Assembly (NCBI GenBank): GCA_964404855.1
Contig: CAYOLO010000001.1
Coordinates: 530,736 to 594,735 of the forward strand
DNA from: an uncultured Gammaproteobacteria bacterium
GTDB taxonomy: Bacteria; Patescibacteriota; Microgenomatia; CAYQLK01
Length of the DNA stretch: 64,000 bases
Direction of reading: 5' to 3'
Shown piece by piece: positions 1-64,000 of the stretch. The notes below the pieces were generated by a model. The model worked only from the letters and a program-made list of their open reading frames with translations, was not told the origin of the DNA and did not search any database. How positions within the stretch are numbered: position 1 is the stretch's first letter; every line of letters begins with the position of its first letter. The position numbers were made by a program, and so were the translations under genes.

Positions 1-780
1 TTTAAACCCGAATCTGTAATTCATTTTGCTTCATATAAATCTGTAGGAGAGGCTGATCGTGAGCCTGATAAATATTTTGATAATAATGTTGGAGGGTTTA
101 AGTGCGTTTTGGAGCTGATGGTTGAGTTTGGAGTTAACCAGTTAATTTTTTCATCTACTGCAGCTGTTTATGGAAATGGTTCTTTGCCGATATCTGAGGA
201 TTCTCCAAAAAATCCAATGAATGCCTATGGACAATCAAAGCTTCAGATGGAAGATTTGGCAAAAGAGTATGTAAGTAAGGGAATTTCGACAGTAGCATTA
301 AGATATTTTAATGCCGTTGGGGCATATCCTACTGGTGAACTTGGTGAGGACCCGTCGAGATCTACAAACTTGTTACCGCTTGTTATGCAAACACTAGCTG
401 GTAGACGGGAAGAAGTCTTGTTGTTTGGAAATAACTTTAATACAGAGGATTGTTCCCAAGAAAGGGATTATATAGATGTTTACGATTTGGCCATGGGGCA
501 CTTAATGGCATTAGAAAAAGATATAAAGGGATTTACTGCCATTAATTTGTCTACTGGCAAAGCAACTAGTTGTTTAGAAATATTTAAACTATCCGAAGAA
601 GTTTCTAAGAAAAAGCTTAATTATCGCGTAGTAGATTCTCGTGCGGGTGATCCTGAGGTATTATATGCCACTAATAAAAAAGCTGAGATGTTGCTTGGCT
701 GGGTCCCAAAAAAATCAGTAAGAGATTCAGTTGTAGATCAGTGGAATTGGACTGAAAAAAATCCTGATGGGTACAAGTAA
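1..780 (+). CDS. galE: UDP-glucose 4-epimerase family (GalE-like), 5'-partial (runs off window start)
   Basis: Frame 1 is open from nt 1 (FKPESVIHFASYKSVGEADREPDKYFDNNVGG...). Tracks the GalE/extended-SDR epimerase C-terminal half. Stop at 778-780. Confidence 0.75.
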   Translation, partial: FKPESVIHFASYKSVGEADREPDKYFDNNVGGFKCVLELMVEFGVNQLIFSSTAAVYGNGSLPISEDSPKNPMNAYGQSKLQMEDLAKEYVSKGISTVALRYFNAVGAYPTGELGEDPSRSTNLLPLVMQTLAGRREEVLLFGNNFNTEDCSQERDYIDVYDLAMGHLMALEKDIKGFTAINLSTGKATSCLEIFKLSEEVSKKKLNYRVVDSRAGDPEVLYATNKKAEMLLGWVPKKSVRDSVVDQWNWTEKNPDGYK

Positions 781-1203
781 TTAATCAAGATTTATATTTT
801 TTGGTTTGGGTTTGAAAATATAATAATTGTAAACAAGATAAGTGTAAGGAACAATAACCCCTGTAACTATTAAGTTTATAAAAAAGATATCCAAATTTGT
901 GGTAAGTAGAATGGTTGTCACTGTTTTGACAACAAACAAATTGAAAGATAGTAATAGTAAATATTTTAATAATTGAACTTTTGACATTTTTGTTTGAAAA
1001 GTAATGAAGTTTGTTGCAATGTAGTTAAATACTACACTTAACAGCCAAGCAATGATTACAGAATTGAGATCAGGAAGTTCGTAAAGTTTAACTAGAATAA
1101 AAAGAAATATATTATTCACCCCCACACTGGCAAAACCGATTAAAATATATTTTAAAAACTTAGATTTGTGCAGGTGGAATAATTTAATCGCTTTTTTTTG
1201 CAT
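781..1203 (-). CDS. GtrA-family small membrane protein (polyprenyl-phosphate-sugar translocation subunit-like)
   Basis: The 781..1560 ORF is trimmed to the internal Met at 1201-1203 because the longer form overlaps the GT2 gene on the opposite strand. The 140-aa product has 4 predicted TM helices and the GtrA-like motif ...NYIATNFITFQ. Confidence 0.6.
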   Translation of the reverse strand: MQKKAIKLFHLHKSKFLKYILIGFASVGVNNIFLFILVKLYELPDLNSVIIAWLLSVVFNYIATNFITFQTKMSKVQLLKYLLLLSFNLFVVKTVTTILLTTNLDIFFINLIVTGVIVPYTYLVYNYYIFKPKPKNINLD

Positions 1204-1237
1204 CGGGTTTGAGTATACAATATCAAGATAAAATTTT

Positions 1238-1933
1238 ATGGTTGTAAAAAAGGTTTTTATTATCGTTCCTGTGTATAACGAGGAGAAATATGTTGGCAGG
1301 TTTATTAAAGATTTGTTTAAGGAAATAACCACTATAAAAAAAATATCGCAAGTGGTTTTTATTAACGATGGATCAAAAGATCGTACTCGGGATATTATCC
1401 TGAGTGAAAAAGTAAAATATTCAAAAATAAGACTTATTGACTTGCCTAAAAATTCTGGTAAGGGTGTAGCAATGAAGCAAGGGCTTAAATATTCAAAGAA
1501 AAACAACGCTGGAGCGATTATTTTTATGGATGGAGATAGACAACATAGTCCAAAGCACATTAAGGATTTTTTGCAAGCAATAGAGGCTTCTCCTATTGTG
1601 TTTGGATATCGAATGCTTTTATCAGATGCTCCTAAAATAAGAAAAGCAGGTAATGTTTTGGCAGGTCTAATTATTAGGTATTTATTTAATATTAAAAGAA
1701 GAGATATTTTATGTGGATTTATCGCAATTAGGGCTGATGTGTTTGATAAGATAAATTGGACTTCTAAAGGTTATGGCGTAGAAGCAGAAATGTCGGCAGT
1801 AGTAGGGAGAAAGAAAATCGATTTTTCTGAATTATTAGTGTCAACAATCTATTTTGATGTTAAAAAAGGTGTAACAATGAAGCACGCTTTAAAAATATTT
1901 TTACACCTTCCCCTTTGGTATTTAAAAAGCTAG
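1238..1933 (+). CDS. GT2 polyprenyl-phosphate glycosyltransferase (GtrB/DPM1-like)
   Basis: IVPVYNEE...FINDGSKDRT...MDGDRQHSP motifs of family-2 dolichyl/undecaprenyl-phosphate sugar transferases. Adjacent to the GtrA-like gene. Confidence 0.8.
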   Translation: MVVKKVFIIVPVYNEEKYVGRFIKDLFKEITTIKKISQVVFINDGSKDRTRDIILSEKVKYSKIRLIDLPKNSGKGVAMKQGLKYSKKNNAGAIIFMDGDRQHSPKHIKDFLQAIEASPIVFGYRMLLSDAPKIRKAGNVLAGLIIRYLFNIKRRDILCGFIAIRADVFDKINWTSKGYGVEAEMSAVVGRKKIDFSELLVSTIYFDVKKGVTMKHALKIFLHLPLWYLKS

Positions 1934-3609
1934 ATTTTTATTTTTCCTGTAACAATAATAATTTTTTGGTGTGTAAATCCCATCATTGAATCTGTGTATT
2001 CTATGTTTTCAATTGTGTTTTGATATTTATTTAGAGTATTGAAGCAGGTGTTTAATATTTTACCTACTTGGTCATCAGGTAATAGTATTGCAAAGGTGTA
2101 CCTTTCTTTGTTAACTGATTTATTTAATCTTTCTCGTACTTTTGATCTGTATTTTTCGTTATTAGCCATAAACTTATATATATTGTTTGATGACTCTTCG
2201 ATATTGATTAATGGTTTGTTTTTTAGGTTAGATAAAATATAAAATCCACTATTTGGTAAGAAACAATTTAGTGTGATATCGATTTGCGTACTATCGATCG
2301 GAAGTTTAATTTGTTTTTCGAATAAATATGGAATTTGTGTTTTGTGTAAAGCAAAATTTCTTTTAAGTGGGGGTCTGAATGCCCAATCGTAGCCAAAGTT
2401 AAATTTAACAATTCGAAGGTTTTGAATCATTAGTATCGAAATTATGCAGAAGAAAGCAAAAAGATAAATCTTTTGTTTTGTGTATTTTAGATCTAAAAAT
2501 TTAAATATTAGTATTCCACCCAAAACTTCTGAATATGTTGCGTATCTACTGTAGCCAAAAACGATAGACCAAAGCAGCATTGAGGAAAAGAAAAGAAAAA
2601 ATAATATTTTTTCTGATTCCCTTAATTTATTTTTTATAGCAAACAACAAACTAATTATTCCAAGTATCCAGTAGAACTGAAGTTTGAAATCATAAAAAAT
2701 AATATGCATCTCACCCAATCTATTGTTCTGAAATATCGATAAGATTGGCCAAACTATTTTGTCTAATAGTGTTTTTCCTCCCCACCGGACATCAGCGAAA
2801 TTTTCGTATTCTAAATATGGAGATTTAAATAAACCACTGTAGAGCGGGAAAAATGGATTTCCTTGGCTTAGTAAATAGTTTTGAAGTGAATGTAATCCTA
2901 AAAGAGACGAAATTAGTATGCCTGTTGAAACAAAGACTAATATTTTTTTTAATATTTTTAAATTGGTAAATTTTGAAGAATAAAAAATTAAATAAAAATT
3001 AACAGCAATTATCGGTAAAATAATAATTGAATTAGTTATTTTTCCATAAAAAACAAACATAAATATTAAGTTGTAAATTACAAAATATTTATAACTAGTT
3101 CCTTTTTGGGAAACAAATTTTAAAAGATAATAAGTTCCTATTAATGGAAGAAGTGTATTGAGAATATCTATTTTGTAAGTTCCGATTTCCAACAGTATTT
3201 GATTACTCACTGTAAGGTTAATTAATAACCCTACAGATAATATTTTGTGTTTTTTAAAAATGTTCGGATAAATTAAATTAACTATTTTGTAAGATACAAA
3301 AGTAATAAAGAAAAAAGCGAATAAATTTGGTAATGTCCCAAGTCTGTACCCAAATATAAAAATGAATGGATAAAGTAGTACATCATAAAATGCTGATAAA
3401 TTGCCTAATGCTAGAGGAAAAAACTCGTTTGGTGAGAATTGCCAGAACCAGTTGTGAAACGCCCTTTGCGCATTAAATAAATGATAAACAAGTGCGTCGT
3501 ATGAACGGTCTGGGATTAAAAACCTGTTTAAAAATAATATAGTGGGTATAAAAAAAGCTACTAAGAATCCCGTAATTATTAAAAAATTGTTCTTTATTTT
3601 ATTAATCAT
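1930..3609 (-). CDS. polytopic integral membrane protein, putative GT-C-type (GtrC/PMT-like) glycosyltransferase
   Basis: 559 aa with >10 hydrophobic helices and a soluble C-terminal ~150 aa. Sits next to the GtrA/GtrB-like pair. Function is inferred from context only. Confidence 0.45.
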   Translation of the reverse strand: MINKIKNNFLIITGFLVAFFIPTILFLNRFLIPDRSYDALVYHLFNAQRAFHNWFWQFSPNEFFPLALGNLSAFYDVLLYPFIFIFGYRLGTLPNLFAFFFITFVSYKIVNLIYPNIFKKHKILSVGLLINLTVSNQILLEIGTYKIDILNTLLPLIGTYYLLKFVSQKGTSYKYFVIYNLIFMFVFYGKITNSIIILPIIAVNFYLIFYSSKFTNLKILKKILVFVSTGILISSLLGLHSLQNYLLSQGNPFFPLYSGLFKSPYLEYENFADVRWGGKTLLDKIVWPILSIFQNNRLGEMHIIFYDFKLQFYWILGIISLLFAIKNKLRESEKILFFLFFSSMLLWSIVFGYSRYATYSEVLGGILIFKFLDLKYTKQKIYLFAFFCIISILMIQNLRIVKFNFGYDWAFRPPLKRNFALHKTQIPYLFEKQIKLPIDSTQIDITLNCFLPNSGFYILSNLKNKPLINIEESSNNIYKFMANNEKYRSKVRERLNKSVNKERYTFAILLPDDQVGKILNTCFNTLNKYQNTIENIEYTDSMMGFTHQKIIIVTGKIKI

Positions 3610-5149
3610 TAATTATTTTGAATAGATTTTTTTTGAAAGCTTTATCGGAGTATGTATTATTTAGAATAGATTTTGTTTTTTCATCAAGTGTAAAATTTGT
3701 TTCGTTATTAATTATTTCTATAGTATTTATGGTTAGTTCATTGATTGAACTAAATAAAGATTTATTGCCAAGTTTTAATGTATTGATTATATCTGGAAGT
3801 CCTCCACCGTTATATAGTACAGGTTTGCATCCAGCTGATATTGCTTCAATTGGGGCAATACCAAAATGCTCAAACTTCATTGGATTTCTTAATTCGTTTT
3901 CTCCAAATCCTGTGGCATGCCAATATATTTTTGACTTTTGAAGAAGTAACACTAAAAATTTCCTACTAACATTAAAATGAAAAAAAATTGGGTAACCATT
4001 TGATATTTCCTTCAGGTGATTCGCAAAGCTTTGACTAGTTGGTTCTTTGCCTAACCCACCTACTAAATGTAATTCCCAATTAGTTTTTTTCTTATCGTGC
4101 ATTTTTTTAAATGCTTCGATTAATATTTCTTGTTTTTTACCATGGCCAAGAGTAAAAAATCTTCCAATACTAATAATGTAGTTCTTTTTTTGGATGTTTT
4201 TACTGTATAGCATATCAACTGGTGGATATAGAATAACCGAATCGTGTCCCCAATAATTTTTGATTCCAAGACGGGTAAATTCAGAGATTGCGATTATTTT
4301 GTCATATTTCTCCATTCTTTTTTTAACGTTGACGAATACTCCTGCTCTTATGCGATCGGTAATTTTTTGTGTAATTGGACTAAGTAGTTTTTCAAATCCA
4401 TATACAGGTTTAATTTTGTCGAGAATTAGTTCAACATTGTCATGTGAGTCGTGATTTTGGTTTAAAAATTTTAAATAGATTGTTTCTGATTTAGGTCTAA
4501 CAGAATATCTAAATATTATTTGATTTCTTGAATGAATTATTTTGTATGTATTACTAATAATGTCAGCATTATCAAAAGTTGCTGAAATATTTTCTAAATA
4601 TGTTTTTGTAAACTCTTTAAATAAAACGGAAAATTTTATTGTGTACGTTTTACCCTTGGTTAATCTATAGTAGGCAACTTTGGATTCTTTGTTTACTGTG
4701 TATAAAAGATGGCCGTGATAATATCGGACAAAATCTGGTTGAATTATAAATTCAATCGGTTTGGAAACTTTAGTAAAAATCGGTGTAATAAGCGAGTTAA
4801 TTACGTATCCCTTAATGTTTTCATGGGCTTTGGTTGGAAAGTAGGTAATGTAAATATTTTTTTTAGCATAGCCCAATGAATAATCCATGAATGAGGCATT
4901 AATAAATAAATCCTTGCCTTTTGTAATATCTTTTAGGCGAAGCTCATCATTCCAAAGTTCAACAAATTCAGCCTTTTCAAGATCAATATTTAATTTCTCA
5001 ATAATTGTTTTTTTCGAAACAAGCTTCCCACAAACAAAAGTAACTTTATAGTTTTCTTCAATCAAACATCTGGCAACTTTACATGCCATAAACTCTCCCC
5101 CGCCCAAAGTATCTAACCATTTATCATAGACAACTGCAGTTTTTATCAT
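3602..5149 (-). CDS. GT4 (GT-B fold) glycosyltransferase
   Basis: N-terminal LGGGEF. C-terminal ...GFGENELRNPMKFEHFGIAPIEAISAGCKPV (E-x7-E region). Confidence 0.8.
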   Translation of the reverse strand: MIKTAVVYDKWLDTLGGGEFMACKVARCLIEENYKVTFVCGKLVSKKTIIEKLNIDLEKAEFVELWNDELRLKDITKGKDLFINASFMDYSLGYAKKNIYITYFPTKAHENIKGYVINSLITPIFTKVSKPIEFIIQPDFVRYYHGHLLYTVNKESKVAYYRLTKGKTYTIKFSVLFKEFTKTYLENISATFDNADIISNTYKIIHSRNQIIFRYSVRPKSETIYLKFLNQNHDSHDNVELILDKIKPVYGFEKLLSPITQKITDRIRAGVFVNVKKRMEKYDKIIAISEFTRLGIKNYWGHDSVILYPPVDMLYSKNIQKKNYIISIGRFFTLGHGKKQEILIEAFKKMHDKKKTNWELHLVGGLGKEPTSQSFANHLKEISNGYPIFFHFNVSRKFLVLLLQKSKIYWHATGFGENELRNPMKFEHFGIAPIEAISAGCKPVLYNGGGLPDIINTLKLGNKSLFSSINELTINTIEIINNETNFTLDEKTKSILNNTYSDKAFKKNLFKIIND

Positions 5150-5151
5150 AG

Positions 5152-6396
5152 TTAATTAAAGTACCAATAACCTTCAAATATTTTTCTAAAGTTCTTATTT
5201 ATCGCATTAGTTGGTAAATTTTTGTTTCTATTAATTCTTCTTAATGAAAGTTTTGGAATGTTTAAAAAGAAATATTTAATTACTTTTATATATTGAAGAT
5301 TTTTTGATCTATTGTCGTAATTTTTGCTGGTTAATAAAAATCTCAAGAATGATGTATAGGAAAAGCAAATATATTCTTTAATAAATACTCTAATTGGAAA
5401 ATTAAAAAAGGTATGTAAAAGTCTACCTTTTTCTGAGTGAAAAATGAATAATGGCGACCATTCTTTGGCTGACAAAGAATGATAATGATATGCAATAGCG
5501 TTTGGGCAAAAAATAATTGAATAATTTAACAGTCTTGCCCTTTCTGATATATCGACATCCTCATAATAGAGAAAAAAATTTTTGTCAAAACCACCTAATG
5601 CCCTAAGTATTTCTTTTCGATAGAGGACCGCGCCTCCACAGGCGGCATAGACTTCTTTAGTTTTGTTATATTGATTCCTATCTATTTCGTAATCTTGAAG
5701 ACTATCTTTAATTAGTGACCCATTGTCTCTTCCGTACCCATTTTGAAATACTGTTATGCCAGCGTTTTGTATTTTGTGATAGAAATCTTTTTTTATAGAA
5801 ACGTTTATTTTTTTTGTATTTATTCCATTTGAAATTTCAATTATATGATCGTTAAATTTATCGAAAGGTATTTCCCTAAAATAATTATTATCTTCGTGAA
5901 TAGTTTTTATAGGTATCTCTGTTTTATTAATAGTCTTAAGAAGGTGACTTTTTGTTAATGATAGATTTACATTATTAGACTTGAGATTGTATTTGTAGAT
6001 TGCTGGGTATAATAAAATTTTCGAATTGACAGCAAACGATTTAGGATTATCTTTAGCAGTTTTTACGAGTTCTTTTAACCAGTTTTTGTCAACAATACAG
6101 TCATTGTTTAATAATGCGACGAATTGACCTTTTGCTACATTTATACCGCAATTGTTTCCTTCCCCAAAACCTAGATTTTTTTCGTTAAATATTAATACAA
6201 GACTTTCTTGAACATCCCTTTTGTACTTCTTTAATAATTTTTCACTTTTATCTTTTGAGTTGTTGTCAACAACGATTACCTCTAGTTTTTCTTTTTCAAA
6301 GTTTTGATTATAAATTGAGTCGAGACACTTATTAATAAGTTTTTCCCCAAAATAATTTAAAACAATAACTGATACTTCTATATTGAATTTTGACAT
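5152..6396 (-). CDS. GT2 glycosyltransferase
   Basis: VSVIVLNYFG...IVVDNNSKD...NNDC. GT-A fold motifs. Confidence 0.8.
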   Translation of the reverse strand: MSKFNIEVSVIVLNYFGEKLINKCLDSIYNQNFEKEKLEVIVVDNNSKDKSEKLLKKYKRDVQESLVLIFNEKNLGFGEGNNCGINVAKGQFVALLNNDCIVDKNWLKELVKTAKDNPKSFAVNSKILLYPAIYKYNLKSNNVNLSLTKSHLLKTINKTEIPIKTIHEDNNYFREIPFDKFNDHIIEISNGINTKKINVSIKKDFYHKIQNAGITVFQNGYGRDNGSLIKDSLQDYEIDRNQYNKTKEVYAACGGAVLYRKEILRALGGFDKNFFLYYEDVDISERARLLNYSIIFCPNAIAYHYHSLSAKEWSPLFIFHSEKGRLLHTFFNFPIRVFIKEYICFSYTSFLRFLLTSKNYDNRSKNLQYIKVIKYFFLNIPKLSLRRINRNKNLPTNAINKNFRKIFEGYWYFN

Positions 6397-7350
6397 TTAA
6401 TTATGAGTGAGAGACCTTTTTAATTTGTTGTAATTTTGCCAAAGTTTATATACTTTGCCTGATTGGATTTTATCTAAATCCGCCTTAGTTTCCCGATATT
6501 TTTTTTCAAGTTCTAAACTCACAGGATTTGCACTATTTGATGATCTTGACTCAAATATTTTATGAAACTCATTTTCGTTTATCTTGGGAAAATTATTAAT
6601 TTCTAAAACCTTTGCTAATTCAATAAATTTGTAAAATTCCATCAACTTACTAAGTATTAATCCGTGAGTGTTATCTTTATAACCTTCTAAATCTAAATAT
6701 CTTCTAAAAAATTCTGACTCATAGTAGCTGATTATGTCTGTTTTTGGATTTTTAGTATCTACAATTATATTTTTTGTAGTGTTGGTGTATCTAATCAATT
6801 TATTTAAAAATTCGTCAATAGTTAGATAATTATTATGAATAACTGCATATTTTTCTTCAGCTGGGAGCGTGAGTTTTTTACCTTTGTATATTGGTAGGGT
6901 GTGAATCGTATCTTGCCATTTGATACAGTTTTTTTTGAATAATCTTATATGATTATCTGGCCACCAGCCAGTGTGTTTAATGTGTTTATTAAAAATCATA
7001 TTTTTGAATGGCATTTCGACTAGGTCGTATTTGTTTTCTGAAACAATTTCAACAATCTTGTCGCATAAGCTTTTTGGTAATCTTTCATCGGCATCTAATA
7101 CAATCACCCATTCGTTAGAAGCTTTGCTCAATGCAAAATTTCTAGCTGGTTCTACATATCCATAATCTTTAACGTTATAAACTTTTGCTCCGAGAGATTT
7201 AGCAATTTTTTTAGTTTGATCTGCGCTGTTCATGTCGGCGACAATTATTTCGCCAACTATGCTTATAGCAGAATTAATACAATCTTTAATATTTTTTTCT
7301 TCGTTTTTAGTGTTGATAACGAGTGAAATATTATTTGTTTTTGTGTTCAT
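6397..7350 (-). CDS. GT2 glycosyltransferase
   Basis: ISLVINTKNEEKNI...VADMNSADQT...VLDADERL. Confidence 0.8.
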   Translation of the reverse strand: MNTKTNNISLVINTKNEEKNIKDCINSAISIVGEIIVADMNSADQTKKIAKSLGAKVYNVKDYGYVEPARNFALSKASNEWVIVLDADERLPKSLCDKIVEIVSENKYDLVEMPFKNMIFNKHIKHTGWWPDNHIRLFKKNCIKWQDTIHTLPIYKGKKLTLPAEEKYAVIHNNYLTIDEFLNKLIRYTNTTKNIIVDTKNPKTDIISYYESEFFRRYLDLEGYKDNTHGLILSKLMEFYKFIELAKVLEINNFPKINENEFHKIFESRSSNSANPVSLELEKKYRETKADLDKIQSGKVYKLWQNYNKLKRSLTHN

Positions 7351-8375
7351 TAAATTCCAATTGAGTTTTTAAGGTGTCGTAGTTTGTTTTTTAACAAATG
7401 ATAGTAACGGTTTGATGCAATAACAAAAAACTGTTTTGGGCCATATGCTCCTAAAAATATTCCTGACAAATATTCCCTAATATTTTCGGTTAATTGAAAA
7501 TATTGGTTGCGAATATTATTTTGAATAATTTTTTTATTTGGTTTGGCAATAAAATATGAAAACATGATTGGTAAATTTTCTAATTCGGTTAGTTTCTTGT
7601 CATAATCAATTATTTTTTTAATTAATTTAAATTTCTCTGGATTTTTTAATTTTGATACCTTTTTATTGTGTGTTAATAGTAGATAGGCTATTGATCCATT
7701 GGTGTCGTTTTGTTCTAATATTTTGAAATATTTTTTTAAATTAGGAATTATTAAATTAGCATGAATACCCTCAGTTGGATCAGTTACCATCATAGTTGGT
7801 AAGTGCGGATAGAATAAGCTATCGTGTTTTATTGATTCTGGTAAAGAGTTATTTATTTTGTTTGCAAGAGCCCATTGTTTTTTGGGATATTGATTTCTGC
7901 CTGGTCCAATATAGTCAAAACTAACAAGTATTCCATTCGGTTTTAATGCCTTAGCAATTTGGAGTGACATTCGATTGATAAATTGAACATGATGAAGGGC
8001 AGCAACATTAACAACTAGATCATATTCGTTTTCGTTAAAATTCGTTTTGTTGGCGTCCATTTGAATGTACGTAATACTCCTCCCCTTTTTTTGTTTTTTG
8101 GCTTGAGCAAGTAAATCTGTTGAATAGTCGAATGCTGTGGCTTTTTTAATAATTTTCTTATCTATAAATTCTCTTTCTACCCAGCCATTGCCGCAATTTA
8201 AGACTAATGCGTGTTCAAATGGTTTTTTGGCAAATCTTTTCTTAAAATCGCTTTGCCAAGTGGTTTTTTCTGATTTGGTAAAGTTCTTGTTCATATACCT
8301 TAAAACCTGAGGTATATCATTCCAGTACATTTGACTGTAATATACTTCGCTGTTTTCGTTAACTACACTTTTCAT
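7350..8375 (-). CDS. class I SAM-dependent methyltransferase with extra C-terminal domain
   Basis: Motif I VLNCGNGW, acidic AFDYS, motif II IQMDA, motif III DLVVNVAALHH. Followed by ~150 aa of unknown function. Stop overlaps the wzt-like start. Confidence 0.6.
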   Translation of the reverse strand: MKSVVNENSEVYYSQMYWNDIPQVLRYMNKNFTKSEKTTWQSDFKKRFAKKPFEHALVLNCGNGWVEREFIDKKIIKKATAFDYSTDLLAQAKKQKKGRSITYIQMDANKTNFNENEYDLVVNVAALHHVQFINRMSLQIAKALKPNGILVSFDYIGPGRNQYPKKQWALANKINNSLPESIKHDSLFYPHLPTMMVTDPTEGIHANLIIPNLKKYFKILEQNDTNGSIAYLLLTHNKKVSKLKNPEKFKLIKKIIDYDKKLTELENLPIMFSYFIAKPNKKIIQNNIRNQYFQLTENIREYLSGIFLGAYGPKQFFVIASNRYYHLLKNKLRHLKNSIGI

Positions 8376-9115
8376 AATGATTGTTTATATTTTTCGATTG
8401 CCTTATCGATGTTTCCAAAAAATAGCTGATTTCCGCTAGATAGAGTGAGTCCGACGTCACAGTAGTTCTTAATTTGTTCGATTGAATGACTAACCATGAT
8501 TAATGTAGATCCTGACTTTTTAAATTCGTTTATTTTCTGTAAACATTTTTTTTGAAAATCTATATCCCCTACAGACAATATTTCATCGACAAGTAATATG
8601 TCTGGTGTTTCTGAAACGGCAACCGAGAAGGCTAATCTCATATACATACCGGATGAATAATGTTTGACGGGTTGATCGATAAATTCCCAAAGTCCAGCAA
8701 AATCTACGATATTCTTAAAGAGCTTGTCCATGTCTTTTTTTCTTTTGCCAAGTATCGATCCGTTTAGATAAACATTTTCTCTGCCTGTAAGCTCTGGGTG
8801 AAAACCTGCTCCAAGTTCTATAAGTGGAGCAACTGTTCCATTAATTGTTATTCTGCCATCAGAAGGTTTTGTAACACCTGCTATTAGTTTAAGGAGTGTA
8901 GATTTGCCTGAGCCGTTACTGCCAATCAAACCAAGGCTTTGGCCTTGTTCTAGTTTAAAATTTATTCCGCTTAACGCTTCAAATCTGTTAAATAATTTAT
9001 CTTTTAAAAATAATGCTGGTAAAAATTCCTTAAACGTTTTATGGCGTTGAAGTGAATATGACTTGTGCAGGTTTTCTGCGATTACTGCGTAATTTTTGTT
9101 AGACATAATCTGCAA
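8372..9115 (-). CDS. ABC transporter ATP-binding protein, polysaccharide/teichoic-acid exporter type (Wzt/TagH/KpsT-like)
   Basis: Walker A GSNGSGKST. Signature YSSGMYMRLAF. Walker B LLVDE. 247 aa with no C-terminal carbohydrate-binding extension. Confidence 0.85.
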   Translation of the reverse strand: MQIMSNKNYAVIAENLHKSYSLQRHKTFKEFLPALFLKDKLFNRFEALSGINFKLEQGQSLGLIGSNGSGKSTLLKLIAGVTKPSDGRITINGTVAPLIELGAGFHPELTGRENVYLNGSILGKRKKDMDKLFKNIVDFAGLWEFIDQPVKHYSSGMYMRLAFSVAVSETPDILLVDEILSVGDIDFQKKCLQKINEFKKSGSTLIMVSHSIEQIKNYCDVGLTLSSGNQLFFGNIDKAIEKYKQSL

Positions 9116-9905
9116 AACTTCTTTCTAATTTTTTAAATAGTAAAAACGAAGCGGTGAAAATCACAATTGATATTATTAATCCTGTTAGTAAGCTTGTAAT
9201 GTTTGGATGGCCTCCCCCAATAATCACTTCACGATAAGCATTAATTATTACCGCCATTGGGTTAAGTGACATTATAAATTGAAACTTTTCTGGAATTGCT
9301 TCGATTGGATAAGCAATTGGAGTTAAATAAAACCATATCAAAAGAAAAAGAGTGAGCAAATATTGAATATCTCTGTAGAAGAGATTAAACGCTGATACAA
9401 ATAAAGAAATACCTAAAGTAAAAATAATTTGAATTGCAAATATTATTGGTACCCAAAGAATTGACCAATAAATTGGTACTCTAAAAATCGCAATTAGGAT
9501 TGCAAGAATTACGAGTGAAAAAGAAAAATCTATTATTTTTGCAATTATAGTTGAGTAAACTAATATTTCTCTCGGAAAATATATTTTAGTAATTAAACTA
9601 CTATTTTGTACTAGAACTCCCGAAGAGCTTGTTAGTGATAATTGAAACAAATTCCATGGCAATAACGCCACAGATAGGAAAACAATATACGGAACTCCAA
9701 GTGAGGGAACTTTTAAGATTGTTGAAAAGACAAAACTTAGAACTACTAATTGAGCTAATGGGTTGATTATGACCCAAGCGTAACCAAGTATTGACTGTTT
9801 GTATCTTGCACTTATCTCCCTTTTTGCTAAATTGATAAGCAGCTCTCTGTAAAACCAAAAAAGTTTAAGGTTTTTTAATAATTTAAAAAATTTTTCTTTT
9901 GACAT
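9099..9905 (-). CDS. ABC-2 type permease (Wzm/TagG-like)
   Basis: 268 aa, 6 TM. Overlaps the downstream ATPase gene by 17 nt. Confidence 0.8.
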   Translation of the reverse strand: MSKEKFFKLLKNLKLFWFYRELLINLAKREISARYKQSILGYAWVIINPLAQLVVLSFVFSTILKVPSLGVPYIVFLSVALLPWNLFQLSLTSSSGVLVQNSSLITKIYFPREILVYSTIIAKIIDFSFSLVILAILIAIFRVPIYWSILWVPIIFAIQIIFTLGISLFVSAFNLFYRDIQYLLTLFLLIWFYLTPIAYPIEAIPEKFQFIMSLNPMAVIINAYREVIIGGGHPNITSLLTGLIISIVIFTASFLLFKKLERSFADYV

Positions 9906-10008
9906 TATTTTTATAAGTTTAAGTTTACCTTATTTTAAGATTGAAGTTTAGATTATTGTGACTTGATATGGTTGGACAAATAAGATCTCTGCGATATACT
10001 TATTTTAT

Positions 10009-10563
10009 ATGAAAACTAAAGATTCACCAATTAAAGTACATGATAGTTTGGGTTCGGAAGTATATATTCAAGATTATTCTCCAAGGAAAATGATAGATGG
10101 GGTTACGATTAATAATCTTAAAAACTTTGTTGGAGAAGAGGGAGATTTTAGTGAAGTTATCCGATTGGATACTAATGGAGAGCTTGAGGCTTATCCAGGT
10201 TTTAAATTGCGTCAGGTAAATCGTACTCGAATGTTTCCTTCGACAATTAAAGCGTGGCATCTGCATCTTAAGCAATGTGAAATTTGGTATATTCCACCCT
10301 CATCAAGAATGTTAGTTGCACTTTGGGATACTAGAGAAGATTCTCCAACTTTTAACGAGACAATGCGAATGGCCGCAGGTGGTGGTAACTCTTTGATGGT
10401 TTATATTCCAAATGGGGTTGCTCATGGAGCATGGAATTACTCCAACGAGCCTGTAGATTTTTTCTATTTTGTAGATTCTCAGTTCGATATTAAAGATCCT
10501 GATGAAAGTCGAATCCGTTGGGACTATTTGGGAGCTGACTTTTGGGATTTTGCGAAAGATTGA
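10009..10563 (+). CDS. RmlC-like cupin (dTDP-sugar 3,5-epimerase / ketoisomerase family)
   Basis: WHLHLKQ...LVALWDTREDSPTFNE...IPNGVAHGAWN parallels RmlC GLHxQ / DVAVDLRxxSPTFG / IPxGFAHGF. Confidence 0.6.
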   Translation: MKTKDSPIKVHDSLGSEVYIQDYSPRKMIDGVTINNLKNFVGEEGDFSEVIRLDTNGELEAYPGFKLRQVNRTRMFPSTIKAWHLHLKQCEIWYIPPSSRMLVALWDTREDSPTFNETMRMAAGGGNSLMVYIPNGVAHGAWNYSNEPVDFFYFVDSQFDIKDPDESRIRWDYLGADFWDFAKD

Positions 10564-10664
10564 TGATAAAGGAGATAGATTTACCCTTTATTTAGATAAT
10601 GATAAAGATTTTTCAAAAAAAAGAATAACTTAGAATTACGCGGTCTTTGCAGATACGGGATTTA

Positions 10665-11246
10665 TCAATTGGTTACGACTGGTCCGATGATATTTCCAAT
10701 AGTACCCTCAACTATATGTTTTTCTGGTTGATTGTCGTCGATAGATTCTAGAGTAACAATAATTCTATCGAAGTCAGGGTGAATATTATCAGTATTATAT
10801 GAAGCATTGTATTGTCCGACAGAATCTGGTTCCATCTTACCTATCGAAAAATACTCTCCAGTTTTTGGGTTACTAACCCAAGCCTGATAAAAGCTGTTAT
10901 TTTTGGGTTTGTCGAGCTTTATTTTGGCATAGACGTTGTATACGCCGAAGTTGCGATATATTCCACCTTCCCCTCTTAATTCTCCACCGTTAACATCCGC
11001 CAGAATTGCGATTTGTCCATCGATAATGTCTTTTTCTTTAACGCTCGCGCTTTTGCTGGCTGCGACATCAATAATATTTGTGAGATTGGAAATATATACG
11101 TCTTTAGGGTCAACAGATGGTGTTGGAGTCGGGGTGGGTTTACCACCAAGTTCACTTGCGATATCAGATGCTTTTTTGCATCCAGAAAGTAATATTGAAA
11201 GCACTATTACTAGGCTTAATGTGAACAGATACGGTTTGACCGTCAT
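10665..11246 (-). CDS. lipoprotein, hypothetical
   Basis: Signal peptide with lipobox LLSGC. Thr/Pro linker. Confidence 0.5.
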   Translation of the reverse strand: MTVKPYLFTLSLVIVLSILLSGCKKASDIASELGGKPTPTPTPSVDPKDVYISNLTNIIDVAASKSASVKEKDIIDGQIAILADVNGGELRGEGGIYRNFGVYNVYAKIKLDKPKNNSFYQAWVSNPKTGEYFSIGKMEPDSVGQYNASYNTDNIHPDFDRIIVTLESIDDNQPEKHIVEGTIGNIIGPVVTN

Positions 11247-11283
11247 ATAGTTTAACTTTAAGAGAAAAGTTCTTGATTGTCAA

Positions 11284-12369
11284 TTGGGTGAGCTTTTAGG
11301 TAATGCTACTATAGGTTATAATGTTTTTAGCACTTTAACTTGGTCCAGAAAAGGAGGTGTGGAATTGGCCATTAAGACCGTTCCAATGCTTACCTTCCTG
11401 AGGTTTTTGGTTACACAAAAAATATTTGTGGTCATAAGTGACCTTGAGTATGTGTTACCAAAAAAACACAGAAAGGGTGAAGTTTCTATCACGCCCGAAG
11501 TCAGAAGCGGAATTGCTGATCGGCTAGTTGCCAACAGTATTCTGCTTAATTTCGGAATTCTGCTTAAAGACGAGAGTGTGCTTGTAGTCACTGATAATTC
11601 AAAACGTCGGTGGCGTAACCTGCATCAAATCAGAAACGGTAGGATTACCGAGCAATCAATGCGCATGAGGCTCTCTGCGCTCCAGTATTTGAGATTTACG
11701 GAGATGGGGGTAAAACTGCTCGAGGAGTACAGTCCGACAACGGTTTTGTACACACTTGATTACTCTTGTTTTCGCTGGCTGACTGATCCGACACTGGTTG
11801 GTAGAATGTATTTTCCGCACGATACCTACTTACAAGCCAAAGCAACGATTGTTGAGCTCGAGGAAAAGCTTCCTTGGGTTGATAAGGAGATGCGCAGGCT
11901 TTCTAAGCAAATCGCATGGCATTACATTGACCGCCCAACATGGCCAAGGGTTTTTCGGAACCCGCAGTTCGAGTACGAATATGGACCTACTGAGCCCAGC
12001 GATTTTGTCGGCTGGCAGTGGGTTCTTGAAACCGGAAAAGAGCCGACGAGCTACTTGTCGATGCCAGATGGACCACTTAGCTACCCAAGCTATGTGAGTT
12101 TGGCAGAAAGTAGGTACCAAATTCTTTATCACCTTCGTCCAGCACTTATGGCAATCGTTCGAGAATTCGAACTGGCAGCTTGGGAGCACAAAGGAAGGTT
12201 TGCTGATAAAGGGTGGAGCAATACTCGTACCAAGAGAACTCTCTGGCAGGTTAGAGAGTTACCTGATGGTAGAGTTCTGAAGCGCCGAGCATTGGTCAAA
12301 TCAGTAAGAGTTAGGGCAGCTTCGAGCCATAATTGGAGATCGAATAGCGGTTCAGTTTCTGCAATTTAA
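11284..12369 (+). CDS. hypothetical protein, compositionally atypical (GC-rich, Trp-rich)
   Basis: Long ORF in a visibly GC-rich patch. Strong SD AAAGGAGGT at ~11350 sits 4-5 nt before an in-frame GTG at 11362, the likely true start. No recognisable family. Confidence 0.5.
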   Translation: MGELLGNATIGYNVFSTLTWSRKGGVELAIKTVPMLTFLRFLVTQKIFVVISDLEYVLPKKHRKGEVSITPEVRSGIADRLVANSILLNFGILLKDESVLVVTDNSKRRWRNLHQIRNGRITEQSMRMRLSALQYLRFTEMGVKLLEEYSPTTVLYTLDYSCFRWLTDPTLVGRMYFPHDTYLQAKATIVELEEKLPWVDKEMRRLSKQIAWHYIDRPTWPRVFRNPQFEYEYGPTEPSDFVGWQWVLETGKEPTSYLSMPDGPLSYPSYVSLAESRYQILYHLRPALMAIVREFELAAWEHKGRFADKGWSNTRTKRTLWQVRELPDGRVLKRRALVKSVRVRAASSHNWRSNSGSVSAI

Positions 12370-12401
12370 GGCTCAGTTTGGCCGAAAGGAAGTGGGTAAT
12401 G

Positions 12402-12437
12402 CCGGAGTCGTCTAAACAGCGTCTCCGGTTTTTTTTT
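12402..12437 (+). terminator. intrinsic terminator
   Basis: CCGGAG...CUCCGG hairpin followed by a 9-T run. Confidence 0.6.
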
Positions 12438-12457
12438 GTATAAAATTACAATTTTGA

Positions 12458-13630
12458 CTAAGTTTCTAGCGTTGGAGTGCTACTCTCTATTTTTGATTGA
12501 AAATATTCCCGTACTGCTTTGGTTCCAAAGGTTTCAATTACGGTCTTAAGTCTGTCTCTACTATCTGGGTCGCTAAATGCTCGGTCGATGACTTCTTTTT
12601 GTACGGCACTTATTTCCCCATTATTAGTTTCAGTACTTTTTTCAGACTCAGAGGTGGGCCCTTGAGGCGTTGAATTAGTTTCGGCGTTGCCACTCTTGCG
12701 GTTTGTAATACTAGTAAGTTTTTCGATTACGGAATTGCCGAGTGTCGCAAGTAGTTCACTATTACTGCCAGTACTTATACCTGCTCTTGCTTGAGTCGCT
12801 AGTTCCCTAGCTAAAGTTGAATAAATAGCAGAAATTGATTCTGGTGGGAGTGGTTGACCGTCATTAACGACTTGAATAATTTGTCTTTCTTTCTCCACCG
12901 CTTCTCTTTCAGCTTGTGTAATTATCGCCAAAATTGCTTTCTTTTGCGCTTCATTTGCTTTTTGCTTATTTGCAAGTTCTTCAGCTTTTGCTATTTGGTT
13001 TTTTACTAAAGTTTCTGCCTCGCCTATAAGTCTTGATCTTTCTGTTCGATCCTCTGAATCTCGAAGTCTAGAAAGAGTTTGTTGAAGCTCATCTTTAAAA
13101 GATGGAATTGGAATATGATTACCATCGCCATCAACTAAAGATTTGTAAAATGGATTTTGGGTTAGTGATGCTGTTAGGGTATCTACAGATCTTTTAATTG
13201 GAGCAAATCCTGCCTCGTTTGGATTACTAGATCTTAATCTATCTTGGATTTTTGAAACAGCAATTCTAATTTGGTCACCAAGGGTTTTATCGGCTTCACT
13301 CGCCGCTCGAAAAGTAGTTTCAAGTTTTTCAAACATGCTTACCAACTCTTCGATATCGCTATCATCTAACTCTGGCGACACATCTGTTTCTGGTTGGGGT
13401 GGTGTGTCATTTTTTACTGCTTCGAAAGTTGGGTTTTGAGGTTCAGTATGTTCAACTTGAACAGGTAAAACATCTGGGGTAGTCAAATCAAGGTGTTCTG
13501 GAAGTGGTTCTGGTTCGTGTGGAGTTTGTAATTCTACTGGAGTTTGACCGTAAACGGTTTGGTGAAGCGGATTCCCCTCACCTGATCTGTAAATTGGTGG
13601 TTGATGTTCGTCGGGCAAGATCTCAGACAT
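12458..13630 (-). CDS. hypothetical acidic protein with Pro-rich N-terminus and coiled-coil region
   Basis: 390 aa. Low-complexity PE/PQ-rich N-terminus and K/E/A-rich predicted coiled coil. No enzymatic motifs. Confidence 0.45.
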   Translation of the reverse strand: MSEILPDEHQPPIYRSGEGNPLHQTVYGQTPVELQTPHEPEPLPEHLDLTTPDVLPVQVEHTEPQNPTFEAVKNDTPPQPETDVSPELDDSDIEELVSMFEKLETTFRAASEADKTLGDQIRIAVSKIQDRLRSSNPNEAGFAPIKRSVDTLTASLTQNPFYKSLVDGDGNHIPIPSFKDELQQTLSRLRDSEDRTERSRLIGEAETLVKNQIAKAEELANKQKANEAQKKAILAIITQAEREAVEKERQIIQVVNDGQPLPPESISAIYSTLARELATQARAGISTGSNSELLATLGNSVIEKLTSITNRKSGNAETNSTPQGPTSESEKSTETNNGEISAVQKEVIDRAFSDPDSRDRLKTVIETFGTKAVREYFQSKIESSTPTLET

Positions 13631-13737
13631 AGTTGTAACCTATTATGCCAAAAAAACCATACTTAAAAAAGAGAGAACGTGATTATTTTGCGTTTTTTCA
13701 TAATTAAAGCAAGTTAATTATTCGTTTTGTGTAATTC

Positions 13738-15006
13738 TTATTTAAGGACGATGCTTGCCAAGCCAAGAAAGACAAAAAAACCAATTACATCTGTGGCGGT
13801 GGTTATAAAAATTGTTGCTGAACTAGCTGGGTCTTTGCCGAGTGTTTTCATAATTAGAGGAACTAGAGCACCAAAAAAGCCTGCAACAACAAGGTTAACG
13901 ACCATTGCTGTTCCGATAACAAATCCAAGTGATGGGCTTTGATTAAAGATAATTGCGACTGCAGCGACAATTAGACCATTAATTAAACCGTTAGTTGCAC
14001 CTGCTTTCATCTCGTTTAAGATTAGTCTATGGCCGCTTTTAAGGTCGACCTCTTTTAGTACTAGCCCACGAATAGTTACAGCCATGGTTTGTGTGCCTGC
14101 ATTCCCCCCCATTCCAGCTACAATAGGCATATAAACTGCAAGGAGTGTAAATTTTGAAATTGTATTCTCGAATAAACCAACAACCGAAGCGGCCAAAAAT
14201 GCGGTACCGAGGTTAATAATTAACCATTTGTAGCGATATTTTACTTTGGTAAATGCGGAATCTAAGGCGTCTTCTTCACTGTCAACACCTGCAAACCCAT
14301 AAAGATCTTTCATTGAGTGTTTATCGACAAGGCGCAGAATGTCGTCAGAGTGAATTATTCCTAAAATACTATCGTCTTTGTCTAAAACAACGACTTTGTC
14401 GTGTGGGTGTTTAATAAAGGAATTGACGACTTTATGTTCATCAGTATCATAAGCGAGTGCGGGTAGTTTTTTGATAAGTGAAGATATTTTTTCGAGTTTG
14501 CCGGTGGGGTGAGTGATTAGAACGTGACCAGGAAGTTCCCCTAATAACTTACCATCAGCCACGATTAAAATTGTTGGGAATTTACTATTTCTTTTTTCAT
14601 GATTAATAACTGATTCTATAATTTTGTGAATACTTTCATCGGGGCCAGCAACCACATAGTCTAGGTTCATAAGCCCCGCTGCAGCCTTTGGATTAAATCT
14701 TAAAAGAAATTCTACTTTTTCTTTAATACTTGAACTAAGTTTTTCAAGGATATTTTCTGCTCTTCTTTCGTCAATAAGTTGGAGAATGTCGGTGACTTTA
14801 TCAGGATCAGGGTAGTTAAGTAGTGTAATTAATTCGTCGTCGGTTAATTTGGATAAAATTTCCTTTTGTATTTTGGTTGGTAGTTTAAGGAGAGCTATAC
14901 CTTGGTTTTTTGGATCAATTTCTAAAAAAACCGTTAATCTTTCTTGTGGGGAGGTTTCTATTTTTTTGACTGCTTTGTCGACCGATGCGCCGAAGGTGTT
15001 TGGCAT
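13738..15006 (-). CDS. mgtE: magnesium transporter MgtE
   Basis: MgtE-N domain, tandem CBS region and C-terminal TM domain ...ATDVIGFFVFLGLA. Confidence 0.9.
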   Translation of the reverse strand: MPNTFGASVDKAVKKIETSPQERLTVFLEIDPKNQGIALLKLPTKIQKEILSKLTDDELITLLNYPDPDKVTDILQLIDERRAENILEKLSSSIKEKVEFLLRFNPKAAAGLMNLDYVVAGPDESIHKIIESVINHEKRNSKFPTILIVADGKLLGELPGHVLITHPTGKLEKISSLIKKLPALAYDTDEHKVVNSFIKHPHDKVVVLDKDDSILGIIHSDDILRLVDKHSMKDLYGFAGVDSEEDALDSAFTKVKYRYKWLIINLGTAFLAASVVGLFENTISKFTLLAVYMPIVAGMGGNAGTQTMAVTIRGLVLKEVDLKSGHRLILNEMKAGATNGLINGLIVAAVAIIFNQSPSLGFVIGTAMVVNLVVAGFFGALVPLIMKTLGKDPASSATIFITTATDVIGFFVFLGLASIVLK

Positions 15007-15365
15007 ATGACAGTGATTTTATGGTTATTTACAATTATTACCAAATTTTCACTTTGTTTGCTTACTTTACGTGTTAAAAATAACTACAGGTTACGAATTT
15101 CTATTAATTTGTACCCAAGAATATTTACTATAGTCTTATAGTTAGTTTGCGATTTAAACGAAGACATGTTATACTAGTTCAATATTGAGGCAGATTGAAG
15201 CAATAAATCTGCTTATATTTTTAGACATATTCTTTTGTCAGTTTGGATAAAGATACTCTGTTCCATTTAAGTTTAATTAGTATCTTTAAATCTTTGATAA
15301 TGATTGTTGTTTTCCTATGTAAGCGGTTTTATTGCCTTGATTTTTCCCTCACAAGAAAAAAATAA

Positions 15366-16607
15366 ATGAATCGAAATAGTTACAGTTCAAGACCGTCTTT
15401 TGGCGGCCGAGATAAACCTCGGGGTGGCTCTCGCGGGAATTTCCATCAATCACGTTCTGGTGGTGGTTTTAGTTCTGGTGGTCAAAACCATTTCAGAAAT
15501 AAAATCAAATATATGGACCCAAGGCTAATTATTAAAAAAGAGGCCGAATTTGTTAAATCTGACCCATATATTGCAACCAATACGTTTGCTGACTTTAATA
15601 TTGCTGAAAAAATTAAACAGAATATTATTTCCAAAGGTTATACCTCCCCTACTCCCATTCAAGATCAGGCTATAAAACCAGCTTTAGAAGGCAAAGATGT
15701 AGTTGGAATAGCTAATACCGGTACAGGAAAAACAGCTGCATTTTTAATTCCTTTAATTAATAAAGTCTATATTGATCGTAACCAAAAAGTATTAATTGTT
15801 GCTCCAACTCGAGAACTAGCTGTTCAAATCAGAAGTGAGTTTGCGGATTTTACAGAAAATGCTGGTTTAGTTTCAGTCCTTTGTATAGGTGGAGTAAATA
15901 TTCGCCCTCAGTCTCAAGCGCTCAAAAATCCATATCATTTTGTAATTGGTACACCAGGAAGAATCAAAGATCTTAAAAATCAAAATAAATTAAATATTGC
16001 TGGATTTTCAACAATTGTTTTGGATGAAGTAGACAGAATGCTTGATATGGGTTTTATTAATGATATTAAGTTTATTATTTCGCATCTTCCAAAATTCCGA
16101 CAGTCGTTATTTTTCTCAGCGACAATGACTCCAGGTGTAACAGAGGTAATGAAATCACTTTCTGATAACCCTGTGACGATTTCTGTTAAGAAACAAGAGA
16201 CTTCCTTAAACGTTGATCAAGATGTGATTAATGTAAGGGGTGCAAATAAGCTTGATATTTTACATGACCTACTTATTCAGGATGGTTTTGGCAAAGTTTT
16301 GATTTTTGGCCGAACCAAATGGGGGGTGGAAAAATTATCGCGTGCTTTGGAACAAAGAGGATTTAAGGTTGCTGCTCTACACGGAAATAAAAACCAAAAT
16401 CAAAGACAGAGAGCTTTGGACTCGTTTAGAAATGACAAAATTAATATTCTTCTTGCGACAGATGTTGCAGCTCGTGGGCTTGATATTGATAACATAACTC
16501 ACGTAATTAATTACGAACTACCCGAAAGTTATGATGACTATGTTCATCGTATTGGACGAACTGGTAGAGCTGAGAAAAAAGGGTCTGCTATTACATTTGT
16601 AGATTAA
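15366..16607 (+). CDS. DEAD-box ATP-dependent RNA helicase with RGG/Gly-rich N-terminus
   Basis: Q-motif, TGTGKTAAF, DEVD, SAT, HRIGRTGRA. Confidence 0.9.
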   Translation: MNRNSYSSRPSFGGRDKPRGGSRGNFHQSRSGGGFSSGGQNHFRNKIKYMDPRLIIKKEAEFVKSDPYIATNTFADFNIAEKIKQNIISKGYTSPTPIQDQAIKPALEGKDVVGIANTGTGKTAAFLIPLINKVYIDRNQKVLIVAPTRELAVQIRSEFADFTENAGLVSVLCIGGVNIRPQSQALKNPYHFVIGTPGRIKDLKNQNKLNIAGFSTIVLDEVDRMLDMGFINDIKFIISHLPKFRQSLFFSATMTPGVTEVMKSLSDNPVTISVKKQETSLNVDQDVINVRGANKLDILHDLLIQDGFGKVLIFGRTKWGVEKLSRALEQRGFKVAALHGNKNQNQRQRALDSFRNDKINILLATDVAARGLDIDNITHVINYELPESYDDYVHRIGRTGRAEKKGSAITFVD

Positions 16608-16776
16608 TTATTGTGCTTAGGAAAAATTTAGATATAATTATTAGATAAATATATTTTAAAGTATTAAGTTAAGTTGTGTTGGTAATCGTAATTCCGAAAG
16701 AATCATCTCCAAAACATCTAGAATTAAATATGAAAGTTAATAGTAAAAATGTTTGTAAAGGGGGTGAAATCAATTA

Positions 16777-17064
16777 ATGGCAACTAAATTATTTGTTGGA
16801 GGACTAGCTTGGGGTACCACTGAAGAGTCTTTGAACTCAATGTTCGCTGAGGCTGGATCAGTTGTTTCCGCAGTAGTAATCAAAGACAAATTCACCAATC
16901 GTTCTAAAGGTTTCGGTTTTGTAGAGATGTCTTCGCAAGAAGAAGCTGACAAAGCAGTCGAAATGTTCAACGGAAAAGAACTCGATGGTCGTGCAATCAC
17001 GGTCAACGAAGCTCGTCCAATGGAACCTCGCGAAAACCGTGGTGGATCTGACAGAAGGTACTAA
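16777..17064 (+). CDS. RRM-type RNA-binding protein (Rbp-like)
   Basis: RNP2 LFVGGL and RNP1 KGFGFVEM. RGG tail. Strong SD AAGGGGGTGA. Confidence 0.85.
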   Translation: MATKLFVGGLAWGTTEESLNSMFAEAGSVVSAVVIKDKFTNRSKGFGFVEMSSQEEADKAVEMFNGKELDGRAITVNEARPMEPRENRGGSDRRY

Positions 17065-17287
17065 TTAGTACCGACAATTAAAATTCCCCAGTTTAGCTAA
17101 AACTAAATATGGAAGTATTGCAAGTGCCGCTTGGTTGTGGAGATTTTTTTTGGCTACTGAAAAACGTAATTGCAGTGATTGAAGTAATATCCGATTTGTT
17201 TTAAAGACTGGTGGGGTGTCGATAATCAAAGTAGTTTTGGTAGAGCAATGAGAAATACCTTAAGGTTTCTGACTCAGTATTAAAGAA

Positions 17288-17761
17288 TTATTTTTTGGAT
17301 TTTGTGATTTGAGCAGATTTTTTCATGACTAACATACTGGCAATAATTACCGAAAAAGCAATAAGTGCCATAACTGGAATTGACATAAATCCAAAATAAT
17401 TAACATATTTTGATCCGCATGAAGCTGTAATATCACAAGTAATTGATGTTTCGGATACAATACCGTTCTGAAGTAAAACGTGATAGAAAGCAATTAGCCA
17501 GCCAATAATGCCAAGTGGAAGTACATATAGATATAGTTTTTTATCATTTCGAATTAGGCCAACAATTATGATTACCACGATTGGATAAATCAAAATTCTC
17601 TGATACCAACAAAGTTGGCATGGGATATAACCTCTTACCTCGCTGTAGTAAAGACTGCCTAACATTGAAATAATAGCTTGCATAAGAGCAATGTAAGCGA
17701 TGTTTTCGGTGATGTAAGATTTAATTTTTTTCAACCTTTTATTGTTTGTATTTATACTCAA
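17288..17761 (-). CDS. disulfide bond formation protein B (DsbB/BdbC family)
   Basis: 4 TM. PCQLCWYQR and a second Cys pair CDITASC. Confidence 0.75.
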   Translation of the reverse strand: MSINTNNKRLKKIKSYITENIAYIALMQAIISMLGSLYYSEVRGYIPCQLCWYQRILIYPIVVIIIVGLIRNDKKLYLYVLPLGIIGWLIAFYHVLLQNGIVSETSITCDITASCGSKYVNYFGFMSIPVMALIAFSVIIASMLVMKKSAQITKSKK

Positions 17762-17957
17762 TTAAATTGTATTAGGATTGTACACTAGGTTTGTTAAGAA
17801 CTGCTTAATGTTTTCGATTATATCAAATACTTACAGCTGATAAAAGGCCCTTTGTAAACTAAATGCGCACCAGAATATCTGTGTTTTTTTGCATTAATCT
17901 CACCTTATTTGTTTTAAAAGAGTTGCTCTGAAGAAAAAAAAGTTTTTGTGATATGGA

Positions 17958-17986
17958 TTGACAATAATTGAAGCTTATACTAGAAT
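17958..17986 (+). promoter_or_regulatory. sigma70-type promoter
   Basis: TTGACA - 17 nt - TAGAAT. Confidence 0.5.
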
Positions 17987-17989
17987 GCC

Positions 17990-18226
17990 TCAAAACGTTG
18001 AGTTGGGAGAATGGGCCCAACGAAGCTGTTAGGGCTACGTTGATTGGTGAATTAAATAGTAGCCAATACGGAATTCAACCGTTAAACAGAGTGGCCAATG
18101 TCACTAAATGTGGAGTTGGTTAAAGAGGTTGCTAGCTGTAAGGCTGGCAACGAAAGCAAGGTGGCAACACGATATAGATCGTCCTTGCAGGATTTACACG
18201 CGTAAGTTCTGCAAGGACGATTTTTT
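17990..18226 (+). promoter_or_regulatory. T-box-type riboswitch leader (putative) with antiterminator/terminator
   Basis: Stem III hairpin GUUGCUAGCU-GUAA-GGCUGGCAAC (18128-18151). AAGG-[UGGCAAC]-ACGAU-AUAG-AUCGU-CCUU (18158-18186) matches the T-box antiterminator layout. Overlapping terminator stem 18179-18190 / 18209-18220 plus U6. Confidence 0.55.
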
Positions 18227-18272
18227 GTTCTTTAACATCACCAAACAACTAAAAAGAAGGTAGGAAAGAAAA

Positions 18273-19610
18273 GTGATAACGAAGATTAGTTTACTAGGTC
18301 ATTACACTGCCAAGCAGGCAGCACGCGAAAAACTTTATGACCAAGTTGGTTATAAGGTTCCGCTTCTTAGCTTGTCTGCAGATCAGCGGCTTGGGATTGG
18401 GCCAATCGATCGAATTGTCAAAAGCGGCAAAAGTCTAACTTATGAGCAGGCCTATGGCGGCATGCTCTTGGTTTTGGCTGCCACCAACCAAATGATCGAG
18501 GCCGAACTACGAAGGGTATGGTCCGAATTCCCATCGTCGGAGGCTCTCAAGTACAAGGCTGTTAGTTTTTTGCAACTAATGGCTACCAAAGAGGCGCTTC
18601 AGTGTATTACCGCTGAAGAAGTGGCTGGGTGCGTTGCTGCAACCCTGCTAGATGTTGTGCCGCTTGATCTGACTGACGAGCCAATCGTCGAAACCTGTGG
18701 AATGGGTGGGGATCAGGGATTCCTAATTGGTGGCCGGCCGTTTAAGACTATCAATGTCTCAACGCTGACCTCGTTTGTGCTAAGTGCGCTCGGGCATCTA
18801 GTCGTCAAACACGGGTCGTATGGAAACACCACAGCCGTGGGATCCACTGATGCCCTAGACCTTCTGGGTGCTCGGACAACACAACAGAGTTTGAAGGAGA
18901 TTGAAACTCTCTTTGCGGCCACAGGGTACTACTACGCAGACGCGCACAACTTCAAAACAGTTCATGATTTGTCGCATCTGCTGGGTCACGAGACGATCAA
19001 CCACATCATTGGTCCGATGACTTTGCCGCTTCGCTTGAACCAGCCGATCTACAAGATCATGGGTGTGAACGATAAGGTGAGTCCTCAGACTGTCGCCCTC
19101 AGCTACCAGATCTTGGTAGAGAAAGGATTAATAAATCTAGTCAACGGTGCAATCGTTGCCGGCTTGGCCGATGACGTTTCCGGTCAGAACTTGGAAGAAT
19201 TGGGTTTTGCAAACCAGGTAATTCTGGATGAGCTTAGCCCAGCCAGCTCGGTTGTTGCGTTCATTCGCGCCGGCCGTTTCGTGGATCAGAAAATCATTAC
19301 TCCAAGAGACTTTGGAATAAGTTTGTCTTGGGATGATATTCTGGTTGATTCCGAAATCGCCAGCGTAAAACAAGCCAACTTGACTGCGTTGGAATCCGGT
19401 TCTGCTGGACATCCATTGCAGAGTTACTTGGCCATGAATGCCGCACTCGGACTTTTTGTCATCAAAGATTTGGGGGGACTTGATGACGACTCAGAGTGGA
19501 CAGAAAGGCTGAAGGTTCGATATCAGGAGTGCTTAGCGGTACTTCAGTCCGGAGCAGTTAGGGGGTTGGTCAAGAGTTATTCTGGTATATCGCGCAGAAT
19601 TAGTTTTTAG
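18273..19610 (+). CDS. trpD: anthranilate phosphoribosyltransferase-like (glycosyl transferase family 3)
   Basis: ETCGMGGDQG...INVST...VVKHGSYGNTTAVGSTDALDLLG matches TrpD GTGGDG/NxST/KHGNR...GSADxLEALG. GTG start with SD GAAGGTAGGA. ~60-aa N-terminal extension. GC-rich. Confidence 0.7.
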   Translation: MITKISLLGHYTAKQAAREKLYDQVGYKVPLLSLSADQRLGIGPIDRIVKSGKSLTYEQAYGGMLLVLAATNQMIEAELRRVWSEFPSSEALKYKAVSFLQLMATKEALQCITAEEVAGCVAATLLDVVPLDLTDEPIVETCGMGGDQGFLIGGRPFKTINVSTLTSFVLSALGHLVVKHGSYGNTTAVGSTDALDLLGARTTQQSLKEIETLFAATGYYYADAHNFKTVHDLSHLLGHETINHIIGPMTLPLRLNQPIYKIMGVNDKVSPQTVALSYQILVEKGLINLVNGAIVAGLADDVSGQNLEELGFANQVILDELSPASSVVAFIRAGRFVDQKIITPRDFGISLSWDDILVDSEIASVKQANLTALESGSAGHPLQSYLAMNAALGLFVIKDLGGLDDDSEWTERLKVRYQECLAVLQSGAVRGLVKSYSGISRRISF

Positions 19611-19620
19611 TGCGATATGG

Positions 19621-19659
19621 GGTCGTAGTTGAGTAAAATCAACTGCGGCCCTTTTTTTT
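19621..19659 (+). terminator. intrinsic terminator
   Basis: 12-bp stem (GGUCGUAGUUGA/UCAACUGCGGCC, with G-U pairs) followed by a T8 run. Confidence 0.6.
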
Positions 19660-19699
19660 GACCAATACAAAATTAGACTGTTGTTTATTCCTTAAAAGT

Positions 19700-20530
19700 C
19701 TATTTTTTGGCTTTACGAACAAACTCTTTTGCTTTTTTTCTAACCAGCCGATTTTGCCAAGGAAATAAATTAGGCTCAATTTCCTTATTAGAAACAGTAC
19801 CTTCTTTTAATGCTGTGCCGACAATAATGACGTCAGCATATTTTTTAAGTTCCGTAATGTTGATTTTGTCTGCACCACTGCCGACAATTATTGGCACTTT
19901 GGTTGTTTGGCGAGCTGATTCTAAATCATTTGTTAATGGTCGATCCCCTGTCCACTTGCCAGTGATAATTATTCCATCACTTCCCTCCTTTTCTGCTTCT
20001 TGGACGGCTTCTGAAAGAGGTCGCGGATTTAATAAAGTTGAGTGCTTGACTTGAACATCAGTAAAAAGGCAGATTTCTGTGGCATTATGATCAGCTTGGT
20101 ATTTTTTGATAGCTTTATGATTGGGATGAATAGTGAAACCGTACATGGTTTCGATTTTATCAACAAAAACAGGTATTCTTACAAAATCTAAATTTTGCTC
20201 ACTCGCAATATCAATGGCAGTTTTGTAGTCATTCCACAACACACATAATCCAATTGGTAAATAAGTAACTGTTTTAATTTTTTTGATTACTGCATTTAGC
20301 TGCTTCTTTGCCTTATCAGGAATAAATTCTGTATGAGGAATATCATAATTATTTTCGATTAAAATAGCATCAAAACCGGCTTCATTTAATACTAAAATAT
20401 CTTCTATGGCTAGCTTGGTAATTGTGTTTAATCCTGGGGAGTTGTCATAACCAATTAGTGGTGCAAGATGAACCATCCCAATTATATATGGGTGTTGTTT
20501 TTTAATTGAGTCTAAGAGTTTGTTCTTCAC
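19700..20530 (-). CDS. BtpA/SgcQ-family TIM-barrel protein (putative)
   Basis: N-terminal IGMVHLAPLIGYDNSPG resembles the BtpA family signature. Assignment from memory only. Confidence 0.5.
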   Translation of the reverse strand: MKNKLLDSIKKQHPYIIGMVHLAPLIGYDNSPGLNTITKLAIEDILVLNEAGFDAILIENNYDIPHTEFIPDKAKKQLNAVIKKIKTVTYLPIGLCVLWNDYKTAIDIASEQNLDFVRIPVFVDKIETMYGFTIHPNHKAIKKYQADHNATEICLFTDVQVKHSTLLNPRPLSEAVQEAEKEGSDGIIITGKWTGDRPLTNDLESARQTTKVPIIVGSGADKINITELKKYADVIIVGTALKEGTVSNKEIEPNLFPWQNRLVRKKAKEFVRKAKK

Positions 20531-20726
20531 GCCCTAAATTATAGCAGTATGATTTCTCAATGATTGTTTTACTGGACAAGTTCATTGAGTTTTATGTGTT
20601 ATTATGAGCTACAAAATTAAGGAAATTTAGGGATGGTGTAATTGAGTCGGAAATGAACTTTAAAACAAATGATCCACAGTGGAATTAATTGCCGCCAAGT
20701 GAAGATGTTAGGTTAAGGAGAAGGAC

Positions 20727-21296
20727 TTGATAAAGGTTATTATGTTTGATTGGTTTGGAGTGTTGTGCTCTAAGGTTTTTCAAGACTGGGTAGATCAAAA
20801 TACTTTGGATCCGGAGGGGCTTCGGAAGTTGCGGAATCTGGCCGATCAATTGGATTTAGGTCGAATCAGTCTGGATGCCTTTTATGATTCGATTGGTACA
20901 GTCGTAAACAAATCGGGTTCGCAATGCGGAACCGAGCTCTACTCGATGGTTCGAATCGATGGGGAAATGAGCGAGATAGTTAGGCAATTGCGTAAGCAAT
21001 ATGTCGTTTCTGTTTTGTCTAATATCCATGAAGAATTCTTGGCTAGACTTCTTTCTGATCACCCAGACATTAATCCCGATGTGGTTATGACCAGTTCAGA
21101 GCTTGGAGCTCTTAAACCAGATCCGCTGATTTTTGAGCGGGCATGTGAGAGGCTCCGGGTTAGTGCCGGCGACATTCTATTTGTTGACGATTCGGAGCTT
21201 AATGTCTCAGCAGCCAGACGAGTAGGATTGTTGGGCATCCTTTTTACTACTCCGTCTGAGTTAAGGGCTGAACTAAAAATTAAAGGAGTACTTTAG
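20727..21296 (+). CDS. HAD-superfamily hydrolase
   Basis: TTG start with SD AGGAGAAGGA. Motif I-like VIMFDWFGVL. ...FVDDSELNVSAARRVG motif IV region. Confidence 0.65.
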   Translation: MIKVIMFDWFGVLCSKVFQDWVDQNTLDPEGLRKLRNLADQLDLGRISLDAFYDSIGTVVNKSGSQCGTELYSMVRIDGEMSEIVRQLRKQYVVSVLSNIHEEFLARLLSDHPDINPDVVMTSSELGALKPDPLIFERACERLRVSAGDILFVDDSELNVSAARRVGLLGILFTTPSELRAELKIKGVL

Positions 21297-21315
21297 CAAA
21301 AAGATGACGAAGTTA

Positions 21316-21347
21316 AGGCGTCCACAAACAAGTGGGCGTCTTTTTTT
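21316..21347 (+). terminator. intrinsic terminator
   Basis: GGCGUCCAC...GUGGGCGUC hairpin followed by a T7 run. Confidence 0.55.
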
Positions 21348-21499
21348 AGCTTTTTTCTAATCCTTTTTAGAGAATAGCTTATAATTTTAAAATCACAATA
21401 TTATTGACAAACTATTCCAAGTATGCTAAATATGTTCCTCAAGAAGAAAGAAAGGATTGTTGGGACAGCTAGTCTAGTGACACGAAAGTGTCCAAAGGT

Positions 21500-21573
21500 G
21501 CAAGTGTGGTCCAATGGAAGGGTGTCGGTCTCCAAAACCGAAGATAGGGGTTCGATTCCCCTCACTTGTGCCA
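21500..21573 (+). tRNA. tRNA-Trp (anticodon CCA)
   Basis: Hand-folded cloverleaf. Acceptor GCAAGUG/CACUUGU. Anticodon loop CUCCAAA. T-arm AGGGG-UUCGAUU-CCCCU. Discriminator G. 3' CCA is encoded. Confidence 0.85.
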
Positions 21574-21650
21574 AAACACATAAGCGTTCGAGTCTGTCGA
21601 GCCAACAACGAAGCGGGAGTTATAGCAACTACCTATTTGACCTTCTGAGC

Positions 21651-21686
21651 GCCCAGTAGTTGATTTCAACTGCTGGGCATTTTTTT
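21651..21686 (+). terminator. intrinsic terminator between tRNA-Trp and trpS
   Basis: 12-bp stem GCCCAGUAGUUG/CAACUGCUGGGC with a 4-nt loop, followed by a U7 run. Confidence 0.7.
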
Positions 21687-21738
21687 AGCTCTTTAACACC
21701 ACCAACAACAAATTCAAAATTGCAAAGGACAAGGAAAG

Positions 21739-23271
21739 ATGATCAATCTAGGCGTGGAACCGATGCCGTTGGAGCTCGCTCGTTTAAGGCTAGATGGTCT
21801 TGACGGCGAGATTATTACGCTAGTCGCTGCTCGACTGAAAATGGTGCAGCGTGACAGCGTTTTTCTGCAGAAGCAGATACAAGATCTGGTTAATTTGGGC
21901 ATGAGCCCAGGTTTTGCAGAAGCCTATTATCGTCTTCTGACGGAAGAAGGATTGAGGTCTCAGTTCGAGACACAGGACGTTGGGCAACTGGACGAGGTTT
22001 TTCAGCTCAACGAAATCGACCGCCAGCTTCTGGCTTTGGTTGTGGAGAGGATGGATATTTCCATCGCTTTAACCAAGACCAAACTGAACAACAACATCGC
22101 CATCGTTCATCCTGAACGGGAAGAGGCAGTTCTTCAAGGTCGTGCAGAGAAAGCTCAGAATCTGGGAGTTAACGCTGACTTCACGAAACGTTTGTTCCGC
22201 CTCCTCATGGATGAGGGTGTGCGAATACAACGGGAAGTGTGGCAAACGTCAACCCTCAAAAAAAGGATTCTGACGGGAGTACGTCCAACTGGACCGCTGC
22301 ACCTTGGTCATTATGTCGGTGCTCTGAAAAGTTGGCTTGAGTTTCAAGAGACTTACGAGTGTCTTTTTCTCATCGCTGACTATCAGGCACTGGGAAGCCA
22401 CATCGATAAGCCGGAGCTGATCCGAGACTCTGTCTTCCAGGTCACACTTGACTGGTTGGCTGTCGGTCTCGATCCCAACGCGTCGTCGTTCTTTGTTCAG
22501 AGCTACATTCCGGAGCATGCTGAGCTTGCACTGCTGCTTAGTATGCTGATTCCCTGGAAACGGCATATTGGCAACCCGACACTCAAAAGCGAAATGGCAG
22601 ACATGGAGTCTGAACATAACGCCATGAGTCTCGGATTCGTCAATTATCCCGCTAGTCAAGCGGCCGATATTCTTCTAATGAAGGGCGATCTGGTCCCTGT
22701 AGGTGAGGATCAGCGTCCGCACATCGAGGAAACTCGGCGAGTGGCACGGGAATTCAATCGACGGTACGGCGAAAACCGTACTATCTTTCCAGTTCCGAGA
22801 ATTTACACTGGAGAAGTATCGCGATTGGTGGGTCTGGATGGTGATGCGAAGATGAGCAAAAGCAAGGGCAACACCATTGATTTGCGTGATGACCCTGAAA
22901 CAGTTCGAAAGGCCGTAATGCGGATGTTCACCGACTCAACCCGTCTCCGCGCGACCGATCCTGGTCACGTGGAGGGAAATCCAGTCTTCATCTACCACGA
23001 TATCTTCAATCCTGACGTGGATGAAGTTGCAGACTTGAAGGCGCGCTATGTTCTCGGCAAGGTCGGCGATGTTGAGGTGAAGGTCAAATTGGCTAAAGCC
23101 CTCAACCAGATGCTCGATCCTATCCGCGAGCGGCGTGCGTACTTCGAGGCGCATCCAACACAAGTAAAGGATGCGCTGATTGCAGGCACAGATCGGGCAA
23201 GGAAAATTGCCGAAGAAACAATGAGAGAGGTTCGCGAAGCGATGCGCATCACGCGCTACGCCGAAGGTTAA
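21739..23271 (+). CDS. trpS: tryptophanyl-tRNA synthetase with ~180-aa N-terminal extension (two AroQ chorismate-mutase-like helical repeats)
   Basis: C-terminal ~330 aa carries HIGH (TGPLHLGH) and KMSKS (KMSKSKGN) of class-I TrpRS. The N-terminus has LELARLRLDGLDGEIITLVAARLK and IDRQLLALVVERM...HPEREEAVL...RLFRLLMDEGVRIQRE. SD AAGGA. GC-rich. Confidence 0.8.
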   Translation: MINLGVEPMPLELARLRLDGLDGEIITLVAARLKMVQRDSVFLQKQIQDLVNLGMSPGFAEAYYRLLTEEGLRSQFETQDVGQLDEVFQLNEIDRQLLALVVERMDISIALTKTKLNNNIAIVHPEREEAVLQGRAEKAQNLGVNADFTKRLFRLLMDEGVRIQREVWQTSTLKKRILTGVRPTGPLHLGHYVGALKSWLEFQETYECLFLIADYQALGSHIDKPELIRDSVFQVTLDWLAVGLDPNASSFFVQSYIPEHAELALLLSMLIPWKRHIGNPTLKSEMADMESEHNAMSLGFVNYPASQAADILLMKGDLVPVGEDQRPHIEETRRVAREFNRRYGENRTIFPVPRIYTGEVSRLVGLDGDAKMSKSKGNTIDLRDDPETVRKAVMRMFTDSTRLRATDPGHVEGNPVFIYHDIFNPDVDEVADLKARYVLGKVGDVEVKVKLAKALNQMLDPIRERRAYFEAHPTQVKDALIAGTDRARKIAEETMREVREAMRITRYAEG

Positions 23272-23310
23272 CCCTGACTCAATCGCTCTAGGGCCACAAG
23301 TAGCAGTGAT

Positions 23311-24390
23311 GTGATTTTGTGGCCCTTTTTCTTGAAAGGAAAAACGGTGAAAAAATCCATAGGGGGATGGCTCAATTCAGTAGCGGTTTTGGCGGTAATA
23401 TCCGGATTCGCTGCCGGTATTTACAGCTTGTCTGACACCCATGTGGTTGTCAGGTATTTCACTGACTCGACAGACAAAACAATCGGGTCATTGATCTACG
23501 TCGTCGTCGGTTCTTGGATCGGCTGTCTCTTATTTTTGCCTCAAGGGCAATTTCTGGGGCGCTGGCTAAGCCGTGATCAATTCCAGGGATGGCAAAGGCC
23601 TCTCGGAAGGGATTGGTTGTATGTTTGTGGCGCTGGTTTTACCGGAGCCGGAGCAACCTTTTTCTATCTTTTAGGTTTGAGCCGCTATGGCCCATCGCGA
23701 GTAGTGGTACTTTCCTCTGCGGTGCTGGTCTTGCTGCTCATGCTTGATTTTGTTAGGAGGAGGATAGATCTGTCCATGACTTTTCCAGCCTCAATCGTTT
23801 TCTTGGGAATACTATTGTCGAGTATTAACTTCGAGGATGGTATCAAGATCTCGGTAGGGCTGATTCTAATCGTGCTGATTGCACATAACTTTCTGTACGT
23901 GATCTCTATTTGGTTTTTCCAGGCTGGATCACGACGAATGGACTCAATCAATTTCACCTTCTGGCGATTTCTGTCTTTCGCAGTCTTTGCCACAGTCTTT
24001 GTCGTAATTTGGGTCGTTGTCGCCGGTAAGGTTGGAATTTTCCAGGATGTTCTTTTTGGGGGATTTACCGGTGCGCTGCCCTTTATTCTTTTTACTATGA
24101 TCTTTGGGTTCCTTGAGGTTGTCTTAGAATCTCAAGCTCGAAGAGACGGTGGAAAGATGTCAATGGTGAGCTTTCTAAAGCAGAGTGCCATCATTCCGGC
24201 GATGTTTTTGACCTACCTGTTGAACTGGATCTGGGTGGGGTCCCTCGGTGACGTTGCAACTGATACTCAATCGGTTGTGATCAGAGTCGGTGCAGCAGCG
24301 ATTGTTCTCTTGGGACTTTACCTCTTGACCAGACGAAAGCTGGTTGAGGAGCAGGAAATAGAAAGCGAGGAGATATTAGTCGTCGTTTAG
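23311..24390 (+). CDS. 10-TM integral membrane protein, possible DMT/EamA-type transporter
   Basis: Hydrophobicity pattern of two 5-TM halves. GC-rich. 40 nt downstream of trpS. Confidence 0.45.
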   Translation: MILWPFFLKGKTVKKSIGGWLNSVAVLAVISGFAAGIYSLSDTHVVVRYFTDSTDKTIGSLIYVVVGSWIGCLLFLPQGQFLGRWLSRDQFQGWQRPLGRDWLYVCGAGFTGAGATFFYLLGLSRYGPSRVVVLSSAVLVLLLMLDFVRRRIDLSMTFPASIVFLGILLSSINFEDGIKISVGLILIVLIAHNFLYVISIWFFQAGSRRMDSINFTFWRFLSFAVFATVFVVIWVVVAGKVGIFQDVLFGGFTGALPFILFTMIFGFLEVVLESQARRDGGKMSMVSFLKQSAIIPAMFLTYLLNWIWVGSLGDVATDTQSVVIRVGAAAIVLLGLYLLTRRKLVEEQEIESEEILVVV

Positions 24391-24395
24391 TGTCT

Positions 24396-24425
24396 GGGGA
24401 ATGCATAAAGCATTCCCCTTTTTTT
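24396..24425 (+). terminator. intrinsic terminator
   Basis: GGGGAAUGC-AUAAA-GCAUUCCCC followed by a U7 run. Confidence 0.7.
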
Positions 24426-24492
24426 ATGAAAAAAAATAAATTTTGAAGTAAAATATGCAAAATAAACAAGGCTTGTTATTAAAAGTTGTAAT

Positions 24493-25230
24493 TTGAAATA
24501 TCTTCAGATGATTGTCGTTCAAAAACAAGATAAAAAAATTTCAGTATTCTCAACATATTCGACTGATAAAATAATTAAAGATGGTCGAGTAACCACAAAT
24601 ACTGGTGGGCCTCTATTTTTTATCGAAAAGGCTCTAGAAAATTGCAGCGTTCCGTATGTTTCGCACCATGGAGAGACAGTAAATGTTGAGATTAAGGTAA
24701 ATAAAGATGGAGAGGTTGGTCGTGTAATTGGTATACAAAATAAAACTAAAAAAGTGGAAGACTTAAATGCCAAATTTCTTCTGATATCAACAATTTTTAA
24801 TGAATGGAATCTGCAAAAAATCGGCAAATCGAAAGCTAAAATTTTTGTGGATATACAAGGGTTTGTTAGGGGTGTTAATAAATTTGGGGCTAAAGTAGTA
24901 TGGGAAGACAGTATCAAATACTCTAAGCAAGTATATTGTCTAAAAGGAACAGAGGAGGAAATGAATTATTTGCCTAAAAATGTTTATGAAGACCAAAAAA
25001 ATCGCTTACTTGTAATAACTAAAGGTAAAAAAGGGGTTGAATGGTATTTAAAAGGAAAAAAATATTTAGCACTGATACCAAGAGAAATAAAATCTCCAAA
25101 TGCTGTGGGGGCGGGAGATACTTTTTTTGGGTATTTTGTGGCAAATATTTACAAAGGCAAAGGAATAAAATTTTCGATAGATAATGCTATAAGTAAAACT
25201 TCAGAATTTTTGGAGTCGAAAAATTATTAA
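24493..25230 (+). CDS. PfkB-family carbohydrate kinase-like (short)
   Basis: C-terminal NAVGAGDTFFG (PfkB signature 2). 245 aa. Confidence 0.5.
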   Translation: MKYLQMIVVQKQDKKISVFSTYSTDKIIKDGRVTTNTGGPLFFIEKALENCSVPYVSHHGETVNVEIKVNKDGEVGRVIGIQNKTKKVEDLNAKFLLISTIFNEWNLQKIGKSKAKIFVDIQGFVRGVNKFGAKVVWEDSIKYSKQVYCLKGTEEEMNYLPKNVYEDQKNRLLVITKGKKGVEWYLKGKKYLALIPREIKSPNAVGAGDTFFGYFVANIYKGKGIKFSIDNAISKTSEFLESKNY

Positions 25231-25411
25231 CCTATATTAACTAGTTGCGGGACTAGTGTGACATATGAATTTTAATTTAAATTCATAGATTTTTGGCGTC
25301 AAATTATCGTAATCGAAGTTACGATAATTGCCAAAAAGAGCGAACCTTGCGGTTCTTGCTGGTCACAATATTTTCTGCGCTCGGCAATTTATTGCCAAGC
25401 ACAGATAAATG

Positions 25412-25482
25412 CTGCGGGACTAGGACTCGAACCTAGAAAATCGCCTTCAAAGGGCGGTGTGATACCATTTCACCATCCCGCA
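25412..25482 (-). tRNA. tRNA-Gln (anticodon UUG)
   Basis: The reverse complement folds as a cloverleaf with a U1:A72 pair, anticodon loop CUUUGAA and T-loop UUCGAGU. CCA is not encoded. Confidence 0.8.
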
Positions 25483-25552
25483 AAGGATGTTGGCTAAAAA
25501 ATAGCCTGCTGATTATATTTTATAAAACACTTTTTTCCAACCAATAGAACAA

Positions 25553-27628
25553 TTATTCATAACGCATTGCGTTAAGCGCAGAAATTTTGGTGGCACGACG
25601 AGCTGGGTAAATTCCGGTTACTACTCCGACAAGTAAGGATAAAATTACAATAAAGAACACAAAAGTTGTTGGGATAACAGCAATATCAATAAATCCAACA
25701 CCTTTTGAAATGGCAACAATCGAAATAATTACACTGAGCAATTTACCAATAGTAAATCCAAACATTACTCCTAATACTCCACCAAAAAACCCCATGATCA
25801 TTGATTCTGTAAGAAATAATTCCTTAACTTCTTTAGACTTCATTCCCATGGCTTTCATAAGCCCCACTTCTCTGGTTCTCTCGAGTAGTGAAACGGTTAA
25901 GGTGTTAAACATTCCTAATGCTGCCACAGCTAGCGCAACCATACCTAGTAAGGCAAGGACTGTGCGAACTGTGGCAAATAAGGAGTTAATTTGTTCAACA
26001 GTGTCAGCTACCGATCTAGTGTTAAAACCCATGGCTTCAATTTGTTTTCTAATCTTTGGTAAGACATTTTGGTTTTCGGCGACAATTTTTATTTGTGAGT
26101 AGTTTTCAATCCCCAGCGATCTTAGGTCAATAAAAGGAACGTAAAAAACTGGAGATTTTTCATCAGGTGTTACACCAACGATTGTGTAATCTGCAGGTAC
26201 AGACTCAATTTTTTCTGTCGCGTCTGCGAGCAGATTACCTACAACTACGAATGATGAAGAAAAAGTTTTACCAACCGCTTCAGTTTCGACGATACCTAAA
26301 ACTTTTAACATCGCTCTATTTACAACGGCTTGTCTTACTGCATTAGTACTTAGTGGTACTGTTTTGGTTTTTTGATTACTAAGGGCGGCTGCCTCTGAAG
26401 CAATAAGCGCAAGTTCTAAGTCTGCTGCACTGGTTGACTCGCTTGGTGATACGATTGTTGTTGTTGAAGCAGATGAAGTTGATTCACCCAGAACTTGACT
26501 AAGTGTAACTAGATCTGAGCCGAAGGTGCGAACATTAACTTGCGCAAAATAACCTTCTAGTTGTTTTTGTTTACCATTATCTTGTGTCACTATGTACTGA
26601 CCATCAATACAATCTGGATTTTTAGTGTCACAGATTTTCTTGTCCCAAACATAAACACTGGCTTTTATCCATTTGCCTAGCAATTGGCCGTTAGATTCTG
26701 TTCCGCTTGTCCCGTCTTTATTATCAGGGTAACTCCCTCCCCAAAAATATTGTCCTTTTTGATTACCTTCAACTCGTTTGGTGTATCCGATGATTGGGGA
26801 TGTTTTGTCTGGCTTGGATCTAACTTTGATCCAGATTGATGGTTCAATTTCAAAATCTATATCACCGATTAGTTGTCCAGATTTTGCAGAAGTTGTGTTG
26901 ACTCCAGCCACTTCAGGGCTTTGTTTTGGAAGACGACTGACAGGCTTACTTAAATCGTTACTCTCAAAGATTTTACCCTGAATGGGTTTGATAGCACTTT
27001 GACTTAAGTATTCACTGGTAACTCCGTAGACGGCCATATCTGAAATGGAGTTTTGAAAGTTAACTCTCCCGACGACTGCAATTTGGGGTAACACATCCTT
27101 AATATCATTGATAGATTTAAATTCCGTAATTGTCTTGTCGGTAATTTTAAGATTACTTCCTGATGCGACAGTTACATCAGCCTGTTTCATTTCTTCTAAT
27201 CTGGCGACTCTACCAACCACGAGATCTTGTACGCCGTATCCAAGTGAAACTAAAAATACAATTGCGCCTATACCAAGCGACATTCCCCCGACTGTGATTG
27301 TGGTTCGTGATCTTTTGACCCTCATGTTTCTGAGTGCCAGTTCAATCAACATTATTCTATTAATACTGTTACTGTCAGACTTGCGATGAAAACTTAGAAT
27401 TTTTCGATAAATTTTTGACAATGGGTTTCGAAATGCTCTTTCAATCGGTCTTGGAAAGAATCTAAATGATCCAATATGGTCCAGAATTAACCCAGAAATA
27501 TAGGTGACTAACAATATCGTGAATGTAATTGTTTCCCAAGTCCACACAACAAAAAAATAATGAACATAAAGCGGAAGATGTTTAATTATTTTTATAAAAA
27601 TTGATGGTCGAGGCAGGGGTAATCTCAT
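25553..27628 (-). CDS. ABC transporter permease, MacB/FtsX family, with enlarged extracytoplasmic domain
   Basis: N-terminal TM, ~420-aa extracytoplasmic region and a C-terminal FtsX 3-TM module ending ...GIYPARRATKISALNAMRYE. Start overlaps the ATPase stop (ATGA). Confidence 0.8.
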   Translation of the reverse strand: MRLPLPRPSIFIKIIKHLPLYVHYFFVVWTWETITFTILLVTYISGLILDHIGSFRFFPRPIERAFRNPLSKIYRKILSFHRKSDSNSINRIMLIELALRNMRVKRSRTTITVGGMSLGIGAIVFLVSLGYGVQDLVVGRVARLEEMKQADVTVASGSNLKITDKTITEFKSINDIKDVLPQIAVVGRVNFQNSISDMAVYGVTSEYLSQSAIKPIQGKIFESNDLSKPVSRLPKQSPEVAGVNTTSAKSGQLIGDIDFEIEPSIWIKVRSKPDKTSPIIGYTKRVEGNQKGQYFWGGSYPDNKDGTSGTESNGQLLGKWIKASVYVWDKKICDTKNPDCIDGQYIVTQDNGKQKQLEGYFAQVNVRTFGSDLVTLSQVLGESTSSASTTTIVSPSESTSAADLELALIASEAAALSNQKTKTVPLSTNAVRQAVVNRAMLKVLGIVETEAVGKTFSSSFVVVGNLLADATEKIESVPADYTIVGVTPDEKSPVFYVPFIDLRSLGIENYSQIKIVAENQNVLPKIRKQIEAMGFNTRSVADTVEQINSLFATVRTVLALLGMVALAVAALGMFNTLTVSLLERTREVGLMKAMGMKSKEVKELFLTESMIMGFFGGVLGVMFGFTIGKLLSVIISIVAISKGVGFIDIAVIPTTFVFFIVILSLLVGVVTGIYPARRATKISALNAMRYE

Positions 27629-28458
27629 GAGGTTGTCGTTGTTGCTGTTGGATTATTGTCTTTTGGTTTGGCTTGTTCTGGAAGATTAGTGACTGAATCC
27701 TTGTCGCGCAAAGAAACTTTTAGACGTTTGCTCTTAAGGCTGCCTCCCAGTTTGGATTTTTGGTCGCCGTGGAGTTTTTCTATTATTTGCCCATCGAGCA
27801 TACGAACGGCAGTTTTGGCAAATTTCATATATTCCAAGTCATGAGTGACCATAATAATAGTTTTACCTTGATTTTTGTTGACATCGTATAAAAGCTGCAT
27901 CATTTCTTGACCAGATTCGTAATCAAGATTGCCAGTAGGTTCGTCGGCGATAATAATTTTAGGGTCATTAATTAATGATCTGGCAAGAGCAATCCTTTGT
28001 TGTTGTCCGCTACTAAGTTCTGTGGGATAGTAGTCTGCCCAATCTTGCATTGAAACGCTTTTGAGCACCTCAACAGCTTTTTGATAGGCTTCTGCTTTTT
28101 CATGTCCTAGTAGCATTAGTGGAAATCCGACGTTTTCGGCAACTTTTAGTGATTTGATCCAGTTCGGCTGTTGATAAACCATACCAACAAGTTGTTTGCG
28201 TATTGTTGACCTGTCGTCTTCGGTCGTGGATGTATACATATCACTACCAGAGAACATGACTTTGCCTGTAGTTGGTGATTCAAGGCCGAGGATAATGTGA
28301 AGTAATGTTGATTTTCCACAGCCAGAGGGTCCAAAAATAATCATAAAATCGCCATCATCCACCTCCAAGGTTACGCTTTTTAATACTTGAACATCTTGCA
28401 TTCCAACCTTAAAAACTTTGACGATATCGGTAGCTGTAATAATTTTTTTGGTTTCCAT
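27625..28458 (-). CDS. ABC transporter ATP-binding protein (MacB/LolD-like)
   Basis: Walker A GPSGCGKST, signature LSSGQQQR, Walker B IIADEPT. Basic low-complexity C-terminal tail. Confidence 0.85.
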   Translation of the reverse strand: METKKIITATDIVKVFKVGMQDVQVLKSVTLEVDDGDFMIIFGPSGCGKSTLLHIILGLESPTTGKVMFSGSDMYTSTTEDDRSTIRKQLVGMVYQQPNWIKSLKVAENVGFPLMLLGHEKAEAYQKAVEVLKSVSMQDWADYYPTELSSGQQQRIALARSLINDPKIIIADEPTGNLDYESGQEMMQLLYDVNKNQGKTIIMVTHDLEYMKFAKTAVRMLDGQIIEKLHGDQKSKLGGSLKSKRLKVSLRDKDSVTNLPEQAKPKDNNPTATTTTS

Positions 28459-28460
28459 AT

Positions 28461-31400
28461 TTAGTTAGTTAGTCCTCCTAGGAATCCAAATATTTGACTA
28501 AGGTTGCTGATAACAAGATTTAGTGCGTTATCAGTTGCCTTGGGTGTGATTGTGACAGTGTCGATGGAATTACCAACATTAGCAGCTGAGTCTTTTGATA
28601 ATGCTCTTAAGTGATAAACCTTCGATGGTGATAATCCAGATATAACAACTAAATGGTTGGTTGTCCTTGAAGTGTCCTCTTGAGTTTTTTGAGAATATGT
28701 CGTGCCTGTTCCCTCACCAAATTCGACTTGGCTGGTTGATGCCTCATCGGTGTTCCAGCTGATAACAAGTTGGGCTGTCGCTTCTTGATTATTGTTGCCT
28801 GCCGTAGTTGACCCTTCAATGTTAAGTTCCGTAATTTGAGGTGCTCTGGTGTCTGTAGCAGTTGTGACCTTTTGAGGTTCAGAGACTGCTTCGTTGCCTG
28901 CTTTGTCTCTGCCTTTGACCAGAAGTGTGTAGTTGGTTTGAGGAAGCAGGTTTTTGATTATCATTTTGTGTTCTCCGGTAATTAAGGCTATGTTGATTTC
29001 GTCTTTGGCATCCGATGGGGAGTTTTCTGGATAGTAAGTGACGATAGATGAAGTATCAGTATTAGTAGACCATGTGACGAGCAAGGTCGATTGGGCTGTT
29101 CCATTGACTTGCTGTACTCTAACATTGGCAATTTTGGGTCTAGGAAGAGTTTCGAAACTGAGAATATTTCCTTCATATTCAGCTGACTCTGTGTCTAGGG
29201 TGTTAATCTTGTAAAAATACTTTGTACCGTCTTCTAGTTCTTCTAGCTCGGTATTGTAAGTGGTTGAAACAGTCGAAGTCGAAATTTCTTTCACTCCGCC
29301 AAATGCTGAGGTTTTGCCATAGTAAATTTTGGCTTTGCTTGCACCAGTAACCGTAAATTCCAGAATCGCAGAGGTAAGAGAGGAGGATTTTACTTTTGGA
29401 TCGGTAACCGTTGGAGCGGGTTCGGTGGTAAAAGTTTTTTCCGCACTAAATCCGGTATTTCCATCTTCGTCAGTCCACTTGGCTTTGTAGTAGTAAGTGG
29501 TACCTGGCGTTAGATTGGTGATATTGATTGTGTGAGCGGTCACTTGGGTTGAATTACTAGGTTCTTCAGAAAAATATGATCCAGATGCTGTTCCGTAGCT
29601 GACTTTGGAGTCGCTGGTTCTGTCCGTTGACCAGGTAATCGTTGCTTTTTTGGTAGTTACACTGGTACTGACTGGACCAGATGATAGCGCTGGGGCGTCG
29701 GTGAATTTGCCGGTTGGTATTAAATCAACGGCTGAAGTGTAAGCACCACAATTGCTAACACTGTCACAGGCTCTGACTTTGTAATAATGAGCTGCTTGCG
29801 TGAGTCCCGTGTCGACATAAGCAATACCAGATGTTGTGGCGATTTCAGTATAGGTAACATCGTCAGTTGAGTGAAAAATTTCGTAATTTTCAATCCCAGA
29901 TCCAACATCGCTTGGAGCTTCCCAGCTGATTGCAAGTTTCCAAGAGCTTGTGCTTTTGACAGAAACGTCTGCAATATCAATGTTACCTGGAATGCCTGGT
30001 GCTGAAGTGTTGGCGGTAAAAGTTACAGAAGCATAAACTCCGTAGTTAATGACACCTCCAAGGTCTTCGGGATTTTTTGCAGAAACATAAAACGTATTTA
30101 ATCCTTGTTGTGTGGCAAACGAGTCAGCGGAAAGAGACGTTGCCCCTGCACTGGTGAAGGTACAAGAATTTTCTGATGGTAGCGTGTTGACTGTATAGCA
30201 ATATGTCAGGTCGGATGCGCTACCTGAGTAGCTACTTGGTGCCTGCCATGAGAAGCCAAAAGAGTTGGTGGTGTTGGTCGATGGGGTGGCGGTAAGCAAC
30301 TGAGGAGCTGAAGGTCCTTCGCCTGCGAAATAATAGTTGACGGTTACACAAGCGCTGGCGGTATTGCCCGCATTATCGACGGTTCTTAGGTAGAAAATAT
30401 TTGCACTGCTTCCTTCGAGGTATGCTGCATCAGGAATGTTGACGGAGTTGGAGGTAGTAGAGGTCCATCCGGAAACACTGCTGCAGTTGGCGCTACTTGC
30501 GCCGGTTTGATATTGGTAACCAAACGATCCGCCGCTTAGTCCGGAGTGTGCGTCACTTGCTCCGCCTTCGGCGCCGGCGGCTGCCCAAGAGAATGTAAAG
30601 TCATTGGTTGTTGCGAATCCTGCTGGATTGACCGATACAAGCGATGGGTTGGTTGGAGATGTGGAGTCGTATTTATATATGAAGGCAGCGTAAATACTTG
30701 AGGTGTTGCCAGCATTATCTGCAGATTTGATTCTCAGGTAGTATGTGGTTCCGCTACTCATTCCACTTGCTGTATAAGTTGTGCCTGCTTGAAAACTGCC
30801 AGCAGTTTGAGGATCAGCGGTATTGTCGGTTCCGTAATATACGTAATATCCGGAAACACCAGATCCGCCGGTGTCTGTTGCGCCACTCCAACTAAAGTAA
30901 GGACCTGTGTGTTTGTACCAAGTGTTAGTTGTAATTGAGGACCCACCTGATTGGTTGAGTGCCGTTAGTGTGTCGGGTGGTGTTGGCGCTGTGCTATCGG
31001 CTGTGGCGGTAAGAGTGACCGAATTAAGGGTAACTAGTTGATTGCCGTTTCCGTCTAGTACGCCTTGCCAGACAAAACCTCCTGTGCTTACTGGAAATGT
31101 GGAGATATTGGTGTTAATCACAGCTGCTGTATTTGTTTGACTTGTTGAGTTACTGGTAACCCATCCCGAGTTGTAATATTTCCAAGTTGATCCGTTGTCG
31201 TTACTAAGTCTGTAGGTGATTGTGCCTCCGTTTGTAGTTTCGTCTGCAGTAAATCCATCCCAAGAAAGAATTCCAGAAGTTCCATAAGCTGTAGTTGGTT
31301 TGACTGTTTGAGCTGAAGCGGTATATGGGGTGGTATTGAACTCGGTTCTTCTGATATTGCTGATTCTGACTTCGTCGATTCGGCCGTCAAGAAAACCCTG

Positions 31401-34400
31401 ACCAATCCCAGTTTCGTTGCCGCCAAACTTCGTACCAATTAATACTGGATGTGCTGTATCAAGAAGTGTTAAAGATGTTGATAAAGAATTATCAAGCACC
31501 CCGTCGATATACAATCGCATTGTTGTTCCGTCGTATGTAGCTGCAATGTGATGCCAGTTAGTATCCTGAGAAGATGTTGTTGATTGCAAAACAGAGTTGT
31601 TTCCGTAAGCCCAAATAGTGGCATCTGCGTTTGCGGTGTCGCCAAGACCTGCATAAAGCTTGCCTTTATAAACTGACATAGAGGCTACACTTTCATTGAC
31701 TGTGGCCCAACCATTATTGAGGCTATCTCCACCGACTTTAACCCAGCTTGAATCATTCCAGCGCCAGACTTCACCATCACCAGCGGTTAAACCTAAGCCG
31801 GCATATAGATCGCCATTGTAAACAGTTAAATTACGGACTCTTTCGTATGTTGCAGCTGTCCAACTATTATTAAGCCCATCGCCACCGACTTGTGTCCAAA
31901 TTCCACTTGAGGTAGTGTATTTCCAAACTTCTGCGTCGTCAGCGGTAAGGCCAAGTCCAACATATAATCCACCATTGTAGGGGACTAATTGTTCAATTCT
32001 TTCATAAACAGTGTTCCAACTGGAGTTAAGGCCGTCGCCACCCATTTTGGTCCAGCCACTAGTTACTGTGCAACTCCCAATTGTACAGGTCCAAACTTCA
32101 GCATCGCCGGCTGTTATACCGAGACCAACATATAAACTATTTCCATAGACTGCCATACTAATAACTTGTTCAAAACCAGCTGCCCAGCTTTGTCCGCCGG
32201 TGCCTGTGCCATCTCCTCCAATTTTGGCCCAAGTGTCAGCTGTGCCATCGTATGCCCAAACTTCGGCTTCTCCGGCGGTGTCGCCAAGACCAGCAATTAG
32301 TTTGTCGCCGGCAACAGCCAGGGATCGGACATTGTCATAGTTAGTTGTCCAGCCTAACTTAAGACTGTCTCCGCCGATTTGAGACCAGACTGTACCGTTC
32401 CATTTCCAAACTTCGGCTTCGTTGGCTGATAATCCTAAAGCAACATACAGATCTCCGCGATAATCGATCATATGGTTAACGATTTCGTAGGTGTTAGCTG
32501 CCCAGCTAGAGTTGAGACCTTGCCCGCCAATCCTTGTCCAGCTTGTACCGTCATATCGCCAAACTAAAGCATTACCTGCTGTACTTAATCCAGTGCCAGC
32601 ATATAAATAGCTACCGGAAATTGTCATTGTTTCAACACTTTGCAGGTTGGTATAACCCCAAGAGTTGTTGATATAGTTACCACCGATTCTGTTCCATATT
32701 GAACCATTGAATCGCCAAACTTCACCGGATGTGGCTGTACCCTGAAGTCCGACATAAACGTTACTATCAAAAACAGTGATTGTTCTGATATTGGTGTGAG
32801 TGTTGGTAAAACCAAGAGCAGTTCCGTCGCCAGTTCCGTCACCACCGATTTTTGCCCAGGTTGTACAAGTTGCAGCAGTACAACTCCAAACTTCGTTGTC
32901 TCCAGCCGTATTACCTAATCCAGCATAAAGCGTTGATCCTGAAATTGTCACCGTCCAGACTTGTTCATAGGTTGTGTCTGCCCAACTAGAGTTAGTTCCG
33001 TCACCACCGATTTTTGTCCAGGTGGTACAACTACTTGTAGTGTCGCATCTCCAAACTTCGGCTTCTCCGGCGGCACTGTTTCCAATACCTGCAAAAAGAT
33101 AAGTCCCATCATTAGCAAGAGAAGTAACAATTTCATAAGTTGCGTCTGCCCAACTAGAGTTAATCGCATCTCCGCCTATTCTGGTCCAAGTTGAACCTCC
33201 CCATCGCCAAACTTCAGCATCGCCAGCACTATCTCCCAATCCAATGTGTAATGTGGTGCCAACGACCGTCATACTCCTGACGGCTTCGAAGTTGGTGTTC
33301 CAGCCTGAGTTCAGGTTGTCTCCGCCGATTTTTGTCCAACCAGATGTAACAGTACAGCTGCCGATTGTACAGCTCCAAACTTCGGCATCGTTTGCGCTTG
33401 ATCCTAGACCGGCGTAGAGTGTGGTCCCTGAAACGGCTAAAGCAGAAACATATTCGTATGTATTAGTTGCCCAGCTTTGGCCAGCTGATCCGCTTCCATC
33501 TCCACCGATTTTTGTCCAGGTTGAGCCGTTGTATTGCCAAACTTCACCTTCCCCTGCAGTAAGTCCTAGTCCAACAAAAAGGTTAGTTCCGTCAGTTGCC
33601 ATAGCATAAACTTCGTCATAGGTGGCATTGGTCCAGCTAGAGTTGATTCCATCTCCGCCAATCATGGACCAGACTGTACCATCCCACATCCAGACTTCTG
33701 CATCAGACTGCCCATTACCTAATCCAACATACAAGTCACCACTAATTTCGACTGATGATTCCACAATTAATTTACCGTTAAGATCCCAGCTTGCACTGCC
33801 GTTCATTTCGGTTCCAGTTGATATTCCGCCAGCCACCTGTGTCCAGCTGTCAGCATTACTTGGTGCTAATTCGTAGGTAAGTTTACCTTGAACTCTATCG
33901 TAGTAGAGCTGGTACTCGCCTTTATCGATAATGCCTTGGCGCTGTTGATTTGAGTTAGCGGAATATGCAGTATCCAGCTTGACCCAGGCTTCGAGGGTGT
34001 GAGACTGTGACAAAGATAGTGAGGTTGAGTCAGATACTGAGACATTACTTAGTGCCCCATTAAATTCGATTGAGTTATTGAGGTTCCCAGTAGTGTATGT
34101 TGCATTACTTGCTGTGGCTGCATTGGCATTTGAACTAGAATCGACAGGATTGCCAGAACTTTCATCAAAGTGAAAAAGAGCGGCAGTATTTGCGTCTGAG
34201 GCGTAGTTTTGGACTGCAAGTTTGGCACTATTGCCGGAAACGGTGATCATATTAGAGTCAGAAAGAGTGTAATCTCCCCCAACTGAAAAATCCCATTCTT
34301 GAGTAAGATCAGAGGCAAAAATTTTAGGAATAATTGTGTTGAGAGTTGTGTAAGCTCCAAATCCAAAACCAATACCAATACAAATTACTCCAAAAAGGTT

Positions 34401-34598
34401 GAACTGCCATTTGGCAATCGTAATTTTTTTCGTAAACAGAGTCTTGATTGTTTGAGGGTTTTTATTGATAACTGCGTTGCCAAGTTTTGGGATTAGGAAG
34501 AATGTTTTTGAAAAATGGTTTTTGGTACTAATTTTGAGGCCAAAAGTTTTGGACTGGGCTGGTTTATTTTTAATGTGGTTTATCGAGTCGTTAGTCAT
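28461..34598 (-). CDS. giant (2045 aa) signal-anchored cell-surface protein with LamG-like domains, a tandem-repeat array and FN3 domains
   Basis: TM at aa ~67-89. ConA/LamG_3-like region (ALFHFDE...TLEAWVKLD...QGIIDKG). ~14 tandem repeats of VW.W.G..W..IGGDG.NSSW...YE.V......LY.GLG.TAGDAE. Second LamG-like segment (...RLYIDGVLDNS...FLDGRIDEVRISN). At least 6 FN3-like modules. Confidence 0.8.
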   Translation of the reverse strand: MTNDSINHIKNKPAQSKTFGLKISTKNHFSKTFFLIPKLGNAVINKNPQTIKTLFTKKITIAKWQFNLFGVICIGIGFGFGAYTTLNTIIPKIFASDLTQEWDFSVGGDYTLSDSNMITVSGNSAKLAVQNYASDANTAALFHFDESSGNPVDSSSNANAATASNATYTTGNLNNSIEFNGALSNVSVSDSTSLSLSQSHTLEAWVKLDTAYSANSNQQRQGIIDKGEYQLYYDRVQGKLTYELAPSNADSWTQVAGGISTGTEMNGSASWDLNGKLIVESSVEISGDLYVGLGNGQSDAEVWMWDGTVWSMIGGDGINSSWTNATYDEVYAMATDGTNLFVGLGLTAGEGEVWQYNGSTWTKIGGDGSGSAGQSWATNTYEYVSALAVSGTTLYAGLGSSANDAEVWSCTIGSCTVTSGWTKIGGDNLNSGWNTNFEAVRSMTVVGTTLHIGLGDSAGDAEVWRWGGSTWTRIGGDAINSSWADATYEIVTSLANDGTYLFAGIGNSAAGEAEVWRCDTTSSCTTWTKIGGDGTNSSWADTTYEQVWTVTISGSTLYAGLGNTAGDNEVWSCTAATCTTWAKIGGDGTGDGTALGFTNTHTNIRTITVFDSNVYVGLQGTATSGEVWRFNGSIWNRIGGNYINNSWGYTNLQSVETMTISGSYLYAGTGLSTAGNALVWRYDGTSWTRIGGQGLNSSWAANTYEIVNHMIDYRGDLYVALGLSANEAEVWKWNGTVWSQIGGDSLKLGWTTNYDNVRSLAVAGDKLIAGLGDTAGEAEVWAYDGTADTWAKIGGDGTGTGGQSWAAGFEQVISMAVYGNSLYVGLGITAGDAEVWTCTIGSCTVTSGWTKMGGDGLNSSWNTVYERIEQLVPYNGGLYVGLGLTADDAEVWKYTTSSGIWTQVGGDGLNNSWTAATYERVRNLTVYNGDLYAGLGLTAGDGEVWRWNDSSWVKVGGDSLNNGWATVNESVASMSVYKGKLYAGLGDTANADATIWAYGNNSVLQSTTSSQDTNWHHIAATYDGTTMRLYIDGVLDNSLSTSLTLLDTAHPVLIGTKFGGNETGIGQGFLDGRIDEVRISNIRRTEFNTTPYTASAQTVKPTTAYGTSGILSWDGFTADETTNGGTITYRLSNDNGSTWKYYNSGWVTSNSTSQTNTAAVINTNISTFPVSTGGFVWQGVLDGNGNQLVTLNSVTLTATADSTAPTPPDTLTALNQSGGSSITTNTWYKHTGPYFSWSGATDTGGSGVSGYYVYYGTDNTADPQTAGSFQAGTTYTASGMSSGTTYYLRIKSADNAGNTSSIYAAFIYKYDSTSPTNPSLVSVNPAGFATTNDFTFSWAAAGAEGGASDAHSGLSGGSFGYQYQTGASSANCSSVSGWTSTTSNSVNIPDAAYLEGSSANIFYLRTVDNAGNTASACVTVNYYFAGEGPSAPQLLTATPSTNTTNSFGFSWQAPSSYSGSASDLTYCYTVNTLPSENSCTFTSAGATSLSADSFATQQGLNTFYVSAKNPEDLGGVINYGVYASVTFTANTSAPGIPGNIDIADVSVKSTSSWKLAISWEAPSDVGSGIENYEIFHSTDDVTYTEIATTSGIAYVDTGLTQAAHYYKVRACDSVSNCGAYTSAVDLIPTGKFTDAPALSSGPVSTSVTTKKATITWSTDRTSDSKVSYGTASGSYFSEEPSNSTQVTAHTINITNLTPGTTYYYKAKWTDEDGNTGFSAEKTFTTEPAPTVTDPKVKSSSLTSAILEFTVTGASKAKIYYGKTSAFGGVKEISTSTVSTTYNTELEELEDGTKYFYKINTLDTESAEYEGNILSFETLPRPKIANVRVQQVNGTAQSTLLVTWSTNTDTSSIVTYYPENSPSDAKDEINIALITGEHKMIIKNLLPQTNYTLLVKGRDKAGNEAVSEPQKVTTATDTRAPQITELNIEGSTTAGNNNQEATAQLVISWNTDEASTSQVEFGEGTGTTYSQKTQEDTSRTTNHLVVISGLSPSKVYHLRALSKDSAANVGNSIDTVTITPKATDNALNLVISNLSQIFGFLGGLTN
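31570..33850 (-). repeat. tandem coding repeats (~156 nt / 52 aa, about 14 copies) inside the giant gene
   Basis: Periodic protein motif VW(R/K)W.G..W..IGGD..NSSW....YE.V......LY.GLG.TAGDAE read from the translation. Coordinates are approximate. Confidence 0.6.
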
Positions 34599-34812
34599 AA
34601 AGTCAACCCAATAAGATTTGGGCAGATTTAATGTAGGAAATGTTAAAAAAATACAAAGAAGCCCAACACAACCCTACATAATTGTGTCGAGAAATCTACG
34701 CAAAACTCTATCTCCATTATATATACTCGTCCTAGCTGATGTCTATGTTATTCCAATAATTTAAAGATATTTTTGTATTACTTGTAATTAATTTTGTTAG
34801 TATTTAAAAGTT

Positions 34813-35994
34813 ATGTTCAAAAATAATCGTAATTTATTAGTTATCGCCGTAATTGCTTTTGTTAATGCATTAGGTTATGGGATTATTATTCCAATAATGT
34901 ATAGCTATTCTCAAAAGTTTGGACTATCTGATTTTGAAAGTGGTTTGTTGTTTGCTCTTTTTTCTTTTTGTTCTTTTATTTCAACACCCTTTATTGGCAG
35001 ATTATCAGACAAATATGGTCGCAAGCCACTTCTTATGGTCTCAATTACAGGTACTGCGGTCTCTTTTTTTATGGCGGCTTTTGCACCTAATGCAATTTTT
35101 TTGTTTTTAGCTCGGGCATTAGATGGAATTACAGCAGGTAATATTCCAGTAGCAGCTGCAGTGATTTCTGACACAACAGAACCAAAGGATAGGGCTAAAG
35201 GGTTTGGAATAATTGGTGCGTCTTTTGGTTTTGGCTTTGTGTTTGGCCCTGCTATTTCTGCTTTAACCTTAGGATTTGGTGACCATGTACCATTTTTAAT
35301 AGCAGGAATAATTTCAGTCGGTGCAGTAATCCTAACTGGAATTATTTTGCCAGAAACGAATAAACACATTGGAGAGGTAGCCAAGGGGAGAATTTTTGAC
35401 ATGGTCAAATTAGTTAAAGCACTAACTGATGACAAGGTCGGGCTGACATTATTAATTTCGTTTTTGATTAATTTGGCATTTGGAATGTTTATCTTTGCAT
35501 TCCAGCCATTTAGTGTAAAAGTGATAGGTTTAGAAGCAACACAGATTTCAATTATTTTTACCGTTTTTGGTGTAGTAGGTTTAATTGCGCAAGCTTTAAT
35601 TGTTGCTCGTGTTACTAAAAGATTTGGAGACAAAATTACTTTGAGATCTTCACTTTTTTTGTCGGCTATAGGGTTTGTCGGTTATATGTTTACAAGTGAC
35701 TTGTACGGCTTAATTTTTGTTTCAATTATATTAGCTCTAGCTAATTCGTTTAATGCCCCACTTATTCAAACTATTCTTTCAAAAGAAACAGATGCAAAAA
35801 GCCAAGGTACGATTCAGGGGCTGAATGCAGCATATGTAAGTCTTGGAACGGTTTTTGGTCCAATTATTGCTGGAGTGATTGCAACTTTAGCTATTCCATT
35901 GCCTTTTCTGGCAGGCGGTATAGTTATGTTCGTCAGTTGTTTGTTGTCGTTTAAGGTGCTTAAAAAGGGTGTGGGTAAAGAGTCAGCCTTTTGA
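34813..35994 (+). CDS. MFS transporter
   Basis: 12 TM. Motif A GRLSDKYGRKPLL. Confidence 0.85.
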   Translation: MFKNNRNLLVIAVIAFVNALGYGIIIPIMYSYSQKFGLSDFESGLLFALFSFCSFISTPFIGRLSDKYGRKPLLMVSITGTAVSFFMAAFAPNAIFLFLARALDGITAGNIPVAAAVISDTTEPKDRAKGFGIIGASFGFGFVFGPAISALTLGFGDHVPFLIAGIISVGAVILTGIILPETNKHIGEVAKGRIFDMVKLVKALTDDKVGLTLLISFLINLAFGMFIFAFQPFSVKVIGLEATQISIIFTVFGVVGLIAQALIVARVTKRFGDKITLRSSLFLSAIGFVGYMFTSDLYGLIFVSIILALANSFNAPLIQTILSKETDAKSQGTIQGLNAAYVSLGTVFGPIIAGVIATLAIPLPFLAGGIVMFVSCLLSFKVLKKGVGKESAF

Positions 35995-36080
35995 TTTATT
36001 TATCCGGTAGCAAATGTTTATAACTTATAGTAAAATGGGTCAATCGCAGCTATAAAAGGCGGCGATTTTTTATTGCGATT

Positions 36081-37907
36081 ATGGATACAAAGAATATTAG
36101 AAATATAGCGGTTATTGCACACGTTGATCACGGCAAAACTACTTTGGTTGATGGTTTGTTAAAACAAGCCAAGGTTTTTCGTGAAAATGAGCAAGAATTT
36201 GCGATGAGTACAATTCTTGACAGAAATGATTTAGAGCGTGAGCGTGGTATTACGATTCTTTCCAAGGTTGCTTCAGTTACTCGGGGAGAAATTAAAATTA
36301 ACATTATCGATACGCCGGGACATGCTGATTTTGGAGGAGAAGTGGAACGTGTACTTAATATGGCTGAAGGAGCTTTGTTAATCGTTGATGCTCAAGAGGG
36401 TCCAATGCCGCAGACAAAATTTGTATTAAAAAAAGCATTTGAGCTTGATCTAAAAGTTATTGTTGTAATCAATAAAATTGACAAAAGAGATGCAAGAGTT
36501 AGTGAAGTCGAAAAAGAAGTTGAAAATTTGTTTTTGGAATTAGCAACAGATGATGCGCATTTAGACTATCCTCTTCTCTACGCTATAGGTCGTGATGAAA
36601 AGGCATGGACAAAGATGCCAAATGATTTTAATGAACCAGCAGATCTGTCAGTTTTGTTTGAAAAAGTAGTTGAATATATTCCTCACCCTAAAGGAGAACT
36701 AGATCAACCATTCGGAATGGTTATTACTGATTTGGATTTTGATAATTTTAATGGAAAATATGTGATTGGAAAAATAAGTTCGGGAAAAGTTTCAAAAGGA
36801 ATGAGATTAGTTTTGAGAGGAAGAGACGGAAAAGAGACAGGATTTAATGCAGTAAAAGTAATGGTTTATGAAGGGTTGGGGAGGATTGAGGCGACTGAGG
36901 CAATTGTAGGTGACATTGTTGCCATAACTGGAATTGATGGAAAGATTGGGGATGCAGTGATCGAGTCTGGAATGAAGGTTGTTTTGCCGGAAATTAATAT
37001 TGAAGAACCTACCTTAAAAGTTACATTAGGTGTAAACACTTCGCCTTTTTCTGGTCGTGAGGGTAAATATTCAACATCAAGACAAATCGGAGAAAGATTA
37101 AAAAAAGAGTTAGAGGTTAACTTGGCGTTAAGAGTTGAAGAATTAACAAGTGGAAATGAGTTTTTATTATCTGGTCGAGGCGAATTGCATCTGTCGATTT
37201 TGATGGAAAATTTGAGGCGTGAAGGGTTTGAATTTCAAGTTGGTAAACCAGAAGTTGTGTTAAAAGAAGAAAATGGTTCGAAACTTGAGCCTGTTGAAGA
37301 AGTAACGATTGATGTTGCTGATGAGTATGTTGGGGCTGTTACTAGTGAAATGTCAAAAAGGCGTGCAATACTGGCTGACATGCAGCCTGACCATAAAGGA
37401 AATACGAGACTAAAATTTACTTTGACTACAAGAGGAACCTTAGGTCTTAGAAATGCGCTGTTATCTCAAACAAGAGGTACTGCAATTGTTAATACAATTT
37501 TTGATTCTTGGCAGCCATTAGGAGCTGAACTTCCTAAGCTTAGAAGCGGAGTATTGATAGCTTCCGAAGGTGGAAAAGCTGTGACTTATGGGTTAAATAA
37601 TGCGCAACAAAGAGGAATTACCTTTATTGATCCACAGACAGAGGTTTATGAAGGGATGATTATTGGACAAAATCCTAGAGAGGAAGATATAGAAATTAAT
37701 GTAACAAAAGAGAAGAAACTAACTAATGTTAGGTCTTCAACTTCTGATATTTCCGTAATACTTACACCTTCGAAGAAGATGAGTTTGGAAGAGTGTTTAA
37801 ACTTCTTGGAGGCTGATGAATTGTTGGAAATAACACCCGATAATTTAAGACTAAGAAAGAGGTTTTTAACTCAGAACGAGAGATCAAAGGCTCGAACTAG
37901 GCTTTAA
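36081..37907 (+). CDS. typA: translational GTPase TypA/BipA
   Basis: AHVDHGKTTLVD, DTPGHADF, NKIDK. 608 aa and collinear with BipA. Confidence 0.9.
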   Translation: MDTKNIRNIAVIAHVDHGKTTLVDGLLKQAKVFRENEQEFAMSTILDRNDLERERGITILSKVASVTRGEIKINIIDTPGHADFGGEVERVLNMAEGALLIVDAQEGPMPQTKFVLKKAFELDLKVIVVINKIDKRDARVSEVEKEVENLFLELATDDAHLDYPLLYAIGRDEKAWTKMPNDFNEPADLSVLFEKVVEYIPHPKGELDQPFGMVITDLDFDNFNGKYVIGKISSGKVSKGMRLVLRGRDGKETGFNAVKVMVYEGLGRIEATEAIVGDIVAITGIDGKIGDAVIESGMKVVLPEINIEEPTLKVTLGVNTSPFSGREGKYSTSRQIGERLKKELEVNLALRVEELTSGNEFLLSGRGELHLSILMENLRREGFEFQVGKPEVVLKEENGSKLEPVEEVTIDVADEYVGAVTSEMSKRRAILADMQPDHKGNTRLKFTLTTRGTLGLRNALLSQTRGTAIVNTIFDSWQPLGAELPKLRSGVLIASEGGKAVTYGLNNAQQRGITFIDPQTEVYEGMIIGQNPREEDIEINVTKEKKLTNVRSSTSDISVILTPSKKMSLEECLNFLEADELLEITPDNLRLRKRFLTQNERSKARTRL

Positions 37908-37912
37908 TTTAA

Positions 37913-38605
37913 TTACTCAAATATTTTTGGATCGATTTCTTTAACTTCTCCTGCTTTTATTTTTAAATCGGATAATTTTAGAGGACCGATACTTGTTCTA
38001 ATAAGGCGAGTAACCTTGATATTAAAATAGCTAAACATTTGTCTGATTTGTCTTTTTTTTCCTTCAGTTAAAATTATTCTATAGGTTTTTGGTGCAACCT
38101 TAGTAATAATAACTGGTTTGGTGACATATCCAGATTCTATTTTGACACCTGTTTTGAAAATATGTAACTGCCTTGATTCAAGTTCGTAGCTTACAACCAC
38201 TTCATATTCTTTTTGTTTTTCATATTTTGGATGAGTTAGTTTTTGTGATAAATCACCGTCGTTTGTAAGAATAAGTAAACCTTCTGACTCATAGTCCAAT
38301 CTTCCAACTGGGAAAAGTCGTGATTTTGCGTATTTTTGAGGAATAAAGTCAACGATTGTTTTACGGTCAAAAGGATCATCTAAGGTCGTTAAAACTTGGC
38401 GAGGTTTATACAAAACTAAATATGTAGGTTGAGAGGTAAATGTAACAACTTTATTATTTATAGCTACTTTGTCGCCTAGTTTTACAACTGCATTAAAGTT
38501 AAGCTCTTTTTTTCCATTGATTGACACCTCGCCATTTTTGACATGGGTAAATATTTTTCTTCGCGATAACTGGGTTGCTCCAGCAATAAACTTATGCAAA
38601 TACAT
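37913..38605 (-). CDS. rRNA pseudouridine synthase, RsuA/RluB family
   Basis: N-terminal S4 domain. Catalytic RLDYESEGLLILTNDG. Confidence 0.8.
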   Translation of the reverse strand: MYLHKFIAGATQLSRRKIFTHVKNGEVSINGKKELNFNAVVKLGDKVAINNKVVTFTSQPTYLVLYKPRQVLTTLDDPFDRKTIVDFIPQKYAKSRLFPVGRLDYESEGLLILTNDGDLSQKLTHPKYEKQKEYEVVVSYELESRQLHIFKTGVKIESGYVTKPVIITKVAPKTYRIILTEGKKRQIRQMFSYFNIKVTRLIRTSIGPLKLSDLKIKAGEVKEIDPKIFE

Positions 38606-38644
38606 TGAGTGATTATATCCTATTTTGATAAATTACAGGTTGTA

Positions 38645-39655
38645 TTAAAAAATGTGTTTGACGTCGCGATATGTACCGTCTTTTAGTTTGTATTCTGCTT
38701 CTTTAAAGCCTTTTATGCATTCATTCTTCCCTAATTCTAGAGTAATATTCTCACAATTTTTAATATTGGTTGATAGTAAAGTTTGATAACTTTCGACGTT
38801 TTCTGATTTGACATATGATTCGCTCCACATCATAAGTCCAAGTCCCCAAAAGCATTTTTCTTGAGCCGTTTGGTTAGGGGCTTTGGTGCAGTAGGAAACG
38901 ATTTGGCTAACAGGAAGTTTAAGTGTTCTTAGCCAATATTCAGGTTTTAATGTGTAACAGTTGGAATTATCAGTTAAATAACAAGGGTAATAAGGGTTTT
39001 TTGGATCAAATTCGAGCTTGGGCACTAATCCCCTTCCGTCAGGTCCAAGGCGTGCAAATGTCGATTCCATGACAGTTCCATCTTTGCATCTGTTGGCTGT
39101 ATCAAGATCTGAGGCTTGGTCGCAAATTTCGTTTGCTTTAATAAAAGCTTCGTCAGTAAAGCCCAAATTATGCAATATACTGTGTCCAATAATGTGAAGA
39201 CAATTAGAAGCGTGGTTGCCTAGTGTGATGGTTCTACAGCCTTCTTCTATTTTACGCATATCATAGTTTGTACCCCTAACTGCTTCGCTTAAAAATCCGT
39301 GAGCACACCCAAAATAAGGATCTTGGAGGTTACTATCAAAGCATTTTGCCACGCCACCTACTCCAAAGGATTTAAACATTTCTTGACCAATATAATGAGA
39401 GATTGAGTGATACTCTCTATAAGTAATGGGAAGATTTTCAGCATAAATTAAGGCTTCTTTATATGAATATTTTTTAAGAATGTCTTTAACTTTTGTAATT
39501 TGTTTGTCGTAATCAAATGGGCCTGATGATTTTGACTCGGCAATTAGTTGGCTGATTTCTGAGTTATAGTTAGATTGAGATTTGATTGAATAAACAGCTC
39601 CTGTTACAAATAAAACTAATGATAATAGTAATAGTTTTTTGTAGCCAATTTTCAT
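38645..39655 (-). CDS. secreted Cys/His-rich protein, hypothetical
   Basis: Signal peptide. 14 Cys. CAHGF...HIIGHSILH His-rich cluster. Confidence 0.5.
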   Translation of the reverse strand: MKIGYKKLLLLSLVLFVTGAVYSIKSQSNYNSEISQLIAESKSSGPFDYDKQITKVKDILKKYSYKEALIYAENLPITYREYHSISHYIGQEMFKSFGVGGVAKCFDSNLQDPYFGCAHGFLSEAVRGTNYDMRKIEEGCRTITLGNHASNCLHIIGHSILHNLGFTDEAFIKANEICDQASDLDTANRCKDGTVMESTFARLGPDGRGLVPKLEFDPKNPYYPCYLTDNSNCYTLKPEYWLRTLKLPVSQIVSYCTKAPNQTAQEKCFWGLGLMMWSESYVKSENVESYQTLLSTNIKNCENITLELGKNECIKGFKEAEYKLKDGTYRDVKHIF

Positions 39656-41373
39656 TACCAGCTCCCTCCGCCCCCGCCGCCAAATCCTCCACCAGAAAAT
39701 CCCCCTCCACCACTGCCGCTGCTGCTTGGACGGGAAGCTGAAGTTGAGGAGAAAGAATTAGAAAAGCTTGTGATATTAGAGCTAAATAAAACTGGGTTAA
39801 AATGATGTGAGCCTGTATACCATGAATTGTTCTGCGGTTTTAACCCCATTTCTTTAGCAGCGTTGGCGAATTTTTCAACAACCCCGAACATAATGGCATA
39901 AGGCAACACTTCGTTAAATAAATTGTTATCCTCATAAAATTTTTGAGGATATTTTTGAGCTTTTTCAATGAATTCTTTATATCCTCTTGATCTTTGATAA
40001 AGCTCAAATCCGTATGAGGTTCTGCTTGGCATAATTCGACTAGATATAATTATTATTAGACCACAAATACTTAACCACCACATTAGAAAAAACCCTAAGA
40101 AAAATAATACAAAGCCAATGGCAAGATATTTTTTTCTAATTTTGTCTGGATTGGAGTTAAAAATGGTTTTGCTGGTCATATCCTTGTAGGCTTGGTCTTT
40201 GATATTTTTTAGATCGGTGTAAAAAGTATTTTTTAATGAGGATAGCTCAACCTTATCTTTTGTTTTAAATAATTTATCAATTAACATTTTTTCATACGGA
40301 ATAAGTTTGCTTTTAGTGTTTTTTTGGGTAATTTTTATTAAAGTATAGTCTGTTTTGTCTGGAAGAAGAGAGCGCTTGGTTTTGGTTTCTTTTATTTGTA
40401 GATAACCACGAACTGCTAAATCAATAATTGTGGCAGTGATATCTACCGTATCTGCTTTTTGATCAAACAAAATTCCAATTTCAGCTGGTCTTAGTTTGTC
40501 GGGTGGAGAAAATTCAGCAGCAATTGACCTGCTAAAAAAAATTGACTTGTTTCTATTTCCTTCGACCTTGTCCCTACCTGATTTGAACCAAAGCAGGAAA
40601 ATAACAATAAGAGTAATTATCGGAGCAACTGGTATTAGGAAAATATTTAATAAAAGTAAAAACTCTATCAGTTTTTCTGAAAACGTTTTTTGTTCGGTAA
40701 CGGATAAAATCGGAATTATTCCAGCCTGGTAGCTAGCTGCAATCGTAAAATTGTCACCGTAATGTAGCGGTTTTGTGGTTGAGAAACTTGTTAAATTTTT
40801 ACCTTGATCAATTCTGCAGTTTTCGCCTGATCCGGTTGGTCCTTGATAACAGGCCGTTGATACAATTTCAGTATTATTGATAGTTATTGTAGCTTTAGCT
40901 TTTGTAATGTCGACTGGCCACTGATTACCTGTAACATTCCAATACAGTTCGTCGTAATTGTCAAAGTTTTGAAGTATTCCCTTTTGAGAATAATAAATTG
41001 TGTAGATTTGTTTACCCGAAATTTTTTTGTCTGGATCCCCAATTTTTATAACCAAGTTGTTACCTTCCTTATATGTAGAAAATTTTTCAGGCTTACTATT
41101 TCTTATGACCGAGGAAACAGAGATATTTGTGAAATGCTTAGACCCGTCGTTATTGAAGTAATTTAATGGGATTTTTCTGAATATTCCGTGTTTTTCAACA
41201 AAGAAATCGGCTTCTATTGTTTCAGAAATTAGCACATCGCCTGTGGGTTCAATACTAATAGCTGATAAAAAATTGTTAATTATCCATTGCGATTGTTCCT
41301 GTGCGAAAGTGTTTTTTGCAAAAGAGAATAAGGTAATAAAACTTACAAAAATCACTAAAAGTTTTCTGTACAT
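39655..41373 (-). CDS. membrane protein with extracytoplasmic N-domain, TM pair(s) and Gly-rich C-terminus (DUF2207-like)
   Basis: Signal peptide, large N-terminal domain, TM helices, C-terminal ...SGSGGGGFSGGGFGGGGGGSW. Stop overlaps the upstream gene start by 1 nt. Confidence 0.5.
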   Translation of the reverse strand: MYRKLLVIFVSFITLFSFAKNTFAQEQSQWIINNFLSAISIEPTGDVLISETIEADFFVEKHGIFRKIPLNYFNNDGSKHFTNISVSSVIRNSKPEKFSTYKEGNNLVIKIGDPDKKISGKQIYTIYYSQKGILQNFDNYDELYWNVTGNQWPVDITKAKATITINNTEIVSTACYQGPTGSGENCRIDQGKNLTSFSTTKPLHYGDNFTIAASYQAGIIPILSVTEQKTFSEKLIEFLLLLNIFLIPVAPIITLIVIFLLWFKSGRDKVEGNRNKSIFFSRSIAAEFSPPDKLRPAEIGILFDQKADTVDITATIIDLAVRGYLQIKETKTKRSLLPDKTDYTLIKITQKNTKSKLIPYEKMLIDKLFKTKDKVELSSLKNTFYTDLKNIKDQAYKDMTSKTIFNSNPDKIRKKYLAIGFVLFFLGFFLMWWLSICGLIIIISSRIMPSRTSYGFELYQRSRGYKEFIEKAQKYPQKFYEDNNLFNEVLPYAIMFGVVEKFANAAKEMGLKPQNNSWYTGSHHFNPVLFSSNITSFSNSFSSTSASRPSSSGSGGGGFSGGGFGGGGGGSW

Positions 41374-41485
41374 ATTAATTTTTTACAGGTATTTGTAACA
41401 TGTATAAAAATATTAATAATTGAGATTTGAACATACCGAGTTTAATTATAGACTAAATTGTGATGATTATTTGAGGTTTTAGTCA

Positions 41486-41520
41486 TAAAAAAAGCAGCTA
41501 TTTAATTTGCTGCTTTTTAA
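41486..41520 (-). terminator. intrinsic terminator (hairpin flanked by A-run/T-run; reads as terminator on the minus strand after tRNA-Pro)
   Basis: AAAAAGCAGC-N10-GCUGCUUUUU. Confidence 0.5.
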
Positions 41521-41525
41521 TATTG

Positions 41526-41599
41526 TCGGGGTGAAAGGACTTGAACCTTCGGCCTCTGAGTCCCAAACTCAGCGCGCTAGCCAGCTGCGCCACACCCCG
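41526..41599 (-). tRNA. tRNA-Pro (anticodon UGG)
   Basis: The reverse complement CGGGGUG...anticodon loop UUUGGGA...CACCCCG folds as a cloverleaf. CCA is not encoded. Confidence 0.85.
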
Positions 41600-41748
41600 T
41601 TTTTTAAGACAAAACTAATTCTGTAATAGTTGAATCGCCCTATGCTTTTTTCTTAAGACATTAGAGTAGGAAGATTTTATCAGAAATATTCAAAAATTGG
41701 ATTGCACTTTGAATATATTTTTCTAAACCCTTTTTACTACTCTACATG

Positions 41749-41832
41749 TGGGCAAGGAGGGACTCGAACCCTCAAGACCTTGCGGCCAACAGATTTTAAG
41801 TCTGTCGCGTCTACCAATTCCGCCACTCGCCC
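41749..41832 (-). tRNA. tRNA-Leu (anticodon UAA)
   Basis: Reverse complement GGGCGAG...anticodon loop CUUAAAA... with a long variable arm. T-arm GGGUUCGAGUCCC. Confidence 0.85.
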
Positions 41833-41887
41833 TAAACGCAATTAATTCTGCAAACGATATTTTAGCCTTAAAACGATAAAAAAGCGA

Positions 41888-42826
41888 TTAGTTAATAATC
41901 GTATGCAGATGATCAAGTATTTGTCGCATTTCTTCTCTACGATTTTGACTGTTAAGCATCGTAATAATTATTTCATGGCCATTGATGTCTGCGACTGTGA
42001 TTAAACAATATCCTGCCTTTGGTGTGTAGCCGGGCTTTAAACCCTTTACGCCTGGGTAAGTAGTAAGAAGATTGGTTTCATTATATAAGTCAAAAGATTT
42101 GTGATAGTCGTTGGCTGGGATTAGATAATTATATGTTCCAGAAATTGTTTGCATAATTGGATAGTTGGACCAAACATATGCGGCAAGTTGGGTCATGTCT
42201 CTGGCTGTTGAATAATCTTCCCCATCACCCTCAAGTCCCGATGAATTAACAAAATATGTATTATCCATACCTATATATTTTGCTTTTTGATTCATGAGAT
42301 CCACAAAATTTTGCTCACTTCCAGCAATACTTTCAGCGAGTGTGATGGCTGCATCATTACCGGACGGAAGCATAAGACCATAAAGTAACTCTTCAACGGT
42401 TAGTTTTTCATTTACTGAGAGAAGCATAGAATCTTCGCCAACATTAGCTGCTTTTTCTGAAACTGTAAAAATTGATTCTAATGGTGAATTGTCTAATGCA
42501 ACTGCACCAGTTAGGATTTTGAGAGTACTTGCTGTCGGCATTTTAGTATTAGGGTTTTTGGCAAGAATCGATTTTTTGCTAGTTATGTCATAAACATATA
42601 TCGACTGAGCTGTTAGCTGGTCCAATAGTCCGGATGAGGTTGCTTCTTTGGCAACATTAAGCGAATTTTTAGGACCAAAGTTATATTCTTTGGCTCCTGC
42701 GATTATAGGATTGAATTGAAAATTATTATTGATTGGACTGTCGGAATAAATTTTTATGCCAGCGATAATAAAGAAAAACACTAAAACTGGAGCGAGTATT
42801 TTAAATATTTTAGTTTTTTGGAACAT
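41888..42826 (-). CDS. D-alanyl-D-alanine carboxypeptidase (peptidase S11, DacA-like)
   Basis: SxxK (ASTLK), SGND, and KPGYT (KTG-like) motifs. Signal/TM at the N-terminus. Confidence 0.8.
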   Translation of the reverse strand: MFQKTKIFKILAPVLVFFFIIAGIKIYSDSPINNNFQFNPIIAGAKEYNFGPKNSLNVAKEATSSGLLDQLTAQSIYVYDITSKKSILAKNPNTKMPTASTLKILTGAVALDNSPLESIFTVSEKAANVGEDSMLLSVNEKLTVEELLYGLMLPSGNDAAITLAESIAGSEQNFVDLMNQKAKYIGMDNTYFVNSSGLEGDGEDYSTARDMTQLAAYVWSNYPIMQTISGTYNYLIPANDYHKSFDLYNETNLLTTYPGVKGLKPGYTPKAGYCLITVADINGHEIIITMLNSQNRREEMRQILDHLHTIIN

Positions 42827-42902
42827 AAGAATTATCCTATCAATTTATAAAAACTTTTTTTAGTTTAATTGACTAATTATTAGGATTGGTTACAATTTGT
42901 GA

Positions 42903-43160
42903 ATGGAAAGAGCAGAGATAGGTAGACTAAGAGGTAAAGAGTTAGTTGAAAAAGTAAATCGTGCGCTTAATCTTGGTTTAGGGGTGGACGCTAATACATA
43001 TTTTGAAGCCATAACAGAAGGGTTGGACGCCATAGAGATTAAAAGAGATTCTTGGCCAACATTTCAGGCTTTAGGGGAGTTCCAAAGAAGTATTGGGGCA
43101 TCAGCTATTCTTAATGAAGATAACAAACCAATTAGGAACTCAAAAAGAAGACAGTCGTAA
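42903..43160 (+). CDS. small hypothetical protein
   Basis: 85-aa ORF in an otherwise empty gap. No motif. Confidence 0.3.
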   Translation: MERAEIGRLRGKELVEKVNRALNLGLGVDANTYFEAITEGLDAIEIKRDSWPTFQALGEFQRSIGASAILNEDNKPIRNSKRRQS

Positions 43161-43223
43161 TTGCTGTCAACTTGAAAGTAGGACTTAATAATTGATAGAA
43201 TTCTGCCGGTCACAGTAATACTT

Positions 43224-43297
43224 GCGGGTGTGGTTCAATGGTAGAACATTGCCCTTCCAAGGCGAAGACAGGGGTCCGATTCCCCTCACCCGCTCCA
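43224..43297 (+). tRNA. tRNA-Gly (anticodon UCC)
   Basis: GCGGGUG...anticodon loop CUUCCAA...CACCCGC-U-CCA. CCA is encoded. Confidence 0.85.
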
Positions 43298-43390
43298 GAT
43301 TTTTTGCTGAAAAATTTTTCATTAAATATTTACTATTGAATTTTATCTTATAGTATTATATGATGTGTGCCCTGAATATATTACATTTGG

Positions 43391-44779
43391 ATGTTATTTC
43401 TGGCTTATAATTATATGAAAAAATTGAATAATCAAAAAAATTCTGTAGCTTCTTATTATTTAGATGATTTTTTAGGAAAAAAATTACATAAAAATTTAGG
43501 TAAAATTTTAGTAATATCGGATGATTTGGGTGTAAATATTGTCCAAAAACATATTAAATCATTTGATTTGATTTTGGTTTCTCCAAAATCTAATTTGATT
43601 ACCAAAATTTCTAAAATAAAGTCAGGATTTTACTCCACAATTGTCGTCTTGAATGCTTTTAATTCAGTTTTTGATTACGAAAATTTATTAATTGAGTTAG
43701 TTAGAATTTTAAAGAAAGACGGAAAAATATTTGCAACACTTAATTCAAATCCATTTGATCAAAAAAAGTCTGTTGGGTTTTGGGGATTTACTGAAGCTTC
43801 GACTAGATACTTGTTTAGTAAATATTTTAAGAGAAAGGATTTAGTTTTTTCAGGTTACGGCAATGTATTAATGGGCAGATATCATCTTGATGGTTTGGAT
43901 GTGTCTGATTTAAACCAAGACCAGTTAAGTTATTACGATCCATATTATCCAATTATTATTGGGGTTGTTGCGATAAAAACAACAAGCCAAATTACCAGTA
44001 ATAAACCAGCTGTATCCATAGAAGACAAAAAGACTCTCAAACTTGGAGTAGCGGCAAAGTTTAAACGTGCGTACTATTTTTTAGACACGCCTTTGGATAT
44101 TGCAAGATTTGTGAGAGGATTTTTTGTTAGACGACTAAAAACTAGATCCTCGTATTTAAACAAAAAAGGTTTAAATCCAATTAGCGACATGTATGGATTT
44201 GATCGCGGTAAGCCAGTTGATCGTGTATATATTGAACAGTTTTTAGCAGAGAACAAAAAATATATTAAGGGGGCGTGTCTTGAGATTGTTGATAGTCATT
44301 ACACAAAAATGTTTGGTACAAAAAAAGTAACTCGATTTGATGCTTTAGATATTTTTCCCTCAAAAAAAGCAAATATTCATGGAGATTTAAGAAATCTTAC
44401 CCAAGTTAAATCAAATGAATACGATTGTTTAATAATTACCCAGACATTTAATGTTGTGGATGATTATTACTCTGTAATTAGCGAATCATATAGAATTCTT
44501 AAGCCTGGTGGAGTACTTCTTGTAACAATGCCAACAATTAGTCCATGTCAAAATTTGAAGGTAAATATGTGGAGATTTAGTAATGATGGAATGAAATATG
44601 CGATTTCTAAATATTTTGGAAAAAAGAATGTTTTATCCTCTGGATATGGTAACTCAGAAGCTGTTAAGGCTTTTTGGGTTGGCTTAGCAAAAGAAGATAT
44701 GACTGAAAAAGAGATTAATTTAAAAACGAATGAGTTACCATTAATAATTGGAGCAGTTGCTATTAAAAATAATGCTTAG
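43391..44779 (+). CDS. protein with two tandem class I SAM-methyltransferase-like domains
   Basis: Both halves end in a Methyltransf_11-like segment (...LKKDGKIFATLNS / ...LKPGGVLLVTMPT). Confidence 0.5.
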   Translation: MLFLAYNYMKKLNNQKNSVASYYLDDFLGKKLHKNLGKILVISDDLGVNIVQKHIKSFDLILVSPKSNLITKISKIKSGFYSTIVVLNAFNSVFDYENLLIELVRILKKDGKIFATLNSNPFDQKKSVGFWGFTEASTRYLFSKYFKRKDLVFSGYGNVLMGRYHLDGLDVSDLNQDQLSYYDPYYPIIIGVVAIKTTSQITSNKPAVSIEDKKTLKLGVAAKFKRAYYFLDTPLDIARFVRGFFVRRLKTRSSYLNKKGLNPISDMYGFDRGKPVDRVYIEQFLAENKKYIKGACLEIVDSHYTKMFGTKKVTRFDALDIFPSKKANIHGDLRNLTQVKSNEYDCLIITQTFNVVDDYYSVISESYRILKPGGVLLVTMPTISPCQNLKVNMWRFSNDGMKYAISKYFGKKNVLSSGYGNSEAVKAFWVGLAKEDMTEKEINLKTNELPLIIGAVAIKNNA

Positions 44780-45530
44780 AAACCTAAAAAAATCTATATT
44801 TAACTCAATTTTAGATCAGGACTACCACAGTCCTACTACTACTGATTTGTCGAACAAAATCGTAGTTGTAACAGGGGCGAGTCGTGGGGTAGGTAAGGCA
44901 ATTTCAAAGGCATTATTAAACGAAGGTTCTAAATTAGTTTTGATTTCAAGAAATATTGAAGAACTTAAGGCTGATTTCTTGGGAGTTGATAATGTTTTAT
45001 TGATAAATGCAGATTTGACTAATGAATCTGATCTTGATAAAGCGATTGAGTTAATACTCAAAAGGTTCGGAAAAATCGACGTTTTGGTTAATAACGCTGG
45101 AATTAACATCCATAAATCAATTGAAAATGTGACCAAGAATGAGTTTGAATCCGTAATTAATTTGAATTTAACCGCTGTTTTTATGTTGTGTAAAAAGGTA
45201 ATTCCTTTGATGAAAACGCAAAAATCAGGATTAATAATTAATATTGGATCGAAAATTAGTCACAATACTAATGTTGGACCAAATAAAGTGACGTATGCAG
45301 CATCTAAATATGCATTAGAAGGTTTCTCTCTTGCTTTAAGTAAGGAACTTTATTCCTTTAATATCAGGGTTAGTTGTTTAATGCCTGCAACTATTAATAC
45401 CTTTCTTAGTAAAAAAGCTAAAGATTTTATGTCGCCATATGATATTGCTTCAGTTGTGATTATGTTAATTAAGTTTAATAAAATTAGCTTTGAAAGTGTG
45501 GTTTTTTCCTCGAGTAAACAAAATATTTAA
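44772..45530 (+). CDS. SDR-family oxidoreductase
   Basis: TGASRGVGKA (TGxxxGxG), NNAG, YAASK (YxxxK). The ATG at 44772 is preferred over the upstream ATG at 44748 that overlaps the preceding gene. Confidence 0.8.
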   Translation: MLRNLKKSIFNSILDQDYHSPTTTDLSNKIVVVTGASRGVGKAISKALLNEGSKLVLISRNIEELKADFLGVDNVLLINADLTNESDLDKAIELILKRFGKIDVLVNNAGINIHKSIENVTKNEFESVINLNLTAVFMLCKKVIPLMKTQKSGLIINIGSKISHNTNVGPNKVTYAASKYALEGFSLALSKELYSFNIRVSCLMPATINTFLSKKAKDFMSPYDIASVVIMLIKFNKISFESVVFSSSKQNI

Positions 45531-45558
45531 TTTGTTTTTATAGCAACAATTTAATAAA

Positions 45559-45588
45559 TTGGTAAAAACAAAAAAACTCGTTTATAAT
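45559..45588 (+). promoter_or_regulatory. candidate sigma70 promoter
   Basis: TTGGTA - 18 nt - TATAAT. Confidence 0.35.
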
Positions 45589-45714
45589 ATCCCGACCGCT
45601 AGAACAAGCAAATACATACTACAAGTAATATTAAGAATATTAGATAGGAAAGAATAAAACTTAAGACCCAAGTTTAGGAATAATTTCCGCTGCTCAACTT
45701 TAGGTTAATAAAAT

Positions 45715-46191
45715 ATGAATTTACCTTACGAGGATAAAACCTCGACTGTGACAATATTCCCCTTTTTGCTCATTAGCTTGCTTTCTGGCGTGAGTGGGTT
45801 TTTTATATACAAAATTATGTTTTCTGCTCGAGGTGTTGATTGGATGACCTTCGGACTATGGGTATTTGTTTCAGTGTTTTGTTTGTTTTTCTTGACTAAA
45901 TTTGTATATTTGAATGTACGTGTTGAGCGAAAAAATCTTCTTGTTTCGTGGGGTGTTTTCGGTGAGTCGATTCCAGTATCAGAAATTTACAGGTTAAAAA
46001 TTAAAACCGCTGGTTTTACTGATTTTTTTACAGCGTTTTTTAGCTTAGGATTATCCAAAAATCGTAAAGAATTTGTAAACAGAAAAGGTGTAGGCGTGGA
46101 GTTAAAAGTTAAGGGTGGAAAATCGTATTTTATATCGACCGATAGACCCGAAGAGCTGGTTTCTATAATACTCAAAGCACAATTGTTGTAA
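45715..46191 (+). CDS. small membrane protein, hypothetical
   Basis: Two N-terminal TM helices and a ~90-aa soluble C-domain. Confidence 0.45.
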   Translation: MNLPYEDKTSTVTIFPFLLISLLSGVSGFFIYKIMFSARGVDWMTFGLWVFVSVFCLFFLTKFVYLNVRVERKNLLVSWGVFGESIPVSEIYRLKIKTAGFTDFFTAFFSLGLSKNRKEFVNRKGVGVELKVKGGKSYFISTDRPEELVSIILKAQLL

Positions 46192-46214
46192 TTAAAATTT
46201 GTTAGAATTGAGCA

Positions 46215-46577
46215 ATGAAAGCTTTTTGGTTGGTTTTTGCGATTACAATTACTTTTTTTGTTCTTGGTTGTTCTAAAGCTGGTTCGAACGCAGAAACTAA
46301 TAAGTTTGAGAGTGTTGTTTTAACTGTGGAAGAGGTTGCAAAACACGCATCAGAGGAAGATTGCTGGATATTAATTAGAAATAAGGTTTATGGTGTTACA
46401 GATTTTATTAATGAACACCCAGGTGGTAGTTTTAGAATAATCCCAAGCTGCGGTAAGGACGCAACCGAAGGGTTTGAGACACAGGGCGGTCGAGGATCTC
46501 ACAGTCAAGATGCATATCAATTATTGCCGGAATTTTTGCTAGGTGAAATAGGGGCAACAATTGAAATGAAAAGATAA
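46215..46577 (+). CDS. cytochrome b5-like heme-binding domain lipoprotein
   Basis: Lipobox LGC. EHPGG and a downstream GSHS His as the two axial ligands. Start is 24 nt after the previous stop. Confidence 0.6.
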   Translation: MKAFWLVFAITITFFVLGCSKAGSNAETNKFESVVLTVEEVAKHASEEDCWILIRNKVYGVTDFINEHPGGSFRIIPSCGKDATEGFETQGGRGSHSQDAYQLLPEFLLGEIGATIEMKR

Positions 46578-48224
46578 ATGCAAGAACAACTGCCCAATCA
46601 ACAAATTTCTTTTTGGAACAAACATTTATCTAAGTTTATATTCGTAGGCATTTTTATTGTTGCTAGTGTTATGCGTTTTATTGGACTTTCTGATGGTAAG
46701 AGCTTTGATATTAATAGAGCGGTAATAAAGGAAATTGTTCAAGTTCAACAGATAAACGGTGCGGTAGCTTATCAAAATTGGCCAATGTTGCGCCTAGAGG
46801 GTGCAAGATTTGTGCTGCCCAAGGGATTTGTACACAAAAACAGTGACCCATTTTTTGAGAGCATCTTACCGTCATTTTTGGTTTATCCGATATATTTTCT
46901 TCTAAGTTTTGATCTGGAAAAAATTATATTTGTATACTCAATTGTTGGGGGACTATCTGCTGCAATGGTCTTTTTGGCTGCTCAATTATTTTTAAGCAGA
47001 TTTAAATCACTTTTTGCGGGTATTTTTTACTCGTTTGGCTTTTGGCCGATATTTGAGTCGCATTTGTTACTCAATTTATCTTTTTCCCCGCTTCTAGGCA
47101 TTTTAATTTTTTATTTCACAATAAAAATTATTAAATACGGAAATGGCTTAAAAAATTGGATTTTTCTGACATTATTTTTATCACTCTCGATTCAGTTTCA
47201 GGCGATAAATATTTTATATGTACTCGCAACTTTGATTGCGTTCTTTTTGTTTCGCAAACCAGATACTTTTTTATCTTGGAAAAAAAACTTGTTCGTATTA
47301 ATTATTTTTGTTTTGTGCACACTGCCATTTATTATGGCCGAGGTTTTAGGCGGTTTTGAGCAGACACAAGCATGGCTTAGCTATTTACCTAGATTGTTGT
47401 TAATTAATATTGTCGATATTTATAAAGATGTTTTTGTATCTATTGGTCAAGTAGTATCGGTTTTTGTACTGCCGACTGTAATTGTTGAACCTTTTTATAA
47501 ATGGTTAATTGGGTTGATTTTTGTTTTGGTGTTATTTTTGAGGTTGCGATTTTTAAACCGAAATTCACAAAAACATGTTGTTGAATATTATCTATTAATT
47601 TTGCTCAGTGTATGCAGCATTATGATTTATTTTAACTATTTGGCATATTTTAAAAATTCTACCTATGATTTTACTTTGGTAAAAAGTTTAGGCTTCTTTT
47701 GGCCGATTTTGACAATCTTTTTAACGTATTCAGTTACAAAATCATACAGAGATAAATATTTCCCAATTACGGTGATTGTTGGTTTTTTCGTTTTAATGAA
47801 TTTGTTTGTTTGGGCTAAAAATTTGGACTCAAACAAATTAATAAACACTAGTTACAAATTAAAGACTCAGATTATTGACTTGGTAGCGTTAAATTCTGAC
47901 AATCATAAGTCAGAAATACTTTTGGAGCTAGAGAATTTTGATCAGTCTATCTTTGTATTTTTGATGAACCAACGGAATCATTTTATTTTAGATAAGATAA
48001 ACGGAACCGAAATTTCAACAGTAGATATTAAGTGGTTGGGTAATAATGTGTTGTTTGTTTCATTCATTGGTAGGGATGTAGTTTTTGTGGGCACGCGTCC
48101 GAATACTCCACGAGATAATTCTACTAGCAAGAAATATTTTGTAATTTCAGATCGAAATAATAGTGATCAAATTGGTGAAGAAGTAGGTAGGATTCAAAAC
48201 TTCAGACTGTATCAGCTCAAATAG
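46578..48224 (+). CDS. polytopic membrane protein, possible GT-C-type glycosyltransferase
   Basis: 548 aa, >10 TM. Context only. Confidence 0.4.
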   Translation: MQEQLPNQQISFWNKHLSKFIFVGIFIVASVMRFIGLSDGKSFDINRAVIKEIVQVQQINGAVAYQNWPMLRLEGARFVLPKGFVHKNSDPFFESILPSFLVYPIYFLLSFDLEKIIFVYSIVGGLSAAMVFLAAQLFLSRFKSLFAGIFYSFGFWPIFESHLLLNLSFSPLLGILIFYFTIKIIKYGNGLKNWIFLTLFLSLSIQFQAINILYVLATLIAFFLFRKPDTFLSWKKNLFVLIIFVLCTLPFIMAEVLGGFEQTQAWLSYLPRLLLINIVDIYKDVFVSIGQVVSVFVLPTVIVEPFYKWLIGLIFVLVLFLRLRFLNRNSQKHVVEYYLLILLSVCSIMIYFNYLAYFKNSTYDFTLVKSLGFFWPILTIFLTYSVTKSYRDKYFPITVIVGFFVLMNLFVWAKNLDSNKLINTSYKLKTQIIDLVALNSDNHKSEILLELENFDQSIFVFLMNQRNHFILDKINGTEISTVDIKWLGNNVLFVSFIGRDVVFVGTRPNTPRDNSTSKKYFVISDRNNSDQIGEEVGRIQNFRLYQLK

Positions 48225-48234
48225 CTTAATTGTG

Positions 48235-48308
48235 TGCGCCCGGCAGGATTCGAACCTGCGACCCTTCGGTTCGAAGCCGAATACTCTAATCCACTGAGCT
48301 ACGGGCGC
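48235..48308 (-). tRNA. tRNA-Arg (anticodon UCG)
   Basis: Reverse complement GCGCCCG-UA-GCUCAGUGGAUUAGAGU...loop CUUCGAA...GGUUCGAAUCC...CGGGCGC-A. CCA is not encoded. Confidence 0.8.
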
Positions 48309-48423
48309 ATAAATTACTGAATACAAAGATGAATTATACCCTATATTATTATCATTGATAATTACTACTTTTGATAACCCCATAATATTTTTTAAGCAAT
48401 TGTGCACATTTTTACTCAATATG

Positions 48424-48452
48424 TTGAATTGAGATTAGTTTAATGCTATAAT
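48424..48452 (+). promoter_or_regulatory. sigma70-type promoter for the fusion gene
   Basis: TTGAAT - 17 nt - TATAAT. ~75 nt upstream of the 48529 ATG. Confidence 0.45.
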
Positions 48453-48528
48453 CCCGCATCCAATATTGTGCTGTAGTAGCAGTACATTTTTTTGTGAATT
48501 AATAGTTTATTAAATGTAACTTATAGTA

Positions 48529-51500
48529 ATGAAATATTTAAACAAAATTACCTCTAGAACAAAGAGGATTTTTGTAAACCCTACAATTGAACACATAAAT
48601 CCCTTGAAAAAGGGCTCTATGATCGGTGCAGGTGTAAAAAAGCTCGATAAAGAGTTTATTACCCATACAACACTAATTCACCACAAATCAGCCGTGCACA
48701 CATTCATTTTGTGGCAAAAACTGTTTTTAATGGGGTTAATAGGGATATTTTTAATTGGATTAGCTTTAAATTGGCTGCTTACGTTACAAATATTTGTTGC
48801 ATTTTTAACAGTTATTTATTTTATCGATGTGCTTTTTAATTTGTTTTTAGTCGTAAAAAGCCTACATTTACCACCTGAGCTTGATTTTGATGATAAGGAA
48901 TTAGCCAAAATTAAAGAAAAAGATCTCCCGATTTATACAATCCTCTGCCCAATGTACAAAGAGGCACAAATCATCCCCTCGTTTCTTGAAGCAATTTCAA
49001 AACTTGATTGGCCGAAAAATAAGCTTGATGTACAACTTCTGCTTGAAGAAGATGATTTAGATAGTATTCATACGGCAAAAAATTGGGGTCTACCTAGTTA
49101 TGTCAGAGCGATTATTGTTCCTCATTCACAACCAAAAACCAAACCAAAGGCTTGTAATTACGGATTAAATATCGCTAAGGGTGAATACTTAGTTATTTAT
49201 GATGCTGAGGATATTCCGGACCCAAAACAGCTCAAAAAGGCATATTTAGCCTTTCAGACTGTTGATAAAAATGTCGTTTGTTTGCAGGCTAAGCTTAATT
49301 ATTTCAATCCACACCAAAACTTTATTACTCGATTATTTACTGCTGAGTACTCTCTTTGGTTCGATGTTGTGTTGCCTGGCTTGCAAGGAATTAATACTAA
49401 TATTCCTCTTGGAGGCACAAGTAATCATTTTAGAATCGATGACCTTAAGACTTTAGAAGGTTGGGATCCTTTTAACGTGACCGAAGATTGTGATTTGGGG
49501 GTTAGGCTATTTATGGAGGGCAAAAAAACCGCGGTAATCAACTCAACGACTCTTGAGGAAGCAAATAGTAAGTTTAAAAATTGGCTAAGACAAAGATCAC
49601 GATGGATTAAGGGATATATGCAGACTTATCTGGTCCATATGCGTGATCCCTATCAATTAGTAAAGAAACAAGGAATTCATGCGCTTTTCTTCAATTTAAT
49701 TGTCGGTGGAAAAATCGCGTTTATGTTTATTAATCCGTTTTTGTGGTTAGCCACAATTGGATATTTTGTTTTACATGCGCAACTCGGGGCAATTATCGAA
49801 TCTCTCTACCCTTCTTATATTTTTTATATGGCTTTGTTCAGCTTGGTTTTTGGAAATTTTTTGTACATGTTTTATTACATGATTGGATGTGCCAAGAGAG
49901 GCCACTGGTCGGTTATTAAGTATGTGTACCTTATTCCCTTTTATTGGATTATGACTTCAATTGCGGCAACTATTGCTCTACAGCAGTTGTTTTTCAAGCC
50001 TCATTATTGGGAAAAAACCGTTCATGGATTGCATCTAAGTAACCAAAAAGAGAAAGAACTGGCGGTTGATATGCCGGTATTTATTGATCAAGTAATAGAT
50101 AAAGAAAGAGCGGAAGGCTTCCCTGTTCGAATTATAGGAATCATTGTTTCGATTATCGGTCAACGAAAAGTGATTTTAAGTGGTGGAATGTTGGTTCTTG
50201 CTGGTATTTTTTCAAACTTTGTTAATTTTTTCTTCAACGCCTATCTTGGTAGAAGTTTGAGTTTTGAAGAGTTTGGAGTTTTAAGTTTATTAGGTAGTAT
50301 TTTGTTTATTTCTTCAATACCAATAAATGCTTTAGGATCAACAATTGCACACAAGACAGCGTTTCTTTTTGGAAAACATTCAAAATCATTTGCGCGCTCT
50401 AATTTGGCTTATTATCTAAGATTTTCTATTACATCAGCAATATTAACAACAATTATTTGGATTTTGCTTATTCCCTCGTTGACATCCTACTTTCAACTAG
50501 GGTCATCTATGGCGCTTATTTTATTCACTCCAGTGTGGTCAATTGGACTATTTGGTAGTACTGTGGGTGGTTTTATTGATGGAACCTTGTCTTTCGGTGT
50601 AGCAGCTATAGCATTGGCAGTTGAGGCGGTAACTAAACTTGGATTAGCGATTTTATTTGTTTGGATGGGATTATCTGATTATGTGTTTTTGGCAATTATT
50701 ATTGGATTATTTGTTCATTTGATTATAAATTTAATCTTTGTTCTAAAAGATAAAACGCTTTCAGATGAGCATATCTCAGGTCATTTTGAATTTAAATTTT
50801 ATTTGGCCTCATTTATTAGTGGTTTATCTAAACTAAGTTTTTTAAGTTTGGATGTTATTTTGGCGAAACATTATTTATCACCAGTTGAATCTGGTCAGTA
50901 CGCTCTTCTTAGTTTGACTGGTAAAATTGTATTTTTTGCTGGAACACTTTTTGCTCCTTTTATGCTTCCAATTGTTTCCAAAAAGTTGGGCGCGAACCAG
51001 TCAAGTGTAAAGGTATTTAAATATATTTTTATTTTAACCTTAGTTCCAGTATTACTTGCTTATATTGGACTGGGAGTATTTAGTCAAATCACCATTCCAT
51101 TATTATTTGGTGAGAAAGCTAAAGTTATTATTCCATTCGCCTCAATTTATTTATTTTCAATCGTACTATTTTCTTGTCTTAATCCAGTAATCAGTTACTT
51201 CCAGGCCAAAAGAGATTACATTTTTATTTATCAAGGCATGTTTACCAGCATAATTTTATATATCTTAATTCATTTTTTTCACAGAAGCCTTTCGGAGTTT
51301 GTGTCAATTATTTTTATAGCATCGTCGTTGAATACCATGTTTGCCATTTTGCTTTATATCTTTAATTCACAGGTTAAGTCATTAATTAGTAATTTTAGAG
51401 ATTTAATCGATTTGGCGTTTTCACGGTTTACGAGACAACGAACAAAAGAAAAAGATAAATTACAAATCCTAATTTTTAATTGGAGAGATACAAAACATGT

Positions 51501-52626
51501 TTGGGGTGGTGGAGCAGAGATTTATATACATGAAATTGCTAAAAATTGGGTGCAGAATGGACACCGTGTTACGGTCTTTTGTGGAAATGACAACAAATGT
51601 GACAGAAATGAAGTTATAGATGGTGTTCAGATAGTTCGTCGTGGGGGTTTTTTTACTGTTTATTTATGGGCATTCTTGTATTATGTGCTTAGGTTTCGTG
51701 GCTTGTTCGACGTGGTTATTGATTGTGAGAATGGTATCCCCTTTTTTACACCATTATATGTACGCAAACCAAAGTATTTATTAATTCACCATATTCATCA
51801 GGAGGTTTTTAGACAGCACCTCCGCTGGCCATTTAACTTTTTAGCGATGTTTTTAGAAGCTAGATTAATGCCTGTTGTATATTTTAATCAAAGAGTTATT
51901 ACAGTGTCAGAATCTTCAAAAATTGAAATATTAAAGTTAAAAATTGCAAAGTTTAAATCGATTGATGTTGTTAATCCTGGTGTGAATAATAGTGATTTTA
52001 AAACTAAGGACAAATTTCTAAACCCGACGATTATATATGTTGGAAGATTAAAGCCATACAAAAACATTGATATTGCAATTAATGCTGTTTCGTTGCTAGT
52101 TAAAAAAAATCCAACATTAAAATTTTTAATTGTTGGTAGCGGAGAACATGACATTTATTTAAAAAATATCGTAAAACAAAAAAATCTCACTAGTATTATT
52201 GAGTTTACTGGTTTTGTAGGTGAAGAGAAAAAGAATGAATTATTGGCAAAATCTTGGTTGATGATTCAACCATCGATGATGGAGGGTTGGGGAATAAGTG
52301 TGATTGAAGCCAATGCTGCAGGCACGCCAGTTGTTGCCTCTAATGTTAACGGCTTAAAAGACTCTGTTGTAGATTCAAAAACTGGAATTCTTGTTACTGT
52401 AAAAGACGCTAAAGCTTTGGCTAGTGCAATTGAAAAAGTTATACTTTCAGCTTCACTAAGATCTAGACTGTCAAGAAATGCGTTAGCTTGGGCAAAATTA
52501 TTCGAATGGGATATTAAGTCTAGTCAATTGATTAATATAATTTATAGTAATTTGTTTCTAGATTTACAGAAATCAAAGAGCAAAAAAGTAGCAAAAGAAA
52601 TTTTAAGCTCAGCGACAAATGAATAA
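48529..52626 (+). CDS. 1365-aa triple fusion: processive GT2 synthase (QxxRW) + Wzx/MOP-flippase-like multi-TM module + GT4 glycosyltransferase
   Basis: aa ~120-500 carry D, DxD (DAED) and QRSRW with flanking TMs. aa ~520-990 form ~12 TM with ...SPVESGQYALLSLTGKIVFFAGTLFAPFMLP (Polysacc_synt-like). aa ~1000-1365 carry NWRDTKHVWGGGAEIY...EGWGISVIEANAAGTPVVASNVNG (GT4). Confidence 0.75.
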   Translation: MKYLNKITSRTKRIFVNPTIEHINPLKKGSMIGAGVKKLDKEFITHTTLIHHKSAVHTFILWQKLFLMGLIGIFLIGLALNWLLTLQIFVAFLTVIYFIDVLFNLFLVVKSLHLPPELDFDDKELAKIKEKDLPIYTILCPMYKEAQIIPSFLEAISKLDWPKNKLDVQLLLEEDDLDSIHTAKNWGLPSYVRAIIVPHSQPKTKPKACNYGLNIAKGEYLVIYDAEDIPDPKQLKKAYLAFQTVDKNVVCLQAKLNYFNPHQNFITRLFTAEYSLWFDVVLPGLQGINTNIPLGGTSNHFRIDDLKTLEGWDPFNVTEDCDLGVRLFMEGKKTAVINSTTLEEANSKFKNWLRQRSRWIKGYMQTYLVHMRDPYQLVKKQGIHALFFNLIVGGKIAFMFINPFLWLATIGYFVLHAQLGAIIESLYPSYIFYMALFSLVFGNFLYMFYYMIGCAKRGHWSVIKYVYLIPFYWIMTSIAATIALQQLFFKPHYWEKTVHGLHLSNQKEKELAVDMPVFIDQVIDKERAEGFPVRIIGIIVSIIGQRKVILSGGMLVLAGIFSNFVNFFFNAYLGRSLSFEEFGVLSLLGSILFISSIPINALGSTIAHKTAFLFGKHSKSFARSNLAYYLRFSITSAILTTIIWILLIPSLTSYFQLGSSMALILFTPVWSIGLFGSTVGGFIDGTLSFGVAAIALAVEAVTKLGLAILFVWMGLSDYVFLAIIIGLFVHLIINLIFVLKDKTLSDEHISGHFEFKFYLASFISGLSKLSFLSLDVILAKHYLSPVESGQYALLSLTGKIVFFAGTLFAPFMLPIVSKKLGANQSSVKVFKYIFILTLVPVLLAYIGLGVFSQITIPLLFGEKAKVIIPFASIYLFSIVLFSCLNPVISYFQAKRDYIFIYQGMFTSIILYILIHFFHRSLSEFVSIIFIASSLNTMFAILLYIFNSQVKSLISNFRDLIDLAFSRFTRQRTKEKDKLQILIFNWRDTKHVWGGGAEIYIHEIAKNWVQNGHRVTVFCGNDNKCDRNEVIDGVQIVRRGGFFTVYLWAFLYYVLRFRGLFDVVIDCENGIPFFTPLYVRKPKYLLIHHIHQEVFRQHLRWPFNFLAMFLEARLMPVVYFNQRVITVSESSKIEILKLKIAKFKSIDVVNPGVNNSDFKTKDKFLNPTIIYVGRLKPYKNIDIAINAVSLLVKKNPTLKFLIVGSGEHDIYLKNIVKQKNLTSIIEFTGFVGEEKKNELLAKSWLMIQPSMMEGWGISVIEANAAGTPVVASNVNGLKDSVVDSKTGILVTVKDAKALASAIEKVILSASLRSRLSRNALAWAKLFEWDIKSSQLINIIYSNLFLDLQKSKSKKVAKEILSSATNE

Positions 52627-53518
52627 TTTAAATTTTGTAATTCCATCAACTATTTTCAGAATGTATTACGCATTTATTTTGTTTATTAAGGAATTTACTC
52701 GATCTAAGCCTGTCCTTTTTGATGAAATATCAAATTATAAACTTATTAAGCCTTTAAAACCCTTAAATTCTTTCGACGTATATTCAACTGGATTATATAA
52801 AAAAAATAATAAAAAATTTGTATTAAAAACTTGGAATGGATTATTAAAAGATTCAGCATATTTTAATTTAATAAATGAGTACAAAACACTCGAGCTTTTA
52901 AACGTTTATCTAACTAAATTTAATTTAGGATTCAAAAGTCCAAAAGCAATCGAGATTATATTTGATAAAAACAGTGTTTCGATTGTTATGGAATATATTC
53001 AGGGCATGAATATTAAAAAAGAAAAAATAAATAATAAAATCATTTATTTAAAAAAAATTGAAGATGGATTAAGTCTGTTAAATATCAAAATGAAAAAAAC
53101 AGACACTAGTTTCCTTCCAATTAGAACTCCGTTCTATTTTAGATTATACATAGTTATTTATGGCTTCATTGCATTAGTTTTTAATATAAATAAGACCGTA
53201 GGAATTGTGAAGGTTATGAAATTAGCGTTTTTAAACGTTAATTTATCATCTAAATATTATTTTACTCACGGTGATCTATCGGACGAAAATATAATTAAAA
53301 ACTCTAATGGGCTTTGGTTAATCGATTTTGCTAATTCTGTCATTACAATGCAAGGATTTGACAAGGGGGTAATGTTAACGGGAGCATTCGGCGATGACTC
53401 CATTTGCTTAGTTAAGAGCCAAATAAACCCACTTTTATATGTATTTTTTGTGTTACAAGGATTATTCCCATCAGGAAAATTTTCAAATAATAAAAAATAT
53501 AGTTTAAGCTGCATTTAA
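52619..53518 (+). CDS. protein-kinase-like fold protein (aminoglycoside/LPS-kinase type)
   Basis: VLKTW (beta3 Lys), catalytic-loop-like HGDLSDENII, DFG-like LIDFANS. Confidence 0.5.
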   Translation: MNNLNFVIPSTIFRMYYAFILFIKEFTRSKPVLFDEISNYKLIKPLKPLNSFDVYSTGLYKKNNKKFVLKTWNGLLKDSAYFNLINEYKTLELLNVYLTKFNLGFKSPKAIEIIFDKNSVSIVMEYIQGMNIKKEKINNKIIYLKKIEDGLSLLNIKMKKTDTSFLPIRTPFYFRLYIVIYGFIALVFNINKTVGIVKVMKLAFLNVNLSSKYYFTHGDLSDENIIKNSNGLWLIDFANSVITMQGFDKGVMLTGAFGDDSICLVKSQINPLLYVFFVLQGLFPSGKFSNNKKYSLSCI

Positions 53519-53519
53519 T

Positions 53520-54323
53520 ATGAACTTTTTTAAAGTTAAACAAATTATTTCAATAAGTACACATAGCATATTATTGCCAAAATTATTAGATAAGAATGTT
53601 TTAAGCGTATTGTGTTACCACAGTTTTTCGTTTGACCAAAATCGGTATGCTGTTAATCTTGAAACATTTAAAAGACAGATTAGTGTGATAAAAAAACATT
53701 CGAGAATTATTTCAATCGATGAAGGATACTCAGAAATAAATAATTCAAAGATAAAAAAGCCTGCAGTTGTAGTTACTGTAGACGATGGCTATAAAGATGT
53801 ATTAATGATGGTTGATTTTATGACGAAAAACTCTTTACCAATAACTCTTTTTGTTATTTCTGATCGTAAGAATGCAAATCGAATTGAGTTAGATAACCAA
53901 TTGGAATTATTAACAAATACTGACTTAAAAAAACTTGTGAAGAATCCCCTCGTTACGATTGGATCTCATTCTGTGACTCACTCTAATTTTCTTTCCATTT
54001 CAAAAAAACAATTAGAATTTGAAATTTTTCAATCTAAGAGATCACTTGAGGAACTCTTAGGGGTAAACATAAAATATTTCGCATATCCTAAAGGATTGTT
54101 TAACTCTAGTATCGTTAAAATTGTAAAGAGGGCTGGATATATTGGCGCCTTTACCATTGAAGCGGGATGTATCAGCAAGAATACAGATAAATTTCTAATT
54201 CCTCGGACAATTATTGAAAAGCATCATAATGTATCCGAATTTCCTTCTGTTTATTGTTTGCCAAATTTTTGGCTTAGAAAGGCAACAAATCGATTCAACC
54301 TTTGGGGTAGGCTTCTTAATTAA
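53520..54323 (+). CDS. polysaccharide deacetylase (CE4 / NodB domain)
   Basis: TVDDGYKD (motif 1) and GSHSVTH (motif 2). Confidence 0.7.
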   Translation: MNFFKVKQIISISTHSILLPKLLDKNVLSVLCYHSFSFDQNRYAVNLETFKRQISVIKKHSRIISIDEGYSEINNSKIKKPAVVVTVDDGYKDVLMMVDFMTKNSLPITLFVISDRKNANRIELDNQLELLTNTDLKKLVKNPLVTIGSHSVTHSNFLSISKKQLEFEIFQSKRSLEELLGVNIKYFAYPKGLFNSSIVKIVKRAGYIGAFTIEAGCISKNTDKFLIPRTIIEKHHNVSEFPSVYCLPNFWLRKATNRFNLWGRLLN

Positions 54324-54324
54324 T

Positions 54325-55245
54325 ATGAATTTTAATAATACATATTCTGTTGCTATTCCTGCTCATAATGAAGAGCAAAATATTGCTTTTCTTTTGAAGC
54401 AGGTATTTGCACAAAAAACGGAAAAATTTGAACTAGAAAAAGTCGTTGTCTATTGTGATGGCTGTACGGATAAAACCGTGGAAATTGTAAATTCTCTGTG
54501 TAGTAAATATCCTAAGCTTGTTTGTTTGACCGATATAAAAAGATTAGGAAAGAGTCAAAGGTTAAATATGGCATATAGCGATAATTGTAGTGATTTTTTA
54601 ATTACTTTAGATGCTGACCAGGCTATAGTAGGCATCGATGTATTTACTTGTTTATTAACTAATTTTTCAAATAAGTCTGTTCAACTTGTTTCGGGTAATT
54701 CTTACCCTCTGGAATCAAAAACCTATTTTGGAAAAGTTGTGAGAGCAAAGGAATTAATTTGGTTAAACGCAAGAGAGAATTATAGGAATGGAAACAATAT
54801 CTATAATATTTCTGGATCGATTGTCGTTCTCCGAAAGGGTTTTGCAAAAAAAATAAAATTTCCAAGAAATTTAGTTTCGGATCAACAGTATCTTTTTCTT
54901 AGTTCGAGAAAAATTAACAATGAAGCCTTTGTATTTGAGAAGAATGCAAAGTCTATGTACTACCTGCCGGATAATTTTTTAGATTATATTCAATTCGTTT
55001 CAAGACTAAAAAATGAAAATGATTTGATAAATAAATGTTTTTTGAATATTGAACATGAATATTATATATCTATTAGTTCCAAGATTTTAGGTACGACAAG
55101 ACAGTTTATGCAGGACCCATTATCTACCTTGTTTGCTTTAATTCTGATGTTGATTACCAATAATGTTAATTTGAAGAAATCTAAGCTTAATTCGGCAGTT
55201 TGGGAGCCAGTTATTTCTACCAAAAATATTTATAAGATCAAATAA
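54325..55245 (+). CDS. GT2 glycosyltransferase
   Basis: In-frame ATG at 54325 is preferred over the overlapping upstream start. SVAIPAHNEEQNI...CDGCTDKT...LDADQ. Confidence 0.75.
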   Translation: MNFNNTYSVAIPAHNEEQNIAFLLKQVFAQKTEKFELEKVVVYCDGCTDKTVEIVNSLCSKYPKLVCLTDIKRLGKSQRLNMAYSDNCSDFLITLDADQAIVGIDVFTCLLTNFSNKSVQLVSGNSYPLESKTYFGKVVRAKELIWLNARENYRNGNNIYNISGSIVVLRKGFAKKIKFPRNLVSDQQYLFLSSRKINNEAFVFEKNAKSMYYLPDNFLDYIQFVSRLKNENDLINKCFLNIEHEYYISISSKILGTTRQFMQDPLSTLFALILMLITNNVNLKKSKLNSAVWEPVISTKNIYKIK

Positions 55246-55247
55246 AA

Positions 55248-56165
55248 ATGAAAAAACAAAAACCAACCCTGTCCATTTATTTACCTGCTCACAACGAAGA
55301 GAAGGGAATCGCTCGGACCTTGATGACAATTTTGAATCAGAAGCGGTCGAATTTTACTCTTCAGACTGTTACGGTCCTTTGCGATGGGTGTACAGATTCT
55401 ACAGAGGAAATTGTTAAAAAAATTGGTAAAAAGCATCCTGTAGTTAAGGTAATAAATGATGGCAGAAGACTTGGCAAAGCAGGTAGAATTAGCCATTCTC
55501 ACGCGTTAGCAACAAGTGATATTTTGATAAATATCGACTCAGATTGTTTGCTACCTGACAAGCAATGTCTTGTAGAAGTTGTCAAAAAATTTGATAATCC
55601 TAGAGTTGGATTAGTTGGTGCACATGATTTACCTCTCCCAGCAAGAGGGTTTTTTGAGCATATTGCTGTTTATAATATTAATATCTGGCATCAAATCCGA
55701 AAAAATGTAAATGGTGGAAAAACGTTGCACAATCATCACGGATGCATAACAGCTAAAAGTAAAGCTGTTTACAAAAACGTCATAATTCCCACAAATATTA
55801 TTGCAGACGATGATTTTGTTTTTTTCAGGACACTTGAATTGGGATTTGAATTTGATTATGCTCCCAAAGCGCGAATGTATTATCGTGCACCAACAAATTA
55901 TTCTGACTATATGAAACAACAGGTAAGATTTATTAATCTTAAGAATGAAATCTTTATAACTTTTGGAGAATGGACAAAAGATTATTACCCCATTCCTATG
56001 AATTATAAAATAAAGGGCATACTAGTTTCACTATTAAAAGACCCAATTCTTTTTTCTTTCGCAATATTACTAAATGTATTAATTAGAATGCGAGCAGATT
56101 TAGAAACAATTGACGCTCAAAGTGATGGTACTTGGGAGACGATAAATTCTTCAAAAGATTTGTAA
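55248..56165 (+). CDS. GT2 glycosyltransferase
   Basis: LSIYLPAHNEEKGI...CDGCTDST...IDSDC. Paralogous to the previous gene. Confidence 0.75.
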   Translation: MKKQKPTLSIYLPAHNEEKGIARTLMTILNQKRSNFTLQTVTVLCDGCTDSTEEIVKKIGKKHPVVKVINDGRRLGKAGRISHSHALATSDILINIDSDCLLPDKQCLVEVVKKFDNPRVGLVGAHDLPLPARGFFEHIAVYNINIWHQIRKNVNGGKTLHNHHGCITAKSKAVYKNVIIPTNIIADDDFVFFRTLELGFEFDYAPKARMYYRAPTNYSDYMKQQVRFINLKNEIFITFGEWTKDYYPIPMNYKIKGILVSLLKDPILFSFAILLNVLIRMRADLETIDAQSDGTWETINSSKDL

Positions 56166-56166
56166 T

Positions 56167-57852
56167 ATGAGACATTTTACTAAAACATTACTATTTTTAA
56201 ACAATAGACTGCTAGGCAGAATAACTTATATCACAAGAGCGTTCTCGCCCAATATTAATACAATGAAGAAGTTTTCAAAACCTTATTCGTTCTTTAAAAA
56301 ACTGGTTTTACCAATAATTTTTATATTTATACTGGTAATACTCTTACTTTCTGTTAAAGGAATAAATGGTAATCCAAATGATAATAATCTTAATGACGTT
56401 CAATGGAAGGATTCTGGTCCATTGGAGTTATCGCCAGACAGGGGACGTTTTGCCTTAACATATTCACTTGCAGAAAATCGATCAACTAAGTTTAGTTTGC
56501 CGGTTGCTCGTTTTGCGACTCCTGATTTAGGTTATAAAGATGGAAATTATGTTTCGCTATTTGCACCAGGAGTAAGTTTTATTATCTTGCCTGGATATTT
56601 GATTGGGCGAATATTTGATTTATCCCAGTTTGGATCCTTTCTTATAATTGCGTTTTTTGCATTCATTAATTTTTGGTTAATTTACTTGATTTCAAAGTCA
56701 CTTGGTTCAAAAAAATATTCATCACTTATCGCTGCAGGAATTTTTAGTTTAGCTACTCCTGCATTGGCTTATGGTGGTTCTTTGTATCAGCACCATATTT
56801 CTACATTTTTTATTTTATGTTCAATTTGGATATTATTTCGCTTTAAAAGCGCGTGGTCATTAATACCGATTTGGCTGATGATTGGATCATCTGTAGTGGT
56901 TGATAATCCAAACTTTTTTATGATGTTCCCTATTGGTGTTTTTGCATTGGGACGAGTGGTAAGCTTCGAAAGAATCAGTTCAAGGGTGTCAGTTAAGATA
57001 AAGCCGTTTGTAATTTTTACAGTCTTGATCGTGATATTACCACTAGCTGCGTTTATGTACTTTAATAAACTTTCTTATGGAAGTCCTTTTCAGTTGTCTG
57101 GTACAGTTAAGAGTGTTCAGGAAATTGACATTAATGGCCAACCAGCTAAGTCAAGTTTGATTAGCGAATCGAATGTTGATGTGAGCCTAGATCTGCAAGC
57201 CAGTGAGGAGAAGCATTCTAAGTCGGCGGTAGGTTTTTTCGAATCACGAAACATGTTAAATGGTTTTTATACTCAGTTTTTTAGTCAAGATCGTGGAATT
57301 TTGTTTTTCTCACCAATAATTTTATTAGGATTACTTGGAATAATTATTTCTTACAAAAAATTAAATTCTATTCAAGTACTGTTATTGTCAGTTTTAGCTG
57401 CAAATTTGGCGATTTATGCCATGTGGGGCGATCCTTGGGGAGGTTGGGCTTTTGGTTCTAGATATTTGATACCGGCATATGCCATCCTTGCCATATTTCT
57501 TTCGAGTGTTTTGACAAATTGGAACCGAAAATTCTTGTTTATTTTGCTGATGTATCCAGTGTTAATTTATTCGGTTGGAGTAAATATGGTAGGAGCATTG
57601 ACCTCTAATCGAAATCCCCCAAAGATAGATATTTTGGCATTAGAAAAATTATCAGGTGTGGAGCAAAAATATACAGTTGAGAGAAATTGGGATTATTTAC
57701 AAAAAGACAGTAAGGCGTTTGTTTATAGAGCTTTTTTGAGCGGCAGAGTTAGCCCTATTTTCTATTTTTATACTCTGGCAGGATTATCGGTTGCTATGTT
57801 CACATTTCTGATTGTTGCTAATTATTTTGATAAGACAAAGGAAGAAAAATGA
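56167..57852 (+). CDS. polytopic membrane protein, possible GT-C-type glycosyltransferase
   Basis: 561 aa, ~12 TM. Confidence 0.4.
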   Translation: MRHFTKTLLFLNNRLLGRITYITRAFSPNINTMKKFSKPYSFFKKLVLPIIFIFILVILLLSVKGINGNPNDNNLNDVQWKDSGPLELSPDRGRFALTYSLAENRSTKFSLPVARFATPDLGYKDGNYVSLFAPGVSFIILPGYLIGRIFDLSQFGSFLIIAFFAFINFWLIYLISKSLGSKKYSSLIAAGIFSLATPALAYGGSLYQHHISTFFILCSIWILFRFKSAWSLIPIWLMIGSSVVVDNPNFFMMFPIGVFALGRVVSFERISSRVSVKIKPFVIFTVLIVILPLAAFMYFNKLSYGSPFQLSGTVKSVQEIDINGQPAKSSLISESNVDVSLDLQASEEKHSKSAVGFFESRNMLNGFYTQFFSQDRGILFFSPIILLGLLGIIISYKKLNSIQVLLLSVLAANLAIYAMWGDPWGGWAFGSRYLIPAYAILAIFLSSVLTNWNRKFLFILLMYPVLIYSVGVNMVGALTSNRNPPKIDILALEKLSGVEQKYTVERNWDYLQKDSKAFVYRAFLSGRVSPIFYFYTLAGLSVAMFTFLIVANYFDKTKEEK

Positions 57853-59459
57853 AATTCTCATTAAATTTTTCGTTTGATTTAAAACGATTTTCATTTCTAA
57901 ACCGCGAAAAAGTTTGGGTATTTGTTATGCTCTTGGTTGTTTCTGGAGTTTCGATTGGAAGTTTTATTTTTTACTGGCAGAATGGTTTGGGCTTGTCTTA
58001 TAACGATGCACGATCCCATTTAGATATAGGCAGACGTGTTGTAGAGGGATTGAAGCCTGGTATTGCTCAGCTAGGTTCTGTTTGGTTGCCATTACCTCAT
58101 GCTCTTATGATTCCGACTATTTGGGATGACTGGATGTGGCATTCAGGTTTGTCTGGAGCAATTATTTCAATGCTATCTTTTGTTTCAACTTGTGGAGTTA
58201 TTTATATGTATCTAAAGAAAATTCATGTTGGTCTTTTAGGAAGACTGACAGGGGTTACGGTTTTTGCAACTAACTTAAATGTTTTGTATCTGCAGTCAAC
58301 AGCGATGACAGAACTATTGTTAATAGCTCTTATGACAACTGGGTCTTATTACCTGCTCAACTATATGCAGACAAATAAAATAATTGATTTGGTAAAAGCT
58401 GGATTTTGGGTGATGCTTTCTACTTTGACTAGATATGATGGTTGGTTATTGCTTGCTATAACTGCAGCTCTGGTTACAGGTAGGGCGTATTTTACTAGAG
58501 GATACAAAGCCGCAGAAGGCGTATTTTTGATGTTCTGTACTCTAGCAGGACTTGGCGTAATTTTATGGCTACTTTGGAACCAGCTTATTTTTAAGGACTT
58601 TTTATATTTTGCACTTGGGCCTTATTCAGCAAGATCTCAACAAAAACAACTTGAAGATGCTGGGGTTTTAGCTACGAAGTTTAATATTTTGTTTTCCATA
58701 AAAACTTACACTTATGCGCTGGTCTATAATATTGGACTTGTACCAATTATTTTGAGTGTGGTTGGAGCGATTGTTGCCGTCTGGGATAAAAAGCTTACTA
58801 CAAATACCAAATTTGCGTTAATTGCACTGTTTTCTCCCTTAATATTTAATATTTTGGCTTTGTATTTGGGTCATTCGGTTTTGTTTGTTCAAGGAATTTC
58901 TGGGGACACTTGGTTTAATGTTAGATATGGAATAATGATGATACCGACGGTTGCAATATTTGCAGGATTTTTACTAGATAGACTTGTTAAGTTGAGGATT
59001 GTTTTTATTGGATTATTCCTATTAGTAACGTTTTTCTCTTTTATTAACGCGGATACTGTAACGATTGATGATGCCAGAGTCGGTTCTAGTCAGAAAAATG
59101 TGTCAGAAGTATCTGGTTGGTTGGAAAAATATGCGAAAAACGAAAAGGGTTTTGTGATGATTTCTGCAGCTAGTCATGATGCGATAATTTTTTCATCAAA
59201 TTTACCGATGAAGAGATTTATTCATGAAGGTACGGGCGCATACTGGGACGCTGCTAGCGAGAATCCTGATTTGTGGGCAAGATGGATAATAATGAGAACT
59301 AATGATATGAATGATTCTACATTCAGGAACGTAATGGACAAACCTGGGCTTGCTAATTATGATTTAGTCGGTAAATATCCGTTTGCTGATATTTATGAGC
59401 TAAATGAGAAATATTTAAAGGATTTAAACACTAAGCCAGTTTTTAAGGGGCAAAAATGA
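57849..59459 (+). CDS. polytopic membrane protein, possible GT-C-type glycosyltransferase
   Basis: 536 aa, multi-TM, soluble C-terminal ~130 aa. Overlaps the previous gene by 4 nt. Confidence 0.4.
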   Translation: MKFSLNFSFDLKRFSFLNREKVWVFVMLLVVSGVSIGSFIFYWQNGLGLSYNDARSHLDIGRRVVEGLKPGIAQLGSVWLPLPHALMIPTIWDDWMWHSGLSGAIISMLSFVSTCGVIYMYLKKIHVGLLGRLTGVTVFATNLNVLYLQSTAMTELLLIALMTTGSYYLLNYMQTNKIIDLVKAGFWVMLSTLTRYDGWLLLAITAALVTGRAYFTRGYKAAEGVFLMFCTLAGLGVILWLLWNQLIFKDFLYFALGPYSARSQQKQLEDAGVLATKFNILFSIKTYTYALVYNIGLVPIILSVVGAIVAVWDKKLTTNTKFALIALFSPLIFNILALYLGHSVLFVQGISGDTWFNVRYGIMMIPTVAIFAGFLLDRLVKLRIVFIGLFLLVTFFSFINADTVTIDDARVGSSQKNVSEVSGWLEKYAKNEKGFVMISAASHDAIIFSSNLPMKRFIHEGTGAYWDAASENPDLWARWIIMRTNDMNDSTFRNVMDKPGLANYDLVGKYPFADIYELNEKYLKDLNTKPVFKGQK

Positions 59460-60352
59460 AAACATTAAAACCTCCAAAGGTTTCAATTGTCATTGCTGCT
59501 CATAATGAGGAAAAGAACATTCAAAATATTTTAAATTCGATTGCTCTTCAGGTAATGAATGATTTTGTTTTGTGCGAAATATTAGTATTCTTGGACGGAT
59601 GCACTGATACAACTAAAGAGAAAATATTAAATCTAGAATCGATATTGCCTATTGAAATTATCGATGATAAAAAAAGACTTGGAAAGGCACAAAGAGTAGC
59701 TCAAAGTATTAAAATTTCCAATGGACAAATTATTGTTTTTTTGGATGCAGATGTAGTTTTTATAGGGAAGCATTCATTGCAAAATTTAGTTTTTAGTTTT
59801 AGAAATTCAAGAGTCGGTCTTGTGTCGGGGAATGATTTGCCAAAAATCCCAAAAAATCACATTCAAAAAGTCTCCTCATATTTTTTTGAGACATGGGGTC
59901 AGATAAGAAAATCAAAACAAGATTCAATTCATAATATTCATGGAGCATTTTATGCAATAAAAACTCAAAGTTTTCTAAAAATAAAAATTCCAAAGGATTT
60001 GATATCAGACGATCAGTTTTTCTATATTTTTGCTAAAAAAAACAATATTGGTTTCGTTTTTTGTGAAGACGCTACTGTAAGCTTTGAACTGCCAAGTTCG
60101 CTATTTGGATATCTGCGACAATCTGCTAGATTTATTTTCTTTAATAAAAATATGTTTAAAGAGTTGGACGGTATAAATGAAAAATATCAGAGCCTCCCAA
60201 AACCGCAATATTTCAGTATTTTATTTAAAAGGTTTTTAAGGAACCCAATATATTTAACAGAGGCAATAATTTTGCAAATAATCGTAAGACTGTTTATTCA
60301 TCAGCTTACTAGAGATATTAATAGAGGTAAATGGCAACAGATCAACAAATGA
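59456..60352 (+). CDS. GT2 glycosyltransferase
   Basis: VSIVIAAHNEEKNI...LDGCTDTT...LDADV. Confidence 0.75.
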   Translation: MKTLKPPKVSIVIAAHNEEKNIQNILNSIALQVMNDFVLCEILVFLDGCTDTTKEKILNLESILPIEIIDDKKRLGKAQRVAQSIKISNGQIIVFLDADVVFIGKHSLQNLVFSFRNSRVGLVSGNDLPKIPKNHIQKVSSYFFETWGQIRKSKQDSIHNIHGAFYAIKTQSFLKIKIPKDLISDDQFFYIFAKKNNIGFVFCEDATVSFELPSSLFGYLRQSARFIFFNKNMFKELDGINEKYQSLPKPQYFSILFKRFLRNPIYLTEAIILQIIVRLFIHQLTRDINRGKWQQINK

Positions 60353-61251
60353 AAAGTAAGAACAATATTACAATTACACTTGGTATCCCCACTTGTTATG
60401 GAGGAATTGGTTTGTTGCGAACAGTAAAGAGCATACTAAAGAGTGCAAAAGACTATCCAAAGTTTGAATTTTTGATTTTCGCAGATAGTGTGCCTTTTCC
60501 AGATGAATTAAAGAACAAATTAATAGAACTCGGTGTAAAACTAAAAGAAAATAATGGTTCTGAGAGTCAGCTTGCAAAAATTGGTCAAATTATTTCAAAT
60601 GCTTCTGGAGAAATACTTATTCTTACGCAGGATGACGTAAGGTTTGGCTCAAAAACCGTAGATGAAATAGTCAAGAAGTTTCAAACAAATGATGATGTTG
60701 GTATGGTTACAGTCAATATTCAGCCTGAACCATCCGAATCGTTCATGGAACGAGTTGTTCTTCCAGGGAGCAATATCTCTTATTTAATCAGTCAATTGTG
60801 GAATAAAGGTGATAATTATTTGGCCGCAAATGGTCGATGTTTAGCATTTAACATTGAAGATGCTAGGAAAATGAGAATGCCCAACAAACTAGTCAACTCA
60901 GACGCTTATATTTATTTTGAAATGAAAAGAATTCGATCAAAAGTTGTGCATGCTTCAAAAGCAATAGTATATAATCGCAACCCACAAAATATTCATGATT
61001 TTTTAAAACAAGCCGGAAGATTTCGCATTTCCCAATTTGAGCTTGTGCCCTATTTCAATTTTGATTTGTGTGATTTTTATCGTATTCCAAAATCTATTAG
61101 TTTTAGAGCATTTATTCAGATTCTTATTAAAAATCCTTTTTATACATTTTGTTACATTTTTCTCTTGATATTTAGTAGACAAAAAAAGACAAATTTTGAG
61201 GCTAATTCAAATGTCATGTGGGAAGCTGCTACTTCGACAAAATCTAAATAA
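60331..61251 (+). CDS. GT2-like glycosyltransferase (divergent)
   Basis: ITITLGIPTCYGG...LTQDDV (DxD). Confidence 0.5.
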   Translation: MATDQQMKSKNNITITLGIPTCYGGIGLLRTVKSILKSAKDYPKFEFLIFADSVPFPDELKNKLIELGVKLKENNGSESQLAKIGQIISNASGEILILTQDDVRFGSKTVDEIVKKFQTNDDVGMVTVNIQPEPSESFMERVVLPGSNISYLISQLWNKGDNYLAANGRCLAFNIEDARKMRMPNKLVNSDAYIYFEMKRIRSKVVHASKAIVYNRNPQNIHDFLKQAGRFRISQFELVPYFNFDLCDFYRIPKSISFRAFIQILIKNPFYTFCYIFLLIFSRQKKTNFEANSNVMWEAATSTKSK

Positions 61252-61342
61252 TTATAGGTTTACATTTAAGTAATTATACTATAGAATATCTACAATTAAT
61301 ATTTAACTAAAATTAATAATTAACTAACAAGTATTATAGGTT

Positions 61343-62116
61343 ATGAAAGCATTAATATTAGCTGGTGGGTTTGGAACCCGAATTAGTGAAGAGTCTGGAA
61401 TCAGGCCAAAACCGATGGTAGAAATCGGAGGTAAGCCTATTTTGTGGCATATAATGAAGATATACTCTTCCTATGGCATAAATGATTTTGTCATCCTTTG
61501 TGGTTATAAAAGTCATGTTATTAAGGAATATTTTGCTAACTACCCGCTTTATAATTCAGACGTGACGTTTGATATTGCAAATCATACTCAAATTATTCAC
61601 AAAAACGCCTCTGAAAATTGGAAGGTAACTCTTGTCGAAACGGGTGAAGATACTCTTACAGGTGGACGAATAAAGCGTGCGAAAGAATATATTGGGGATG
61701 AAACGTTTTGTCTGACTTACGGTGATGGCGTTGCAGATATTAATATAGATAAGCTGGTCAAGTTTCATAAGAAAAATGGAACAAAAGCTACGGTTACGGC
61801 CGTTCAACCTACTGGACGATTTGGAGTGTTCAATCTTCAAGCTGATGAAATTAAAGTTGCTAGTTTTAGAGAAAAAGAGGCCGTTGATGGCGGGTGGATA
61901 AATGGTGGATTTTTTGTACTTGAGCCATCTATTCTTGATTATATTGTTGATGATTCGACGGTTTGGGAACAAGATCCAATGAAAGTCTTGGCCAATGAAG
62001 GTAATCTTGCTTCCTTTAAACATTCGGGTTTTTGGCAGTGTATGGATACTTTGAGAGACAAAAATTATTTAGAAGAATTATGGCAAAAAGGAGAAGCTCC
62101 ATGGAAAAATTGGTAA
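61343..62116 (+). CDS. rfbF: glucose-1-phosphate cytidylyltransferase
   Basis: MKALILAGGFGTRISEESGIRPKPMVEIGGKPILWHIMKIYSSYGINDFVILCGYKSHVIKEYFANY is near-identical in pattern to RfbF/DdhA. Confidence 0.9.
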   Translation: MKALILAGGFGTRISEESGIRPKPMVEIGGKPILWHIMKIYSSYGINDFVILCGYKSHVIKEYFANYPLYNSDVTFDIANHTQIIHKNASENWKVTLVETGEDTLTGGRIKRAKEYIGDETFCLTYGDGVADINIDKLVKFHKKNGTKATVTAVQPTGRFGVFNLQADEIKVASFREKEAVDGGWINGGFFVLEPSILDYIVDDSTVWEQDPMKVLANEGNLASFKHSGFWQCMDTLRDKNYLEELWQKGEAPWKNW

Positions 62117-63150
62117 ATCATCAAAAAATATTATTAACTGGTATTGACGGTTATATTGGTGTGCAGCTTGCACAAACTTTGGTCAAAAATGGTTTTAAGG
62201 TCATTGGATTGGATACAGGTTATTACCGAAATGCTTGGCTTTATAATGGAGTGACTGAAATTTTCCCATCAGTCGTGACTAAGGATATACGTGAAGTCAC
62301 AGCTGAGGACCTTAAGGGATTTGATGCAGTAGTGCATCTTGCTGAATTGTCTAATGATCCATTGGGCCAAAATGATCCCGAGTTGACCTTCGACATTAAT
62401 CATAGAGGAACGATGAATTTAGCAAATTGTGCTAAAGAAGCAGGAGTTAAAAAGTTTGTTTATTTTTCATCGTGTAGTGTATATGGAGCATCAGATAATA
62501 TTGCAAATGAAAATAGTCCTGTTAATCCCCTTACTGCATATGCGCAAAGCAAAATAATGAATGAGGAAGCATTAATGAAACTGGCTGATGATAATTTTAG
62601 CCCTACAATAATGCGTAATGCTACGGCGTATGGTGCTAGTCCACGGATGAGATTTGACCTTGTTGTTAATAATCTTGCAGGATTAGCTTGGACTACTGGT
62701 GAAATAAAGATGGACAGCGACGGAACACCATGGAGGCCATTGGTTCATATTCTTGATATATCAAAAGCAGTTGTGTGTATCTTAAATGCAAAGAAGAGTG
62801 TTGTTCATAACGAAATATTTAATATTGGGGATACAAAGGCAAATTACCAGATTAAACAAATTGCTGAGATAATCGGTAAAACATTTACAGATTGCAAAAT
62901 ATCTTTTAATTCAAATTCTTCAGACAAGCGTAATTATAGAGTTAACTTTGATAAAATTAATTCTACATTGCCTGGATTTGCATGTGACTGGACTGTCGAA
63001 ATGGCGGTTAAAGAACTTGAAGACATTTTTAAAAATATTAATATGACGGAAGAAACTTTTAAGTCGAAGAATTTTACAAGATTAAAACAGATCGATTGGC
63101 TTAAAGAAACTGGTCAAATCGATGGAAAATTATTTTGGAGGAATAAATAA
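62101..63150 (+). CDS. NAD-dependent epimerase/dehydratase family protein (extended SDR)
   Basis: Start at the ATG preceded by SD AAAGGAG. LLTGIDGYIG (GxxGxxG variant), SSCSVYG, YAQSK. Not RfbG-like. Confidence 0.7.
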   Translation: MEKLVNHQKILLTGIDGYIGVQLAQTLVKNGFKVIGLDTGYYRNAWLYNGVTEIFPSVVTKDIREVTAEDLKGFDAVVHLAELSNDPLGQNDPELTFDINHRGTMNLANCAKEAGVKKFVYFSSCSVYGASDNIANENSPVNPLTAYAQSKIMNEEALMKLADDNFSPTIMRNATAYGASPRMRFDLVVNNLAGLAWTTGEIKMDSDGTPWRPLVHILDISKAVVCILNAKKSVVHNEIFNIGDTKANYQIKQIAEIIGKTFTDCKISFNSNSSDKRNYRVNFDKINSTLPGFACDWTVEMAVKELEDIFKNINMTEETFKSKNFTRLKQIDWLKETGQIDGKLFWRNK

Positions 63151-63689
63151 TGAAATTTTTAGAGACAAAACTAAAAGGTGCTTATGTTGTCGAGTTAGAA
63201 AAAAGAGAAGACGACCGAGGTTTTTTTGCTAGAACTTGGTGTAAGAATGAGCTAGAGGCAATTGGACTTAATGCTAGTGCTGTTCAAATGAACATGAGTC
63301 GAAGCAACAAAATCGGAACACTTAGAGGTATGCATTATCAGGCGCTGCCTTTTGGTGAAACAAAATTGATTCGAGTAACTAAAGGAAAAGTTTTTGATGT
63401 AATTATTGATCTTCGACCAGAATCAGAAACATATAAACAGTGGTTTGGAGTTGAACTAAGTGATGAGAATTATAAAATGCTATTTGTGCCAGAAATGTTT
63501 GCTCACGGCTTTGTTACATTGACTGATGATGTTGAGGTTACTTATTTGGTAACTCAATTCTATACTCCAGAAGCAGAAAGGGCTGTAAGGTACAATGATC
63601 CACAATTCGCTATTGTATGGCCAGTTCCAATTACATCAGTTTCCGATAAAGATGCAAATGTAGAAGATTATATGGAGGAAATAAAGTAA
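63150..63689 (+). CDS. rmlC: sugar-nucleotide 3,5-epimerase (RmlC family)
   Basis: RGFFARTW...GTLRGMHYQ...KLIRVTKGKVFDVIIDLR...FVPEMFAHGF is canonical RmlC. Confidence 0.85.
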   Translation: MKFLETKLKGAYVVELEKREDDRGFFARTWCKNELEAIGLNASAVQMNMSRSNKIGTLRGMHYQALPFGETKLIRVTKGKVFDVIIDLRPESETYKQWFGVELSDENYKMLFVPEMFAHGFVTLTDDVEVTYLVTQFYTPEAERAVRYNDPQFAIVWPVPITSVSDKDANVEDYMEEIK

Positions 63690-64000
63690 TGATACTTATA
63701 GATTCGGCTCTTGCAAAACTAGAAAAAAGTGGAAAACCGATTCGTGTTGGAATGGTTGGCGCTGGTTTTATGGCAAAAGGCGTTGTTTTGGAAATCGAAA
63801 AATATACTAAGGGAATGAAACTGGTCGCTATTTCAAATAGGCATCCAGAGAAAGCTAAGGAAATATATGAGACGGCTGGTGTTTCTAATTCTGGTCTAAT
63901 TTCAACAGTTGAGGAATTAGAAATTCGGATTGATAATGGTGAATATTCATACACAGACAATGCTGATTTACTTTGCAGAGCAAAAAATATTGATGCCATA
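63689..64000 (+). CDS. NAD(P)-binding oxidoreductase (Gfo/Idh/MocA-like), 3'-partial (runs off window end)
   Basis: ATG overlaps the rmlC stop (TAATG). IRVGMVGAGFMAKG Rossmann motif. Not in the ORF track because it is open-ended. Confidence 0.5.
   Translation, partial: MILIDSALAKLEKSGKPIRVGMVGAGFMAKGVVLEIEKYTKGMKLVAISNRHPEKAKEIYETAGVSNSGLISTVEELEIRIDNGEYSYTDNADLLCRAKNIDAI

What the first reader, a model, noticed from the sequence alone, without database searches (positions are those of the whole stretch)
25553..28463. MacB/FtsX-type ABC transporter translationally coupled to the giant surface protein gene
The giant gene's stop (28461-63) lies 2 nt from the ATPase start (28458). ATPase and permease overlap in ATGA (27625-28). 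Together this is a tight 3-gene operon. The permease has an unusually large extracytoplasmic domain (~420 aa, with a Ser/Thr-rich linker and a Cys-containing insert) and an extra N-terminal TM. In FtsEX- or MacB-like systems the extracytoplasmic domain transmits ATP-driven motion to an external partner. The coupling suggests the transporter either assists export and maturation of the giant protein or mechanically regulates it.
Basis: inference. Interest (0 to 1): 0.5.

Follow-up and report, generated by a model that had tools for sequence, protein, structure and literature searches.

The report
Giant surface protein with dedicated ABC
In this uncultivated ultra-small (CPR/Patescibacteria) bacterium, the gene for a 2045-residue surface protein with a fast-evolving outer end is followed directly by a MacB-type ABC transporter, and the same trio stays together in about 130 related loci, which points to a previously undescribed ATP-driven machine that holds or works the giant protein on the cell surface.

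Summary
On the minus strand, the giant gene (28461-34598) stops 2 nt before the ABC ATPase gene (27625-28458), and the ATPase overlaps the permease gene (25553-27628) in ATGA. The permease is a MacB/LolCE-like type VII ABC permease, not FtsX proper. Its roughly 400-residue outer domain carries an inserted SH3b-like, cell-wall-binding-type fold with an invariant Cys pair, and this insert marks the family. Of 65 species-level loci found through the permease, 64 carry a homolog of the giant upstream. Of 72 loci found through the giant's C-terminus, about 69 carry the ABC pair downstream. The gaps are typically -4 to +8 nt. The giant is modular: a Sec-type signal with a conserved cleavage-like motif, a hypervariable head, a conserved fn3 stalk and a near-invariant amphipathic C-terminal tail. 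In relatives the head is a true DGR target, and a T4SS-like cluster sometimes follows the trio. Best reading: a dedicated mechanotransmission ABC that anchors or actuates the conserved base of a variable adhesin-like fibre. The module is shown; the mechanism is inferred. The claimed extra N-terminal TM is probably a helix that does not span the membrane. I found no published description.

The parts
34716..34745 (-). Best sigma-70-like promoter match (TAGACA-18-TATAAT, 11 of 12), 118 nt upstream of the giant gene's ATG. It is the putative operon promoter.
   Evidence: This is a consensus match only. The total number of promoter-like sites in the region equals the shuffle expectation.
28461..34598 (-). 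Giant surface protein gene, 2045 aa.
   Evidence: Pfam finds Laminin_G_3, fn3 and Pur_ac_phosph_N-type fn3 domains. There is one hydrophobic segment at the N-terminus (residues 68-86) and none at the C-terminus.
34314..34436 (-). Conserved N-terminal export/anchor module (residues 55-95). It contains the juxtamembrane motif ITIAKWQFNL, a hydrophobic helix at 68-86, and then P-K-I-F-A95|S96, which fits a signal-peptidase-I site.
   Evidence: The motif [KR][WF]QFNL + TM + P-x-[IV]-F-A recurs in giants of distant loci. 57% of homologs align here although the following ~1000 residues do not. Cleavage is inferred from the -3/-1 rule, not shown.
31299..34313 (-). Variable head (residues 96-1100). 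It is one LamG (concanavalin-like) domain split by about 700 residues of 12-13 repeats of about 53 aa each ('...GGDG..NSSW....AEVW'), probably propeller-like.
   Evidence: searches show Laminin_G_3 in two stretches and EVW every ~53 aa. Only 32% of homologs share this head. It is 49-64% identical to the closest relative, against 90-95% for the rest of the protein and 83-98% for flanking orthologs.
28539..31298 (-). Conserved stalk (residues 1101-2020), an array of fn3 / Pur_ac_phosph_N-type domains. Conservation rises towards the C-terminus.
   Evidence: At least 96% of homologs align from residue ~1200 on. Column conservation is 0.5-0.6 for residues 1200-1640 and 0.7-0.86 for residues 1646-2020.
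28464..28538 (-). Near-invariant C-terminal tail (residues 2021-2045: ATDNALNLVISNLSQIFGFLGGLTN). It is an amphipathic helix that ends in GFLGG. It has no TM segment and I saw no LPXTG-like motif in it.
   Evidence: one search shows the tail is almost identical in about 50 loci whose permeases are only ~50% identical. One search places its hydrophobic moment in the 99th percentile of the protein.
28456..28463 (-). Giant-ATPase junction: TAA, 2 nt, ATG. A GGAGG lies at 28478-28474.
   Evidence: The gap is conserved: median 4 nt, and 35 of 52 loci fall within -4..+10.
27625..28458 (-). ABC ATPase (277 aa) with all catalytic motifs and a 45-residue low-complexity C-terminal extension.
   Evidence: The closest curated models are LolD, FtsE, DevA and MacB-NBD, all below their cut-offs. 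It is fused to the permease in some relatives.
27625..27628 (-). ATGA overlap of the ATPase stop and the permease start.
   Evidence: The same 4-nt overlap occurs in 16 of 51 relatives and the median gap is -4.
25553..27628 (-). MacB-type (type VII ABC) permease, 691 aa. TM1 is at about 109-141 and TM2-TM4 at about 541-681.
   Evidence: The AF2 model has pLDDT 78. Foldseek probability is 1.0 to MacB (5gko), LolE/LolC (9rld), Spr0695 (5xu1), YtrF (9o9x), HrtB and YbbP.
27470..27577 (-). N-terminal hydrophobic helix of the permease (residues 18-53).
26009..27205 (-). Extracytoplasmic domain (residues about 142-540): a MacB periplasmic core split by an insertion.
   Evidence: (MacB_PCD matches residues 109-227 and again about 452-548).
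26519..26893 (-). SH3b-like insert (residues 246-370) with invariant W266, W320, W328, C333 and C340.
26375..26518 (-). Ser/Thr-rich, low-confidence linker (residues 371-418) after the SH3b-like insert.

Best explanation
The three genes form one inherited functional module of Microgenomates-type CPR bacteria.

(1) The giant protein is exported by Sec through its own N-terminal signal, which is probably cut after A95. The mature protein then has the hypervariable ligand-binding head at its free N-terminal (distal) end. Here the head is a split LamG with a repeat insertion; in relatives it is a DGR-diversified C-type-lectin fold. Behind the head come a conserved fn3 stalk and a near-invariant amphipathic tail at the cell-proximal C-terminus.

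(2) The ATPase and permease form a homodimeric type VII (MacB-like) ABC machine. Machines of this kind do not carry substrates across the membrane. They pass ATP-driven movements to their large outer domain.

(3) This machine is the giant's dedicated base. Its outer domain, braced on the cell wall by the SH3b-like insert, binds the conserved C-terminal stalk or tail. It thereby retains and positions the fibre and uses ATP to change the fibre's state (extend, tension or release).

Shown: gene anatomy, family and fold, two-way conserved synteny, the modular conservation pattern, and DGR targeting of the head in relatives. Inferred: signal cleavage, orientation of the fibre, physical contact with the permease, wall binding by the SH3b-like domain, and what ATP hydrolysis achieves.
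For: Conserved linkage in both directions: 64 of 65 and about 69 of 72 loci, with conserved tight spacing.

Genomes with two giants have two cognate ABC pairs, for example L009 and L032 about 20 kb apart on one contig. This argues for one-to-one partnership.

The linkage persists whatever the head is (LamG/repeat, DGR-targeted CLec, or the short ~1055-aa class). It also persists where the special N-terminal motif is replaced by an ordinary signal peptide. The invariant partner determinant is therefore the C-terminal stalk and tail, which is the most conserved part of the giant.

The giant has no C-terminal TM segment, and I saw no LPXTG or other recognisable wall anchor, so it needs a partner to stay attached if the signal is cleaved.

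The permease is MacB/LolCE-like by Pfam and fold. The ATPase is catalytically intact.

The outer domain is as conserved as the TM core, with 54% mean column identity and many invariant residues. It carries a family-specific SH3b-like insert.

The head evolves fast: 49-64% identity against a ~92% genome baseline. In relatives it is a bona fide DGR target, since TR/VR pairs differ only at TR adenines. This fits a distal recognition surface.

One clade gained a second SH3b-like insert together with a small membrane-anchored protein that resembles the giant's terminal fn3-type domains. This is seen in 12 of 14 such loci against 0 of 119 others. It hints at an SH3b-fn3 pairing, but is probably a single evolutionary event.
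Against: No direct evidence of contact exists. The MI/APC covariation between the giant's last 130 residues and the permease outer domain was no higher than the ATPase control, with an effective sequence number (Neff) of about 82. No complex could be modelled with the tools.

SH3b domains usually bind peptidoglycan, so the insert may have nothing to do with the giant.

Translational coupling is not obligatory. 10 loci have extra genes between the giant and the ABC pair (a two-component system, a small ORF), 2 have the giant on the opposite strand, and one permease paralog (L073) has no giant homolog upstream.

Signal cleavage is predicted only from a motif. If the N-terminal helix stays uncleaved, the head would be membrane-proximal and the conserved end distal.
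Confidence: 0.45

Rival explanations
1. Lol-like extraction and release. The ABC pair pulls a membrane-embedded segment of the giant out of the bilayer and hands the protein to the wall or the outside. The segment would be either the N-terminal signal-anchor helix with its conserved KWQFNL motif or the C-terminal amphipathic tail. This would be a maturation or release step rather than a permanent anchor.
For: LolE and LolC are among the best structural matches and LolD is the best curated ATPase match. The giant has a conserved juxtamembrane motif plus helix at the N-terminus and an amphipathic tail, both of which could sit in a lateral groove of the permease.
Against: The N-terminal motif is absent from about 40% of the linked giants, which have ordinary signal peptides. 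There is a single permease gene rather than a LolC/LolE pair, and scores are far below the Lol cut-offs. No acceptor protein is evident in the operon.
Confidence: 0.2
2. FtsEX-like wall remodelling. The ABC machine, docked on peptidoglycan by its SH3b-like domain, activates a wall hydrolase. This opens the wall so that the giant fibre, and in relatives the neighbouring T4SS-like apparatus, can pass. The giant is a beneficiary, not a ligand.
For: The SH3b-like fold matches wall-binding domains of lysins. In several relatives an M23 peptidase gene lies in the T4SS-like cluster directly after the permease. From established knowledge, FtsEX-type systems are known to control M23-like or EnvC partners.
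Against: No hydrolase gene is in or next to the trio in this window or in most loci. The invariable neighbour is the giant, not a hydrolase. The permease has a MacB core outer domain and fails all FtsX models.
Confidence: 0.12
3. Ordinary efflux or resistance pump ('ABC-type antimicrobial peptide transport system', as one source names homologs). It is only co-regulated with the surface protein, or it exports a small molecule or lipid needed at the surface.
For: Source annotations of homologs. Many Gram-positive MacB-type pairs confer peptide resistance (established knowledge).
Against: Two-way, near-obligatory linkage with conserved tight spacing over deep divergence is not expected for mere co-regulation. 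Duplicate giants come with duplicate pumps. The family-specific outer-domain insert is highly conserved.
Confidence: 0.1
4. Chance adjacency or annotation artefact, with no functional relation.
For: Short gaps and ATGA overlaps are common in compact genomes.
Against: (conservation in about 130 loci). All three ORFs have strong homologs.
Confidence: 0.02

Closest known systems
MacB of the MacAB-TolC pump (E. coli, Acinetobacter, Aggregatibacter; PDB 5gko, 5lil, 5nik)
   Same: It shares the type VII ABC fold: a 4-TM FtsX-type domain, a MacB periplasmic core between TM1 and TM2, and a LolD/MacB-like ATPase. It is the best Foldseek hit. Some relatives have the ATPase fused N-terminally as in MacB.
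   Different: There is no MacA adaptor or outer-membrane channel, and the organism is a monoderm-type CPR bacterium. The outer domain is about twice as large and carries an SH3b-like insert. The obligate partner is a giant surface protein. The MacB equivalog score is 68 against a cut-off of 966.
LolCDE lipoprotein extractor
   Same: The fold matches (LolE is rank 2). LolD is the best curated ATPase match. Both act on a membrane-tethered extracytoplasmic protein.
   Different: There is a single permease (a homodimer) instead of LolC plus LolE. The Lol cut-offs are not reached, and no LolA-type partner gene was seen next to the trio among the neighbours annotated. The partner is not a lipoprotein.
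FtsEX with EnvC, PcsB, CwlO or RipC
   Same: The working principle is shared: ATP-driven movement passed through the outer domain to an extracytoplasmic partner protein.
   Different: The outer domain is the MacB core type, not the FtsX type. All FtsX and FtsE models fall below their cut-offs and FtsX structures match only the TM part. The partner is a 2045-aa fn3 fibre, not a hydrolase activator.
Gram-positive MacB-like pairs Spr0694-0695 (S. pneumoniae, 5xu1), YknYZ and YtrEF (B. subtilis, 5f9q, 9o9x)
   Same: All are MacB-type transporters of bacteria that lack an outer membrane, encoded as separate ATPase and permease genes, and they are close in fold.
   Different: Those systems have small outer domains with no SH3b-like insert, and to my knowledge are not linked to a giant surface protein.
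DGR variable proteins (for example Bordetella phage Mtd, Treponema TvpA, Legionella LdtA) and the 'CPR set' of DGRs
   Same: Orthologs of the giant in relatives are true DGR targets. They have the avd-TR-RT-target order, adenine-specific TR/VR differences, and a VR at the end of an FGE-sulfatase/CLec fold.
   Different: The window's own giant has no DGR and a different head. The VR lies about 1180 residues before the C-terminus rather than at it. Published surveys describe CPR targets as lacking recognisable domains or context (PMC8144416, PMC5758913).
Modular giant adhesins with ligand-binding domains projecting from split domains (RTX adhesins), and PrgB-type adhesins of Gram-positive conjugation loci
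   Same: They share the long repetitive stalk plus a distal binding module inserted in a split beta-sandwich (concept cited in PMC13059738, ref. 39). In some relatives the giant sits next to a monoderm-type T4SS cluster (PMC12102498).
   Different: There is no RTX repeat, no C-terminal T1SS signal, no HlyB-type ABC, and I saw no LPXTG in the C-terminal tail. Export is by an N-terminal Sec-type signal and the ABC is type VII.

Membership tests
Type VII (MacB/FtsX-superfamily) ABC transporter | Permease with an FtsX-type C-terminal TM domain (PF02687) | tested here: met
   63.8 bits against a cut-off of 25.5, residues 561-683.
Type VII (MacB/FtsX-superfamily) ABC transporter | Large extracytoplasmic MacB core domain (PF12704) between TM1 and TM2, with a 4-TM core | tested here: met
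   MacB_PCD scores 51.3 bits against 27 and is split by an insertion. TM1 is at about 109-141 and TM2-4 at about 541-681.
Type VII (MacB/FtsX-superfamily) ABC transporter | Overall fold like solved MacB/LolCE structures | tested here: met
   Foldseek E 4e-18 to 1e-12 and probability 1.0 to 5gko, 9rld, 5xu1, 5lil, 5nik, 9o9x.
Type VII (MacB/FtsX-superfamily) ABC transporter | Cognate cytoplasmic ABC ATPase with intact catalytic motifs | tested here: met
MacAB-TolC tripartite efflux pump | Adjacent membrane-fusion (MacA/HlyD-type) adaptor and an outer-membrane channel | tested here: not met
   The neighbours are tRNA-Gln, a PfkB-like gene, an MFS transporter and BipA. No adaptor appears in 79 related loci (labels, Pfam lists).
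MacAB-TolC tripartite efflux pump | Reaches the curated MacB equivalog score | tested here: not met
   NF007826 scores 67.8 bits (permease) and 176 bits (ATPase) against a cut-off of 966.
LolCDE | Reaches the LolC/E and LolD equivalog scores, with two different permease subunits | tested here: not met
   TIGR02212 scores 67.1 against 362 and TIGR02211 scores 211.9 against 307.75. The operon has a single permease gene.
FtsEX cell-division/hydrolase-control system | Reaches the FtsX and FtsE model scores | tested here: not met
   FtsX_Gpos scores 35.5 against 225 and FtsE TIGR02673 scores 186.8 against 264.85. In one search, FtsX structures align only over about 180-200 columns (the TM part).
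FtsEX cell-division/hydrolase-control system | The outer domain binds and regulates an extracytoplasmic partner protein | not testable with these tools
   This needs complex modelling or biochemistry. The covariation attempt was uninformative.
SH3b cell-wall-binding domain | SH3b fold | tested here: met
SH3b cell-wall-binding domain | Sequence membership in a curated SH3b family, and peptidoglycan binding | tested here: not met
   no Pfam family even at E<=10. Ligand binding cannot be tested here.
DGR target (variable protein) | Nearby RT (plus Avd) and a TR/VR pair with adenine-specific differences | tested here: not met
   For the window, no ORF matched the relatives' RT or Avd by BLASTP at E<=1e-4 within 64 kb. 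It is met for the orthologs in L004 and L006.
T1SS-secreted RTX/Lap-type giant adhesin with dedicated ABC | C-terminal secretion signal, HlyB-type ABC exporter, MFP | tested here: not met
   The giant has an N-terminal Sec-type signal/anchor, the ABC is type VII, and there is no MFP.

The most novel reading that the evidence does not exclude
The trio is a new kind of surface appendage: a MacB-type ABC motor, braced on the cell wall through an SH3b-like domain, forms the powered base of a giant fibre. The fibre's distal recognition head is continually re-invented, by DGR hypermutation in many lineages and by rapid divergence here. ATP hydrolysis extends, tensions or releases the fibre during attachment to host or partner cells. 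In some lineages the module works together with the adjacent T4SS-like apparatus as one host-contact and exchange island.
Probability: 0.2. Interest if true: 0.85.

Novelty: new variant of a known kind. Interest (0 to 1): 0.62.

Why it matters
CPR/Patescibacteria are thought to live attached to other cells, but for Microgenomates-type lineages the attachment machinery is unknown.

DGR surveys report that CPR target proteins have no recognisable domains or context (PMC8144416, PMC5758913). This module gives one class of those targets a defined architecture and a conserved ATP-driven partner.

For ABC transporter biology, it would add a new client type, a giant fn3 fibre, and a new outer-domain module, an SH3b-like insert, to the mechanotransmission (type VII) family in bacteria that lack an outer membrane.

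The near-invariant tail and the conserved outer domain are concrete, testable interaction candidates. They can be tested by heterologous expression even though the organisms are uncultivated.

Tried and rejected
(1) Covariation (MI with APC, 97 paired sequences, Neff ~82) between the giant's last 130 residues and permease regions. The distributions for the outer-domain core, the SH3b insert, the TM part and the ATPase control were indistinguishable. This result is uninformative, neither for nor against contact.

(2) Correlation between the giant's N-terminal KWQFNL motif and the permease's N-terminal helix. The helix is present everywhere regardless of the motif, so there is no support for pairing.

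(3) Pfam search of the outer-domain insert, the N-terminal extension and the distal core. Only the second half of MacB_PCD was found. The insert had to be identified by fold.

(4) PADLOC gave only generic ABC/AAA similarity, so this is not a known defence system.

(5) Rfam over the whole window gave only the six tRNAs and no leader RNA upstream of the giant. The hairpin at 34691-34662 in the 5' leader is unexplained.

(6) A phmmer search of the PDB with the giant gave only a marginal fn3 hit.

(7) Literature. Nine full-text searches and six papers read in part (PMC12102498, PMC5758913, PMC8144416, PMC11809585, PMC13059738, PMC11665869) gave no description of this trio. Paul et al. 2017 (PMC5436926), the main study of CPR DGRs, is not held, so prior mention there cannot be excluded.

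(8) tRNA-Gln directly downstream of the permease is shared only with the closest relative and is not part of the module.

(9) Complex modelling was not possible.

Full report
**Observation.** The giant gene (28461-34598, 2045 aa) ends with TAA at 28463-28461. Two bases later the ATPase gene starts at ATG 28458, with a GGAGG at 28478-28474. The ATPase stop and the permease start share ATGA at 27628-27625.

The ATPase (277 aa) has Walker A, signature, Walker B with the catalytic Glu, and H-loop. Its best curated matches are LolD, FtsE, DevA and the MacB NBD, and none reaches its cut-off. The permease (691 aa) passes the Pfam thresholds for FtsX and MacB_PCD.

The best promoter-like site in 24.5-36 kb lies 118 nt upstream of the giant's ATG, at 34745-34716. 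No terminator-like site lies at either gene junction. These are consensus scans only.

Flanking genes are ordinary chromosomal ones. Upstream on the other strand are an MFS transporter and BipA. Downstream are tRNA-Gln, a PfkB-like gene and TrpRS. Composition (about 33% GC) and all homologs place the window in the CPR/Patescibacteria, near the Microgenomates-type groups.

**The permease.** An AlphaFold2 model built on 55 homologs (pLDDT 78) matches solved MacB, LolE/LolC, Spr0695, YtrF, HrtB and YbbP with Foldseek probability 1.0. FtsX matches only over the TM part. It is therefore a type VII, MacB-like permease and not FtsX proper. All FtsX, Lol and MacB equivalog models are far below their cut-offs.

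The outer domain spans about residues 142-540. The MacB core is split by an all-beta insert (about 246-370) followed by a Ser/Thr-rich disordered linker (371-418). The insert holds the only two cysteines, C333 and C340. These are invariant together with W266, W320 and W328.

A search of 1.84 billion cluster representatives found the insert in only 105 proteins. Nearly all are 600-1000 aa long with the match at the same position, so the insert is a signature of this permease family.

This is a real hydrophobic helix (residues about 24-52). Its hydropathy is TM-like in 43 of 54 homologs. However, it carries net positive charge on both sides. In natural ATPase-permease fusions (P0080, P0107, P0115 and several loci) it lies between the cytoplasmic ATPase domain and the cytoplasmic segment before TM1, with no second hydrophobic segment to bring the chain back. 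It therefore most probably does not span the membrane. From my own knowledge, MacB has an interfacial element in the equivalent place.

**Synteny, the decisive test.** The permease has hundreds of full-length relatives at 50-60% identity. I fetched 79 loci from species-representative genomes and labelled their ORFs by BLAST against the window proteins.
- 65 non-redundant loci had at least 3.5 kb upstream of the permease.
- 64 of these carry a homolog of the giant's C-terminal half upstream.
- 52 have the giant directly adjacent to the ATPase or to a fused ATPase-permease.
- 10 have other genes or a displaced ATPase in between.
- 2 have the giant on the opposite strand.
- 1 paralog (L073) has no giant homolog upstream.
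- The giant-ATPase gap has a median of 4 nt, and 35 of 52 fall between -4 and +10.
- The ATPase-permease gap has a median of -4 nt.

I then ran the reciprocal test, starting from the giant's last 200 residues in metagenome contigs. Of 72 loci with enough downstream sequence, 49 have the ATPase directly next. About 20 more have one small ORF and then the ATPase and permease. Only three loci are true exceptions.

Several genomes hold two giants, each with its own ABC pair. An example is L009 and L032, about 20 kb apart on one contig.

The linkage is near-obligatory over a divergence at which the permeases are only about 50% identical.

**The giant is modular, and the modules evolve very differently.** Only one hydrophobic segment exists (residues 68-86). 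It is preceded by a conserved motif (ITIAKWQFNL; FHFSRFQFNL in relatives) and followed at a fixed distance by P-x-[IV]-F-A, here A95|S96, which fits the -3/-1 rule of signal peptidase I. Cleavage is inferred.

Residues 96-1100 form the head. It is one LamG domain split by about 700 residues made of 12-13 repeats of about 53 aa. Only a third of the homologs share this head.

Against the closest relative (L001) the identities are as follows:

| Protein or region | Identity to L001 |
|---|---|
| Flanking orthologs | 83-98% |
| ATPase | 94% |
| Permease | 91% |
| Giant, residues 1-1100 | 49-64% |
| Giant, residues 1101-2045 | 90-95% |

From residue about 1200 on, at least 96% of homologs align. 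Conservation climbs towards the C-terminus (0.7-0.86 over the last four fn3-type domains). The final 25 residues (ATDNALNLVISNLSQIFGFLGG..) are almost identical in some 50 loci. This tail is strongly amphipathic, in the 99th percentile of the protein. It contains no TM segment, and I saw no LPXTG-like motif.

**Context in relatives.** In 17 of the 65 loci, an Avd gene and a reverse transcriptase gene lie just upstream of the giant. In L004 and L006 a 116-118-nt template repeat between avd and the RT matches a region inside the giant (residues about 408-446, at the end of an FGE-sulfatase/C-type-lectin fold). Every mismatch falls at a template adenine. This is the hallmark of a diversity-generating retroelement.

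The head is therefore a programmed hypervariable surface in many lineages. In the window's lineage it is a naturally fast-evolving one. No ORF in the 64-kb window matched the relatives' RT by BLASTP.

In at least 7 loci a monoderm-type T4SS-like cluster directly follows the permease: TrbC/VirB2-like, TrbL/VirB6-like, VirB4 and an M23 peptidase. The recent survey of patescibacterial T4SS does not mention this ABC or the giant (PMC12102498).

One clade has two SH3b-like inserts in the permease. In 12 of its 14 loci, a small membrane-anchored protein resembling the giant's terminal fn3-type domains sits between the giant and the ATPase. It occurs in none of 119 single-insert loci. This is suggestive of an SH3b-fn3 pairing but is probably a single evolutionary event. 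Another clade has a CHASE4-PAS histidine kinase and a receiver inserted at the same place.

**Mechanism.** Type VII ABC machines have no transmembrane substrate path. They pass ATP-driven motion to their outer domain (established knowledge for MacB, LolCDE and FtsEX). The giant has its own Sec-type signal, so the ABC pair is not its translocator.

The trio persists whatever the head is, and it persists when the special N-terminal motif is replaced by an ordinary signal peptide. The constant feature that co-occurs with the ABC pair is therefore the conserved C-terminal stalk and tail.

If the signal is cleaved, that tail is the only candidate for keeping a 200-kDa fibre on the cell, because I found no other recognisable anchor.

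I therefore favour a model in which the homodimeric ABC machine, braced on the wall by its SH3b-like insert, binds the base of the fibre and uses ATP to position, tension or release it (confidence about 0.45). That the three genes form one functional module I hold at about 0.9.

The rivals are:
- Lol-like extraction or release of a membrane-embedded end of the giant (0.2).
- FtsEX-like control of a wall hydrolase to let the fibre pass (0.12).
- An unrelated efflux function with co-regulation (0.1).
- Chance adjacency (0.02).

A covariation test between the tail and the outer domain gave no signal above the ATPase control. Complex modelling was not available.

**Comparison and novelty.** By fold and Pfam the ABC pair is a member of the MacB/type VII superfamily. 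It fails the membership tests for MacAB-TolC (no adaptor, no channel, score), for LolCDE (single permease, scores) and for FtsEX (scores, type of outer domain).

It works most like FtsEX or LolCDE in principle, acting on an extracytoplasmic protein. Its client (a giant fn3 fibre with a hypervariable, often DGR-targeted head) and its SH3b-like insert have, as far as I could find, not been described.

DGR surveys state that CPR targets lack recognisable domains or context (PMC8144416, PMC5758913). The main CPR DGR paper (Paul et al. 2017) could not be read, so prior mention there cannot be excluded.

I rate this a new variant of a known kind. It is of good interest to CPR biology, to type VII ABC transporters and to DGR biology.

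Noticed in passing
L004 2215-9231 (TR 2622-2737, VR 5583-5698); L006 2579-9253 (TR 2996-3113, VR 5709-5826): Relatives carry a complete DGR (avd, template repeat, reverse transcriptase) directly upstream of the giant's ortholog. The variable repeat lies inside the giant's N-terminal C-type-lectin-like domain, and all TR/VR mismatches are at template adenines. 17 of 65 loci have an RT upstream.
   Followed up: yes
L004 12160-18767; L006 12340-18894; L029 (inverted): A T4SS-like cluster (TrbC/VirB2-like, TrbL/VirB6-like, TraC-like, VirB4, M23 peptidase) directly follows the permease in at least 7 related loci. Replic_Relax, DUF2958 and Fic genes lie upstream in some. No ORF in the 64-kb window matched the relatives' VirB4 by BLASTP.
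   Followed up: partly
L125, L133, L137, L145, L147, L148, L150, L153, L154, L159, L163, L082 (e.g. L133 6594-6983): One clade has permeases of 817-872 aa with two SH3b-like inserts. It also has a small (~130 aa) membrane-anchored protein between the giant and the ATPase. An HMM built from these small proteins also matches the giants' C-terminal fn3-type domains, although Pfam finds no family in the one tested. It is present in 12 of 14 double-insert loci and 0 of 119 single-insert loci.
   Followed up: partly
L016, L045 (6142-8667), L053, L074: In one clade a CHASE4-PAS-HisKA-HATPase sensor kinase and a single-domain response-regulator receiver are inserted between the giant gene and the ABC pair. 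Pfam was run on the L045 pair only.
   Followed up: partly
L009 and L032 (contig JBAYIT010000002.1, ~20 kb apart); also L010/L073, L048/L076, L066/L086: Some genomes carry two copies of the permease family. In L009/L032 each copy has its own giant and ATPase, one copy with a DGR and one without.
   Followed up: partly
window 17762-25552: About 7.8 kb present here is absent from the otherwise collinear close relative L001, where DsbB follows the permease and tRNA-Gln. The region holds tRNA-Trp, a TrpRS fused to a chorismate-mutase domain (21739-23271), a PfkB-like gene and unknown ORFs. Its GC content is 0.40-0.50 against about 0.33 elsewhere, so it is a possible insertion.
   Followed up: partly
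window 12458-13630 (-): This 390-aa protein of unknown function is only 69% identical to its ortholog in L001, against 83-98% for neighbouring orthologs. It is a second fast-evolving gene.
   Followed up: no
window 48529-52626 (+): A 1365-aa fusion protein with GT2 and GT4 glycosyltransferase domains heads a long plus-strand gene row, possibly a cell-envelope glycan locus.
   Followed up: no
window 34662-34691 (-): A 12-bp hairpin followed by a T-rich run lies in the 5' leader between the promoter-like site and the giant's start codon. There is no Rfam match and its function is unknown.
   Followed up: partly
window 39655-41373 (-) and 41888-42826 (-): A DUF2207 membrane protein and a D-Ala-D-Ala carboxypeptidase (Peptidase_S11) lie nearby. 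The latter indicates that the organism makes peptidoglycan, which is relevant to the SH3b-like domain.
   Followed up: no

Follow-up and report, generated by a model that had tools for sequence, protein, structure and literature searches.

[quoted passage not shown] The protein is read from its sequence as a globular head, in which 14 repeated blades, modelled as two 7-bladed beta-propellers, appear to be nested in a loop of one LamG domain, followed by a stalk of FN3-like modules, and its gene is followed by those of an ABC transporter.

The gene and its distribution

The giant gene is a single ORF of 2045 aa (28461..34598, minus strand), as originally predicted, and the ATG at 34598 is its sole canonical in-frame start. 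The possibility that the ORF is fragmented or a pseudogene in related genomes, which had been raised together with the original prediction, was checked, and the gene was found to be intact, with one uninterrupted frame of 1800-2114 codons in 58 of the 65 testable related loci. The promoter-like site upstream of it (Table 1) agrees with the consensus at 11 of 12 positions, which is a consensus match only, and the next gene upstream is divergent and codes for an MFS transporter (34813..35994, plus strand). No DNA-level tandem array was found for the blade-coding repeats, and the repeat is therefore old and seen at the protein level only.

The family was found in at least 172 species-level genomes, a lower bound for the signature used, and nearly all of these are Patescibacteria; the source of the window protein is likewise a CPR bacterium and, as had been expected, one with a small genome. 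The window belongs to a contig of 660 kb, and a BipA from the same 90%-identity cluster bears the name Candidatus Curtissbacteria. The tables for Southlakia epibionticum list no Laminin_G_3 or LamG protein, so that this cultivated epibiotic Saccharibacterium, at least, seems to lack the family, and epibiosis in general probably does not depend on it.

Table 1. Features of the giant gene and its operon (window coordinates; residues of the giant protein).
Feature	Residues	Position	Strand	Basis or remark
Promoter-like site TAGACA, 18 nt, TATAAT		34716..34745	-	~120 nt upstream of giant-gene start codon
Basic cytoplasmic n-region	1-65	34404..34598	-	pI 10.7
Hydrophobic h-region	66-86	34341..34403	-	Kyte-Doolittle scan
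c-region, Pro at -5, putative signal peptidase I site between I-F-A and S-D	87-95	34314..34340	-	
Conserved SDLTQEWDFS...AKLAVQNY, leading into LamG fold	96-139	34182..34313	-	Column conservation 0.62
Predicted N-terminal half of single LamG (Laminin_G_3) jelly roll	140-246	33861..34181	-	Pfam PF13385, AF2
Predicted propeller 1, blades 1-7	247-626	32721..33860	-	Cys pairs 410/415, 518/524, 573/578
Predicted propeller 2, blades 8-14 and closing strand	627-1001	31596..32720	-	Cys pair 838/843
Predicted C-terminal half of same LamG (...WHHIAATYDGTTMRLYIDGV...IDEVRISN)	1002-1095	31314..31595	-	Pfam
Beta-sandwich with single Asp-box SNDNGSTW (1132-1139)	1096-1202	30993..31313	-	Motif search; AF2 pLDDT ~90
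Eight FN3-like modules	1203-2018	28545..30992	-	Pfam; AF2
Amphipathic C-terminal helix ALNLVISNLSQIFGF	2019-2045	28464..28544	-	Conservation, hydrophobic moment
ABC ATPase (277 aa), most like LolD/FtsE/DevA		27625..28458	-	Pfam ABC_tran 115.8 bits
MacB-type permease, 691 aa		25553..27628	-	MacB_PCD and FtsX domains

Architecture of the head

On the whole giant protein, Laminin_G_3 scores 57.7 bits, above the Pfam cut-off. Two distant pieces of the protein match the model, of which the first (residues 184-256) covers positions 5-71 of the 151 in the PF13385 profile and the second, in the C-terminal half, positions ~56-146. When residues 249-995 were removed in silico, one Laminin_G_3 hit was obtained over positions 5-146 of 151, with 90.2 bits, against 20.2 and 63.4 bits for the pieces scored apart. 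These profile matches point to one LamG domain, split by an insert of about 750 aa that holds the 14 blades, and its N-terminal half has a pLDDT of 82-94 in the AF2 model. The arrangement LamG - repeats - LamG, with two separate domains, which was the original reading, is not supported, given the complementary profile positions and the single full-length spliced hit; the segment ...YIDGVLDNS...IDEVRISN that it described is present at residues ~1030-1085.

The repeats comprise 13 full units of 50-57 aa and one N-terminal unit without its first strand. A blade HMM built from the repeats of the window protein gives 14 hits in that protein, in keeping with the ~14 tandem repeats that had been counted, and 14 hits in 54 of the 58 orthologs. 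The consensus of 811 blades, VWRWNGSTWTKIGGDGLNSSWAANTYEEVYSLTVYGGNLYAGLGNTAGDAE, agrees with the ~52-aa consensus proposed earlier, and its three Trp and GG pair are almost invariant. Blades of the window protein share 23-60% pairwise identity, and across deep lineages they are ~46% identical to one another. The Cys pairs noticed earlier in some repeats are found at the four places given in Table 1. Blade 1 lacks the first strand of the unit, which is found as the closing strand TIWAY (994-998) and in sequence terms would complete blade 1, while blades 7 and 8 (the latter with GGNYINNSWGY) are divergent and are kept so in homologs.

The AF2 head model (pLDDT 82.5, pTM 0.69) contains 56 propeller strands, i.e., 14 four-stranded blades, and it can be superposed with complete 7-bladed propellers at 2.0-2.8 A, which bears out the suggestion that the repeats are beta-propeller blades. 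The insert is accordingly modelled as two such propellers; both this 7+7 division and the way in which the two halves of LamG pack are based on the number of strands, the search hits and the confidence values.

Searches of Pfam, NCBIfam and PDB sequences gave no match to the repeat region even at E<=10, and the earlier view that it is no known Pfam repeat holds in that no Pfam model matches the blades directly. To call the repeat novel was too strong, since the region aligns with Rax2 C-terminal propeller and DUF5122 proteins, and the blade, as judged by these alignments, is a divergent relative of the Rax2/DUF5122 type.

Stalk, tail and N-terminal segment

The Asp-box beta-sandwich behind the head matched no Pfam family. 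It is followed by eight FN3-like beta-sandwich modules, where at least six had been predicted, which start at about residues 1203, 1313, 1428, 1532, 1634, 1727, 1819 and 1917, each behind a Pro-rich linker. FN3-type Pfam similarity was found in seven of the eight scanned singly, mostly below family cut-offs, and fn3 on the whole protein scores 63.9 bits, above the cut-off. The AF2 stalk model has a pLDDT of 84.7 and includes the terminal helix, predicted at 2025-2036 with low pLDDT. The C-terminal tail is conserved in all 58 orthologs and ends in ..L..(I/V)FG(F/L/Q), with FGF in the window protein; this conserved helix was absent from the original prediction. A motif search detected neither LPXTG nor RTX motifs, in agreement with the earlier statement that an LPXTG-type anchor is missing. 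Beyond the four Cys pairs of the blades there are three in the stalk, so that all 14 Cys behind the signal segment sit in close pairs, and the mature protein (~206 kDa, pI 4.3) is acidic while its n-region is basic, all of which fits the extracytoplasmic surface protein that had been proposed.

The hydrophobic segment at residues 66-86, formerly described as a TM anchor, is the only one in the giant protein above 1.5 in the Kyte-Doolittle scan, and to this extent the description stands. That the protein is signal-anchored is doubtful, given that the orthologs keep a signal-peptidase-type site: the segment looks like a cleavable signal peptide and not an anchor because a conserved (I/V/A/T)-x-Ala site follows it, and the signal sequence would probably be cleaved after Ala95, which is kept in at least 90% of orthologs. 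A semi-automatic scan, mildly biased in that the nearest Ala was taken as -1 and candidates with a small or aliphatic -3 were preferred, placed the putative site in 55 of 58 sequences, where -3 is always I/V/A/T/L/S; 34 of these 55 have Pro or Gly near -5. The n-region is weakly conserved apart from the juxtamembrane KKITIAKWQFN, in place of which the Saccharibacteria orthologs have a His/Trp-rich motif upstream of the h-region, and such conserved juxtamembrane motifs, odd in a peptide destined only for removal, suggest that the segment may remain in the membrane. Residues 96-139, conserved as they are (Table 1), reach a pLDDT of only 40-49 (AF2).

The ABC transporter operon

Downstream of the giant gene, and tightly coupled to it, lies a MacB-type ABC pair whose conservation is almost universal and which the original prediction did not mention. 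The ATPase gene starts 2 nt past the stop of the giant ORF, with its Shine-Dalgarno sequence AGGAGG inside the last codons of that ORF (LGG...), and overlaps the permease gene by ATGA. Every NCBIfam match of the ATPase is below its equivalog cut-off, and the permease has an extracytoplasmic insert of ~310 aa, with a single Cys pair, in addition to its MacB_PCD and FtsX domains. Where a locus includes enough DNA, the order is virtually always FN3 array, ATPase (at ~+2.9 kb) and MacB_PCD/FtsX permease. This synteny spans lineages from Saccharibacteria through to WWE3 and Microgenomates, whose proteins are 36-65% identical.

Division FtsEX was considered for the operon transporter and rejected, given that one locus (L087) has a separate, true FtsE/FtsX pair nearby. 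The standalone 7-blade homologs have no ABC neighbour, and the propeller as such therefore does not need the transporter.

Possible functions

The reading that we favour, to which we give somewhat less than an even chance, is that of a Sec-exported glycan-binding surface fibril working with a dedicated type VII ABC transporter. Sec would export the giant protein via its long N-terminal signal sequence, and the mature chain would fold into the head, behind which the Asp-box sandwich and the eight-FN3 stalk, estimated at roughly 30 nm, would lead to the short amphipathic helix (...L..IFGF). The conserved loops of the 14 near-identical blades, GGDxxNSxW and GxxxGDAE, could be purely structural; on the favoured reading we infer that they make a multivalent binding surface, most probably for a cell-surface glycan. 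In favour of such a binding role are the use of the same blade as the C-terminal module of phage host-specificity tail proteins and the ~46% identity that blades retain across deep lineages. The giant gene would be co-translated with the genes of its type VII (MacB/LolCDE-class) transporter, the presumed partner, which may keep the giant protein on the cell, by way of its C-terminal helix or of the signal segment, or may handle it mechanically.

An unlikely alternative, though the best of those considered, is that the protein is a structural component of the envelope, i.e., an S-layer-like canopy or spacer, whose heads tile or cap the surface and bind the cell's own envelope polymers, while the FN3 stalk fixes the distance from the membrane. 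Neither the length of the protein (about 1950-2110 aa) nor its number of blades varies much from one Patescibacteria class to another, and conservation is even along the whole ectodomain (0.62-0.68), with no hypervariable region. This uniformity across lineages with presumably different hosts argues against a host-specific adhesin and would suit a housekeeping role in the envelope just as well. In composition the protein is acidic, with much Thr, Ser, Gly and Asn and little Cys, as is typical of S-layer proteins, and its loci are often surrounded by genes for glycosyltransferases and polysaccharides. However, Pfam detected no SLH or other known S-layer domain, the signature occurs in the 172 or more genomes and not in all Patescibacteria, and the reuse of the blade as a phage receptor-binding module suggests recognition rather than lattice building.

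An adhesin role, as first proposed, is plausible. The version in which the N-terminal helix stays in the membrane and the protein binds host or substrate alone, with the ABC genes coding for an unrelated efflux pump that shares the transcript, is less probable still. The one hydrophobic segment with its basic n-region and the conserved residues directly before it would suit such an anchor, and LamG, propellers and FN3 are common adhesin parts. Against it stands the conserved (-3,-1) site behind the h-region, and the head would adjoin the membrane with the stalk pointing outward, which leaves the conserved terminal helix without a task. Synteny and translational coupling over so wide a range of lineages are hard to ascribe to chance linkage, and we do not think that the transporter is an unrelated pump.

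It is improbable that the double propeller is an extracytoplasmic sensor or substrate-capture device, which binds a soluble or surface ligand and passes the ligand or a signal to the MacB-type pump. Double-propeller sensor domains are known in hybrid two-component systems of Bacteroides, actinobacterial EsrA is described as sensing epibionts with a propeller on a stalk (bioRxiv 10.64898/2026.09.08.750141), and the ABC pair is an obligatory neighbour. Yet the neighbourhoods have no conserved signalling gene, be it a kinase, a regulator or another; kinase and regulator genes occur in a single locus (L002), and an eight-FN3 stalk exceeds the expected needs of a pump accessory.

Finally, a glycoside hydrolase or lyase with its active site in or between the propellers, like GH74 xyloglucanases, virginiamycin B lyase or CylK, is highly improbable, as identity to such enzymes is 8-14% with scores equal to those of non-enzymatic WD40 or integrin propellers, Pfam and NCBIfam give no catalytic family, and all 14 blades carry the same motif where a unique active-site constellation would be expected.

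Comparison with known systems

The blades are homologous to those of the bacterial Rax2 C-terminal propeller and DUF5122 ("delta-60 repeat") proteins (PF12768, PF17164; for example P0093, P0094, P0109, P0110), which are likewise long multi-blade arrays on secreted proteins. In BLASTP, the propeller region aligns with P0093 at 29% identity over 757 columns (E=4e-21), in the same ...LY.GG...W.G..W..LG... register. The window protein matches neither PF12768 nor PF17164 even at E<=10, whereas those Rax2-type proteins that were examined have a T9SS Por_Secre_tail but no Laminin_G_3 or fn3 Pfam hit, and the kinship gives no functional transfer.

The same blade family, at 41-47% identity, is found in phage host-specificity tail proteins (Phage-tail_3 and Rcc01698_C; P0042, P0046, P0049, P0053, P0054, P0062). 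For example, P0053 aligns with the window blades at 41% identity (E=1e-58), and its gene belongs to a siphovirus tail module, in which it comes behind the tape-measure and distal-tail genes. These proteins have one propeller, by size about one 7-blade unit (~370 aligned residues), placed C-terminally after conserved tail domains, where the window protein has two, and they are without LamG, FN3 stalk and ABC genes.

The best Foldseek matches to the head model are tandem 7+7 propellers (Elp2, Utp/SSU-processome subunits, Lgl2, GH74 OXG-RCBH and Bacteroides hybrid two-component sensor domains), all with 14 blades in two rings, which align over 780-970 columns with TM-scores of only 0.35-0.49 and ~10% identity. 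They belong to other blade families and other biology, and none is nested in LamG.

The operon transporter shares with the type VII ABC transporters (MacAB, LolCDE and FtsEX with EnvC/PcsB/CwlO) a LolD/FtsE-like ATPase and a MacB_PCD and FtsX permease, but misses all equivalog cut-offs. Transporters of this class work on their extracytoplasmic partners through mechanotransmission and not through transport across the membrane, and none of them is known to be paired with a propeller/FN3 protein of ~2000 aa.

A further parallel is EsrA of oral Actinobacteria, which is described as a beta-propeller on the cell surface, carried by 14 Ig-like repeats and sensing epibionts (bioRxiv 10.64898/2026.09.08.750141). 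EsrA differs in that its propeller is of the WD40 class, it belongs to the host in the interaction with epibionts, and it signals via MoxR, vWA and kinase genes and not an ABC transporter. Shared, as a matter of overall design only, are the secreted propeller head, the long stalk of Ig/FN3 type, the lack of LPXTG and the dependence on accessory cluster genes.

The three-gene cassette and its distribution

An extracytoplasmic protein of about 2000 aa is encoded in the window by a giant gene, and its plan of head (LamG domain and blades), stalk (FN3-like modules) and tail (C-terminal helix) is strictly conserved, as is the obligatory linkage of the gene to those of a type VII ABC transporter. 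The ORF was recovered exactly as the original prediction had placed it, with a sole canonical in-frame start, the ATG at 34598. The gene upstream is a divergent MFS transporter. A hairpin positioned downstream of the promoter-like site and ahead of the start codon (see the table) may represent a leader structure or have arisen by chance. The raised G+C content of the giant gene may reflect its Gly/Ala/Thr/Ser-rich composition.

Features of the window and their positions
Feature	Coordinates	Strand	Remarks
Several more glycosyltransferase genes	3602-6396, 52619-63689		ORFs around the gene of the 1365-aa protein
G+C-richer region	18000-24000		G+C 40-50%; most of the window is at 27-36%
Chorismate mutase type II domain, then tryptophanyl/tyrosyl-type class I tRNA synthetase domain	21739-23271	+	One ORF; an unusual fusion
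MacB-type permease gene	25553-27628	-	691 aa
ABC ATPase gene	27625-28458	-	Starts 2 nt past the giant ORF stop; overlaps the permease gene by ATGA
Giant gene region	28000-34000		G+C 42-47% vs 27-36% in most of the window
Giant ORF	28461-34598	-	2045 aa
Shine-Dalgarno AGGAGG of the ATPase gene	28461-28480	-	Embedded in the closing codons of the giant ORF (TTA GGA GGA, coding for L G G)
Residues 96-139 of the giant protein	34182-34313	-	SDLTQEWDFS...AKLAVQNY
12-bp hairpin and T-rich run	34662-34691	-	Between the promoter-like site and the giant gene start codon
Promoter-like site	~120 nt upstream of the giant ORF start	-	11/12 consensus positions
Large ORFs without a Pfam family	46578-48224, 56167-59459		Flank the glycosyltransferase region
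1365-aa protein, GT2 and GT4 glycosyltransferase domains	48529-52626	+	

A signature made of the last blade(s) and the C-terminal half of the LamG domain was searched for in one genome per species (185,579 genomes) and was found in 172 species, nearly all of them Patescibacteria, which are mostly Saccharibacteria but also include WWE3, Woesebacteria, Microgenomates, Moraniibacteriota and Paceibacterota. The few records under other taxon names, such as Gammaproteobacteria and Bdellovibrionales, are suspected to be labelling errors. Among the 80 loci fetched for comparison, 65 had enough flanking DNA, and in 58 of these the gene forms one uninterrupted frame of 1800-2114 codons, which rejects the possibility of a pseudogene or a fragmented ORF. 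Gene length is remarkably constant, and exactly 14 blade matches are present in 54 of the 58 proteins compared (the window protein and 57 orthologs), with 13 in the other four. Conservation of the ectodomain is even (0.62-0.68), blades being approximately 46% identical to one another and orthologous blades approximately 58%, and the most distant ortholog found, at locus L087, retains 36% identity.

One MAG (SRP285395_co1_424) carries a copy of the family on each of two separate contigs (loci L027 and L061), which may point to a second paralogue in some genomes or to a bin of mixed strains. Glycosyltransferase genes occur in several parts of the window (see the table), and one related locus (L001) also lies amid glycosyltransferase and polysaccharide genes.

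Two predicted propellers nested in one LamG domain

The giant protein as a whole scores 57.7 bits on Laminin_G_3 (PF13385; Pfam cut-off 27.6). The match is split in two, with residues 184-256 corresponding to profile positions 5-71 of 151 and the post-repeat piece to approximately 56-146, and the separate pieces score 20.2 and 63.4 bits. When residues 249-995 were removed in silico, a single match to positions 5-146 of 151 was obtained (90.2 bits, E=1.9e-25), and this continuous match of the spliced sequence indicates that the repeat region is inserted in a loop of one LamG jelly roll. Given this, the two LamG domains that had been read on either side of the repeats are better described as a single domain with a nested insert, and the same split is found in all the full-length homologs.

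The approximately 14 repeats described from the translation are real, and consist of 13 full units of 50-57 aa together with one N-terminal unit that is missing the first strand. An HMM built from the repeat units, which are 23-60% identical to one another, gives 14 matches in the window protein, and the lack of any tandem repeat at the DNA level in the giant gene implies that the blade array is old. In the AlphaFold2 model of the head (residues 95-1110, alignment of 25 sequences; mean pLDDT 82.5, pTM 0.69, with both LamG halves at pLDDT ~82-94), 56 beta-strands lie between the LamG halves, forming 14 four-stranded blades, and the suggestion that the repeats are propeller blades is thus upheld at the level of structure prediction. 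Full seven-bladed proteins superpose on this model at 2.0-2.8 A over 255-284 residues.

The insert opens with strand 2 of a blade (WTQVA) and closes with strand 1 (TIWAY, residues 994-998), which means, in sequence terms, that the chain leaves and re-enters the LamG loop within one blade unit, which is the "velcro" closure common in propellers. The insert is predicted to form two rings of seven blades, a reading that is based on three observations: a Foldseek search of the PDB with the head ranks proteins with tandem 7+7 propellers highest (Elp2, Utp proteins, Lgl2, GH74; 780-970 columns), homologs with the size and coverage of a single propeller of about seven blades exist, and blades 7 and 8 diverge from the rest as a pair, a feature kept in the homologs.

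The blade family and its relatives

Searches of Pfam, NCBIfam and the PDB by sequence returned nothing for residues ~260-1000, and hmmscan of residues 263-997 at E<=10 gave only two noise matches (CUT_C and YdjO) and none to a named propeller repeat (Kelch, WD40, BNR, PQQ, RCC1, YVTN/NHL or FG-GAP), in agreement with the earlier statement that the repeat was not recognised as one known to Pfam. The repeat is therefore new to Pfam by direct search, although not without relatives, given that it is homologous to proteins of the Rax2/DUF5122 type. A search of 5.8 billion proteins provided 143 relatives, the more distant of which are proteins that Pfam labels as Rax2 C-terminal beta-propeller and DUF5122 (PF12768/PF17164). 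The window protein itself has no direct match to these two profiles, and a homolog that is 54% identical to it (P0010) reaches 24.6 bits in the same test, below the cut-off of 28.8. Two relatives that score 77-78 bits on PF12768 (P0093 and P0109) are matched by the window protein in phmmer at E=7.5e-16 and E=5.4e-11, respectively, and a BLASTP alignment of the window region with P0093 (E=4e-21) keeps the blades in register across 757 columns, at 29% identity. On the basis of this homology, the blade is placed, from sequence comparison, as a divergent branch of the Rax2/DUF5122 lineage, which is not a well-known propeller family with a defined function.

The close family is small, with 1249 proteins at E<=1e-3 and just 108 at E<=1e-30 in an exhaustive phmmer search of 1.84 billion cluster representatives. 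The same blade makes up the C-terminal module of phage host-specificity proteins (Phage-tail_3 and Rcc01698_C), at 41-47% identity, and one blade-bearing phage protein is encoded in the tail module of a siphovirus, where the tape-measure and distal-tail genes precede it. Four other giant blade proteins (P0121, P0122, P0126 and P0133) have no informative extra domains, and no ABC neighbours were found for the standalone seven-blade homologs. One standalone homolog, of about seven blades (P0070, 416 aa; locus L086, 6001-7251, Logan SRR33270637), lies in a nonulosonic-acid-type sugar biosynthesis cluster with NeuB, CTP_transf_3, Epimerase_2, DegT aminotransferase and formyltransferase genes, a context that gives a weak hint of a tie between the blade family and surface glycans.

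N-terminus, stalk and tail

A Kyte-Doolittle scan finds a single hydrophobic segment in the giant protein, at residues 66-86, where an N-terminal TM anchor had been proposed; the segment was confirmed, but its role as an anchor is doubtful, since a signal peptidase I pattern follows it. In the orthologs, the hydrophobic segment is succeeded by Pro/Gly near -5, (I/V/A/T/L/S)-x-Ala and then (A/S/L)-(D/S/P)-D, with an invariant Trp approximately seven residues beyond. Ala95, the putative -1 residue, is kept in at least 90% of the orthologs, and in the 55 sequences scored, position -3 is always I/V/A/T/L/S, while Pro or Gly occurs near -5 in 34, in a semi-automatic scan that is mildly biased, as it took the nearest Ala as -1 and favoured small or aliphatic residues at -3. 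Given the agreement of this conserved c-region with the signal peptidase I pattern, the segment is more probably cleaved off as a signal peptide than kept as an anchor. Together, the h- and c-regions are long (~30 aa).

Conserved residues in front of the h-region count against cleavage, as such conservation would be odd in a discarded peptide. In the window's subfamily these residues read KKITIAKWQFN, whereas the Saccharibacteria orthologs (L007, L009, L011-L014 and others) have a motif rich in His and Trp, HHHxAxRPHxxLxxxxxWYxxWHxWxxHxxxH, immediately N-terminal to the hydrophobic segment, within the N-terminal ~60 codons and on the cytoplasmic side. Immediately after the putative cleavage site, residues 96-139 are well conserved yet modelled at pLDDT 40-49, and could fold only against a partner.

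The C-terminal half of the LamG domain is followed by a beta-sandwich of approximately 107 aa with a single Asp-box (SNDNGSTW), and then by the stalk, for which at least six FN3-like modules had been predicted and in which the AlphaFold2 model has eight sandwiches, starting at approximately 1203, 1313, 1428, 1532, 1634, 1727, 1819 and 1917, each preceded by a Pro-rich linker. The giant protein scores 63.9 bits on fn3 (PF00041; Pfam cut-off 25), and, when the modules are scanned singly, seven of the eight have FN3-type similarity, mostly below the family cut-offs, and one has none. The model of residues 1089-2045 has a pLDDT of 84.7 and a pTM of 0.38, a value that is expected for a beads-on-a-string arrangement. 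All 14 Cys residues after the signal segment are in close pairs, and the mature protein would be of ~206 kDa, with a pI of 4.3.

An amphipathic helix, ALNLVISNLSQIFGF, closes the chain and is predicted with low confidence at residues 2025-2036. All the orthologs have this tail, with the pattern ..A(T/S)Dx(A/V)Lx(L/I)(V/I)xxxLxx(I/V)FG(F/L/Q), either at the very end of the protein or close to it. Past FGF, the window protein continues with LGGLTN, and the DNA that codes for these residues, TTAGGAGGA..., serves the following gene as its Shine-Dalgarno sequence. The placement of this site in the tail codons probably accounts for the six residues by which the window protein outruns the ...FGF end of many orthologs. 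The reported lack of an LPXTG or sortase anchor holds, given that the loose matches are internal only (IPDAA at 1388, LPQTN at 1885) and that the C-terminus is the amphipathic helix.

The MacB-type transporter

The permease encoded downstream of the ATPase consists of a MacB periplasmic core domain, an insert of approximately 310 aa and an FtsX domain. The scores of the pair on ABC_tran (115.8 bits), MacB_PCD (51.3) and FtsX (63.8) are all above the respective cut-offs, which assigns it to the type VII class, and its nearest NCBIfam models are LolD/FtsE/DevA and LolCE/MacB, well under every equivalog cut-off. LolCDE and MacB proper were rejected on these scores (LolD 211.9 vs 307.75, lolCE 67.1 vs 362, MacB 67.8 vs 966), and so was the division FtsEX (FtsX models 29-35 vs 225-255). 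A separate FtsE/FtsX pair, with FtsX_ECD, lies near the ortholog of L087 and shows the operon transporter to be a dedicated paralogue, distinct from the FtsEX of cell division.

Almost all related loci whose downstream DNA is long enough, L087 included, keep the gene order: counted from the C-terminal half of the LamG domain, the FN3 array occupies +0.4 to +2.9 kb, the ATPase gene starts at approximately +2.9 kb, and the permease gene comes next. No conserved upstream gene was found among the related loci. Directly upstream of the ortholog in L087 (5144-9373, JGI 3300045006) lie a DPBB_1 (RlpA-like) gene, a second MacB-type ABC pair and the true FtsE/FtsX, making this region a cluster of three type VII ABC systems.

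The permease has a long form of ~690 aa, with the ~310-aa insert being extracytoplasmic and bearing one Cys pair (333/340), which is that of the window's subfamily, and a short form of ~390-410 aa, found in most Saccharibacteria. The window permease also has an N-terminal extension of ~100 aa, with an extra hydrophobic segment at 26-52, that aligns directly only in the closest relative (L008).

One search relative, P0023, was considered as a propeller-FtsX fusion, given that its last blade is joined to TM2 of the permease at the junction ...LYAGLG|MFNT..., within the shared motif (A/G)LGMF; a genuine fusion would have spoken strongly for a physical link. At its locus (L003, 9235-12283, GCA_041742135.1), the ORF upstream proved to be the N-terminal part of that gene in another frame, as the giant gene has a frameshift near its 5' end in addition to a deletion. 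P0023 is thus either a decaying copy or a deletion or assembly artefact, and provides no evidence for a physical fusion.

Possible functions

The head of the giant protein would bind something, given that LamG and propeller domains are typical binding modules, that the polar and aromatic loop motifs GGDxxNSxW and GxxxGDAE recur in each of the 14 blades, and that the blade is reused in phage host-specificity proteins. By analogy with Kelch-type blades, these two loops would lie on the same propeller face. The ABC transporter, in turn, is the putative functional partner of the giant protein, as the MacB/LolCDE/FtsEX class acts on extracytoplasmic partners by mechanotransmission, and there are two candidate contacts between them, the tail helix and the signal segment, both of which are conserved.

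A further step, which is considered improbable, would make the giant protein and the transporter an ABC-powered surface organelle of a new type in ultrasmall bacteria, in which the transporter grips the helix or the signal segment and moves the fibril, pumping no solute. ATP-driven mechanotransmission would, in that case, mount, extend, tension or release a lectin-headed fibril of ~30 nm that may serve in attachment to partner cells.

The main rival, which is kept alive here, is a structural, S-layer-like role, which is favoured by the even conservation and the fixed length of the protein across lineages with presumably different hosts. It is also favoured by the apparent absence of any LamG protein from the tables of Southlakia epibionticum, whose supplementary tables lack the terms Laminin_G_3 and LamG. 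The giant protein has no SLH or other known S-layer Pfam domain. A T1SS RTX adhesin was rejected, given that the protein has no RTX motif and that its neighbouring transporter is MacB-type. A sensor and an enzyme are weaker readings, given that conserved signalling genes are absent in the first case, and that, in the second, nothing catalytic is recognised by Pfam or NCBIfam and the fold matches have generic scores.

Significance and comparison with known systems

Patescibacteria (CPR) account for a large share of bacterial diversity, and their cultivated members are attached to other cells; to our knowledge, very little is known of their surface machinery besides type IV pili. The family is named in databases only as "LamG domain-containing protein" or "hypothetical protein", and no description of it was found in the full-text literature on LamG and propeller proteins of Patescibacteria and Saccharibacteria, Southlakia Tn-seq, type IV pili and CPR phage, which goes no further than the general notion that Patescibacteria encode concanavalin-like lectins with a possible part in attachment.

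What emerges is a three-gene cassette that is widespread and varies strikingly little, with its exact domain boundaries, tail motif and predicted cleavage site. All its parts are known folds, and what appears undescribed is the nesting of two propellers in a LamG loop, the conserved C-terminal helix, and the fixed pairing with a MacB-type transporter across the phylum. The nested two-propeller LamG is a useful case for domain-parsing and annotation pipelines. If the link with the transporter is functional, the mechanotransmission principle of FtsEX, LolCDE and MacAB would extend to the handling of giant surface proteins, and the cassette would offer CPR research a concrete candidate for a role in attachment or in the architecture of the envelope.

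In design, the nearest analogue among the papers found is EsrA, a surface protein of oral Actinobacteria in which a propeller is carried on 14 Ig-like repeats and which is part of an epibiont-sensing pathway (bioRxiv 10.64898/2026.09.08.750141), although EsrA differs from the giant protein in both its propeller class and its partner genes.

Follow-up and report, generated by a model that had tools for sequence, protein, structure and literature searches.

A conserved gene of Patescibacteria joins a synthase-like GT2, a MOP-type membrane domain and a GT4 in one protein

Using a combination of profile searches, AF2 models and comparison of related loci, we find that a single gene in a 64,000-nucleotide stretch of DNA (the window) from a Patescibacteria (Microgenomates-type) bacterium codes for a genuine and conserved membrane protein that combines several enzymes. 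Joined in frame are a HAS/BcsA/PgaC-like membrane GT2 having all catalytic motifs (module B), an independent 12-transmembrane flippase domain of the MOP/PST type that is separate from the membrane part of the synthase (module C) and a complete cytoplasmic GT4 (module D; Table 1). The gene is broadly kept across ultra-small Patescibacteria bacteria, and its product, a short form of a four-module family, probably has a role in building a cell-surface sugar polymer. The preliminary description of this DNA had called the architecture unfamiliar; while no paper describing the three-module fusion was found in the literature searched, it is abundant in sequence databases, where it is labelled merely 'glycosyltransferase'.

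Table 1. Features of the fusion gene and its surroundings, in window coordinates
Feature	Position	Strand	Evidence
tRNA-Arg(TCG)	48234-48308	-	
Sigma-70-like promoter match, TTGAAT-17 nt-TATAAT, TG before -10 hexamer	48424-48452	+	Consensus scan, 10/12 matches
Terminator-like hairpin and T-run, between promoter match and ATG	48467-48496	+	Sequence scan
Whole ORF, modules B, C and D in frame	48529-52626	+	Translation, Pfam, homologue coverage
N-terminal stretch, cytoplasmic and conserved (SMxGAGV...ITHTTL), followed by two transmembrane helices, aa 1-113	48529-48867	+	Alignment, hydropathy, positive-inside counts
Module B, GT-A catalytic domain (EEDD, DAED, VTED, QRSRW), aa 116-370	48874-49638	+	Pfam, NCBIfam CelA and PgaC_IcaA, invariant motifs, HAS/BcsA fold matches
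Module B, C-terminal part, aa 371-500	49639-50028	+	Model secondary structure, positive-inside analysis, invariant residues
B-C linker (variable, charged, cytoplasmic), aa 501-545	50029-50163	+	pLDDT <50, variable length in alignment
Module C, 12-TM MOP superfamily (PST/Wzx-like), aa 546-950	50164-51378	+	AF2 model, Foldseek, Pfam on orthologues
Module D, GT4 (GT-B) with EX7E motif, aa 985-1345	51481-52563	+	PF13439, PF00534, PDB GT4 matches, invariant glutamates
Kinase-like gene, 299 aa	52619-53518	+	Weak Choline_kinase/RIO/Bud32 matches
Polysaccharide deacetylase, best matches IcaB and PgaB	53520-54323	+	PF01522; NCBIfam IcaB
Two GT2 genes (54325-55245, 55248-56165)	54325-56165	+	Domain and profile matches
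G1, 561-aa polytopic membrane protein, possibly GT-C-like	56167-57852	+	Weak NCBIfam match
G2, 536-aa polytopic membrane protein, near-invariant neighbour of module B	57849-59459	+	Locus comparison
Two more GT2 genes (59456-60352, 60331-61251)	59456-61251	+	Domain and profile matches
Nucleotide-sugar genes: glucose-1-phosphate cytidylyltransferase, epimerase/dehydratase, RmlC-type 3,5-epimerase	61343-63689	+	NCBIfam, Pfam

Integrity and distribution of the fusion

The reading frame, taken as a single polypeptide from the outset, runs uninterrupted from an ATG to a TAA over 1365 aa. We give practically no weight to a chimaeric assembly or to separate genes merged by a sequencing frameshift, an explanation that could draw on a few related loci with B and C in different frames and on duplicated partial matches (e.g. 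B/B-C-D, the slash separating genes), some of which may reflect errors or real splitting of the gene. It is contradicted by a 1365-aa protein from an independent source with 97% identity to the window protein, query coverage of 96-100% in 120 of the 120 best homologues, the single-ORF A-B-C-D or B-C-D forms of more than 30 species-level genomes, which stem from many projects, and linker and junction regions that can be aligned among relatives (18-sequence alignment). Because independent full-length homologues at 96-100% coverage number more than 100, an assembly or frameshift artefact is ruled out. The B family is present in at least 599 species-level genomes.

In its commonest form, the family carries an extra N-terminal ArnC/GtrB-like GT2 (module A), whose best matches are ArnC, PgfS, AglJ, a Dol-P-hexose transferase and PpgS. 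The window protein is without this module, and the most A-like gene of the window lies 47 kb off. Across 80 species-level loci we observe A-B-C-D, B-C-D, A-B/C-D, A-B-D/C, A-B-D and B alone, and since the modules thus occur fused, split and reshuffled, we infer that they are functionally coupled. C-D is a recurrent unit, encoded by its own gene beside A-B or found as a stand-alone protein. Module C is absent or unlinked in many relatives, and many B have no C within 10 kb, so that B does not strictly need the flippase; in about a dozen species, B alone or A-B has neither C nor D within 10 kb.

The three modules and the downstream genes

Module B occupies aa ~30-500, its N-terminal stretch (aa 1-113) being preceded by module A in long-form relatives. 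The processive-type GT2 first proposed for this part of the protein is well borne out: PF13632, PF13641 and PF00535 match aa 136-441 of the window protein, DAED (225-228), VTED (317-320) and QRSRW (355-359) are invariant in 18-sequence and 48-sequence alignments, and the top 23 fold matches of the model (pLDDT 85) are HAS and BcsA, over 450-520 aligned columns. As in HAS, BcsA and PgaC/IcaA, the D, DxD, TED and QxxRW motifs mark a GT-A domain that lies between N- and C-terminal membrane helices and is accompanied by interface helices; HAS and BcsA are the best structural matches, and module B is spanned from end to end by the NCBIfam PgaC_IcaA profile, whose positions 27-393 (of 407) pair with aa 116-490. 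In contrast to these enzymes, B scores far under the family cut-offs (PgaC_IcaA 53 vs 422 bits; CelA 58 vs 699), modules B and D both missing every curated NCBIfam cut-off by far, and it shares one polypeptide chain with a MOP domain and a GT4, with an unannotated 536-aa membrane protein, G2, as its near-invariant partner; neither a PilZ domain nor a PgaD/IcaD-type partner was recognised for it. Positive-inside analysis and the model further indicate that B apparently spans the membrane with only 2+2 helices, alongside its interface helices, below the count of HAS or BcsA, which makes self-sufficient polymer translocation by B doubtful. Its C-terminal part comprises transmembrane helices at ~383-414 and 429-456 and a probable interface helix at 460-489, the membrane helices stopping at ~aa 490 in the model; aa 489-545, which include the B-C linker, hold ~10 K/R on average. 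A KPHYWEKTxHG motif conserved within this part (48-sequence alignment) may be a gating loop. The highest target-normalised TM-scores (0.66-0.69) belong to PcManGT (PDB 6yv7), a crenarchaeal membrane GT2 reportedly described by Gandini et al. 2020 as having a 'minimal cellulose-synthase-like fold'. It resembles B in its GT-A domain and small membrane/interface-helix bundle, but its E-value is weaker than those of HAS and BcsA, and it is a single-module archaeal enzyme with no flippase or GT4 fusion.

Hydropathy places ~12 hydrophobic segments between aa ~547 and 946, the region that the preliminary description had read as a Wzx/MOP-like module on the strength of a Polysacc_synt-like segment, SPVESGQYALLSLTGKIVFFAGTLFAPFMLP, which we find at aa 782-813. 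The AF2 model (pLDDT 89.4, pTM 0.87) upholds that reading: each of the 50 best Foldseek matches in the PDB is a MurJ, MATE or WzxE structure, aligned along the whole length over ~440 columns with TM-scores of 0.6-0.7. Module C shares with PST (Wzx/WzxE) and MurJ proteins twelve membrane helices, a full-length fold match and an N-in, C-in topology, positive-inside counts leaving the linker and both C ends cytoplasmic. It differs from them in sitting between two glycosyltransferase modules, in belonging to a clade habitually fused to cytoplasmic enzymes, and in its divergence (13-17% identity to solved structures). The window's own sequence has no Pfam family above threshold here, whereas orthologous middles exceed the PF01943/PF13440 (Polysacc_synt) cut-offs, and searches of the PDB by sequence retrieved no MOP protein. 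Fusions to cytoplasmic transferases recur among the relatives of C (C-GT4, C-GT2, C-GT4-GT2, C-GT4-GNAT); one relative (P0188) is fused to an APH-type kinase domain, and stand-alone C-D proteins of ~830 aa also occur. The missing Pfam match would suit a middle that merely prolongs the membrane part of a BcsA-like synthase, with no flippase domain; we consider this extraordinarily improbable and reject it, given the complete MOP fold, the orthologues above the Pfam cut-offs, the occurrence of the middle as its own gene and in fusions without a GT2 synthase, and the end of the membrane helices of B at ~aa 490.

The C-terminal GT4 is complete, as had been claimed: PF13439 (aa 994-1153) and PF00534 (aa 1165-1318) match the window protein, and the EX7E pair E1252/E1260 is invariant in the 18-sequence alignment. 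Module D also matches Agl16 over its full length, and reaches 43 bits with the PelF model (cut-off 100).

Downstream, the stop codon of the fusion gene and the ATG of the kinase-like gene overlap (52626 vs 52619), so that the two genes are translationally coupled, and the operon continues with the IcaB/PgaB-like deacetylase gene, GT2 genes and genes for CDP-sugars. The deacetylase, whose vicinity adds to the likeness with PgaC/IcaA, matches NCBIfam IcaB over its full length (5e-15), yet under the cut-off, and has homologues in 26 of the 80 related loci; GT2 genes similar to the first pair occur in more than 40. A TTG at 54214 offers an alternative, upstream start for the GT2 gene at 54325-55245. 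The nucleotide-sugar genes match TIGR02623 (423 bits, cut-off 300), TIGR01221 (172 bits, cut-off 156) and PF01370. No WbaP/WecA-type initiating transferase was found among the scanned neighbours.

G1 tracks module D, being present in 46 of 50 loci with D and in 1 of 8 without it, and weakly matches the NCBIfam LA_3751/LA_3752 putative glycosyltransferase family (52 bits). G2 is found in 53 of the 58 loci with enough flank, in every architecture class, B-only included, at ~60% identity across relatives. The few named proteins among its 1919 homologues are mostly 'hypothetical', none of the 120 best has a Pfam domain, and PMT/PMT_2 match weakly in 3 of 31. PDB profile searches returned no match for these neighbours, and the weak hits suggest that both may be GT-C-like. 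The notion of a self-contained polymerise-decorate-export machine is not supported: the protein is a short form to which most relatives add module A, it is coupled to the next gene, the conserved cluster holds two unannotated polytopic proteins, several GT2s and the IcaB-like deacetylase, and many relatives do without module C or have it unlinked.

Candidate mechanisms

We tentatively favour, at somewhat less than even confidence, a mechanism that couples a synthase-like GT2 to a flippase, which would export lipid-linked sugar produced by transferases on the cytoplasmic side so that extracytoplasmic membrane enzymes can use it. The catalytic domains would all face the cytoplasm and be fed by nucleotide sugars. 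Module B with its partner G2 would make a beta-linked glycan at the membrane, possibly containing GlcNAc given the PgaC/IcaA-like synthase and IcaB-like deacetylase, while module D, and in relatives likewise module A, would glycosylate a polyprenyl-phosphate-linked carrier; at the window locus, stand-alone GT2s may replace module A. Module C would flip the polyprenyl-linked sugar to the outer face, where G1 and G2 would transfer it to polymer or wall. The overall logic would be that of the Gram-positive 'multi-component transmembrane glycosylation systems' that use a Wzx-type flippase, joined to a synthase-type GT2. Such systems combine a GtrB/CsbB-type C55-P-sugar synthase, a flippase and a GT-C, as in GacI/GacJ-GacK-GacL of Streptococcus pyogenes, where the Wzx-type flippase GacK is proposed to serve the C55-P-sugar/GT-C system (PMC8035078). 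The likeness lies in the ArnC/GtrB-like module A of most relatives, the Wzx-type module and the polytopic neighbours with weak GT-C signals. The differences are that the components here share one polypeptide with a synthase-like GT2 and a GT4, that the window protein is without module A, and that the neighbours are GT-C only putatively.

Nearly as likely, and itself a possibility we rather doubt, is a plain lipid-linked assembly line of Wzx-type or archaeal Agl-type logic, in which B is a lipid-directed 'minimal cellulose-synthase-like' GT2 and no translocating synthase: A or the GT2s, B and D would sequentially build one polyprenyl-phosphate oligosaccharide on the cytoplasmic face, C would flip the completed glycan, and the polytopic neighbours would polymerise or transfer it outside. 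The apparently four transmembrane helices of B and the top TM-scores of PcManGT, an archaeal N-glycan mannosyltransferase, are consistent with this, as are the matches of module A to AglJ and Dol-P-hexose transferases, the full-length Agl16 match of D, the diverse transferases fused to relatives of C, and the A-B-C-D order, which could mirror the order of the pathway. A-type initiation on polyprenyl monophosphate would also explain the missing WbaP/WecA-type enzyme. Conversely, the processive HAS and BcsA lead the fold matches when these are ranked by E-value; the invariant QRSRW and TED and the conserved motif at the gating-loop position are typical of processive synthases; the species that have B or A-B with neither C nor D inside 10 kb speak against an assembly line; and the IcaB/PgaB-like deacetylase suggests a PNAG-like polymer. 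Decidedly less probable is a role of the MOP domain as part of a polymer conduit, not as a lipid flippase, or as exporter of the product of the fused GT4. Module C would then supply the helices missing from a four-TM synthase, the supposed role of PgaD/IcaD for PgaC/IcaA. In line with this, B is poor in transmembrane helices and ends where PgaC/IcaA ends. C directly follows the gating-loop-like motif, at the place where BcsA continues with two more transmembrane helices. The C-D unit also parallels the Pel core of PelF (GT4) and PelG (a 12-TM PST-like membrane protein), where PelG, working with PelF, is proposed to be part of the polymer conduit (PMC7112168), both systems pairing a cytoplasmic GT4 with a MOP-like protein and having no recognised initiating transferase. 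Against this reading, D falls under the PelF cut-off, the PelG Pfam family matches none of 41 orthologous middles, the fusion has an additional GT2 synthase module, and the Pfam scan of nearby ORFs recognised no PelD/PelE-like genes. The A-B-D and B-only forms lack C entirely, the model gives low confidence to the long and variable B-C linker, and no MOP protein is known to conduct a polymer.

The 5' leader

The well-formed promoter and the preceding tRNA-Arg noted at the outset hold in part. The promoter match is present and identical in the closest relative (L016), but such consensus matches are common in this AT-rich DNA (4 found vs 2.6 expected in shuffles); the tRNA lies upstream, but on the opposite strand. 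That the terminator-like hairpin acts as a leader attenuator is only a guess; compared with L016, its loop differs and its stem is conserved.

The fusion protein and its modules

The fusion gene is a single uninterrupted ORF, as the preliminary description had proposed, and it encodes one protein with three catalytically intact modules: a synthase-like GT2 (module B, aa ~30-500), a 12-TM MOP domain (module C, aa ~546-950) and a GT4 (module D). In its hydropathy profile, a pair of helices at aa ~60-110 is followed by a hydrophobic stretch at 383-489 and then by about twelve more segments at 547-946. Searching 5.8 billion proteins gave 2931 hits, of which the best 120 cover 96-100% of the query, are 1333-1642 aa long and derive from assemblies in ENA, NCBI, JGI and Logan; those of the 120 that bear a name belong to Patescibacteria or Microgenomates (Gottesman-, Woese-, Levy- and Curtissbacteria). 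An assembly artefact is thus ruled out, since full-length homologues come from several independent assembly sources. Among GTDB contigs, represented by one genome per species, at least 600 stretches match two B-specific peptides and at least 599 of them are confirmed as carrying the module B family, a figure that is a lower bound. Databases name the family "glycosyltransferase" or, at JGI, "cellulose synthase/PNAG synthase-like" or "XagB". The record titles of many GTDB contigs with the cluster (L002, L003, L007, L010, L012, L016 and others) read "uncultured Gammaproteobacteria", "Pseudomonadales" or "Bdellovibrionales"; on a Patescibacteria-type cluster these titles look unreliable, and they give no evidence for the family in Proteobacteria.

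Module B carries the signature that had led to its description as a processive GT2, with EEDD at 173-176, DAED at 225-228, VTED at 317-320 and QRSRW at 355-359, and its catalytic residues are invariant in alignments of 18 and 48 sequences. The Pfam GT2 families PF13632, PF13641 and PF00535 match aa 136-441, while in NCBIfam the cellulose synthase catalytic domain (4e-16) and PgaC/IcaA (2e-14) match best, the latter aligning aa 116-490 with model positions 27-393 of 407; both scores lie far under the curated cut-offs (CelA, 58 bits against 699; PgaC_IcaA, 53 against 422). In a Foldseek search of the PDB, the AF2 model of this module (pLDDT 85, pTM 0.85) finds HAS and BcsA as its top 23 matches, with E-values of 4e-14 to 3e-11 over 450-520 columns, followed by PcManGT and chitin synthase, such that its predicted overall fold, interface and transmembrane helices included, resembles the solved processive synthases. 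Positive-inside counts in 18 homologues, together with the secondary structure of the model, place the N-terminus inside, followed by TM1-2, a cytoplasmic catalytic domain, a helix at ~383-414 leading out and one at ~429-456 leading back in. Because helix 460-489 is followed by a K/R-rich linker that, like the beginning of module C, is cytoplasmic, this helix must be interfacial, which suggests a membrane part of 2+2 helices plus interface helices. Module B thus looks like a synthase of PgaC/IcaA size with 2+2 transmembrane helices, and by analogy the invariant KPHYWEKTxHG that follows helix 460-489 may occupy the place of the BcsA gating loop. The linker between B and C is short and charged except in two homologues (P0025 and P0082), where it holds an insertion of 50-70 aa.

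The kinship of module C emerges from its predicted fold and from its orthologues. By themselves, the middle 463 aa of the window's protein have no Pfam match even at E up to 10 and none in NCBIfam, and a profile of 41 orthologous middles searched against PDB sequences finds no MOP protein, its one match, to an orexin receptor, being spurious. The AF2 model, built from the window's fragment aligned with 47 whole homologues (pLDDT 89.4, pTM 0.87), has as its best 50 PDB matches members of the MOP superfamily without exception (MurJ, MATE, WzxE), in alignments of ~440 columns and at TM-scores of 0.6-0.7, the E-values being 1.3e-6 for MurJ and 1.5e-5 for the lipid III flippase WzxE. Its 12-TM fold resembles that of the solved MOP transporters, with their two bundles of six helices, and residue D775 within the module is conserved. 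PF01943 matches 11 of the 41 orthologous middles at E up to 0.1, PF13440 matches 4 and MatE 3. One homologue (P0093) passes the cut-offs of both PF13440 (53.5 bits over the whole model, cut-off 23) and PF01943 (31.8, cut-off 28.2), and a stand-alone relative of module C (P0121) lies above that of PF01943 with 36 bits. Membership of the window's module C in the PST family therefore holds, on the sequence level through transitive homology only, and in addition through the modelled fold; to this extent the middle had been described correctly as Wzx/PST-like. The MOP fold and the orthologues that pass Pfam cut-offs refute the alternative that the middle is just the membrane portion of the synthase itself.

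Positive-inside counts in the 18 homologues place both termini of module C in the cytoplasm, and the position of its C-terminal end fits the need for a cytoplasmic GT4 after it. That GT4, of the retaining GT-B kind, is complete with its two Rossmann-like halves, as first described: PF13439 covers aa 994-1153 (56.5 bits) and PF00534 aa 1165-1318 (143.7 bits), both above cut-off, and the EX7E pair E1252/E1260 is invariant among 18 sequences. Its matches, which include MshA, TarM, PimA, Agl16 and PelF (TarM, MshA and PimA being GT4s in the PDB), are generic and none is specific; module D is an ordinary GT4. Topology analysis thus assigns all catalytic domains of the fusion protein to the cytoplasm.

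Family architectures and gene neighbourhood

Most homologues are ~200 aa longer and carry an extra N-terminal GT2, module A, whose best matches (ArnC at 1e-29, PgfS, AglJ, dolichyl-phosphate hexose transferase and PpgS) make it a polyprenyl-phosphate sugar synthase type. We mapped the four modules on 80 species-level loci, checking for a shared reading frame; the counts are approximate, as some loci reach a contig end. A-B-C-D is found in ~25 loci and the window's form, B-C-D, in ~9, alongside the split forms A-B/C-D (~10), B/C-D (~4) and B/C (~4), A-B-D without C (~8-10, two of which have a separate C gene downstream) and B or A-B alone (~10-12). A Saccharimonadales MAG (L066) is among the carriers of A-B-D plus a separate C gene. 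This alternation of joined and split forms is a strong argument that the four modules act in one pathway, and the window's gene is an ordinary member of the family, a short form without module A. Similarly, a phmmer search of 1.84 billion representatives with module C alone yields 132 clusters at E up to 1e-30, among them stand-alone C and many fusions, such as C-GT4, C-GT2, C-GT4-GT2, C-GT4-GNAT, C-GT2-GT4 and C-kinase-GrpB, and this shows module C to be an independent unit that is often tethered to cytoplasmic transferases.

Features of the window discussed in the text
Feature	Position	Strand	Remarks
Second glycan cluster	781-9905	-	ABC-transporter type
GtrA-family flippase ORF	781-1560	-	domain in C-terminal 113 aa only
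GT2 ORF	1238-1933	+	231 aa
Giant protein	28461-34598	-	2045 aa
Small haem-binding-domain protein	46215-46577	+	120 aa
548-aa polytopic protein	46578-48224		family unassigned
tRNA-Arg(TCG)	48234-48308	-
Promoter-like site	48424-48452
Leader hairpin and T-run	48467-48496	+	intrinsic-terminator-like
Fusion gene	48529-52626	+	1365 aa, modules B-C-D
Kinase-like gene	52619-53518	+	translationally coupled to fusion gene
561-aa polytopic protein	56167-57852	+	no Pfam family
536-aa polytopic protein	57849-59459	+	no Pfam family; conserved C-terminal soluble part
PF01522 deacetylase			downstream of fusion gene; best named matches IcaB, PgaB
Four GT2 genes			downstream of fusion gene
Glucose-1-phosphate cytidylyltransferase			downstream of fusion gene
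Epimerase/dehydratase			downstream of fusion gene
RmlC-type epimerase			downstream of fusion gene

Upstream of the fusion gene, the proposed promoter stands as a 10/12 consensus match with an extended -10, of a kind that is frequent in DNA of 33% G+C; the same sequence occurs in the closest relative (L016). The tRNA-Arg reported just before the gene is present, on the strand opposite to it. The leader that runs from the promoter match to the start codon holds a terminator-like hairpin whose stem is kept in the closest relative with a changed loop, and which may be an attenuator; an Rfam search of the whole window has six tRNAs as its sole matches and none in the leader. At the other end, the stop codon overlaps the next gene's ATG within ATGAATAA, so that the fusion gene heads or belongs to an operon and does not stand alone. 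That next gene is the kinase-like one and, in another lineage, the partners joined to a relative of module C are an APH-type kinase and a GrpB domain (P0188), a hint that the pathway includes a phosphotransfer step.

The two polytopic neighbours downstream recur with modules of the fusion. Where related loci extend at least 9 kb downstream, the 536-aa protein adjoins module B in 53 of 58 loci, across all architecture classes and B-only loci included, whereas the 561-aa protein follows module D, being found in 46 of the 50 loci that have D versus 1 of the 8 that lack it. The modules are therefore evolutionarily coupled with each other and with two membrane partners. The 536-aa protein is ~60% identical across Patescibacteria and better conserved than the fusion's module C; it has 1919 homologues, the best 120 of which all lack a Pfam domain; few bear a name, and that name is mostly "hypothetical". 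Weak PMT/PMT_2 matches (E about 1e-4) in 3 of 31 members of its family, a weak match of the 561-aa protein to NCBIfam LA_3751/LA_3752, a Leptospira "putative glycosyltransferase" family, and a marginal kinship between the two families (hhalign probability 46%, E 2e-4) make both probable GT-C-like enzymes as far as sequence can tell, and the 536-aa protein may be the most novel item of the region. Profiles of the two families have no match among PDB sequences, and hhalign finds no relation of the 561-aa family to the upstream 548-aa membrane protein.

Candidate pathways and significance

Every module belongs to a known superfamily and none passes a curated family-level model. For PNAG (PgaABCD/IcaADBC), the synthase and the deacetylase (55.7 bits on the IcaB model, cut-off 248) both score far too low, yet these are the best or near-best named matches; for Pel, module D reaches 43.3 bits on the PelF model against a cut-off of 100, and no PelG family is among the Pfam matches of the 41 orthologous middles. 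With curated cut-offs missed by so wide a margin, assignment to the PNAG, Pel or cellulose systems is rejected. As to a Wzx/Wzy pathway, no Pfam family of a WbaP/WecA-type initiating transferase was found in the ORFs scanned (mainly at 36-63 kb and 0.8-9.9 kb of the window), nor a Wzy/O-antigen ligase match in the 548-, 561- and 536-aa polytopic proteins, all of unassigned family.

We tentatively propose, with somewhat less than even confidence in the mechanism as a whole, that a synthase-like GT2 works together with a flippase whose lipid-linked sugar serves polytopic partners outside. Module B and the 536-aa partner would make a β-linked, possibly GlcNAc-type glycan at the membrane; module D would load sugars onto polyprenyl phosphate, as would module A in relatives, a role that free GT2s may fill here; module C would flip the lipid-linked sugar, and the polytopic partners would consume it on the outer side. 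The main rival is a single lipid-linked assembly line, in which B would be a PcManGT-like GT2 that does not translocate, and C would flip the glycan once it is complete. This rival would account both for the absence of an initiating phosphoglycosyl transferase among the scanned ORFs and for the few membrane helices of B, and fits less well with the B-only genomes and the processive-synthase motifs; we consider it a little less likely than the mechanism proposed.

Two further readings turn on the role of the MOP domain. It could belong to the polymer conduit in a Pel-like or hybrid system, for which the recurrence of the C-D unit speaks (compare PelG/PelF, PMC7112168); the specific Pel models are unmatched, and we consider this reading improbable. 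Likewise improbable is an undescribed envelope-polymer route of Patescibacteria, in which a four-helix synthase GT2 incapable of solo export forms one machine with the MOP domain, acting as conduit or as coupled lipid-sugar flippase, and the near-invariant, unannotated 536-aa protein. If true, this would soften the line that textbooks draw between synthase-dependent and Wzx-dependent pathways and make the fused protein the core of a lineage-specific major surface glycopolymer of ultra-small, host-attached bacteria.

Much of the diversity of bacteria falls within Patescibacteria, which grow attached to the cells of their hosts, and to our knowledge very little of their envelope chemistry has been described. 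Here, a highly conserved family present in at least 599 species-level genomes joins enzymes that are usually taught as belonging to alternative polysaccharide pathways, nearly always in the company of an unannotated membrane protein. Searches of the literature on the fusion and on Patescibacterial envelope glycosyltransferases yielded no description of the combined architecture; the family is abundant in sequence data and functionally uncharacterised. Gene fusions are a natural guide to activities that act together, and a real coupling of the kind proposed here would indicate a dominant glycopolymer on the surface of these organisms, and with it a probable factor in host attachment. As a single polypeptide, the protein would offer a compact target for studying glycan synthesis coupled to membrane translocation.

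Other features of the window

The second glycan cluster, which has the window's lowest G+C (27-29%), comprises an ABC-2 permease, an ABC ATPase, a methyltransferase, two GT2s, a GT4 and a 559-aa protein without assigned family. The GtrA-family ORF at its edge, whose gene probably starts at an internal Met, overlaps a GT2 ORF on the opposite strand that, among the genes of the window, comes closest to module A (29% identity), and the two form a divergent GtrA/GtrB-like pair. Upstream of the fusion gene, the 120-aa protein combines a hydrophobic N-terminus, a lipobox-like LGCS and a cytochrome b5-like haem-binding domain; it lies between small membrane proteins and the 548-aa polytopic protein in a block that is syntenic throughout in the closest relative. 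The 2045-aa protein probably belongs to the giant surface or adhesion proteins; it has fibronectin-III, laminin-G/concanavalin-like and purple-acid-phosphatase N-terminal-like domains and lies in a region of 42-47% G+C, against about 33% around it.
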